From the IMG/VR virus record IMGVR_UViG_3300020042_004684, positions 1-33,392 of that record: a DNA stretch of 33,392 nucleotides. The stretch is one strand, 5' to 3'. A model generated the notes under the pieces. That model was not told the origin of the DNA, made no database searches, and worked only from the letters and a program-made list of their open reading frames with translations. The position numbers were made by a program, and so were the translations under genes. The stretch's first letter is position 1, and each line of letters begins with the position of its first letter. The DNA is from a virus. Taxonomy: Duplodnaviria; Caudoviricetes. This document shows, piece by piece, positions 1 to 33,392 of the stretch.

Positions 1-63
1 TTTATCTGCAACGATATGCGGGTGTGTCAGGCGTGGGAAGAGCGCGAATCTGAGATGGATTGA
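1..63 (+). CDS. 3' end of a small conserved Cys-containing phage protein (partial)
   Basis: Frame 1 reads FICNDMRVCQAWEERESEMD-stop and is open from the window edge. Confidence 0.7.
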   Translation, partial: FICNDMRVCQAWEERESEMD

Positions 64-87
64 CGAAATGCCAAAATGTGCGAAAAT
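60..87 (+). promoter_or_regulatory. Possible sigma70 promoter
   Basis: TTGACG (60-65), 16 bp spacer, GAAAAT (82-87); followed by hairpin CCGCTG/CAGCGG (92-115) and SD AGGAG (122-126). Confidence 0.35.
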
Positions 88-132
88 CAATCCGCTGAGT
101 TACGGCATCCAGCGGCCTTCCAGGAGTGTCTG

Positions 133-564
133 ATGAATAATGTCGTTGTTCGGGATGTGCCAGCTAGTCATCTGCCAATCTATCGGCTAGAGGCTGAGCT
201 ATTAAAGCTGCCACAGGTAGATATGCCTGTCGAGCACGCTTTCTGCGCTGGCCTGTACGCTCGCACAATGCACATTCCGGCTGGCACTGCTCTGACTGGA
301 GCAATCCACCGGCAAGAATCGTTTTTCTTGGTTCGCAAAGGCAGCCTAATCGTCAGCACAGACAGCGGCCCCCGTACCCTTGGGCCAGGTGATATGAGTG
401 TTTCTAATATCGGCACTAAGCGTGCTGGTGTTGCCTTAACTGATGTAGAAGTGACCACTTTTCACGCAAACCCAACCAACGAGCAGGAACCAAATGCGTT
501 ATGGGACTTGTTTACTATTCCTGCGCCAGCACTTGAATACGCGCACTTGGAGGAATTAAAATGA
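133..564 (+). CDS. Cupin-fold phage protein
   Basis: AGGAG at 122-126 supports ATG 133; cupin-like pattern YARTMHIPAG..LTGAIH..FLVRKG..LGPGD. Confidence 0.7.
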   Translation: MNNVVVRDVPASHLPIYRLEAELLKLPQVDMPVEHAFCAGLYARTMHIPAGTALTGAIHRQESFFLVRKGSLIVSTDSGPRTLGPGDMSVSNIGTKRAGVALTDVEVTTFHANPTNEQEPNALWDLFTIPAPALEYAHLEELK

Positions 565-1208
565 CATTCGGACTATCTGGGGCAGCACTTGCGGGAATTG
601 CCGTTGGTGGCGCAACACTTGTATCGGGGCTTGCTCAATCTAATGCGGCGCAAAGTGCGGTACAAACTCAAGCAGGCGCATCGCAAGCAGGAATTGAAGA
701 GCAGCGCAGACAATTTGATGCAATACAGAAACTTCTAGCACCTTATGTTTCTGCTGGAACACCGGCACTAGAAGCACAGCAAGCATTCTTGGGCTTACGA
801 GGGCCAGAGGCAGAGGCTGCGGCTATCGAGCGCATTCGAGGTGGTGAGACATTCCAAGCACTTGCCGGACAAGGCGAGGAAGCATTGCTTCAGCGTGCAT
901 CGGCCACTGGTGGCCTTCGTGGTGGAAACATTCAAGGCGCACTAGCCCAATTTAGGCCACAGTTATTGTCTAGCCTAATTGAGCAGCAATATGGCCGTTT
1001 AGGTGGGATGACTTCGTTAGGACAACAATCAGCAGTTGGCGTAGGTAATGCCGGAATGCAAACGGGGGTCAATGTCTCCCGTCTTTTGGGAGAACAAGGA
1101 GCAGCAGAGGCTGGAGGGCAGATTGCCCAAGGAAGAGCATTTGGCGCAATCCCTGCGGCGATATCCGGTGGCCTTGGTTTATTTAGTGGCCTAGGAGGTA
1201 AATTCTAA
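561..1208 (+). CDS. DNA ejection/pilot protein (P22 gp7-like)
   Basis: Gly/Ala/Gln-rich, hydrophobic N-terminus, ASATGGLRGGN motif; first of three ejection-type genes; ATGA overlap. Confidence 0.75.
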   Translation: MTFGLSGAALAGIAVGGATLVSGLAQSNAAQSAVQTQAGASQAGIEEQRRQFDAIQKLLAPYVSAGTPALEAQQAFLGLRGPEAEAAAIERIRGGETFQALAGQGEEALLQRASATGGLRGGNIQGALAQFRPQLLSSLIEQQYGRLGGMTSLGQQSAVGVGNAGMQTGVNVSRLLGEQGAAEAGGQIAQGRAFGAIPAAISGGLGLFSGLGGKF

Positions 1209-2614
1209 TGCCAGCACCTATTGAATACGGCGTTCAAATCGCTGACCCAACGCAAGCATTTTTAGGCGCTTTCCAAGCTGGCGCAAGCATTCAGGATGCA
1301 AGGCTAAAGCAAGAACAGCAAACGCAACAGCAGGCAAATCAGGCATTGATTCAACAAGGCTTTGCAAAGCTGCGTGGGCCTGGTGCGACTACTGAAGATG
1401 CTGCAAATCTTGCCATGATTTTGCCAAAAGATCAAAGTGAATCGGTGCTCAAAGCATGGGCGCTAAAAACAGACGCACAAAAACAGAATTCACTTAGCCA
1501 ATCAGGAAAAGTTGTGTCTGCTCTTTTTGCTGGTGAAAATGATATTGCAGCACAACTAATAAACGATCAAGCTGTTGCAATGCGTAATTCAGGAAATGAG
1601 GAAGGCGCAAAGTTTTTGGAAACGTGGCGTGGCATTACCGAGATAAACCCTGCTGCTACGCAAAACTTTTTTACGGCTCAACTTTTGCAATTGCCAGGTG
1701 GTGACAAAATTGTTGAAAATATTATAAAACTTAGAGAAGAGAGCAGAGCAGAGGCAACAGCACCAGCAGAATTGCGAGAAAAACTTGCAAACGCAAGCAA
1801 AGCAGAAACTGCTGCTCGTGTTGCATTTGAGACAGAAACAGATGATATAGCCAAAGCCAAAGCACTAAGAAAATATGAAGATGCTAAAGCTGCAAAAGAA
1901 GCAGTTGCAGCAAAGTACGCAGAGCAAGAAGCCCAAGACGCAGTAAAAAAACGATTGGCTGATTTAAATCTTACAAAAGCACAAACCACAAAATTTAAAG
2001 TAGAAACTGGAAACCTTAATACAACAGGAAAATTGTTGAAGTTAGATTTTGATGCAGCACTTTTAGGCTTACCGTTGCCAAGTAAAAACGCTGGCACTAC
2101 TGTTGGAAATGCTACTGAGGATGAGCGCAAAGCTGCCGGATGGTTAGCACAAGCCGATAACGCTTATAAAAATATGTTAAGCGCAATGTACACAAAAGAA
2201 GGTAAAACAACTGGTGCAGAAGAACCAGGATTTTTCGAAGCCTTACCATTTGTAGGCGGTGGGGGCTTAACACGGGGGCCAGAACGCCAAAAGTTTGTAC
2301 AAGCATCAAGCTCATTATCTGAAGCCTTGTTACGGGCAGCTACTGGCGCAGGAGTTAATGAAGCAGAGGCAAAACAAAAGATTGAAGAATTGACACCAAC
2401 CTACTTTGATGAACCAGAAACTCGTAAACAAAAATTAGCAGCAATTCCTATGTATTTGCAATCGTTGCAATCAAGAGCAGGGCGTGCAGCCCCTAAAGAT
2501 TACACAGTACCATCTGTGCCTGGCGTATTTGTGACTACGCCAAATGGTCAAACAATACGATTTGATAATCAAAATGCTGCTGATGCTTTTAAGAAAGCCG
2601 CAGGGATTCAGTAA
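1208..2614 (+). CDS. Putative DNA ejection protein (gp20-like position)
   Basis: 468 aa, Ala/Lys/Gln-rich helical; TAATG coupling; synteny. Confidence 0.65.
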   Translation: MPAPIEYGVQIADPTQAFLGAFQAGASIQDARLKQEQQTQQQANQALIQQGFAKLRGPGATTEDAANLAMILPKDQSESVLKAWALKTDAQKQNSLSQSGKVVSALFAGENDIAAQLINDQAVAMRNSGNEEGAKFLETWRGITEINPAATQNFFTAQLLQLPGGDKIVENIIKLREESRAEATAPAELREKLANASKAETAARVAFETETDDIAKAKALRKYEDAKAAKEAVAAKYAEQEAQDAVKKRLADLNLTKAQTTKFKVETGNLNTTGKLLKLDFDAALLGLPLPSKNAGTTVGNATEDERKAAGWLAQADNAYKNMLSAMYTKEGKTTGAEEPGFFEALPFVGGGGLTRGPERQKFVQASSSLSEALLRAATGAGVNEAEAKQKIEELTPTYFDEPETRKQKLAAIPMYLQSLQSRAGRAAPKDYTVPSVPGVFVTTPNGQTIRFDNQNAADAFKKAAGIQ

Positions 2615-4803
2615 TGGACTACGAAGCACTTGCAAAACAATTTGGTGGGTCGGTTGCAACAGATCAACCATTTAGGGTTGAGGGTAGTGGCGTGCCTATT
2701 TATGCCGAAAGCGCACAAGCAAGCACGATTACACCTCCGGCAGGTTTCCAATTGTTGCCGATTAGCCTTGTTGATTCAAAACCTCAAGGTTCTTTTTATG
2801 ATGAAAAGTTAAATGCTTGGCTAACTCCAACAGGCCAAACAACACAATCAGCAGAACCAGCTAAAGACCTTGCAACACTTGCTGCTCAATTTGGTGGAAC
2901 CGTGTCTGGGCCATCAGAGCCATCCACAACGGCCACTGGCCTTGCTGGTGCGGTTACAAGGGGCTTGGCCTTGCCTGCGGCTGGTGCTGCTTTAGGCGCT
3001 GCTATAGGCGCTCCGTTTGCGGGTGTTGGTGCAATCCCAGGCGCAATTGCTGGTGCTGGCGCTGCTACGCTTGCTGGCTTAATTGGTGACCCGATTGTTG
3101 GCTCAGTCAATAGTCTATTCGGCACAAAATACACAATGCCAACCGATGCAATGGAGGATTTGCTTACCCGTGTTGGTGTAGCGCAGCCTCGCACAGCAGC
3201 CGAGCGCATCATGCAAACGACTGCTGCCGGTGCTAGTGGCGGGGCTGGCGGTGTTGCTTTGGGTAAAGCCGTAGAAGCTGCCGCAGCAGGGCCAATAGCT
3301 CGTGGGGTTGGTCAAGTGATGGCAACTACACCAGGCTTGCAAACACTCACAGGGGCGACTGGTGCAGCGGCTGGCGGTGTTGCTAAAGAGGAAGGCGCTG
3401 GCCCATTGGGGCAGATTGGTGCAACCGTAGTCGGTGCTGTTGCCCCGTCTATACCGTCGATGGTAAAAACGGTAACTGGGCAAATAGCAAAACAAATTGC
3501 ACCAGCGGGTGCTGGCATCAAAGAACAACTCACACCAGCAACGGTTGAACAATTACGACTTGGCTATACGCCACCGCCTGCACCAACAATTACTGAATCT
3601 TTGCAAAGCATCAAAGCTACCATTGGTGAAAAGATAGCGCCTGAAAATCAGCAGATCATTAAGCAGCAGCTTGCCCAAGTCCCTGATTCAGTGGACACCG
3701 TAAATTTTCGTTTATCGGGAACTCAGGTAGTCCCGGATAACGAAGCCTTGTCGGCCATCAAGCAAGGATGGAAAGACGGAACCATTGCCAGCATTAAGGC
3801 TGCATCTGACAAAGACCGTCAGGCAATGACCAAGATGCTCAACATTTTTAAGATGGGCGAAAAGAGCGAGAAATTCCGTTCTTTAAATCGTGCCGCTGAT
3901 ATTCTGGGTGATACCGTTGAATCAAGAATTCAGTTTTTGTCGAGCGCCAACAAGCAAGCTGGTGCTGATATAAATAGAATTGCAAACGATCAATTGCGTG
4001 GGCAAAGGGTTGATTTTGACCCAGCAATAAACACTTTTATTGATGACTTAGGCACTTTGGGCGTTAAGGTTGAACTGGACGCAAACGGGGTTGCCAAGGC
4101 TAATTTGCAAGGTTCTGATATACAGGGAGACCGACAGGCTCAACGTGTCTTAAACATGGTTCTAGAGCGTTTGAGTACGGTTAAAGCGCCTGATGCCTAT
4201 GGCATCCATACAGCCAAGCGATTTATCGACACACAGGTGGATTTTGGCAAAAGAAGTCTTGCAAACCCATTGACAGCACAAGCCGAGCGAACGCTTAAAA
4301 CATTGCGCCGGAATCTGAATGCAACTCTTGGTGATAACTTTCCTGAGTACAAAGCTGCTAATGCAAAGTATTCAGACACCATCACGGCGCTGGATGACTT
4401 GCAGAAAGCAGCGGGAACGAATATTGACTTTGATTCGGCAAACGCTAACAAAGCCCTAGGAGTTGCAATGCGTAAGTTGACTAGCAACTACGGCACACGA
4501 GCAAATCTGATTGATGCACTTGATCAGGCCAATCAATCGTCCGTAAAGTACGGCATGAGGTTGGATGATGACATCGTTAATCAGCTTATTTTTGTAAATG
4601 AGCTTGATAGGATGTTTGGCGCAGCAGCACAGACCTCGCTAAAAGGCCAAGTGGCTGAAGCGATGCAGACTGGTGTTGACATTGCAAGGGGCGGCGCAGC
4701 AAGACGGGCAGTAGAATTGCTAGCTGAAAAGGCAGAGGAATTGCGTGGCATCAATAAAGAGAACGCAGTTAAAGCAATGGAAGAGTTGCTCAAGCGTAAA
4801 TAA
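2614..4803 (+). CDS. Putative large DNA ejection protein (gp16-like position)
   Basis: 729 aa with Gly/Ala hydrophobic segments then a helical body; directly upstream of the head-binding gene. Confidence 0.65.
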   Translation: MDYEALAKQFGGSVATDQPFRVEGSGVPIYAESAQASTITPPAGFQLLPISLVDSKPQGSFYDEKLNAWLTPTGQTTQSAEPAKDLATLAAQFGGTVSGPSEPSTTATGLAGAVTRGLALPAAGAALGAAIGAPFAGVGAIPGAIAGAGAATLAGLIGDPIVGSVNSLFGTKYTMPTDAMEDLLTRVGVAQPRTAAERIMQTTAAGASGGAGGVALGKAVEAAAAGPIARGVGQVMATTPGLQTLTGATGAAAGGVAKEEGAGPLGQIGATVVGAVAPSIPSMVKTVTGQIAKQIAPAGAGIKEQLTPATVEQLRLGYTPPPAPTITESLQSIKATIGEKIAPENQQIIKQQLAQVPDSVDTVNFRLSGTQVVPDNEALSAIKQGWKDGTIASIKAASDKDRQAMTKMLNIFKMGEKSEKFRSLNRAADILGDTVESRIQFLSSANKQAGADINRIANDQLRGQRVDFDPAINTFIDDLGTLGVKVELDANGVAKANLQGSDIQGDRQAQRVLNMVLERLSTVKAPDAYGIHTAKRFIDTQVDFGKRSLANPLTAQAERTLKTLRRNLNATLGDNFPEYKAANAKYSDTITALDDLQKAAGTNIDFDSANANKALGVAMRKLTSNYGTRANLIDALDQANQSSVKYGMRLDDDIVNQLIFVNELDRMFGAAAQTSLKGQVAEAMQTGVDIARGGAARRAVELLAEKAEELRGINKENAVKAMEELLKRK

Positions 4804-4818
4804 CAGGAGAACCAATAA

Positions 4819-5304
4819 ATGTCCGCACTCTCGATCAATCCACCATATCCGGCCTTTGCTGGCGCTGATGGCCTGCCGTTGGAGAATGGTTATATCTTGA
4901 TTGGCGTGGTCAACCTAAACCCCGTGGTCAATCCTATCGCGGTTTATTGGGATGCAGCCCTGACGATTCCAGCAGTCCAGCCCATCCGCACGCTTAACGG
5001 ATACCCAGTCTATCAAGGCACACCATCGCGTTTTTATGCAGATAGTGATTACAGCATTCAGGTGCTGGACAGCAAGGGCAGCGTGGTCTATACCTCGTTC
5101 AATGGTAATGCCTTTGGGAGTGGTGCTTTGGCAAGCAACGCAACGGGTAATGGGGTGCAGACAATATTCCCTGTGTCGTCTGAGCCATCGGCAATCTACA
5201 TTAACGGCGTTTACCAGAATCAGAACACCTATACGTTTGCTGGTGGCAATGTAACATTCAGCCAAGCACCACCATTCACCTCAATAATCGAGTTCCTGAT
5301 CTAA
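4819..5304 (+). CDS. Tailspike head-binding-domain protein (stand-alone adaptor)
   Basis: P22 head-binding-like N-terminus (PYPAF..DGLPLENGYILIG..NP..QPIRT..GYPVYQG..DYSIQV); homolog at 31553..32044. Confidence 0.75.
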   Translation: MSALSINPPYPAFAGADGLPLENGYILIGVVNLNPVVNPIAVYWDAALTIPAVQPIRTLNGYPVYQGTPSRFYADSDYSIQVLDSKGSVVYTSFNGNAFGSGALASNATGNGVQTIFPVSSEPSAIYINGVYQNQNTYTFAGGNVTFSQAPPFTSIIEFLI

Positions 5305-5314
5305 GGAGTAAGCA

Positions 5315-5881
5315 ATGCTTAAAGCAGTCACAAATTTAGTAAACGTCAGTCAGATTACTGGAGTTCTACCCGTTGTAAACGGTGGCACTGGCGTGACCAC
5401 CAGCACAGGGACAGGCAACACGGTGCTCTCTGCTGCGCCTACGCTTAGCGGAAACGTCACATTGTCCACGGGTAATCTAATCGTTGCAAGTGGACAAGGC
5501 ATCGACTTTTCTGCTACATCTGGCACAGGCACAAGCGAGTTGTTTAATGATTATGAGGAAGGTACTTGGACAGGCGCAATTTCTGTAAACAATTTTAGTG
5601 GCACAACCCCTACATCGTTATCTGGAACTTACACAAAAATTGGCCGTACTGTTCAAATTACACTTACATTATTTGCTGGCGGTAGCAGTTTTGACATTGG
5701 TGTTCTTGTTAGATCAGACATAACTGGTTTGCCTTACTCAGTAGGTTCAGTTCTCGCTTTTTTAGTTGCCGGATCAACTGCTGGCGTTTATGGAAATGCA
5801 AGGGCATCTGGAACAACCATTACGATGGAAACGATAAGTTCTTCTGCTGCTATGTATATGCAATTTACATACCAAGTTTAA
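5315..5881 (+). CDS. Tail fiber/tailspike-associated protein
   Basis: LPVVNGGTG, GIDFSAT, DYEEGTWT, GTYTKIGRTV motifs; SD AAGGAG; homolog at 30703..31542. Confidence 0.7.
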   Translation: MLKAVTNLVNVSQITGVLPVVNGGTGVTTSTGTGNTVLSAAPTLSGNVTLSTGNLIVASGQGIDFSATSGTGTSELFNDYEEGTWTGAISVNNFSGTTPTSLSGTYTKIGRTVQITLTLFAGGSSFDIGVLVRSDITGLPYSVGSVLAFLVAGSTAGVYGNARASGTTITMETISSSAAMYMQFTYQV

Positions 5882-5889
5882 GGAAAAAA

Positions 5890-7203
5890 ATGTCACTTAC
5901 TAAAGTTTCTCATTCAATGATTAGTGGTGGGCCAATTAGTGTATTGGATTTTGGTGCATCTACAGTAAACACAGATGTGCAAAATGCAGCCGCGTTTCAA
6001 TTAGCTCTTGACTCACTAAAAAATATTGGTGGTACTGTTTTAATACCATCTGGAACTTTTAACATTACTAACCTTACGATGGATAGCAATGATTACAAAG
6101 GTATTCGGGTTGTTGGGATGTCAACTGAATTAACGGTTTTGAATTTCACAACAATCGGTACTGCGGTATCAATGAATTCAAATACATTTATTCAAAATTG
6201 TTCTTGGGAAAACATGAGAATAGATGCCCCTAACTGTAACAAAATGTTCCATATGGTCAATGGTTCACAATGCTCATTTAGAAAAATTATAACGGCGAAT
6301 TGCGGTAATTCAGGTAGTAATGCTAAAGCCTATCATTTAGAAAAATGTATGGCGACCTTTTTTGAAGAAGTGTCGTGGGTGGGGGTGACAAAGTACGGGT
6401 TTTATGTTGAAGAAGACTCGGACGCTACCACCTTTCTGCATTGCTACATGAAAGGTTTTGTTACCACAGAATTTACCGTCGTGTGTGATTCTGGAGATGC
6501 TCAACCAGCACACGTTGTCACAACTTTTCAAGACTGTATCATTGGCGGGGGAACAACAGCCTCCGTTATCGTGGCGCTTGCTGGAAATTGCAGTAACGTT
6601 ACATTTATCAATAATTATTTTGAAACAACGGTTCGGGCAATTCAGTTGGGCAATGCTGCTGGCCCGTACATTGCAAGCGAAATTTTGATTAAAAATAATT
6701 ATGTTTATTCAACAAGTTCAGATGCATTTTTGCTTCAAGCGTCTAACAACGTAATGATTGAACAAAATAATTTTATTTTAATAACTGGTTTTGACATCAA
6801 TGTAAACCAAACCGATGTTACAAAAAATCAAAATTTAACAATTCAATACAATAAATTAACAAAGCAAATTGGTATTAACTCAGGTCAAAACAAGGTTAGA
6901 TACCAAGATGATGATGGAGTCATTAGGGATAGATTAACTTTTACGCCAAATGACGCATTTTTTGTTTCTTTTACGCCTGGAACTATTGTCAACGGCGCAA
7001 GCGCATCGGTCACAACTACGGTTACTGGCGCAAAATTAGGGTGGATTGCTATGGCATCATTTAGCCTTGATTTAACTGGAACTACCATATCAGCCGCAGT
7101 AACTGCAATTAATACAGTAACCGTAACCATAACAAACAACACTGGCGGTTCAATTACTCTTGGTGCGGGAATTGCTCGTGTGTTAGTAATCCCATTCAAT
7201 TAA
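5890..7203 (+). CDS. Beta-helix tailspike/depolymerase (pectate-lyase-like)
   Basis: SVLDFGA..AAFQLALD..GGTVLIPSGTF start; Asn-rich beta-helix repeats. Confidence 0.8.
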   Translation: MSLTKVSHSMISGGPISVLDFGASTVNTDVQNAAAFQLALDSLKNIGGTVLIPSGTFNITNLTMDSNDYKGIRVVGMSTELTVLNFTTIGTAVSMNSNTFIQNCSWENMRIDAPNCNKMFHMVNGSQCSFRKIITANCGNSGSNAKAYHLEKCMATFFEEVSWVGVTKYGFYVEEDSDATTFLHCYMKGFVTTEFTVVCDSGDAQPAHVVTTFQDCIIGGGTTASVIVALAGNCSNVTFINNYFETTVRAIQLGNAAGPYIASEILIKNNYVYSTSSDAFLLQASNNVMIEQNNFILITGFDINVNQTDVTKNQNLTIQYNKLTKQIGINSGQNKVRYQDDDGVIRDRLTFTPNDAFFVSFTPGTIVNGASASVTTTVTGAKLGWIAMASFSLDLTGTTISAAVTAINTVTVTITNNTGGSITLGAGIARVLVIPFN

Positions 7204-7213
7204 AGGAATCAAA

Positions 7214-7480
7214 ATGGCGATAAAAAAATCACTAGTTTTAAAAAGCAATCTTGGCGATGAAGTAAATGTGCTTTGTTATGTTCGTGTTAAATTTACGAAC
7301 GCAACAAAACAAGCAGTCATTTGTCAATACGATTTGATGCGTGAGGGTTCAGATCACATCATTGAGTCTAAACAGTTTTGCTTTGATGCAAACGTGCAAC
7401 AAGACGCACCAAACATTTGGACTCAATGTTATGTTGCGTTAAAAGCCTTGCCAGAATTTAATGGCGCAACTGATTGTTAA
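7214..7480 (+). CDS. Small tail-associated hypothetical protein
   Basis: SD AAGGA; ends NIWTQCYVALKALPEFNGATDC; no counterpart in arm B. Confidence 0.65.
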   Translation: MAIKKSLVLKSNLGDEVNVLCYVRVKFTNATKQAVICQYDLMREGSDHIIESKQFCFDANVQQDAPNIWTQCYVALKALPEFNGATDC

Positions 7481-7551
7481 CCCGTACCAGTTCGGACAAC
7501 TGGAAACCTTAATGTGTAGCAATATAGCTACTCTGGAAACAAGGAAATATC
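7481..7551 (+). ncRNA. Candidate structured cis-regulatory RNA (arm A copy)
   Basis: 34 nt identical to the arm B copy; hairpin CCAGTT/AACTGG; second hairpin differs in sequence but keeps pairing; CCTT can pair with SD AAGG. Confidence 0.6.
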
Positions 7552-7791
7552 ATGGCCCTAGAAAAAGTTGTATCTGTCGATCTGATTGAAATTGTTGAAA
7601 ACAGTTGCATTCAAGTCCGCATCAAAACCTCCATCATGGAAGATGGCATCGAAATCAGTGGCAAGTTTCACCGCCATGTTGTCGCCCCTGGCGATGATTA
7701 CAGCGCCGAGGATGCTCGCGTAAAAGCTATCTGCGCTGCTATGCACACGCCTCAAGTAATCGCTGCTTATAAAGCTGCACAAGGAGTCTGA
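7552..7791 (+). CDS. Conserved small phage protein downstream of tail genes
   Basis: Close homolog at 28967..29212; EDGIEIS.KFHRHV motif. Confidence 0.8.
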   Translation: MALEKVVSVDLIEIVENSCIQVRIKTSIMEDGIEISGKFHRHVVAPGDDYSAEDARVKAICAAMHTPQVIAAYKAAQGV

Positions 7792-7792
7792 T

Positions 7793-8146
7793 ATGTCCAC
7801 TAATTCACAAATCGCATTTGCGCCTCTTGGCGAGACCGTAGTAGTTGCTGCGGCAGCTAGTGCTCCCACGGGCGTTCAGGCGCTCGTTAGCGGCAGGCTA
7901 GACGCACAGGGTACGGGTCAGTACCGAATCATCAATAACAGCGTTTACACGGTGTTTTTGGGCGTTGGCACAACTGCGGCATTGGCTACGGCAAACGCTG
8001 TAGAGCCAATCGCAGGAAACGCAAGTCCGGCTATTGTGTTAGTTCCTGGTGCAGTAGAGATTCTGCGCTTTGCTCGTACATCGTATTTCAGCGGCCTTGC
8101 ATCGGCAGCGGCCACCGTTTACATTGTGCAGGGTGAAGGCATTTAA
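7793..8146 (+). CDS. Conserved hypothetical protein (probably virion-associated)
   Basis: Near-identical homolog at 28612..28965; SD AAGGAG. Confidence 0.8.
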   Translation: MSTNSQIAFAPLGETVVVAAAASAPTGVQALVSGRLDAQGTGQYRIINNSVYTVFLGVGTTAALATANAVEPIAGNASPAIVLVPGAVEILRFARTSYFSGLASAAATVYIVQGEGI

Positions 8147-8475
8147 TGGCAATAATTACCGTCATCGCGGCACTATGGCTTTTTTACGTCTTTTACGTTT
8201 TCACGATGGGCGTATATCGCGTCCAGCTTGCGGGTAAGCTAACAGGACTGTCTAAGGTTCTGCTGATGCCTTTTGTGGTTGTTGCAGTACTTATGGATGT
8301 GGCTTGTCAAATGACGGTGGCGACAGTAGCTTTTGCGGAGTTGCCTAAAGAATTGCTAGTAACCGCAAGGCTTCAACGGTACATAGCCGGTGATGACGGA
8401 TGGCGCAAGACGATTGCGGTGTATGTTTGTAATAATTTGTTAGACCCTTTTGATCCCAATGGAAAGCACTGCTAA
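8146..8475 (+). CDS. Hypothetical membrane protein
   Basis: Two hydrophobic segments; TAATG coupling at both ends; arm A only. Confidence 0.7.
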   Translation: MAIITVIAALWLFYVFYVFTMGVYRVQLAGKLTGLSKVLLMPFVVVAVLMDVACQMTVATVAFAELPKELLVTARLQRYIAGDDGWRKTIAVYVCNNLLDPFDPNGKHC

Positions 8476-8699
8476 TGATGGAACAGCAAACAATCAATCT
8501 CATTTTGGGCGGCTGCATGGGTGTAGCAGGATGGTTTGCGCGTGAGTTGTGGACAGCAGTGCAAGACCTTAAAAACGATTTGTCTAAGCTACCGTTGACC
8601 TATGTGGCCCGTCTGGACTACAAAGAAGATATGCGCGAGATTAAAGAGATGCTAAGCAAGATTTTTGACCGTTTAGATAATAAGGCAGATAAAATTTAA
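8475..8699 (+). CDS. Small TM plus coiled-coil protein of the lysis region
   Basis: Homolog at 28394..28612. Confidence 0.75.
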   Translation: MMEQQTINLILGGCMGVAGWFARELWTAVQDLKNDLSKLPLTYVARLDYKEDMREIKEMLSKIFDRLDNKADKI

Positions 8700-8780
8700 T
8701 CACTGGCATACTTAGGCGAAAGCCAAGGACGCAAAGCCACCGGACTAAAGCGCAAGCAATGTCAGCGGGGTTGCTAAATT
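8693..8780 (+). ncRNA. c-di-GMP-I (GEMM-I) riboswitch
   Basis: GGCAnA-P2(CUUAGGC GAAA GCCAAG)-GACGCAAAGCCACCGGACUAAA..AUGUCAGCGGGGUUGC matches the GEMM consensus; P1 AAUUUA(8693-98)/UAAAUU(8775-80); G20/A47/C92 equivalents at 8705/8733/8774. Confidence 0.88.
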
Positions 8781-8793
8781 CATAAGGATGAAT

Positions 8794-9207
8794 ATGGTAT
8801 ACCTTGCATTGCGAAAAACAGATAGTCCAGGCTTTTTTAAAGGTTTGTTTTCAAAGTACACACGATGGCGATTAAAGACTGGCTACCCACATTGCGGCAT
8901 TGTTGTCGGTGGGCGTTTGTGCCATTCAACTTTTCAAAACAATTTGCACTGGTCGGATTTTGACACTGTTGAATTTGATTTATTTGAAGTAAATGTTTCT
9001 GAGACAACAATCTATGACCGTTTTGATTTGGTTAAAACAGAAAAATATGATTGGATTGGGCTGTTGTCGTTTTTGTTTCCGTTTAAATTAGGGGATAAAA
9101 ATTGGCTGTACTGTTACGAATGGGCTTGGTTTGCTTTAACAGGCAATTTGCCAGAGCAAAAAATTACGCCCGAAATGTTATTGGTGCAATCATGGCAGAA
9201 AAAATAA
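8794..9207 (+). CDS. Permuted papain-like (NlpC/P60 superfamily) peptidase/amidase
   Basis: His before Cys: YPHCGIV...KYDWIG...WLYCYEW; SD AAGGA 8784-88 favours ATG 8794. Confidence 0.65.
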   Translation: MVYLALRKTDSPGFFKGLFSKYTRWRLKTGYPHCGIVVGGRLCHSTFQNNLHWSDFDTVEFDLFEVNVSETTIYDRFDLVKTEKYDWIGLLSFLFPFKLGDKNWLYCYEWAWFALTGNLPEQKITPEMLLVQSWQKK

Positions 9208-9491
9208 ACCCTTGGACTTGGTTTGTAGAAAAAATTCTGCCGCCTTTATTTGTAGCAATGGCGGTAGCGGTAGGCTCTGCTTCGGCGCTAATTTGGAAAA
9301 ATGTAAATGATTTGTCTATATCGGTTTCGGTTCAAGAACGAGAAATCCAACTGTTAAAAGTTGGGTTAAAAGAACTGCAATTGCAATCGGTTAGTCGGTC
9401 TGAATTATTGGAAACAATGAAACGGGTAGAGCAGCAGTTAGAAATTATGATGCTTCGCAGTAAATTAACCGGCACAATTGAGGTACGTTAA
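9192..9491 (+). CDS. TM plus coiled-coil hypothetical protein
   Basis: MAEKINPW start; one TM then coiled coil; lysis region. Confidence 0.6.
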   Translation: MAEKINPWTWFVEKILPPLFVAMAVAVGSASALIWKNVNDLSISVSVQEREIQLLKVGLKELQLQSVSRSELLETMKRVEQQLEIMMLRSKLTGTIEVR

Positions 9492-9492
9492 T

Positions 9493-9987
9493 ATGATTGA
9501 ATTACTCGGCGGCGGTATCTTTGGCTCCCTGCTTGGGGGATTATTCCGACTTGCTCCAGAAGTCCTTAAATGGCTTGACAAGAAAAACGAGCGCTCGCAT
9601 GAACTGCAAATGTTTACTCAGCAGTGCCAATTGGAAACCCTGCGCGGTAATCAGAAACTAGCAGAAATCGGGGCGCAGCATGGCGCTACGGTAGATGCTG
9701 GAGTTATGGATGCTTTTAACAGTGCCATTGAACAACAAACCGAAATGGTTAAAGTTGCCGGTGGTTGGGCAGCAAGCCTGTCCGCTTCGGTGCGGCCAGT
9801 AGCAACCTATTGGATTTTGCTTCTTTGGAGCTTTGCCCACATTTGGTTTGCGTGGACTGCATGGGCAACTGGTGCGCCACCAGAAACAGTGTTCAAACTT
9901 ATTATGTCAGCAGATTTTGCCGCGCTGGTATCAGGCACGCTTAACTATTGGTTTCTTGACCGTACATTGTCTAAGCGTGGGCTATGA
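9493..9987 (+). CDS. Putative holin-like membrane protein
   Basis: Hydrophobic N-terminus, SASVRP motif, two C-terminal TMs ending YWFLDR; coupled to the endolysin. Confidence 0.6.
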   Translation: MIELLGGGIFGSLLGGLFRLAPEVLKWLDKKNERSHELQMFTQQCQLETLRGNQKLAEIGAQHGATVDAGVMDAFNSAIEQQTEMVKVAGGWAASLSASVRPVATYWILLLWSFAHIWFAWTAWATGAPPETVFKLIMSADFAALVSGTLNYWFLDRTLSKRGL

Positions 9988-10430
9988 AACTAGACATAGC
10001 CGCCGCGCTGTGTAAACAGTTTGAGGGTTACAGGGCCAAGCCCTACCTCTGCCCTGCCGGTGTCCCTACGATTGGTTACGGAAGCACCTACTATGCTGAC
10101 GGACGCAAGGTGGCTCTGACTGACCCGTCAATGTCTGAGCCGGACGCTGCTGCGCTGTTGCTCCAAGAGTTGCACCACACCTACTTACCTGGCGTCCTGC
10201 GCCAGTGTCCTGTTCTGCTGACCGACGAGCGCAAGTGCAACGCCATTGTTGATTTTGCCTACAACCTTGGCACGGGCCGTTTGCAGACAAGCACCCTCAA
10301 GCGCAAGATTAACGCGCAGGATTGGGACGGAGCCAAAGAACAGTTGATGCTTTGGACTAAAGGCGGTGGTCGGGTGCTACCTGGCTTAGTCAAGCGCCGG
10401 TCTGCTGAAGTTGCATTACTAGCTGCATAG
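9984..10430 (+). CDS. Endolysin, GH24 phage lysozyme
   Basis: FEG.R.KPYLCPAGVPTIGYG, FAYNLG, LPGLVKRR.AE motifs. Confidence 0.95.
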   Translation: MKLDIAAALCKQFEGYRAKPYLCPAGVPTIGYGSTYYADGRKVALTDPSMSEPDAAALLLQELHHTYLPGVLRQCPVLLTDERKCNAIVDFAYNLGTGRLQTSTLKRKINAQDWDGAKEQLMLWTKGGGRVLPGLVKRRSAEVALLAA

Positions 10431-10432
10431 GT

Positions 10433-10514
10433 GGGGGTACTTGCTGCACTGTGACCGTTCTAATCTCGGTGCGATAGCTAGGTCAAGGTATCTCACAGCA
10501 TCCGCTTTCCCCCC
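10433..10514 (-). ncRNA. Candidate structured RNA with loop-E-type motif
   Basis: Minus strand GGGGG-GAA...AGUA-CCCCC closing stem; inner stems CUGUG/CACAG, GAUA/UAUC, ACCG/CGGU. Confidence 0.45.
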
Positions 10515-10519
10515 GTATT

Positions 10520-10747
10520 TTATGGTTTTGGACAATCCTCTGGCACTTTCACGGCAATGTAAATTGGCGTAATAATCCGCTTTTTTGGTTTCTCCCATCT
10601 ATCAATATAAACATCTGGCATAGCGTCTAGGCTTTTCTTGATTGAATTAGGGCTAAAGTTTGTAATGTTGCATATTTGGCTTTTATTTAAGCCATCTTCA
10701 TGTGCGAGTAAAGTGTCTCGGATTAAGTGGTGTCTTGATTTTCTCAT
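10520..10747 (-). CDS. Small putative HTH DNA-binding protein
   Basis: MRKS..MPDVYIDRW..VPEDCPKP; homolog at 26810..27055. Confidence 0.7.
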   Translation of the reverse strand: MRKSRHHLIRDTLLAHEDGLNKSQICNITNFSPNSIKKSLDAMPDVYIDRWEKPKKRIITPIYIAVKVPEDCPKP

Positions 10748-11013
10748 GTGTTCTCCCTTGGTGGTGTGCAAGTGTGGATAACGGTAAGGTCTGCTGTGCG
10801 CTTACCGCAGCGGGGGCAGAAGTTACGCTCCTGCGCTGGCTGCGCCAAAATTTTTAATTGTGCAAGTTCAATTTCAAGACGTTCAATGACCATGCACAAA
10901 ATTCCTTCTTCTGGACTTTCATACTGATGATCAAAATTAATGTGAAAATTCTTAAACACCAGCTCCCCTTCAGTGTTTTCTGAAATTTGACCAAATCTAA
11001 TGATTTTTTTCAT
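10744..11013 (-). CDS. Modular hypothetical protein with C-terminal CxxC..H.C module
   Basis: LAQPAQERNFCPRCGKRTADLTVIHTCTPP shared with 26362..26817. Confidence 0.7.
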   Translation of the reverse strand: MKKIIRFGQISENTEGELVFKNFHINFDHQYESPEEGILCMVIERLEIELAQLKILAQPAQERNFCPRCGKRTADLTVIHTCTPPRENT

Positions 11014-11390
11014 GTGTTCTCCTTTATGCCGTGGGCGGCTTCACGCGCTCCAAGAAATTTCCCGCGAGGTGTGCAAGCCTGAGTGCAAGTTTCGTACTTG
11101 CCGCAACATGGCACAGGTGCGGGTTGCGCTGCGGGTGGGGTGGTGTAGATCAGCGCCCCGTCAAGATCACGCATACGCTTGTGCTGCGACAAGTTTGCAG
11201 ATATATCGTAAGACCATCCAAACTCACTTTCTGGGTCATCAAATACGCACAACTTTCCAAGCGGCTCCTGCGCTGGCTGTGCAAGGGCTTGCTTGATGGC
11301 GGTAAAGTCATCATCAAAGTCATCAAAATATAGACGCTTTGTAATGAATCGCTCTATTCTCTCAAGCGCTATTGTTGCTTCTTTAGTCAT
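11010..11390 (-). CDS. Modular hypothetical protein (AQPAQE family)
   Basis: ATGA coupling; ALAQPAQEP, YTTPPAAQ and AAHGIKENT motifs. Confidence 0.7.
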   Translation of the reverse strand: MTKEATIALERIERFITKRLYFDDFDDDFTAIKQALAQPAQEPLGKLCVFDDPESEFGWSYDISANLSQHKRMRDLDGALIYTTPPAAQPAPVPCCGKYETCTQACTPRGKFLGAREAAHGIKENT

Positions 11391-11719
11391 GTGTTCTCTC
11401 CTGTGATGCGGTGGGCGGCTTCCGCAAACCGAGCGCCCGCCGTGAAAGCGTCCAAATTAAAGCCCCAAGGGGCGCGGTGACCTAATTCAATCTGCTCCTT
11501 TGTCAGCGGCTTGCGCTGTGCTGCCGGTGTGTAAAGACGCGACACTAATTGATCAGCCTTTTTATCGCGCTCAATATCCCATTGGCGGCCAATCTCGACT
11601 CTATACACTAAACCAAAACTTAGGGCTTCGCAGAAAAGTTTTTTTGCGTTTTGTAGCTCCTGCTCTGGCTGTGCCAGCTTGTCCTGCGCTGCTGCTTTCT
11701 TTGATGGATAGCCTGTCAT
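11387..11719 (-). CDS. Modular hypothetical protein (AQPAQE family)
   Basis: MTGYPSKKAAAQDKLAQPEQE start shared with 26362; ends AAHRITGENT. Confidence 0.7.
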   Translation of the reverse strand: MTGYPSKKAAAQDKLAQPEQELQNAKKLFCEALSFGLVYRVEIGRQWDIERDKKADQLVSRLYTPAAQRKPLTKEQIELGHRAPWGFNLDAFTAGARFAEAAHRITGENT

Positions 11720-11940
11720 GTTGTTCCCCTTGCGCGGATGGCGGCGGCTACCATGTGGCAGCCTTGTGCTTCGGCTTCTTTTGCTGCGGCCTCACGCTCA
11801 TCAGCACGGGCTGCTGCTTCTACCAAGGCTTCTTTGATAGCAATGATTTCTTTATCAAACTCACCCGCAAAAATTGAGTCCTCGTGGTTCATTCTTTCAA
11901 ATGTGTCAAGCGCCAGCTTCAATGCTTTATCTTTAGTCAT
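11716..11940 (-). CDS. Hypothetical protein
   Basis: SD AAGGAG; EREA..AIRARGTT end shared with 25756..25986. Confidence 0.7.
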   Translation of the reverse strand: MTKDKALKLALDTFERMNHEDSIFAGEFDKEIIAIKEALVEAAARADEREAAAKEAEAQGCHMVAAAIRARGTT

Positions 11941-12157
11941 GTCTTACTCCTTAATGTTGTGGGCGGCTTTGGTGGCACGATCAGAAAATACCCAGCAAAA
12001 ATAAAACCCCAAAAGCATCGACGCTGTAAACATCCAATCAACGGTTTTCAAAAAAGCCGCGAGAGTCAATAAAATTGCGCTAATGACTGCTGCTGATTTT
12101 CAGTAGCTTGGCGAGCCAATCCAATTCCAAATTGCTTTCATGTCTTACTCCTTAATG
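11937..12157. repeat. 20-bp direct repeat TCATGTCTTACTCCTTAATG
   Basis: Copies at 11937-11956 and 12138-12157; on the minus strand it is an SD plus start codon unit. Confidence 0.85.
11944..12141 (-). pseudogene. Two-TM membrane protein gene with in-frame TGA at codon 14
   Basis: SD AAGGAG plus ATG 12141; reads MKAIWNWIGSPSY*KSAAVISAILL...AAHNIKE-stop; TGA at 12100-12102. Confidence 0.6.
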
Positions 12158-12174
12158 ATCAATAAATTTGTTCA

Positions 12175-12390
12175 TCACTTCCCCCAATACCAAACAGTAA
12201 ACAACATTATTGCTGCGGGCACAGTTATAAAAGCGATCAATCCTTTAAAACTATCAGTAACGTCCTCGTATGGGTCATCTGGCGAACGATGCAAATTTAT
12301 GAACGCCTCGCTCACTTCTTTAGCGCGTTGCTTTCTGATAGGGCAGTCCCGCCCTTGTGTGCATTCACCGTTTGCGTTACAGCAGTTCAT
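12175..12390 (-). CDS. Small Cys-rich protein with C-terminal TM
   Basis: MNCC..C.QGRDCP.RKQR; homolog at 25538..25753. Confidence 0.7.
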   Translation of the reverse strand: MNCCNANGECTQGRDCPIRKQRAKEVSEAFINLHRSPDDPYEDVTDSFKGLIAFITVPAAIMLFTVWYWGK

Positions 12391-12629
12391 TTGTTTCTCT
12401 CCTTTAGCATGGCATCTGCCATTTCGTATGAAGCCTTCGCTATTTCCCCCATCCATCTTTTAGCAATGTCTGATTCGTCGTGAATTGCATCGTCTATTAA
12501 AACCCCTTGCATAGCTAACCCCGCAAAGTGGTCACGCAAGGTCATGCTATGAGCATAACCACCAGTGCGCTCCAACCATGTGGATGCTTCCGCAAATTGC
12601 TCCATTGCTAATGTGTGGGTATCTTTCAT
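12387..12629 (-). CDS. Conserved phage hypothetical protein
   Basis: MTLRDHFAGLAMQG..YEMADAMLKER motif; ATGA coupling. Confidence 0.75.
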   Translation of the reverse strand: MKDTHTLAMEQFAEASTWLERTGGYAHSMTLRDHFAGLAMQGVLIDDAIHDESDIAKRWMGEIAKASYEMADAMLKERNK

Positions 12630-12817
12630 TTGTACTCCTCCATGCGCGTATTCAAACGCTCTATACGGCCTATATTAAGGTCAAGCACCGCCTGGGCATA
12701 CTCTACTGCGCCTTCGGCATCAAGGCGGTCTAAGTGGGCCTGGGCAAGCTCTCGCTGGATAACTTCGGCTGGCGTTAAGTCGCGGTAGTAATCCTTCAGA
12801 AATTTAAGAAATCGCAT
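12626..12817 (-). CDS. Small coiled-coil hypothetical protein
   Basis: Homolog at 25350..25541. Confidence 0.7.
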   Translation of the reverse strand: MRFLKFLKDYYRDLTPAEVIQRELAQAHLDRLDAEGAVEYAQAVLDLNIGRIERLNTRMEEYK

Positions 12818-13085
12818 ACCATTCCCTTTCTTGACGTTTAGCATAAGATTTGACAGTCTTACCTGTCAACCCAACTAGACCATTACGCTCCATTTCGGGC
12901 AAGCGCCTAGCTACTTGGTGTCCGTCCATTACGGCAAAGAAAGCAATCCCGTCTTTACCCAGTGGGCCTTGCTCAATCAAAGTTTTAAGGATTAACGCTG
13001 CATGAGCTTTGGCAAGGTCTTTTGCCTCGTCAGCCGCTTGCCAGCTTGTGATAGGGTCAGTGTTTCTAGCGCGATAGTGTTCCAT
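12804..13085 (-). CDS. Putative winged-helix DNA-binding protein
   Basis: RARNTDPITS..VARRLPEMER..G pattern; near-identical to 25082..25363. Confidence 0.7.
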   Translation of the reverse strand: MEHYRARNTDPITSWQAADEAKDLAKAHAALILKTLIEQGPLGKDGIAFFAVMDGHQVARRLPEMERNGLVGLTGKTVKSYAKRQEREWYAIS

Positions 13086-13093
13086 GATGCCTC

Positions 13094-13330
13094 CTAAAAA
13101 GGTGCTTCAAAGTCATCTTTGGGAAAGCCCTCATCTTTTGGCTTTGGCTCATTGATGTAAGCCCAACCATTCCAGCCGCCTTCCATCAATGGTGTGACAT
13201 CCAGCTTTAGCATATCGCCGCTTTTGGTTTCAATGATTGACCCGATGCGGGTGTAGCGATTCTTTGTTGTACCTTGGGCATTGGTGTATTTGCCGCTGAT
13301 TACGGAAATTTCTTTTTTGATCTTGGACAT
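13094..13330 (-). CDS. Small SSB-like protein
   Basis: Beta-rich, acidic tail ending DDFEAPF; follows ERF and exonuclease. Confidence 0.6.
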   Translation of the reverse strand: MSKIKKEISVISGKYTNAQGTTKNRYTRIGSIIETKSGDMLKLDVTPLMEGGWNGWAYINEPKPKDEGFPKDDFEAPF

Positions 13331-13332
13331 AA

Positions 13333-13980
13333 TTAACCTTCAATGATTGCGTTAAGTTGTTGAATTTGCACGTTTACTTCAGCTAAGAAATTGACAATTT
13401 CCGCTTCCATATCTTGAATAAAAGCATCATCACGGAAAACCCGTTTGACAAACAATTGCGCTTTGGCTGGCATCCTGGGGTCAAATACAACGTAATCGCA
13501 CCAGTCGCGTTCAGTGCAAGCCATCTGGAATTGCATTTGCGTGTTGTACTTGCTAGGCACTTTTCCGGTCAATAGCGTGTCAATCATGGTTGCAGTGTTT
13601 GGGCACTTTATCTCGACCAAGCCAAAAAGCCCAACAAGGCCATCAGGCGAGGCTCCAGCCCACTCAATCTTAGGATGGGGTACGAAGCCTACTTCCTCGA
13701 CCATTTCGCCTGTTTTAGCCTCATACGCAGCCCGTGCAAACGGTTCCTGCTCAGTACCCCATTCCATTGCGGCGTTGGTAAATCCGTCCGCTTTGGTTTG
13801 GGTAAGACGTTCACAGACCAGTTGAGCCATGTAGTTATCGCGGCTGGTGCTGTATCCGCTTTTGGTCTTAGCCATTAGGTCGGCAACCCTGCTGGCGGTC
13901 ACTTTGCCCAGACGGGCGGTAAACCATGAATCCGTGCCTTGTTCAATTAGTCCAAGCCATGCGTTAGGTAAATCAGACAT
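13333..13980 (-). CDS. YqaJ/lambda-exonuclease family recombination nuclease
   Basis: QGTDSWF.ARLGKVTAS, GASPDGLV, VEIKCP, YNTQMQFQM motifs. Confidence 0.93.
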   Translation of the reverse strand: MSDLPNAWLGLIEQGTDSWFTARLGKVTASRVADLMAKTKSGYSTSRDNYMAQLVCERLTQTKADGFTNAAMEWGTEQEPFARAAYEAKTGEMVEEVGFVPHPKIEWAGASPDGLVGLFGLVEIKCPNTATMIDTLLTGKVPSKYNTQMQFQMACTERDWCDYVVFDPRMPAKAQLFVKRVFRDDAFIQDMEAEIVNFLAEVNVQIQQLNAIIEG

Positions 13981-14545
13981 TTTTTAATTCCTTTAAGCGT
14001 TTGTTTTTTACTGCAATGACTTTTGCTTGATACACCTGGTCGCCATCACAGCAGGCATAAGCGCCGGTGTAGGCAAGTTTCAATTCGTCTACGGTTGCAC
14101 AGGTAGCCATAACGGCTAATTGCTCCTCGATAAACCTGACGTTCGGTTCTGACTTTTCTACAACCTCACGCTTGCGGCTGGCTGCGTTGCCATCGTCATC
14201 CTCTGGAGCAATGCCACAAGCTGCCATTAGGCTGTACCTACGGGCGTATGTCAGCGCCGAGCCGTACCCTTGCGGGTCTTGCTTGGCAGCTGGAACGTGC
14301 AGCTTGCCGCACTCAATCATCTCGCCTGATTCGTGAATGAAGATAGTTTCAACAGTCACGCCAGTGAGGTCTTCACTGGTGCGCTGAACAAGAGCAATAC
14401 CAGCCCCATTCAGGCCTTCAATGACTGCCTCTACGCAAGCCGAGAGGTCTGCATATCTGCTTTTGAAGTGCGGGTTAGTGGATGATTTAAGGGCAGGGCC
14501 AAAGGCTTTTTGAGCCTTAACCAATGCTGTTGCTATTTGTTTCAT
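13973..14545 (-). CDS. erf: ERF-family single-strand annealing protein
   Basis: NPHFKSRYADL and QGYGSALTYARRYSL..GI..EDDDG motifs. Confidence 0.92.
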   Translation of the reverse strand: MKQIATALVKAQKAFGPALKSSTNPHFKSRYADLSACVEAVIEGLNGAGIALVQRTSEDLTGVTVETIFIHESGEMIECGKLHVPAAKQDPQGYGSALTYARRYSLMAACGIAPEDDDGNAASRKREVVEKSEPNVRFIEEQLAVMATCATVDELKLAYTGAYACCDGDQVYQAKVIAVKNKRLKELKNV

Positions 14546-14700
14546 AGGTCACCTCCAAAATCTAAGCCACATTTTTCACAAGTAAAGTACCAAATTACCG
14601 CTATGTCGTCATAAGTATGGCGTGTAAGGTCGCCACAATCATTTCCGCATTCGGGGCATTCGTGATCTTCAAGCTCTTTTAAGTTGTTGTTAGTAATCAT
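14542..14700 (-). CDS. Small zinc-ribbon protein
   Basis: CPECG..CEKCG; TAATG coupling; arm A only. Confidence 0.65.
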   Translation of the reverse strand: MITNNNLKELEDHECPECGNDCGDLTRHTYDDIAVIWYFTCEKCGLDFGGDL

Positions 14701-14783
14701 TACAGTGCCCATCCGTAAACTAAAACCCACGCAAGGGAAATGCCGATAAACACGGCGAGAGTGATGTCTTTTGCTTTGTTCAT
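14700..14783 (-). CDS. 27-aa single-TM peptide (not in ORF track)
   Basis: MNKAKDITLAVFIGISLAWVLVYGWAL; homolog at 23514..23600; SD AAGGAG. Confidence 0.7.
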   Translation of the reverse strand: MNKAKDITLAVFIGISLAWVLVYGWAL

Positions 14784-14992
14784 GTTGTTACTCCTTCAGC
14801 GCAATTGATTGCTGTATGTATTTCGTGGTGGATGTCGCCTAGATCAGTGTGCATCCATGTATGCACAGGCCGAAAAAATGCGTAGAGTGAGAATTCGCAG
14901 ATGTTGATTGTTTCTGCCATCATTGCGGGAGTGATTAAGCCTTGGTGTAGGGCTTCCTCGTACTCTGCTTGAAGTAGTGCTATGTCTTTCAT
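14780..14992 (-). CDS. Hypothetical early protein
   Basis: Distant homolog at 23309..23521; ATGA coupling. Confidence 0.7.
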   Translation of the reverse strand: MKDIALLQAEYEEALHQGLITPAMMAETINICEFSLYAFFRPVHTWMHTDLGDIHHEIHTAINCAEGVTT

Positions 14993-15267
14993 GCTGTGTA
15001 CTCCAGTGCGCTTAGTTTGCTGATGCGGGTGTTGATGTCCATCACGGTCTTGTTGAAGTCGGACATTGCCCTTGCTTTTTGTGCCTCCAGCGCGGCGATC
15101 TGCTGCGCTGTTGGGTCGTAGTTGTCGGGGACATCCATCTCAATTTCTTGTTCGCCAACAAAGGTGTAATTTTCTGAATCTACGGGGTAAGCAAAAGGCA
15201 CAAACTTGCCTTCAGACTCAAATGAATATTTACAAAAATAAATACGGATTGTGGTTTTGATTTTCAT
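14989..15267 (-). CDS. Conserved hypothetical early protein
   Basis: Homolog at 23031..23312 (VPDNYDPTAQQIAALE). Confidence 0.8.
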   Translation of the reverse strand: MKIKTTIRIYFCKYSFESEGKFVPFAYPVDSENYTFVGEQEIEMDVPDNYDPTAQQIAALEAQKARAMSDFNKTVMDINTRISKLSALEYTA

Positions 15268-15321
15268 GATGTTTTCCTTAAAGACCCTTGCGGGATTGAT
15301 GGGGCCAAAGCCCCGTTTGGT

Positions 15322-15471
15322 TTAAATTAAGTGCCTTGCTGAGACTGGTATGTAACCGTACTTTTTCCACTCCATCCTAATAAGTGGGCTGTACGGGGTT
15401 TTGTTTTTGTCTGCATTTGCCAATGCTCCATGAGTTTGGCTGCGAACTTTATAAATTTCACTTTTGCTCAT
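15322..15471 (-). CDS. 49-aa first early gene (not in ORF track)
   Basis: MSKSEIYKVRSQ...ARHLI; SD AGGA; same slot as 22441..22698. Confidence 0.6.
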   Translation of the reverse strand: MSKSEIYKVRSQTHGALANADKNKTPYSPLIRMEWKKYGYIPVSARHLI

Positions 15472-15515
15472 TTTGTTTTCCTAAAAAGACCCCGAGAAGT
15501 TCAGGGCATGGCTGA

Positions 15516-15545
15516 ATTATAAATCACATTTGTGTAATTTTATAA
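15516..15545 (-). promoter_or_regulatory. Leftward early promoter with operator
   Basis: TTATAA-18-TATAAT on minus; operator-like ATCACATTTGTGTA (15523-36) in the spacer; conserved in arm B. Confidence 0.7.
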
Positions 15546-15609
15546 GTCTTTTAAAAATATAAATTTATGGGTTTTGTGTTTCCGATAGTTTTTTACAATG
15601 AGCAATGAC

Positions 15610-15627
15610 TACACAATCGTGTATAAT
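15610..15627 (+). promoter_or_regulatory. Operator palindrome overlapping the -10 of the cro-like promoter
   Basis: TACAC-AATC-GTGTA (15610-23) overlapping TATAAT (15622-27); identical in arm B. Confidence 0.7.
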
Positions 15628-15635
15628 TCTATGGG

Positions 15636-15815
15636 ATGGACATCTTAGAAATCGCAATCAAGGCATCGGGCGGCACGGGTCGCCTGGCCTACATCCTGGA
15701 CGTAAAGCAGAACGTGGTGAGCAACTGGCGGCAGCGTGGAGTGCCAAAGGGCTGGGAGCAAGTGCTGCGGTATCGGTTCAAGAAACAGATTGCCGAAGCG
15801 GAAAAATTGGGGTAA
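15636..15815 (+). CDS. Cro/YdaS-like HTH regulator, 59 aa (not in ORF track)
   Basis: MDILEIAIKASGGTGRLAYILDVKQNVVSNWRQRGVP; homolog at 22095..22274. Confidence 0.85.
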   Translation: MDILEIAIKASGGTGRLAYILDVKQNVVSNWRQRGVPKGWEQVLRYRFKKQIAEAEKLG

Positions 15816-15818
15816 AGT
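15790..15818 (+). promoter_or_regulatory. Sigma70 promoter for the replication operon
   Basis: TTGCCG-17-TAAAGT; arm B has TTGCCG-17-TAGAAT. Confidence 0.65.
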
Positions 15819-15823
15819 TAGGG

Positions 15824-15890
15824 CACGGCTACCTTTAGCGGGGGAAAAGACGATTCATCACCGTCCTGCCGATGCTTCTTTTCAGTGATG
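15824..15890 (+). ncRNA. Candidate structured leader RNA with pseudoknot (arm A copy)
   Basis: P1 CGGC/GCCG, P2, GAAAA, P3 GACG/CGUC, loop CAUCAC pairs with downstream GUGAUG; covaries with arm B. Confidence 0.65.
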
Positions 15891-15913
15891 CGAACCGACG
15901 ATGTGAGGTTGAA

Positions 15914-16693
15914 ATGGCTAATAAAGTCGATATTTGGATGCCGCTATACGTGGCAGACTATCTTTCCGCTACTTCCCGATTGACTACAGAGCAGCATGGG
16001 GCTTACCTACTGCTGCTGATGGACTACTGGAAAAACGGCGCTCCCCCAAACAATGATGCAGTTTTAGCGCAGATCACCAAGTTATCGCCAGATGCTTGGA
16101 GTAATGCTCGGACTATGCTTGAGCCATTCTTTGAAGTATCAGAAAAGCAGTGGATTCAAAACAGGGTTGAGTCTGAAATGGAAAAGGCCAACCACAACAA
16201 AAAAGCCAACATAGAGCGTGGCAAGGCTGGCGCACAGGCTAGATGGGGTAAAAAGGATAGTCCGAGCATAGTTGGAGCAATGCTTGAGCAATGCTTGACA
16301 GATAGCTCTTCACCTTCACCTTCACCTTCATCTATACCTACACCTACAAAGAAGAATACAGTCGCCCCGCCTAGCGGCGTGACGGATTCTGTTTGGCAGG
16401 ATTGGATAAGTTTGCGTAAAGCCAAACGCGCAGCAGTCACCCAGACCGCCATTGACGGAATAGAGCGCGAAGCACGCAAAGCAGGGGTAAGCCTACAGAC
16501 AGCCTTGGAAACGTGCTGTGCAAGGGGCTGGACAGGCTTTAAGGCCGATTGGCTGCAAGGCAAGACAGAGCAGAAATCATTTGCCGAAAAGGACTACGAT
16601 TTCAAACGTGCAAGATGGGAAGCAATGACCGGAAGAACGCAAGGCGAAGAAATGAAACCATTTTTGGAGTTAGAAGATGACACAACCAATTGA
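15914..16693 (+). CDS. Replication initiator, DUF1376/YdaU-like
   Basis: WMPLYVADYL..T..LTTEQHGAYLLLLMDYW; SD GAGG; internal iteron-like repeats. Confidence 0.85.
   Translation: MANKVDIWMPLYVADYLSATSRLTTEQHGAYLLLLMDYWKNGAPPNNDAVLAQITKLSPDAWSNARTMLEPFFEVSEKQWIQNRVESEMEKANHNKKANIERGKAGAQARWGKKDSPSIVGAMLEQCLTDSSSPSPSPSSIPTPTKKNTVAPPSGVTDSVWQDWISLRKAKRAAVTQTAIDGIEREARKAGVSLQTALETCCARGWTGFKADWLQGKTEQKSFAEKDYDFKRARWEAMTGRTQGEEMKPFLELEDDTTN
16091..16330. repeat. Iteron-like repeats, putative origin
   Basis: ATGCTTG/ATGCTCG clusters at 16092-16124 and 16257-16300; 13-bp inverted repeat 16104-16116/16257-16269; CTTCAC tandem at 16308-16330. Confidence 0.6.
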
Positions 16694-17117
16694 CCGCTTG
16701 TTTGAACGCTTGTCTATGACCTACGGCATTGCTTGGGACAACTCGATAGGCACAGCCCCGCTAAACGAAATAAAGTCGTTTTGGATGAATCAGCTTACAG
16801 GCTTTATGCAAAGCAAAGAATCCATGATGGCTATTTCTTGGGCGCTGAATCATCTGCCGGAACGACCGCCAAACCTGGTGCAATTCAAAAACCTATGCTA
16901 CCAAGCACCAGCGGTGGAAAAGCCGCAGCTACCAAGCCCACCAGCCGACCCAGAACGGGTAAAGCAGGAATTTGCGAAGCTGGCAGGGATGAACAAGGTA
17001 AAGCAAGACCCAAAGGACTGGGCGAGGAAAATATTGGGTGACTATGCGGCTGGAGTAAAAAAGTCTCCCACGGTGTTGAAAATGGCCCGTGATGCTTTAA
17101 AAAACAATGTTCAATAA
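16677..17117 (+). CDS. Putative helicase loader (lambda P-like position)
   Basis: IDRLFERL..TYG..W, LPERPPNL.QFKNLC; follows the initiator; homolog at 20826..21266. Confidence 0.6.
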   Translation: MTQPIDRLFERLSMTYGIAWDNSIGTAPLNEIKSFWMNQLTGFMQSKESMMAISWALNHLPERPPNLVQFKNLCYQAPAVEKPQLPSPPADPERVKQEFAKLAGMNKVKQDPKDWARKILGDYAAGVKKSPTVLKMARDALKNNVQ

Positions 17118-17277
17118 ATCCCGCCAGCGTATTTTTGACCACTACCTAATGCTTTGCAAAGAACCAGGGTGGAAGGACTACGCTTGGCAGCGGGTGAAAG
17201 AGCTAGACAAAGAGCCTGTTTATGCAGGAATAAAGGACTACATCATGGAGCAAATGAAACATGGAGCAATTAAATGA
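17107..17277 (+). CDS. 56-aa conserved hypothetical protein (not in ORF track)
   Basis: MFNKSRQRIFDHYLMLCKEPGWKDYAWQRVKELD; homolog at 20663..20836. Confidence 0.75.
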   Translation: MFNKSRQRIFDHYLMLCKEPGWKDYAWQRVKELDKEPVYAGIKDYIMEQMKHGAIK

Positions 17278-17753
17278 GTTGGCTCTTTTCGCAGGCGCTG
17301 GCGGAGGCATTCTTGCCGGAAAGCTGCTTGGATGGAGAACAGTCTGCGCTGTTGAGTGGGAGCCGTACCCAGCAAGCGTACTGTGCGCCCGACAAAATGA
17401 TGGATTTCTCGCGCCTTTCCCAATTTGGGATGACGTACAAACCTTTGACGGAAAACCTTGGAGAGGAATTGTTGACGTTGTATCTGGCGGGTTTCCATGC
17501 CAAGACATCAGCGCCGCAGGAAAAGGCGCAGGAATTGACGGAGAACGAAGCGGGATGTGGGGAGAAATGGCACGCATCATTTACGAAGTACGACCCCGAT
17601 TTGCGTTTGTGGAAAACTCACCAATGCTCACTTCTAGGGGACTTGGAACCGTTCTTGGAGACTTGGCCTCAATGGGGTTTGATGCGAAATGGGGAGTGTT
17701 GGGAGCAGCGGACGTTGGAGCAAATCACCAACGGGACAGAATTTGGATTGTCG
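17261..17753 (+). CDS. C5 cytosine DNA methyltransferase, truncated at the junction after motif VIII
   Basis: Motifs I FAGAGG, IV GFPCQ, VI VENS, VIII HQRDRIWIV; the rest of the ORF to 17911 is antisense terS. Confidence 0.9.
17274..17753 (+). CDS. Overlapping +1-frame ORF, candidate second MTase subunit (truncated)
   Basis: Open across the whole MTase; own SD GGAG at 17263-66; ATGA-coupled to the stop of 17107..17277. Confidence 0.6.
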
Positions 17754-17756
17754 TAT
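17748..17756. other. Inversion/chimera junction between arm A and arm B
   Basis: MTase (+) and TerS (-) both lose their expected C-termini around TTGTCG; gene order is mirrored on either side. Confidence 0.85.
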
Positions 17757-18072
17757 CTCCAGCCATTACTTTTTGGAATAGGGTTTTCCCTACCTGTGCG
17801 TTTGCCTTTGATTTGCCGCTGACTAACTCGGAACTAAAGTGCGCCCGTAGCGTGTCAATGTGTATGCCATCCCGCACCAGTGCGCCAATCTGTTCGATGG
17901 GCAAGCCGTAGCCGCTAAGTGCTTCTACCTGTTTGCGCTCGGCATCGGTTGGCTGAAAGGCTGGTCGGCCTGCGCCTGGTTGCGCTCCACCGCCGTTAGG
18001 ATAGCGTGCGCCACCCTTCTTCCCTTTTGTTTGAGTTGGTTTTTCTTCAATGGCTTGTTTCTTGCTTATCAT
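17749..18072 (-). CDS. terS: Putative terminase small subunit, 3'-truncated
   Basis: GGAQPGAGRP..PTDAERKQVEALSGYG..TLRAHF..EL..GK.KANAQV.KTLFQK..GDT; follows ParB and Mom genes. Confidence 0.7.
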
Positions 18073-18751
18073 TCGTAACCTCCGCGAAAGGTTGGTTTTC
18101 TGCGTATATTGGAGCGGGTGGGTCGGTGTTGCGCCGCCGCTGTTCTGGCTGGTCGCCAGTCATTGCCTGCTTCACCCGCTTAGGATATGGTTTTGCCAAT
18201 GGCGAAATCTTAGCATTCATCTCTTTGTCAAGTGGCATTAAATACCTATGTTTGCCAGTCACCACCTTTTTTGGTAAGTTGCTTTGATTTACACCAGCAT
18301 CATCAACTGTTTTTTTATGTGACCACTTGCCTTTATAAAATACTTTTAGTGCCTTGCCACTTGGCCCAGTATAAAGCCAGTTACATGCTTGGTAAATCCC
18401 ACCATGATGGCCTTGATCTGGGTCAGCATAAGAAACTATCAAACGCAAATTCTTTTGTGACTTCACCAAAAACTTCACTGCCAATGCCATTATTTTACTA
18501 ACTGGCACTTCATGCTTTGTCAGAGCAATCCTTGTCAACTCACAGCCTTCCTCTTGCTGCAATCCAAAGGGTTTAAGCATGTTGTTGTTAGCTCCTCTGC
18601 TAAAAACAACAACCCCAATAAACTTATCTTCTTCCCATGCACCCACCTTTACAAGTTTCCCAACAGGCAAACATTTGCTGTAGTGCCAATGCTCACAAGC
18701 ATATTTGGTGGCCTCATGACTGGCCCAGTCCATCTTAAACTTGACGGGCAT
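18047..18751 (-). CDS. mom: Mom-family adenine-modifying enzyme (GNAT-like fold)
   Basis: HYSK, CELTRIAL, IVSYADPDQGHHGGIYQACNWLYTG, KHRYL, YPK motifs. Confidence 0.8.
   Translation of the reverse strand: MPVKFKMDWASHEATKYACEHWHYSKCLPVGKLVKVGAWEEDKFIGVVVFSRGANNNMLKPFGLQQEEGCELTRIALTKHEVPVSKIMALAVKFLVKSQKNLRLIVSYADPDQGHHGGIYQACNWLYTGPSGKALKVFYKGKWSHKKTVDDAGVNQSNLPKKVVTGKHRYLMPLDKEMNAKISPLAKPYPKRVKQAMTGDQPEQRRRNTDPPAPIYAENQPFAEVTNDKQETSH
18110..18179 (-). ncRNA. tRNA-Gly-like element inside the mom 3' end
   Basis: Acceptor GCGGGUG/CACCCGC plus U73 and CCA; anticodon arm CUGG/CCAG with 7-nt loop CG-ACC-AG; T-like arm GGCGG/CCG(A)CC with 7-nt loop; shortened D region. Confidence 0.7.
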
Positions 18752-19253
18752 CAAACTCTTTTCCGCAGTGTGGGCAAGCAATCCATTTAGGGTCTAGCTC
18801 ATCCAGTTTGCCTTGGTCATCTTCAGTGGCTGGTTCAAACTCTGGTGTCTGTAATGCTTTGATTTCTTCAGCCTTAAAGCCAGTCAGATCAAGGTCAAAG
18901 CCTAATTCGCCAATTTCAGCCAACTCTAACGCCAGCATTTCATTGTCCCACCCTGCATTTAGCGCCAACTTATTGTCTGCCAGCACGTAAGCCCGTTTCT
19001 TAGCATCACTCCAGCCCTTTGCCACCATCACAGGCACTTCGGTCATCTTGAGACGCTGTGCCGCCAGTGTGCGCCCATGCCCCGCAATGATGCCGCCTTG
19101 CTCGTCCACCAGAATCGGGGTAGTCCAGCCCCATTCCTTGATGCTTGCCGCAATTTGGCCTATCTGCTCGTCTGAATGTGTCCTGGCGTTACGGGCGTAA
19201 GGAATCAGTTTGTCAATGCTCCAGCGTTCTACCTTGTCTGCGGGATTAGTCAT
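18735..19253 (-). CDS. ParB/Srx N-terminal domain protein with C-terminal CPHC
   Basis: LIPYARNARTHS..QIAASIKEWGWTTPILVD..IIAGHGR..ADNKLA. Confidence 0.88.
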   Translation of the reverse strand: MTNPADKVERWSIDKLIPYARNARTHSDEQIGQIAASIKEWGWTTPILVDEQGGIIAGHGRTLAAQRLKMTEVPVMVAKGWSDAKKRAYVLADNKLALNAGWDNEMLALELAEIGELGFDLDLTGFKAEEIKALQTPEFEPATEDDQGKLDELDPKWIACPHCGKEFDARQV

Positions 19254-19534
19254 TTGTCCAACATTTCTTTGGTTTTCATGTGAGCATTGTGCCACATTTG
19301 TGATTTTTCGTCCTTGCTCATTTTGCCTTGGTCTAGGTTGGCATGGCAAGTAAAGCACAGTGCGGCCACAAACTCATCGCTGGCCTTGATTCCCCGCCCC
19401 TTGCCGTGTTCTCCAGCGTTTGAATGTGCCGCTACTATTGTCCCATCCTCTGCCCCGCAGTGTTGGCAGGGTAATGCTCTGCAGGCTTCTAGTCGCTTTT
19501 TGTTTCGCAAATACTTTGTTTTGGGAAACATCAT
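19250..19534 (-). CDS. DUF1364/YbcO-like Zn-binding putative nuclease
   Basis: PCQHCG..VAAHSN..GKGRGIKASD..LCFTCH. Confidence 0.75.
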   Translation of the reverse strand: MMFPKTKYLRNKKRLEACRALPCQHCGAEDGTIVAAHSNAGEHGKGRGIKASDEFVAALCFTCHANLDQGKMSKDEKSQMWHNAHMKTKEMLDK

Positions 19535-20028
19535 GCCGAAAACCTCACGCCTTTTTCTGCCCCGAATGCTTCCCGCAATTTTTGGCCTCTCGGAATTCCT
19601 TTTCTCACAGATATTAAGGGCGTTGTTACCGCCTCAACTTCGCCCCATCCATCTGACAAGCGAACTCTTATAAGTCTTGACTTTACGCCATAGACCTCAG
19701 CCCATTCTGCAACGGTTTTTGTGATGCCATTTATTTCTATAAAGCGGCAGCTTTTCCGGTTGCGGTTTTGCACGGTTCGCGTAGCCCATCGGCAATTTTC
19801 TTTAAAATATCCAAAGTTGTTATCTATTCGATCAATAGACTCGTTTAAATTTGGCTCTCCCATGTCTTCAAGGAAATTGGCAAAAACCAACCAGCGATCA
19901 CAGACTTTAATTCCTCGCGCTCCATATTTTGCGTAAGCTGGCTCATTTTGATTATTGCAACGAGTCAACATACATGACCAAATTCGATATACGCGCGTGT
20001 GCCGTTTGCCATGTTTAAAATTACTCAT
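19531..20028 (-). CDS. HNH-type free-standing homing endonuclease
   Basis: YRIWSCM..RC, YGARGIKVCDRW..F.NFLEDMG, SIDRIDN..GY..ENCRWAT..QNRN. Confidence 0.85.
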   Translation of the reverse strand: MSNFKHGKRHTRVYRIWSCMLTRCNNQNEPAYAKYGARGIKVCDRWLVFANFLEDMGEPNLNESIDRIDNNFGYFKENCRWATRTVQNRNRKSCRFIEINGITKTVAEWAEVYGVKSRLIRVRLSDGWGEVEAVTTPLISVRKGIPRGQKLREAFGAEKGVRFSA

Positions 20029-20422
20029 AGGTTCCCCATTTAACATTACGTTCCGCACCAAATGCGTTCATCAATTCCATTAGGTCGCACATTTCGGCTT
20101 TGGTCATCTTGCTGGTTGATTGCCCCAGCACCACAAATCCACCGTCTAAGCCTGGCACAACGTCCTGCTTTTTAAGTGCCGCAGTGAAAACGTGCTTCCA
20201 TTCCTCCGGCGTAAGTTTTCGCCCATACCAGTCAACTTGGTCACTTATTTCGTCAAGCATGGCCCAAAGTCGGGAGTTTTGCTCAAGGCTGCGGGTGGCC
20301 GGTTTAATCTCCAGCACCATCTTATGCCCTGCCATTAGTGCGCTTTTTAGCTGCGGCCAGATTGTTTTTGTCATTGCTGCATGGGCCTGGACTGGCTCCA
20401 AGCATTGAATTGCAAGTTTCAT
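20021..20422 (-). CDS. ninB: NinB/Orf-family recombination protein
   Basis: RSLEQNSRLWAML.EISDQVDW.G.KL..EEWK..F..STSKM..M..L. Confidence 0.88.
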   Translation of the reverse strand: MKLAIQCLEPVQAHAAMTKTIWPQLKSALMAGHKMVLEIKPATRSLEQNSRLWAMLDEISDQVDWYGRKLTPEEWKHVFTAALKKQDVVPGLDGGFVVLGQSTSKMTKAEMCDLMELMNAFGAERNVKWGTYE

Positions 20423-20685
20423 TTCATTACTCCAATCATTCGTAAGGCAGCTTCAGGGCCATCAATACGCACTAGTGTGCCTCCGGCCCATTTTGCAAAA
20501 AAAGCCTCTTGTAAATCTGTTAAACGCTTTTTAGGCCCATCTTTAATTTCTACTAAAAACGTATGCCCTTTATAGCCTACGAGTAGGTCTACAGGCAGGC
20601 CAATAATCCAAACGTAAGCGCCAGCCGCCCTAAGTGCGGTCACCACTTGAGTGGAGTTAGCGTCAATCCTTGCTGCTCGGCGCAT
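20419..20685 (-). CDS. Small PD-(D/E)XK nuclease (VRR-NUC/resolvase-like)
   Basis: RAARIDAN..PVDLLVGY..LVEIK..LT..Q..F. Confidence 0.75.
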   Translation of the reverse strand: MRRAARIDANSTQVVTALRAAGAYVWIIGLPVDLLVGYKGHTFLVEIKDGPKKRLTDLQEAFFAKWAGGTLVRIDGPEAALRMIGVMK

Positions 20686-20836
20686 TCATCTGCTCCATGA
20701 TGTAGTTCTTTATTCCTGCGTAAACAGGCTCTTTGTCCAGTTCTTTTACCCGCTGCCAAGCGTAGTCTTTCCAGCCTGGAGCTTTGCAAAGCATTAGGTA
20801 GTGGGCAAAAATACGCTGGCGGGATTCATTCCACAT
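20663..20836 (-). CDS. 57-aa conserved hypothetical protein (not in ORF track)
   Basis: Homolog of 17107..17277. Confidence 0.75.
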   Translation of the reverse strand: MWNESRQRIFAHYLMLCKAPGWKDYAWQRVKELDKEPVYAGIKNYIMEQMNAPSSKD

Positions 20837-21266
20837 TAATTCTTAGGGCATTGCGGGCCATTTGAACCACTGTTGGAGATTTTTTTACTCCAGCGGCATA
20901 GTCACCCAATATTTTCCGCGCCCAGTCCTTTGGATCGTGATTTACCTTTTTCATTCCTGCTAATTTCGCAAATTCCTGCTTTACCCTTTCTGGGTCTGCT
21001 GGCGGGCTAGGTAGCTGCGGCCTTTCCACCGCTGGCGCTTGATGGCATAGGTTTTTGAATTGCACCAAATTCGGCGGGCGTTCCGGCAGATGATTCAGCG
21101 CCCAAGAAATTGCCATCATGGATTCTTTGCTTTGCATGAATCCTGACAACGAATTGAGCCAAAACGACTTGATTTCGTTTAGCGGGGCTGACCCTATGGA
21201 ATTGTCCCAAGCGTTCCCGTAGGTCAGCGAAAGTCGTTCAAAAAGGCGGTCAATGGGCTGTGTCAT
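20826..21266 (-). CDS. Putative helicase loader
   Basis: Near-identical to 16677..17117. Confidence 0.6.
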   Translation of the reverse strand: MTQPIDRLFERLSLTYGNAWDNSIGSAPLNEIKSFWLNSLSGFMQSKESMMAISWALNHLPERPPNLVQFKNLCHQAPAVERPQLPSPPADPERVKQEFAKLAGMKKVNHDPKDWARKILGDYAAGVKKSPTVVQMARNALRINVE

Positions 21267-21990
21267 CTTCAATCTCCAAAAGTGGTGTGAATTCTTGGTC
21301 TGATGTCCTGCCGGTCATTGCTTCCCAGCGGGCACGTTTGAAATCGTAGTCCTTTTCGGCAAAGGATTTCTGTTCGCCTTTGTCCTTTAGCCATTCGGCC
21401 TTGAAGCCTGTCCAGCCCCTTGCACAGCACGTTTCTAAAGCTGCCTGTAGGCTTACCCCTGCTTTCTTTGCTTCGCGCTCTATGCCATCAATAGCGGTCT
21501 GGGTGACTGCTGCGCGTTTGGCTTTACGCAAACTTAACCAATCCTGCCAAACAGAATCCGTCACGCCGTTAGGCGGGGCGACTGTATTATTTGGTTTATG
21601 GTTTATAGTTTCTGGTTTATAGTTTATAGTTGCCTTAGCGATGGGTTGCGTGTCGGATGCCACTGGGATACCCACTGGGTTCTTTTTCCTACCACCGAGG
21701 CGACCATTAGCCCTGTTTTTCTCAGCCATTGCGTGATAAACAGCAATTACATCTTCGCAACGGGCATGAAACCATCCGTCTTCATGTTTCTCAAACATAT
21801 CATTTAACACATCTCGAACTACTGAGGCTTCCACTCGGATGCGTCTGGCAACCCATTGGGTATCCAACGGGATTTTTTGCTCTGAGTCGTAATACATATC
21901 CAAAAGTCGGCGATAAGCCAAATCTTCTTCGTTGGATAAATGCCCTGTGGCGGCTTTGTAGTCACCAATGTTAAATTGGTAATAGTGCAT
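21250..21990 (-). CDS. Replication initiator, DUF1376/YdaU-like (second subtype)
   Basis: MHYYQFNIGDY...LSNEEDLAYRRLLDMYY; C-terminus shared with 15914..16693. Confidence 0.88.
   Translation of the reverse strand: MHYYQFNIGDYKAATGHLSNEEDLAYRRLLDMYYDSEQKIPLDTQWVARRIRVEASVVRDVLNDMFEKHEDGWFHARCEDVIAVYHAMAEKNRANGRLGGRKKNPVGIPVASDTQPIAKATINYKPETINHKPNNTVAPPNGVTDSVWQDWLSLRKAKRAAVTQTAIDGIEREAKKAGVSLQAALETCCARGWTGFKAEWLKDKGEQKSFAEKDYDFKRARWEAMTGRTSDQEFTPLLEIEDDTAH
21591..21875. repeat. Iteron-like repeats, putative origin
   Basis: CCCANTGG-type clusters at ~21640-21681 and ~21832-21872; (G/A)GTTTAT heptamer tandem at 21592-21630. Confidence 0.6.
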
Positions 21991-22006
21991 GGTTTTCCTT
22001 CGCTGT

Positions 22007-22082
22007 CCTCCACTGACAAGGAAACTTCGGCAGGCGGGGAGGCTCGCTTTTCGGTACGCTCATGACTTCGTACCTAGCCGGG
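22007..22082 (-). ncRNA. Candidate structured leader RNA with pseudoknot (arm B copy)
   Basis: P1 CGGC/GCCG, P2 GGUACG/CGUACC, GAAAA, P3 GCG/CGC, loop CCUCC pairs with downstream GGAGG. Confidence 0.65.
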
Positions 22083-22091
22083 TTTCACAAA

Positions 22092-22120
22092 ATTCTATAC
22101 CACTTTTCCCGCTTCGGCAA
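22092..22120 (-). promoter_or_regulatory. Sigma70 promoter for the replication operon
   Basis: TTGCCG-17-TAGAAT. Confidence 0.7.
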
Positions 22121-22274
22121 TCTGTTTCTTGAACTTGTAGCGCAGAACTTGCTCCCAGGCTTTGGGTGTGCCTCGCCGCCGCCAGTTGCTCACCACGTTC
22201 TGCTTTACGTCCAAGATGTAGGCCAGGCGACCCGTGCCGCCTGCTTCCTTGATTGCTATTTCTAAGATGTCCAT
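22095..22274 (-). CDS. Cro/YdaS-like HTH regulator (not in ORF track)
   Basis: MDILEIAIKEAGGTGRLAYILDVKQNVVSNWRRRG; homolog of 15636..15815. Confidence 0.85.
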   Translation of the reverse strand: MDILEIAIKEAGGTGRLAYILDVKQNVVSNWRRRGTPKAWEQVLRYKFKKQIAEAGKVV

Positions 22275-22282
22275 CCCATAGA

Positions 22283-22300
22283 ATTATACACGATTGTGTA
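22283..22300 (-). promoter_or_regulatory. Operator palindrome overlapping -10
   Basis: TACAC-N4-GTGTA at 22287-22300 overlapping TATAAT on minus. Confidence 0.7.
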
Positions 22301-22364
22301 GTCATTGCTCATTGTAAAAAACAATCGGAAACGCAAAACCGATAAATTTATATTTTTCAAAGTC

Positions 22365-22394
22365 TTGTAAAAGTACACAAATGTGATTTATAAT
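22365..22394 (+). promoter_or_regulatory. Early promoter with operator
   Basis: TTGTAA-18-TATAAT; TACACAAATGTGAT at 22374-87. Confidence 0.7.
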
Positions 22395-22440
22395 TCAGCC
22401 ATGCCCTGAACTTCTCGGGGTCTTTTTAGGAGTAAGCAAC

Positions 22441-22698
22441 ATGATTAAATTTAACAAGTTCCACGTTACCAACGGCGCAATCAAAGCCCGTGTCAGTTAC
22501 CACTTAGACAACCGTGGTGACAAACGCAATTGCGTCACGATGTATGCAAGAGACTACACCCGTGAGCTGGGTCAACTCTTTGCAGACAATTACCAAAACA
22601 ACACCGACAGCATGACCGACTATTTTGAAACAGGTCGGGTTGTTCTTTTTGAAGATCACCCACTTTATGCACAAGCTCGCGCAAGGGCAGAACAGTAA
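22441..22698 (+). CDS. Hypothetical first early gene
   Basis: SD AGGAG; NNTDSMTDYFE motif. Confidence 0.8.
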   Translation: MIKFNKFHVTNGAIKARVSYHLDNRGDKRNCVTMYARDYTRELGQLFADNYQNNTDSMTDYFETGRVVLFEDHPLYAQARARAEQ

Positions 22699-22752
22699 AC
22701 CCAACGGGGCTTCGGCCCCATCAATCCCGCAAGGGTCTTTTTAGGAGAAATC

Positions 22753-23034
22753 ATGCACACACCCGCACCCTGGCTCTTATCTGATGCCAGATCAACCAAG
22801 GTGGATTTAATCAACAGCGCAAAGGGTCACGCCATTGGCGAGATCGTTTGGGTTGATGTTCGCAATCCATCAGACGCAAAACTTATTGCCGCAGCACCTG
22901 ATCTGCTAGAGGCGCTGAAAATTTGCGAATCAAACATCGCTTTGCTTCTTTGGTCAGCCCATCCAAAAGTTTATAGCATGTGGCTTGATGTTGTCCGTTC
23001 CGCCATCGACAAAGCAATAGGAGAAAAAGCATGA
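22753..23034 (+). CDS. Phage hypothetical protein (LIAAAPDLLEAL family)
   Basis: HTPAPW..DAKLIAAAPDLLEAL; SD AGGAG; arm B only. Confidence 0.8.
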   Translation: MHTPAPWLLSDARSTKVDLINSAKGHAIGEIVWVDVRNPSDAKLIAAAPDLLEALKICESNIALLLWSAHPKVYSMWLDVVRSAIDKAIGEKA

Positions 23035-23312
23035 AAATCAAGACCACCATCTACATTCACTTCCAGAAATACAAGTGGGAAACCGAAGGCACTTACCAAG
23101 TGTATTCTTTCAAAGCAAATGACGATGACACTCGCACCTTTGTCTGTGAGCAACAAATCGAAGTCGAGGTTCCAGACAATTACGATCCAACAGCCCAGCA
23201 GATTGCCGCGCTAGAAGTTCAGAAGGCAAAGGCAATGTCCGACTTCAACAATACCGTAAAAGAAATAAACACCCGAATCAGCAAACTGCAAGCACTGGAG
23301 TACACAGCATGA
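23031..23312 (+). CDS. Conserved hypothetical early protein
   Basis: Homolog of 14989..15267. Confidence 0.8.
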   Translation: MKIKTTIYIHFQKYKWETEGTYQVYSFKANDDDTRTFVCEQQIEVEVPDNYDPTAQQIAALEVQKAKAMSDFNNTVKEINTRISKLQALEYTA

Positions 23313-23521
23313 GAGACATACACATTTTGTTAGCTGAATTCCGCGAGGCACTATTGCGCGGTTTCATTCCCCCCTTGGAAATGGCAAAGTTGCTAAACGA
23401 CATGAACTGGTCGCTTACCAAAAATTGGCCAGACATTCACAACGGCCTGTCTGACAACTTGGACGATGTGAGCGACAACCTTTGGACATCAATTCAACAA
23501 TTTGGAGAGCATGATGAATAA
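23309..23521 (+). CDS. Hypothetical early protein
   Basis: Distant homolog of 14780..14992. Confidence 0.7.
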   Translation: MRDIHILLAEFREALLRGFIPPLEMAKLLNDMNWSLTKNWPDIHNGLSDNLDDVSDNLWTSIQQFGEHDE

Positions 23522-23600
23522 AAAATTAGCAGACATTTCCCTTGCCGTGTTTATCGGCATATCTTTAGCTTACGCACTTGTTTACGGATGGTCACTATGA
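23514..23600 (+). CDS. 28-aa single-TM peptide (not in ORF track)
   Basis: MNKKLADISLAVFIGISLAYALVYGWSL; ATGA-coupled to erf. Confidence 0.7.
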   Translation: MNKKLADISLAVFIGISLAYALVYGWSL

Positions 23601-24211
23601 AAGTTTACAAAGCAATCAACGCCGTTCAATCTGAACTGGCAATCCTTGGCATCACAAAAAACCGCCGAAACCAACAAGGTAGCGGTTACAACTTTCGCGG
23701 TATTGATGACGTTTACAACACCATTGCACCTTTGTTGTCCAAACATGGATTGTGCATTTTGCCTCGCGTCTTATCGCGTGAGTGCATTGAACGCACCAGC
23801 AAATCAGGAGGCGGCTTGTTTTATGTCACCGTAGATGCTGAGTTTGATTTTGTATCCGCAGAAGATGGCAGCAAGCATACGGTTAAGACGTTTGGCGAGG
23901 CTATGGATAGCGGCGACAAGGCTACTAACAAAGCAATGTCAGCGGCATATAAATATGCTTGTTTTCAAGCATTTAGCATTCCCACAGAGGCCGACAATGA
24001 TGCAGATGCCCACACGCATGAACTTCAAAAGTCAGAACCAAACGTCAAATTTATTGAAGAACAATTAGGCGTTATGGCTACCTGTGCAACCGTGGACGAA
24101 TTGAAACTTGCTTACAACGGTGCTTATGCTTGTTGCGATGGAGACCAGGTGTATCAAGCAAAAGTAATTGCAGTAAAAAACAAACGCTTAAAGGAACTTA
24201 AAAATGTCTGA
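23597..24211 (+). CDS. erf: ERF-family single-strand annealing protein (second subtype)
   Basis: YNFRGIDDV..GEAMDSGDKATNKAMSAAYKY..F.IPTE; upstream of YqaJ. Confidence 0.88.
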   Translation: MKVYKAINAVQSELAILGITKNRRNQQGSGYNFRGIDDVYNTIAPLLSKHGLCILPRVLSRECIERTSKSGGGLFYVTVDAEFDFVSAEDGSKHTVKTFGEAMDSGDKATNKAMSAAYKYACFQAFSIPTEADNDADAHTHELQKSEPNVKFIEEQLGVMATCATVDELKLAYNGAYACCDGDQVYQAKVIAVKNKRLKELKNV

Positions 24212-24830
24212 TCTTATTGAACAGGGCACTGATGCATGGTTTACCGCCCGCATAGGCAAAGTAACCGCCTCGCGGGTTGCCGACTTAATGGCTAAGACCA
24301 AAAGCGGATACAGCACTTCGCGGGACAACTACATGGCACAACTGGTCTGTGAAAACATTACAAAAACCAAAGCGGAAGGATTTACCAACGCCGCAATGGA
24401 ATGGGGAACGGAACAGGAACCGTTCGCCAGAGCAGCGTATGAGGCAAAAACGGGCGTGATGGTTGAGGAGGTAGGGTTTGTGCCACATCCACTAATTGAG
24501 TGGGCTGGCGCGTCCCCTGATGGCCTTGTTGGGCCTGATGGCCTAGTAGAAATCAAATGCCCTAACACCGCAACCATGATTGACACACTTTTGACTGGCA
24601 AAGTACCTGGTAAGTACAACACGCAAATGCAATTTCAAATGGCTTGCACGGGTCGCCATTGGTGCGACTATGTTGTATTTGACCCAAGGATGCCAGCCAA
24701 AGCGCAACTGTTTGTCAAACGGGTTTTCCGTGATGATGCTTTTATTCAAGATATGGAAGCGGAAATTGTCAATTTCTTAGCTGAAGTAAACGTGCAAATT
24801 CAACAACTTAACTCAATCATTGAAGGCTAA
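24204..24830 (+). CDS. YqaJ/lambda-exonuclease family nuclease
   Basis: Near-identical to 13333..13980. Confidence 0.93.
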   Translation: MSDLIEQGTDAWFTARIGKVTASRVADLMAKTKSGYSTSRDNYMAQLVCENITKTKAEGFTNAAMEWGTEQEPFARAAYEAKTGVMVEEVGFVPHPLIEWAGASPDGLVGPDGLVEIKCPNTATMIDTLLTGKVPGKYNTQMQFQMACTGRHWCDYVVFDPRMPAKAQLFVKRVFRDDAFIQDMEAEIVNFLAEVNVQIQQLNSIIEG

Positions 24831-24832
24831 TT

Positions 24833-25072
24833 ATGTCCAAGATCAAAAAAGAAATCTCTGTTATCAGCGGCAAATACACCAATGCCCAAGGCCAAGCAAA
24901 GAACCGCTACACCCGCATCGGTTCAATTATTGAAACTAAAAGCGGCGATATGCTGAAGCTGGATGTAACCCCACTAATGGAAGGGGGCTGGAATGGTTGG
25001 GCTTACATCAACGAACCAAAACCAAAGGATGAGGGCTTTCCTAAAGATAACTTTGAAGATGTACCTTTTTAA
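24833..25072 (+). CDS. Small SSB-like protein
   Basis: Ends FEDVPF; homolog of 13094..13330. Confidence 0.6.
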   Translation: MSKIKKEISVISGKYTNAQGQAKNRYTRIGSIIETKSGDMLKLDVTPLMEGGWNGWAYINEPKPKDEGFPKDNFEDVPF

Positions 25073-25081
25073 GGATAAATC

Positions 25082-25363
25082 ATGGAACACTATCGCGCTA
25101 GGAACACTGACCCGATAACAAGCTGGCAAGCGGCTGACGAAGCAAAAGACATTGCCAAAGCCCACGCTGCATTGATTCTTAAAACTCTGATGGAGCAAGG
25201 CCCGTTAGGTAAAGATGGAATTGCTTTCTTTGCCGTAATGGATGGACACCAGGTAGCGAGGCGCTTGCCCGAAATGGAGCGTGATGGTCTAGTTGGGTTG
25301 ACAGGCAAGACTGTCAAATCAATGGCTAAACGTGCTGAAAGGGAATGGTATGCGATTTCTTAA
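25082..25363 (+). CDS. Putative winged-helix DNA-binding protein
   Basis: Homolog of 12804..13085. Confidence 0.7.
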   Translation: MEHYRARNTDPITSWQAADEAKDIAKAHAALILKTLMEQGPLGKDGIAFFAVMDGHQVARRLPEMERDGLVGLTGKTVKSMAKRAEREWYAIS

Positions 25364-25541
25364 ATTTATTAAGGATTATTACCGCGACCTAACGCCAGTC
25401 GAGGTTATCCAGCGAGAGCTTGCCCAAGCCCATCTGGACAGGCTTGAAGCTGAATCAGCTTGTGAGTATGCAAAAGCGTGCCATGATCTAAGTATGGGCA
25501 GGATAGAGCGTTTGAATAAACGTATGGAGGAATACAAATGA
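25350..25541 (+). CDS. Small coiled-coil hypothetical protein
   Basis: Homolog of 12626..12817. Confidence 0.7.
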   Translation: MRFLKFIKDYYRDLTPVEVIQRELAQAHLDRLEAESACEYAKACHDLSMGRIERLNKRMEEYK

Positions 25542-25753
25542 CTTGCTCATGTTGCACCTACAAATGCGAACAGGGGCGCGATTGCCCTGTCAGAAAACAG
25601 CGCATCAAAGAAGTCAACGATGCCTATACAAACGGTTACAACGATGCTCAACTGGACGACCCCTACGTCGACACAATCGGCACTTTTAAGGCGCTGGTAA
25701 TTGTGCTGGCAGTGTGCATTGCTGTGACACTGCTATTTTTTATTTGGAGGTAA
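25538..25753 (+). CDS. Small Cys-rich protein with C-terminal TM
   Basis: Homolog of 12175..12390. Confidence 0.7.
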   Translation: MTCSCCTYKCEQGRDCPVRKQRIKEVNDAYTNGYNDAQLDDPYVDTIGTFKALVIVLAVCIAVTLLFFIWR

Positions 25754-25755
25754 GT

Positions 25756-25986
25756 ATGAGCATCCTAGAAATGGCACAAGAGTACAAACTAATTGGAATG
25801 CGTCCGCACCTAGATGGCATCTATCAAGAAGCCCTTGAGAAGTTTGCCGCACTGGTGGCAGCACAGGAGCGTGAGGCGTGTGCAAAGTTAGCAGCAGAGA
25901 CTGTCTGCGATGTTCATTTACCAACCGGCACAAAAATATATGGAGGCAGAGTAGCGACCGCCATCCGCGCAAGGGGAACAACATGA
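25756..25986 (+). CDS. Hypothetical protein (EREACA family)
   Basis: SD GGAGG; LEKFAALVAAQEREACA..AIRARGTT. Confidence 0.75.
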   Translation: MSILEMAQEYKLIGMRPHLDGIYQEALEKFAALVAAQEREACAKLAAETVCDVHLPTGTKIYGGRVATAIRARGTT

Positions 25987-26141
25987 TATTGACCCAAGGA
26001 AAAACAGTGCAGGGGTTGGTAGACGAACTGCTGGAAACAATCCACAAGTACGATGATGTTATGTTTCTGTCAACCGCCATTGGATGCTTGGAATTGGTTA
26101 AGCAGCAATTGATTAACGACAGTCTGGAGGACGCAGTATGA
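25983..26141 (+). CDS. Small hypothetical protein
   Basis: ATGA coupling at both ends; AIGCLELVKQQLI. Confidence 0.7.
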   Translation: MILTQGKTVQGLVDELLETIHKYDDVMFLSTAIGCLELVKQQLINDSLEDAV

Positions 26142-26365
26142 AAAAGATGACACCGTGGTTCCCGCCGCACATCAAGCCCGCACGCAAGGGCGTGTACGAA
26201 GTTAAGTTCACGCCAAAAAATTCGTCGGAGTCTTATATGTATGCAATGTGGAATAACAAACAATGGTCGCGTGTTGCCACTTACGAAGAAATGGCACGTT
26301 TCCACTCAAATTTTGATGCCCTACAAAACAAGTATTGGCGCGGTTTTAAGGAGAAACAAACATGA
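26138..26365 (+). CDS. Hypothetical protein
   Basis: TPWFPPHIKPARKGVYE..WRG; SD GGAGG. Confidence 0.75.
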   Translation: MKKMTPWFPPHIKPARKGVYEVKFTPKNSSESYMYAMWNNKQWSRVATYEEMARFHSNFDALQNKYWRGFKEKQT

Positions 26366-26817
26366 CTGGATTTAAATCAAAGAAGACTGCGGCGCAGGAT
26401 AAGTTAGCACAGCCAGCGCAGGAGTCAAAGGACAGGAAGCGCGGAAGCATAGCTTTGGCGCGCAGCCTTTGCTATCAGATAGCAGGGGCAGCAAGCGAAG
26501 ATGACGATATAAGCGGAAGCGATTACGGCAGCGTAGACATTGCCGAGATTCTTTCGGCAGAAGTTGTGCGTTTGCAAGCAGCATTGGCACAGCCAGCGCG
26601 GGAGCCGGATGTAGTAATGCACTGGGCATCGCACACATGGACAACGCTTAACCCGCCACCGAAAGGAAGTGGTAACGTTAATTTGTATTACGCACCCCCA
26701 CCCGCAGCACCTGTGCAGCCAGCGCAGGAGCGTAACTTCTGCGAACGCTGCGGTAAACGCACAGCAGACCTAACCGTGATTCACACTTGCACACCACCAC
26801 AGAAACCCAATGCGTAA
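26362..26817 (+). CDS. Modular hypothetical protein (three QPA(Q/R)E linkers)
   Basis: Shares N-terminus with 11387..11719 and C-terminus with 10744..11013. Confidence 0.75.
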   Translation: MTGFKSKKTAAQDKLAQPAQESKDRKRGSIALARSLCYQIAGAASEDDDISGSDYGSVDIAEILSAEVVRLQAALAQPAREPDVVMHWASHTWTTLNPPPKGSGNVNLYYAPPPAAPVQPAQERNFCERCGKRTADLTVIHTCTPPQKPNA

Positions 26818-27055
26818 GTCAAGCCACAATGTTGTGCGGGATGCGCTACACAAACACCCAGACGGGCTGACAGTGTTTGAGTTGCAGTACCGTTTTAACA
26901 TCCATCAATCAACAATCAAGCGTGCGTTGGAGCAAATGCCAGACGCTTACATTGATCGGTGGGAGGCTTATAAAGGCCGTGGCCCACTGCCCTGGCGCGC
27001 TGTTTGGTGCGTTGTTGTCCCACCCAAAAACTGTCCTATGCCGAGTAAAGCCTAG
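26810..27055 (+). CDS. Small putative HTH DNA-binding protein
   Basis: Homolog of 10520..10747. Confidence 0.7.
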   Translation: MRKSSHNVVRDALHKHPDGLTVFELQYRFNIHQSTIKRALEQMPDAYIDRWEAYKGRGPLPWRAVWCVVVPPKNCPMPSKA

Positions 27056-27467
27056 TTCCTTTGTTGTCTATTATTAGCGTTTGACCCCTTGGTTTACCCT
27101 CGGGGTCATTCGGAATGCTAATGTGTGTCCAACGGTCAAACTCTCGAATTAGTTGGTCATAGGGTAAACCAGCTGCCATGATTGCTTTTACCACTTGGTC
27201 GGGAGTCATACCAGGAACGCGAATATCAGCAGCACAGCCGAGCCGATGTTGGCTTGTGTCCTTGCTACCAACGGCATCGTTTACTTCTTTGCACCGAAAC
27301 GCACTGTTAACCATAACCGGCTTGCCGCCGATAGAGACTTTAACTTGCTCCAGCAGTTCAGCCAAACGCTGAAGATTTGTTCTTTCACTAGGACTAGGTT
27401 CATTCTTATACTCCCGATGGTCGGTTGTGGTCAGTTCTTCAAGAGTGAAGTGTTCGGTCAAGTTCAT
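27036..27467 (-). CDS. Endolysin, peptidase M15-type Zn peptidase
   Basis: LTEHFTLEEL, SAFRC..N..VG...SQH..G.AAD, W.HIS. Confidence 0.92.
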   Translation of the reverse strand: MNLTEHFTLEELTTTDHREYKNEPSPSERTNLQRLAELLEQVKVSIGGKPVMVNSAFRCKEVNDAVGSKDTSQHRLGCAADIRVPGMTPDQVVKAIMAAGLPYDQLIREFDRWTHISIPNDPEGKPRGQTLIIDNKGTRLYSA

Positions 27468-27871
27468 CTTGATGCCTTGTCTGCCAGCTTTTCAGCAGTA
27501 CGCAAACCACCAAGACCGAGCATTCCAAGTAAAAGTGGCATCATGGTTCCGGTGTCCATTTGCGGGAACTTCACGGGGTGACCGTAGAGCGCAGAACCCC
27601 ACTCGGCCAGAGGGCCAATGACAAATTGAACAGCAAAACCCGCGCCGCATATCCAGCCGATAGCTGGTCGCCAGCCGCTGACAAAAACGCTAGGATTTGC
27701 AGCCTCTGCCTTGTTAATCTCCATTTGTCCCGCAATCTGAGTTAGCTCACCCGACTGCTGAAGTTTGAGTAGTTCAAGCCGAGCCGCAGCCTGCTGTGTC
27801 GGGTCAGGGAAAACTCTGTCTAAGACTTTGCCGCCAATGTCTAACAATGCGGATACGGGATCAAGTGCCAT
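27464..27871 (-). CDS. 3TM holin-family protein
   Basis: EINKAEA..FVSGWRPAIGWIC..LLGMLGLGGLRT.EK; coupled to the endolysin. Confidence 0.8.
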   Translation of the reverse strand: MALDPVSALLDIGGKVLDRVFPDPTQQAAARLELLKLQQSGELTQIAGQMEINKAEAANPSVFVSGWRPAIGWICGAGFAVQFVIGPLAEWGSALYGHPVKFPQMDTGTMMPLLLGMLGLGGLRTAEKLADKASR

Positions 27872-28091
27872 TGGGTGTTCCTTTGTTCGTGCGGATGTCC
27901 ACAATCTTCTCGGCAGTCTTGCCAGCAAAGATGGCGGTAATTACAATAATCATTGCTTGCCCCAGCAGGTCTACATACGCGCCCCGCGTCTCTAGTTCAA
28001 AGACCGACAGCAGCGCAAAGAAGAAATAAGAAAACAGCAAGAATATGACCGTCACCGGCTGGATATTGCGTGCTAACCATGACTCGTTCAT
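27861..28091 (-). CDS. Small two-TM membrane protein (holin/antiholin-like)
   Basis: SWLARNIQP, two TMs, FAGKTAEK. Confidence 0.65.
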   Translation of the reverse strand: MNESWLARNIQPVTVIFLLFSYFFFALLSVFELETRGAYVDLLGQAMIIVITAIFAGKTAEKIVDIRTNKGTPNGT

Positions 28092-28390
28092 TTCGCTTTC
28101 TCCATGATCTTGGCACGTAATGTGGGGCTATCTGATGTGCCTGCCCACTCTGCTAAAGAGTTCCAAATTAAGACGTAATCTCCACCACTACACTTTGAAC
28201 TATCCAACCATTCCAGCATGGCTTTGTGGCGCTCTGCGGGGTCATGAGTTGTCAAGCCAATCACATACAACTCCTGCACCGCGCAACTTGATTGTTTTTT
28301 GGGCAGAAGAGGCAAGGTGTTGCCCAAAATTAGCTTGTCTTGGGCAACCGATACCGTGACCAGCGCCAAAAAAAGTATGACGCTGCGCAT
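28088..28390 (-). CDS. Putative exported hypothetical protein
   Basis: Signal-peptide-like N-terminus; IWNSLAEWAGT.DS motif. Confidence 0.65.
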   Translation of the reverse strand: MRSVILFLALVTVSVAQDKLILGNTLPLLPKKQSSCAVQELYVIGLTTHDPAERHKAMLEWLDSSKCSGGDYVLIWNSLAEWAGTSDSPTLRAKIMEKAK

Positions 28391-28393
28391 TAA

Positions 28394-28612
28394 TCATTTG
28401 TCTACTTTATGTTCCAGCCGGTCAAAAATCTTGCCCAGCATTTCTTTAACCTCGCGCATATCATCCTTGTAGTCCTGACGGGCAACGTAGATCGTGGGCA
28501 GCTTGGACAGGTCGTTTTTCAAGTCCTGCACTGCCGTCCACAACTCCCTTGCAAACCATCCGGCCACGCCCATGCAGCCCCCCAGAATGAGGTTGATTGT
28601 CTGCTGATCCAT
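28394..28612 (-). CDS. Small TM plus coiled-coil protein
   Basis: Homolog of 8475..8699. Confidence 0.75.
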   Translation of the reverse strand: MDQQTINLILGGCMGVAGWFARELWTAVQDLKNDLSKLPTIYVARQDYKDDMREVKEMLGKIFDRLEHKVDK

Positions 28613-28965
28613 TACATTCCTTCGCCCTGCACAATATAAACAGTAGCTGCTGCCGATGCAAGGCCGCTGAAATACGATGTGCGTGCAAAGCGCAAAATCT
28701 CCACAGCACCAGGCACAAGCACAATGGCTGGGCTTGGGTCGCCTGCTATCGGCGCAACAGCGTTTGCTGTAGCCAATGCCGCAGTCGTGCCAACACCCAA
28801 AAACACCGTATAAACGCTGTCATTGATGATGCGGTATTGACCTGTGCCCTGTGCGTCAAGCCTGCCACTAACCAGCGCTTGAACGCCAGTAGGGGCACTA
28901 GCCGCCGCAGGAACTACTACGGTCTCGCCAAGAGGCGCAAATGCAATTTGTGAATTGGTTGACAT
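28612..28965 (-). CDS. Conserved hypothetical protein
   Basis: Near-identical to 7793..8146. Confidence 0.8.
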   Translation of the reverse strand: MSTNSQIAFAPLGETVVVPAAASAPTGVQALVSGRLDAQGTGQYRIINDSVYTVFLGVGTTAALATANAVAPIAGDPSPAIVLVPGAVEILRFARTSYFSGLASAAATVYIVQGEGM

Positions 28966-28966
28966 A

Positions 28967-29212
28967 TCAAACTCCTTGCGCAGCGGTGACTGCTTCGTAT
29001 GCTGCAATTACGTCAGCCGTGTGGATAGATGAGGCAATTGCTTTCACCTTGGCATCTTCAGCACTATAGTCTGCACCAGGCACAATAACGTGGCGGTGGA
29101 ACTTGCTACTAATTTCAACGCCATCTTCTTTGATAGCGGTTTTTGTGCGAACTTGAAGTGTGCCGTTTTCAACGACTTCAATCAGATCAACAGATACAAT
29201 TTTTTCTAACAT
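28967..29212 (-). CDS. Conserved small phage protein
   Basis: Homolog of 7552..7791. Confidence 0.8.
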   Translation of the reverse strand: MLEKIVSVDLIEVVENGTLQVRTKTAIKEDGVEISSKFHRHVIVPGADYSAEDAKVKAIASSIHTADVIAAYEAVTAAQGV

Positions 29213-29283
29213 GATGTTTCCTTGTTTCCAGCCTAACTATCTAGTCAAGCATTAAGGTTTCCAGTTGTCCGAACTGGTACGGG
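29213..29283 (-). ncRNA. Candidate structured cis-regulatory RNA (arm B copy)
   Basis: Counterpart of 7481..7551. Confidence 0.6.
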
Positions 29284-30693
29284 CTATTGTTGCAAAGTCA
29301 AAGTCAAAGGATACAAATACCCTGATGTCCCTGCGTTGTTAAACGTAGCAACAGCGTAATAGTAAAGATTTCCCAAAGCCGATGTGTTCAGTGTAATTGA
29401 TGCAGTCGTGCTGGTTGAAGCTGTAACACTTCCCAGTGAAGTAGGGCTGTCGCTTGTTGGTGAGCAACTAAACAACTGCACAGTAACCGCATTTGCGCCA
29501 GTAGGAATATACCGAAAAGACAAAGTGGTTGCAAACGATCTTGCGGGGAAATTGATTGGCAAAATAATAACGCCATTCAAACTTTCAATTCTTTGTGCAG
29601 TACCCGATATTAGACTACCTGAGTCCAATTTTCCTTGTGTGTAAGGGTTTGCATAAGTGTACGAAAAGGCGTTTGCTGCGTATGTTCCGATTGCGTAGTT
29701 TGTGACCGATTCTAAACTGTTTCCAGATACATTAACAAAGCGGCTGCTGTACTCATCGCTTAGGTCTAAGAACGCGCCAAAATCTTCAACATAGTTAAAT
29801 GTGACCGACAAAAATTGTGATGCGGCAGACGCACTATTACCGCCTACATAAAATGTGCTACTGGCTTTTACGCCAACGCTATTTCTAAAGGCATAGTTTT
29901 GCGTGATTGTTAAGTTTGCTACGTTAGCATCGTCAACAGATACCACAAATTGAATTTCTTCAAAGTAATTGTTGGCAATATTGATGTTGTAACACGGCAT
30001 TGCAGAACCATCGCGGTTTATGTAGATAGCAGCATTACCCGCAGTAGCCTTCTGCATGATGTTGTTGTTGATGTTTAACGATGTTGTTGCACCGTTAACG
30101 TAAACAAATGTAGAGCAATTTGTGATGTTGTTGTAAGCAATCTCAGTTGCTTGATTGTTTGCTCCTAAACGAATACCTAAATTTGTTGTGCCGGCTGTGC
30201 CGCTAATAAAGTTATTTAAAATTCGTTGTCCAAAAACATAGACACCCGTTGGCGTGTTTTCATCTTCAAGGTAGATGTTACTACCGTTAGAATTATTTAT
30301 GATTCTGTTATTGAGGATGTTGCATTCTGGGCCTTTGATGTCCAACAACTTGGATACGTTTGCTGTCCCCAACAAGTACACGTTACGCAAAGTCTGTTTG
30401 TCACAAGCAATAGCGCCAGTTGGCACACCCATAATTAAGCCTTCTTTTGATGAAGCAAAAGTAAACGTAATTTGCGAACCCCAACCATTGCCAAACAACG
30501 TTTGGAACGGCGTGTTCATTGACAGCGTATCTGTACAAAGAAACGCGCCTGCCGGAATGAAAACATCTAAGCCCGTATCTAGTGCAGCTTGAATTGCAAC
30601 GGTGTTATTGGCAGATGATGTTGAAGCGCCGTAGTCAAGAATATTGACAGGCGCACCCTGAATCATTGAATAGCTTACTTTTGTCAAAGACAT
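29284..30693 (-). CDS. Beta-helix tailspike/depolymerase
   Basis: MSLTKVSYSMI..NILDYGA..AIQAALD; Asn-rich beta-helix repeats. Confidence 0.8.
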   Translation of the reverse strand: MSLTKVSYSMIQGAPVNILDYGASTSSANNTVAIQAALDTGLDVFIPAGAFLCTDTLSMNTPFQTLFGNGWGSQITFTFASSKEGLIMGVPTGAIACDKQTLRNVYLLGTANVSKLLDIKGPECNILNNRIINNSNGSNIYLEDENTPTGVYVFGQRILNNFISGTAGTTNLGIRLGANNQATEIAYNNITNCSTFVYVNGATTSLNINNNIMQKATAGNAAIYINRDGSAMPCYNINIANNYFEEIQFVVSVDDANVANLTITQNYAFRNSVGVKASSTFYVGGNSASAASQFLSVTFNYVEDFGAFLDLSDEYSSRFVNVSGNSLESVTNYAIGTYAANAFSYTYANPYTQGKLDSGSLISGTAQRIESLNGVIILPINFPARSFATTLSFRYIPTGANAVTVQLFSCSPTSDSPTSLGSVTASTSTTASITLNTSALGNLYYYAVATFNNAGTSGYLYPLTLTLQQ

Positions 30694-30702
30694 TTTATTT
30701 CC

Positions 30703-31542
30703 TTAGACGAAATATGTGCCTGCAATTTTTACAGTATCCGCAGAAAAATCTACGTAATCAAATATGCCACCAGTGGTTACGCTATATAGGTTTACATCTG
30801 TGGTAGACGCTACGACAAAAGCAAAAATTGCAGAGCCTCTATTTGTATAAACAGCACAAGAATAGTTATTTGCAGATACTGTAAAAGGTAGTCCACCTAA
30901 ACCAGCGCCAGCGGTGCTTGCCGTTACTGGAAAAACAACTTCCATTACAAAATGCACAGCACGTCCAATTTTTGTGTATTTGCCCGTGGCTGAAGTGAGA
31001 GTCACGGGGCCAGCAGTAGGGGTAAAAGTCCCTTCCTCATAGTCAGCCAGCAACTCGCTGGTCATCGTGCCAGTTCCTGATGAAGTAACAGAAAAGTCAA
31101 TCCCTTTGCCAGATGTGCCGATGACTAAGTTGCCTGTAGATAAAGATACATCACCAACTAAAGTTGGGGCTGTGGCGAGTACGTTACTTCCAGTGCCTGT
31201 GTTTGTTACGCTAACCACATTTTTGCTGGCATCCAGCGCCAAAGCAGTAGAGGCTGTCAGGTTAGATAGTGTGCTTGTACCAGAGACGGATAGATTGACA
31301 AAGTTACCGTCTGCACCACCCTCGACTCGCTGCCAAACAGCGCCATTGAATGTTGCAAGATCACCTACGCCCCAGTTGCTTATACCATTTAGGTTAGTTG
31401 AACCAGCAACGCTGACAACATAGTAATCGCCTTTTGCCCCAACGCTAGATGTGAGAGTGGGTGTGTTTGTAGAAGCGTTCCATGTGCCTTTGTAATTCAA
31501 AGCACCAAGTGCGTTTGTAATGGATGAGATTGCTTTTAACAT
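30703..31542 (-). CDS. Tail fiber/tailspike-associated protein
   Basis: YKGTWNA..GDYYVV domain then GIDFS..DYEEGTFTP..YTKIGR. Confidence 0.7.
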   Translation of the reverse strand: MLKAISSITNALGALNYKGTWNASTNTPTLTSSVGAKGDYYVVSVAGSTNLNGISNWGVGDLATFNGAVWQRVEGGADGNFVNLSVSGTSTLSNLTASTALALDASKNVVSVTNTGTGSNVLATAPTLVGDVSLSTGNLVIGTSGKGIDFSVTSSGTGTMTSELLADYEEGTFTPTAGPVTLTSATGKYTKIGRAVHFVMEVVFPVTASTAGAGLGGLPFTVSANNYSCAVYTNRGSAIFAFVVASTTDVNLYSVTTGGIFDYVDFSADTVKIAGTYFV

Positions 31543-31552
31543 GGTTTATTCC

Positions 31553-32044
31553 TCACAATACAAATTCAATTATGGATGTCAATGGTGGCGCTTGTGTGAA
31601 TGTAACATTGCCACTAGAAAGCGTATATGTGTTTTGATTTTGATACACGCCATTGATGTAAATAAGACTTGGAACAAAAGCAACCGAAAACACAGTCGTT
31701 GTGCCATCACCAGTAGCATTGACAAAAAGATTGCCAGCAGAGCCAGGAAAAGCATTGCCGTTCAAAGAGGTATAGATCACCGTGCCGTTCTTGTTTTGCA
31801 CTTGAATGGAGTAATCGCTTGCTGTATAGATTCGGGCTGGTGTGCCTTGGTAGACAGGATAACCCCCACTGGTGCGAATTGGTTGGACAGCAGAAATCGT
31901 CAATGCAGCATCAAAAAATACAGCAATTGGGTTGGTGATTGGGTTCAGATTGACAGTGCCAATCAAGATGTAACCATCCTCAAGCGGCTGTCCATCAGCA
32001 TCCGCAAACGCTGGATATGGCGGTTCTACTGATATTGCGGACAT
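31553..32044 (-). CDS. Tailspike head-binding-domain protein
   Basis: Homolog of 4819..5304. Confidence 0.75.
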   Translation of the reverse strand: MSAISVEPPYPAFADADGQPLEDGYILIGTVNLNPITNPIAVFFDAALTISAVQPIRTSGGYPVYQGTPARIYTASDYSIQVQNKNGTVIYTSLNGNAFPGSAGNLFVNATGDGTTTVFSVAFVPSLIYINGVYQNQNTYTLSSGNVTFTQAPPLTSIIEFVL

Positions 32045-33391
32045 TTATTGATTCTCCTGGTCGGCTTGGCGCTCGGTTTGTATCGCGGACTGCAAGAATT
32101 GAATCCTTGCGTCCGGCGACTTTGGCAACGCAACTGCGTCTGCAAATTTTTGGAAGGATTGTGACATGACTGTACGACGAATGCTAGCTGCGTTTGGCGT
32201 TCCCTTGGTCGCAGCTTCAATGGCAAGTTTTTGGAATCCTTCATCAGCAAACAGTTTTCCTGCCGCTTTAAGTGAATCCTTATTACCCTGAGTTAAAGCG
32301 CTAGTTATCACCGAGGTGGCGGCTGCTGCAACTGGCCCACCCATTGCCGCAGCACCCGTCAACGCCCCTTTTGACAGAGTGCTTTCCATAATCTTACCGA
32401 TCATACTTTCGGCCTGCATACCTTGCAGCAATGCTTGGTTGGCTTTGCCTGTAGTCAGTACATTGGCTCTAGCCTCGGTAACGCGCTTGGAAACCTCAAA
32501 CAAGTCACGCAGCACATCTGCCGAGTCTTTGCCAAGCGTGTCCACAATGGTCTTGTAAACGGGTGGGTTTGCGCGAAGTTTAGGATAAATGTCAGCAAAC
32601 TCAGAGAATCCAAATCCACCCTTCTCAGCACCTCTGGCCGAGCGTGTGACGGATGCCAATGCGGTGGCTATTGTTTCTTTGCGCAAATCCTCTGGCACGG
32701 TCTTGAGCAAGCGGTTGAAATCGCCAGCATCGCCCTTGGCCGCGCCTGTAATGGCGGTGCGCATCTTGTTGGCTACGCTGCCCTCGATGTCTTGACCAAA
32801 CGCATTCACGATGCGATTTCCCAATGCACGCTCTTTGGCATAAAGCAAGTTGGCAGCACGTAATTGCTGGCGCAGTTCCTCGCCTCCAATGTTGCCCACG
32901 TTTGTCAGTTGATCGTCAGCCAGTGCTGCATATAGGCGCTTGAGGTCTGCCTCGGCCATGCTGCCATAGGGTGACTCCATTTTATTAATGGCTTTTCCAA
33001 TTAATGATTTTTCGCGTTTGAGTAACCCATAGGTTACATCTCCGCGCTCAATCATATTTGCCAGTTTACGCTCGGCTGCGGACATACCTTCTTCAGTGAC
33101 TTCGGCCTTGATAGCATCAAGCGTTGCTTTTAGCTTTGGCAGATCAACGATAGATGTTTTTGGCACTACTGCATCAACATCATCGTAAACCTTGCTAGCA
33201 GCCGTATTAAGGTCTGCACGTGTCTTTGTCAGTGAGTCTTTGATCTTTTGCGACACCACGCCAGGAGCGACTGCGCCTTCAACAAAGGTTGCATCAAATT
33301 GCTTGATTACATCATCGGCCTTATCTACGGCCTGGGTAACGGTGTTGCGCCATGCTGCTTCGGCCTCACCCACGGCCGCTGAACGTGTTAA
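32045..33391 (-). CDS. Large ejection protein, C-terminal part (runs off the window)
   Basis: Frame open to the window edge; same slot as 2614..4803 but no visible similarity. Confidence 0.65.
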   Translation of the reverse strand, partial: LTRSAAVGEAEAAWRNTVTQAVDKADDVIKQFDATFVEGAVAPGVVSQKIKDSLTKTRADLNTAASKVYDDVDAVVPKTSIVDLPKLKATLDAIKAEVTEEGMSAAERKLANMIERGDVTYGLLKREKSLIGKAINKMESPYGSMAEADLKRLYAALADDQLTNVGNIGGEELRQQLRAANLLYAKERALGNRIVNAFGQDIEGSVANKMRTAITGAAKGDAGDFNRLLKTVPEDLRKETIATALASVTRSARGAEKGGFGFSEFADIYPKLRANPPVYKTIVDTLGKDSADVLRDLFEVSKRVTEARANVLTTGKANQALLQGMQAESMIGKIMESTLSKGALTGAAAMGGPVAAAATSVITSALTQGNKDSLKAAGKLFADEGFQKLAIEAATKGTPNAASIRRTVMSQSFQKFADAVALPKSPDARIQFLQSAIQTERQADQENQ

Positions 33392-33392
33392 G

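Follow-up and report, generated by a model that had tools for sequence, protein, structure and literature searches.

Within its 3′ end, the mom gene of a tailed phage carries a tRNAGly-like RNA of 70 nt that lacks a D arm. It was encountered in a window of 33,392 nucleotides, which represents the whole stretch of viral DNA analysed here (Duplodnaviria; Caudoviricetes; IMG/VR record IMGVR_UViG_3300020042_004684). The element is real and amounts to more than a chance fold. Judged from sequence comparisons, the marks recognized by glycyl-tRNA synthetase (GlyRS) are kept, those used in decoding have disappeared, and the RNA accompanies mom in several different layouts. Most likely, the RNA would be charged by GlyRS, excluded from the ribosome and used by Mom as a glycyl donor. 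The coordinates of the locus and of the parts of the RNA are collected in Table 1.

Table 1. The mom locus of the window and the anatomy of the RNA embedded in it
Feature	Position	Strand	Remarks
mom gene, 234 aa	18047..18751	-	GNAT/Mom domain extends to YPK (residue 191), followed by a predicted disordered tail (residues 192–234)
ParB-like partner gene	18735..19253	-	overlaps mom start; C-terminal CPHCGK zinc-ribbon-like motif
Terminase small subunit-like gene	17750..18072	-	starts 38 nt past CCA; interrupted at assembly junction near 17750; weak match to phrog_309 (E 3e-4)
D-armless tRNAGly-like RNA	18110..18179	-	G1 = 18179, 3′ A of CCA = 18110; based on fold, conservation and covariance model
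Acceptor stem, 5′ strand	18173..18179	-	G1, C2, G3 invariant; positions 4–7 covary
6-nt linker replacing D arm	18167..18172	-	terminal A12-G13 are the probable counterparts of positions 18–19
Pairing of linker G13 with T-loop C	18131 (C)	-	covariation among 112 short forms
Extended anticodon branch	18139..18166	-	2-bp helix G14–C41/C15–G40, internal loop, 5-bp stem, loop GACCA
Anticodon equivalent ACC	18151..18153	-	C35, C36 are GlyRS marks; A34 absent from cellular tRNAGly usage
T arm	18121..18138	-	5 bp, interrupted between positions 63 and 64 by a bulged A (18123); CGCAACA loop replaces TΨC
Acceptor 3′ strand, discriminator U73 (18113) and encoded CCA	18110..18120	-	

A sequence-only reading of the window had assigned the gene containing the RNA to the Mom family, an assignment that is borne out by both sequence and predicted fold. 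The ORF matches Pfam PF25680 with 141.6 bits (curated cut-off 27.1; E 3e-41), the domain ending at the YPK motif, and phrog_1384 with an E value of 1e-55. The structural model (pLDDT 84.7) resembles phage Mu Mom (PDB 8bv8), which is the best Foldseek match (E 4e-11, TM 0.60–0.68) and also the best structure match by sequence profile. Mu residues H58, Y59, R111, S124, D149 and Y159 align with H23, Y24, R74, S85, D110 and Y120 of the window Mom, and the position of Mu R151 is occupied by D112 in this alignment. Whereas the core blocks are modelled with pLDDT values of 79–97, the tail reaches 41–62; its residues 192–215 are a read-through of the tRNA-like RNA.

The genes are arranged in the order replication genes, NinB, HNH genes, ParB-like gene, mom and terminase small subunit-like gene. 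By this order mom heads the packaging genes, which suggests that it is expressed late. A promoter scan of positions 17600–19600 returned 4 weak sites against 2.1 expected, which makes no case for an internal promoter, and no terminator. In one homologue, P0098 (389 aa), ParB and Mom are fused. The window itself is a head-to-head chimera, whose arms (4804–17258 and 20685–32059) are inverted paralogues of two related phage genomes with 70–94% identity. The C5 methylase gene (17261+) and the terminase small subunit-like gene are both broken at the ∼17750 junction, and outside contigs continue each of them differently; contigs from three runs depart from the window at 17750. A distance of 360 nt separates this junction from the RNA, and closely related sequences on other contigs show the same arrangement.

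The RNA runs on the minus strand from 18179 to 18110, its G1 coinciding with the third base of the Lys codon in YPK (ORF 18751 to 18047). Its 70 letters match exactly those quoted in the sequence-only reading, and the 7-bp acceptor, encoded CCA, ACC loop and bulged T arm described there are reproduced by fold prediction, which yields a 7-bp acceptor stem, a 5-bp anticodon stem, a T arm with a bulged A and an unpaired UCCA. Taken alone, the folding energy of −27.1 kcal/mol (z −1.88) is suggestive at most, as 7 of 200 shuffled sequences fold equally well. Pairing probabilities of the acceptor stem are 0.85–1.0 within an mRNA context of 141–551 nt; the single best structure of a 301-nt stretch differs. 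The element goes undetected as a tRNA by ARAGORN and Rfam, just as had been anticipated for tRNA scanners, and Rfam matched no non-tRNA family either in the window stretch or in 20 loci. When a covariance model is trained on 45 relatives of the long (76-nt) type, with the window and every short form excluded, it retrieves the element as the sole match in the window, with 47.4 bits and an E value of 6e-9. With filters off, the runner-up between positions 10000 and 26000 scores 11 bits.

All GlyRS marks (G1–C72, C2–G71, G3–C70, U73, C35 and C36) are present in the window's element, together with CCA. The departures from a canonical tRNA comprise the missing D arm, A8, G33, A34, G55, the loop CGCAACA and an interrupted T stem. 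The D arm, U8, U33 and TΨC had been described beforehand as degenerate: the marks are indeed lost, but the D arm is absent outright, its place being taken by the G14–C41/C15–G40 helix. In three RNA sequencing runs, contigs match scattered parts of the window, none of those listed extending across the RNA, and in one further run of unspecified type a contig spans 18104–18378 with 2 differences; these matches are neutral as regards expression. Contig ends in 120 metagenome matches, which are mostly probable DNA assemblies and hence uninformative about RNA ends, do not pile up at G1 or at CCA.

Conservation of the element was surveyed from the side of the protein and from that of the RNA. Viral loci gathered by Mom homology alone provided 65 distinct mom genes with a complete 3′ end, and the element directly follows YPK in 62 of them. 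The script had passed 63: the first mom copy of L014 (loci are designated by L numbers), which has neither a GCG start nor CCA, was removed, and the element of L052 was shifted by one base. Of the three genes devoid of the element, two stand first in tandem mom pairs in which the second gene possesses it; the third is L084. Among 61 distinct copies, which are related by descent so that counts of this kind do not represent independent events, G1–C72, C2–G71, G3–C70, U73 and the bulged A are each invariant (61/61). The claim that the GlyRS identity elements are all in place thus extends beyond the window for pairs 1–3 and U73. CC lies inside the hairpin loop in 61/61 copies, and CCA is nearly constant (C74 in 59, C75 in 59 and A76 in 60). 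The interior of the acceptor stem varies freely and yet is paired in 59–61 of the 61 copies.

Covariation analysis and a comparison of the conserved ends with the encoded peptide had been proposed at the outset as checks, and both speak for the RNA. Mutual information (MI-APC) was scored over 780 column pairs on fixed end-anchored columns, MAFFT misplacing the 5′ ends of long forms. The top four pairs are the acceptor pairs 6:67, 7:66, 5:68 and 4:69, and the variable T-stem pairs rank 7–9. As the boundaries in the Mom-first set had been picked by best pairing, a second set was checked independently. This set was collected with a pattern confined to the 3′ part, the 5′ strand and the loop falling outside it: GCG and at least six of seven acceptor pairs are found in 189/193 copies, and CC in 182/185 hairpins. 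The 45 forms of the long class give a covariation score of 0.40, compared with 0.11 in shuffles (0/500 reach it) and no more than 0.20 in slid controls; in the gapless alignment of this class the D and anticodon arms are partly out of register, and its 19:55 count (17/45) was set aside. The acceptor–UCCA marks are kept, as is CC in the loop, while the overlying peptide among 120 proteins is read in three frames (64, 34 and 20 cases, plus one early stop and one protein without YPK). These patterns indicate that the structure of the RNA is under selection and that the overlying peptide is not.

The copies fall into two classes: forms of 74–79 nt with a D arm, and forms of 67–73 nt without one, to which the window's element belongs. 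In the short forms a 6-nt linker occupies the place of the D arm, and a helix of 2–3 bp lengthens the anticodon stem in 195/212 copies. The last base of the linker covaries with T-loop position 56 in 112 short forms (G–C 91, U–A 7, A–U 5), the U–A and A–U minority pairs coming from few lineages. This covariation of the 19:56 type points to an L shape whose elbow is preserved. Near-canonical tRNAGly sequences, called as such by ARAGORN and Rfam, occupy the same site in L016–L019 and still contain the bulge, so that a series appears to lead from a tRNA down to the minimal form. Decoding marks are eroded among 170 copies, with U33 in only 85, A34 in 64, mostly A at position 8 and mostly G at position 55. 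A tRNAGly(ACC) has been called universally missing in a review (PMC8007984). In a tree of 116 rows (FastTree), short and long forms are interleaved, and this topology supports no claim on origin; the window protein is left out of it, with the 91% identical L001 standing in, and the strict descriptor mislabels some element-bearing loci as lacking the element.

Several copies display variations of their own. T-loop positions 54:58 among 241 copies are U–A in 151, G–G in 45 and C–A in 24, a distribution that fits a kept non-canonical T-loop pair. In L531, L533, L535, L536, L543 and L598, A73 replaces U73 while CC and the bulge are kept, which may track hosts with the other GlyRS type. L281 (1457–1529) has an intact mom adjacent and a loop UUU without CC, pointing to a copy that has either ceased to function or switched to another amino acid. 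In L089 (1800–1869) the RNA is identical to that of the window in 69 of 70 positions (one T-loop base differs) and the tail is nearly identical, yet the Mom proteins are only 63% identical; the RNA thus seems to have been swapped between mom alleles at the YPK junction. Two distant Mom clades contain similar short forms.

Searches that start from the RNA lead back to mom. About 1,400 IMG/VR stretches conform to a strict pattern that describes the T arm and 3′ end. Mom is encoded within 900 nt of the element in 73 of the 81 viral matches whose flanks are complete, and 38/38 weak Mom matches were confirmed with PF25680. The other eight comprise five cut by contig ends, a mom deletion (L179), a copy convergent to a Mom-like GNAT gene (L126) and an orphan (L140). 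A tighter pattern finds 86 matches in 185,579 species genomes, spread over many phyla. Of these, 68 lie beside mom, as counted with an HMM that includes the element-encoded peptide, for which reason L278 was dropped; viral and metagenome counts relied on tail-free HMMs. The remaining genome matches are 3 chance hits, 8 near contig ends, 6 orphans with full flanks and the 1 dropped. In metagenomes the element follows mom in 65/75 matches with enough upstream DNA and stands without mom nearby in 10/75. Only some of the matches without mom in genomes and metagenomes are mom deletions.

Relative to mom, three layouts are observed: the RNA overlaps the 3′ end of the gene, or its 5′ end, where it mostly supplies the translated N-terminus, or it is convergent with the gene. 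For 62 genes of the window's clade with the 3′ layout, the stop codon falls after the RNA in 58, inside it in 4 and before it in none. A second Mom clade harbours the element in 79/80 loci, the sole miss being a truncated locus; its copies, read like those of the following sets with a model trained on bulged forms, show U73 in 66/66, the bulged A in 63 and a full CCA in 57 (imperfect in 9/66). A mixed third set yields 58 matches in 80 loci and a fourth 6/80; the 52 copies from these two sets, read with the same model, have U73 in 46 and A73 in 6, with an imperfect CCA in 10. By the covariance model, the element is absent at Mu, at 15 Mu-like loci (15 of 45 tested) and at 7 other GenBank mom genes. 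Together with its absence at 74/80 loci of the fourth set, this implies that the Mom family does not require the element. In L126 the RNA lies on the strand opposite the Mom-like GNAT gene; 14 nt upstream of the RNA is a sigma-70 promoter scoring 12/12, and a terminator follows directly after CCA. L248 and L244 are convergent copies too, the former with its own terminator. Tandem copies of the element occur in L193/L411 and L229 and suggest a role for dosage.

A number of individual loci depart from these layouts. L014 (525–1776) and L015 (512–1763) contain tandem mom paralogues with the RNA only at the second, its 3′ end being degenerate there. In L179, L629, L654 and L668, mom is partly or wholly deleted between the ParB and terminase genes, and the whole RNA or half of it remains. 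In L628 (3–917) and L245 (538–1529) the RNA sits beside genes other than mom, namely a divergent phrog_7858 gene in the former and, in the latter, a ParB-like phrog_7405 gene whose end overlaps the RNA; either gene possibly encodes another tRNA-dependent modifier. An identical short form of 68 nt is shared by L310, L613, L638, L645, L646, L652 and L660, in varying surroundings that lack mom. Near it lie a gene for an integrase or invertase and a 92-aa ORF assigned to no family, and the RNA is perhaps the cargo of a small mobile unit. Unbulged tRNAGly genes also occur near mom: annotated and convergent in Microbacterium phage MenE (L026, 1827–1901), unannotated and over the mom stop codon in Arthrobacter phage Sonny (L025, 1801–1875), and convergent about 460 nt downstream of mom in L451 (1951–2024).

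The chemistry that gives these observations a context had been brought up in the sequence-only reading and is in print. Mu Mom transfers glycine from Gly-tRNAGly to the N6 of adenine, the product of the family being 6-NcmdA, accepts all three Escherichia coli tRNAGly isoacceptors and rejects Gly-tRNAAla, the acceptor end being thought to be read; R111, S124, D149 and R151 are essential, and H58, Y59 and Y159 are important (PMC13219725). The first acceptor pairs, U73, C35 and C36 are what bacterial GlyRS recognizes (PMC9908026, PMC7826273), and exactly these marks are constant among the copies of the element. Affinity for EF-Tu is set almost wholly by the T-stem pairs 49–65, 50–64 and 51–63, and EF-Tu keeps ordinary Gly-tRNA away from FmhB, a transferase of staphylococci (PMC7826273). 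The invariant bulge sits between pairs 50–64 and 51–63; no report of a bulge at 63/64 being tried against EF-Tu was met in the literature searched. U73 guards Gly-tRNA from the deacylase DTD (PMC6097841), a protection that would matter for a carrier without EF-Tu cover.

A sequence of events can be proposed on this basis. The 70-nt RNA would be excised from a late transcript by RNase P and 3′ processing; the cut at G1 would leave a stop-less mom message ending just past the Mom domain and may couple the enzyme to its carrier. The released RNA would be glycylated by the host glycyl-tRNA synthetase, and the bulged A between 63 and 64 would spoil EF-Tu binding, so that the ribosome refuses the charged RNA. 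Mom would thereby gain a pool of glycine that EF-Tu cannot sequester and could use this private donor to modify adenine in phage DNA. Alternatively, the bulged A could be a positive mark for Mom. As Mu manages without such an RNA, the element would boost modification rather than enable it. Points that weigh against the donor role are the use of host tRNAGly by Mu Mom, the imperfect CCA or A73 of some copies in other clades, the matches that have no mom nearby, the unbulged tRNAGly genes of Sonny and MenE, and the alignment of Mu R151 with D112. The whole chain taken together, namely that one gene encodes an aminoacyl-transferase and its own minimal carrier, with the elbow kept, RNase P cutting in the Lys codon, charging by GlyRS, invisibility to EF-Tu and membership of a widespread class, is a possible but tentative proposition.

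The sequence-only reading had offered, beside a carrier, a substrate mimic within the mRNA. The former appears favoured, since there are convergent copies in which this RNA forms a gene of its own, complete with promoter and terminator. In a broader role in cis, the tRNA fold would serve the mom mRNA as a signal for processing or for binding, limiting a toxic enzyme and separating mom from the terminase message, through RNase P cleavage at G1 in 3′ forms, folding over the start region in 5′ forms, or binding of GlyRS or Mom. RNase P recognizes the acceptor–T helix, the elbow pair and CCA, in keeping with such a signal. The RNA overlaps the coding region in 62/62 and 62/66 3′ copies, the latter from the second Mom clade, and the translated N-terminus in most 5′ copies. 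In the window's clade a stop codon never precedes the RNA, so that its release must cut the coding region, a circumstance that fits a regulatory role equally well; moreover, Mom is toxic if expressed out of turn (PMC12707154). Nevertheless, the separate convergent copies with their own promoter or terminator (L126, L248) are unable to act within the mom mRNA. The strict U73, pairs 1–3 and C35–C36 make up the GlyRS set and exceed the needs of a nuclease signal, and an internal element has no chargeable 3′ end. Tandem copies, too, point to dosage. A main function in cis is unlikely for these reasons, and an effect in cis would be compatible with the donor function as a secondary role.

The remaining explanations fit worse than a glycyl donor. 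tRNAGly genes are common integration targets, and one orphan copy lies near an integrase gene (L310), as might be expected of a decayed attachment site or captured-tRNA relic kept by coding overlap. Such an origin is hardly probable, given that both strands of three stems and the tertiary pair change in step, that the peptide is not conserved in frame and that the T arm matches no common host tRNA. An attachment-site remnant in particular is contradicted by the covariation of the whole fold and by the lack of an integrase among the neighbours scanned, from 15872 to 21990, which comprise part of the window's ORFs. A translational tRNAGly that refills the pool drained by Mom would agree with the relatives called tRNAGly by ARAGORN and Rfam (L016–L019, MenE), yet it is scarcely to be reconciled with the window copy, which has no D arm and shows A8, G33, A34, G55 and the T-stem bulge; the rarity of the bulged pattern, found 86 times in 185,579 species genomes, likewise argues that the bulged RNA is not a housekeeping form. 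Finally, the RNA could be a decoy or replacement that shields the Gly-tRNA pool from defences or toxins attacking tRNAGly, or that soaks up deacylases, Mom being supplied indirectly. Toxins that choose tRNAGly by its acceptor stem do exist, such as FaRel2 (PMC11559606) and TacT (PMC13219725), and the acceptor end is the most conserved part of the element; a decoy is nonetheless very unlikely, for it predicts no tight linkage to mom across the 3′, 5′ and convergent layouts and has no need for C35–C36.

No account of a 3′, D-armless, bulged tRNA linked to mom, or of a donor role for one, was found in the literature searched, which comprised sources other than subscription journals. Neither does such an RNA appear in the text searched of PMC13219725, one supplement, a 2023 preprint and PMC7824862; the main supplement and source data of PMC13219725 lie outside this scope and may bear on novelty. 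The charged tRNA as the source of the glycine used by Mom is a recent result, and host tRNAs have been assumed to provide it until now. If the glycyl donor proposed here is correct, many phages and genomic islands bring a dedicated donor tRNA, and non-proteinogenic tRNAs extend from staphylococcal cell-wall synthesis to viral DNA hypermodification. The same proposal would explain the 'pseudo-tRNA' noted in Dehalococcoides islands in 2011, and why thousands of annotated Mom proteins have odd tails read in three frames. It would also provide a natural minimal substrate of GlyRS and RNase P and a one-base candidate anti-determinant for EF-Tu. Should the whole, more tentative chain set out above hold, each transcript would give the enzyme first and the carrier afterwards, tying the level of the former to the supply of the latter, and the RNA would be the first tRNA without a D arm to have a demonstrated function in bacteria. 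The RNA class is common, yet mostly missed by standard tRNA finders.

The closest precedent, described by McMurdie et al. in 2011, is a conserved 76-bp tRNAGly-like locus with a DCC anticodon; it lies in a mom homologue of Dehalococcoides ssrA islands, inside the initial 150 bp of the gene, no role being proposed in the part of the paper covered (PMC3146451). Both loci specify a tRNAGly-like RNA with a DCC-type anticodon (ACC in the window), inside mom and after parB. They differ in that the window's RNA has 70 nt, no D arm and a position at the 3′ end of mom, whereas the Dehalococcoides locus is a full cloverleaf at the 5′ end in a genomic island (PMC3146451). Dehalococcoidia genomes matched here show the same 5′ layout and a bulged T stem, and the covariance model containing their copies scores the window RNA at 47.4 bits.

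The non-proteogenic tRNAGly NP1–NP3 of Staphylococcus aureus, donors for FmhB, FemA and FemB, likewise keep the GlyRS marks and have altered D and T regions, and a partition from EF-Tu towards a tRNA-dependent transferase of the GNAT fold has been proposed for them as it is here (PMC7826273). The resemblance noted in the sequence-only reading stands to this extent, and ends where the weak EF-Tu pairs A49–U65, U50–A64 and A51–U63 of NP1–NP3 are replaced in the window by G–C, G–C, a bulged A and C–G, and where the D arm is absent. NP1–NP3 are, furthermore, host genes with a full cloverleaf, located outside the enzyme gene and serving peptidoglycan as acceptor, in contrast to a D-armless phage RNA inside mom with DNA as the proposed acceptor (PMC7826273). 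By analogy, the window RNA would work like these tRNAs in its proposed role, yet it fails their defining features. Mu Mom (Silva et al. 2026, PMC13219725; PDB 8bv8) belongs to the same family and shares the fold at 25% identity. Mu mom, in contrast, stops right past YPK without a tRNA-like element and is regulated by Com instead of being paired with ParB, and the R151 of its product aligns with D112 in the window Mom.

Two groups of irregular tRNAs offer structural parallels. In mitochondrial tRNASer(AGY), an organelle tRNA that is used in translation, a short linker stands where the D arm would be and the anticodon helix is extended. The linker and the extended helix are the same in the window RNA, which would act in a bacterial cell and outside translation. 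The 8/4 tRNAs with a bulged A51a, selC* tRNACys and a minor tRNASec (Mukai et al., PMC5389517), share with the window RNA a 12-bp acceptor branch interrupted by one bulge. They have an 8-bp acceptor, a 4-bp T stem and the bulge on the 5′ strand, as opposed to the 7/5 arrangement, 3′-strand bulge, Gly identity and lack of a long variable arm in the window, and some irregular tRNAs are charged yet unused in translation (PMC5389517).
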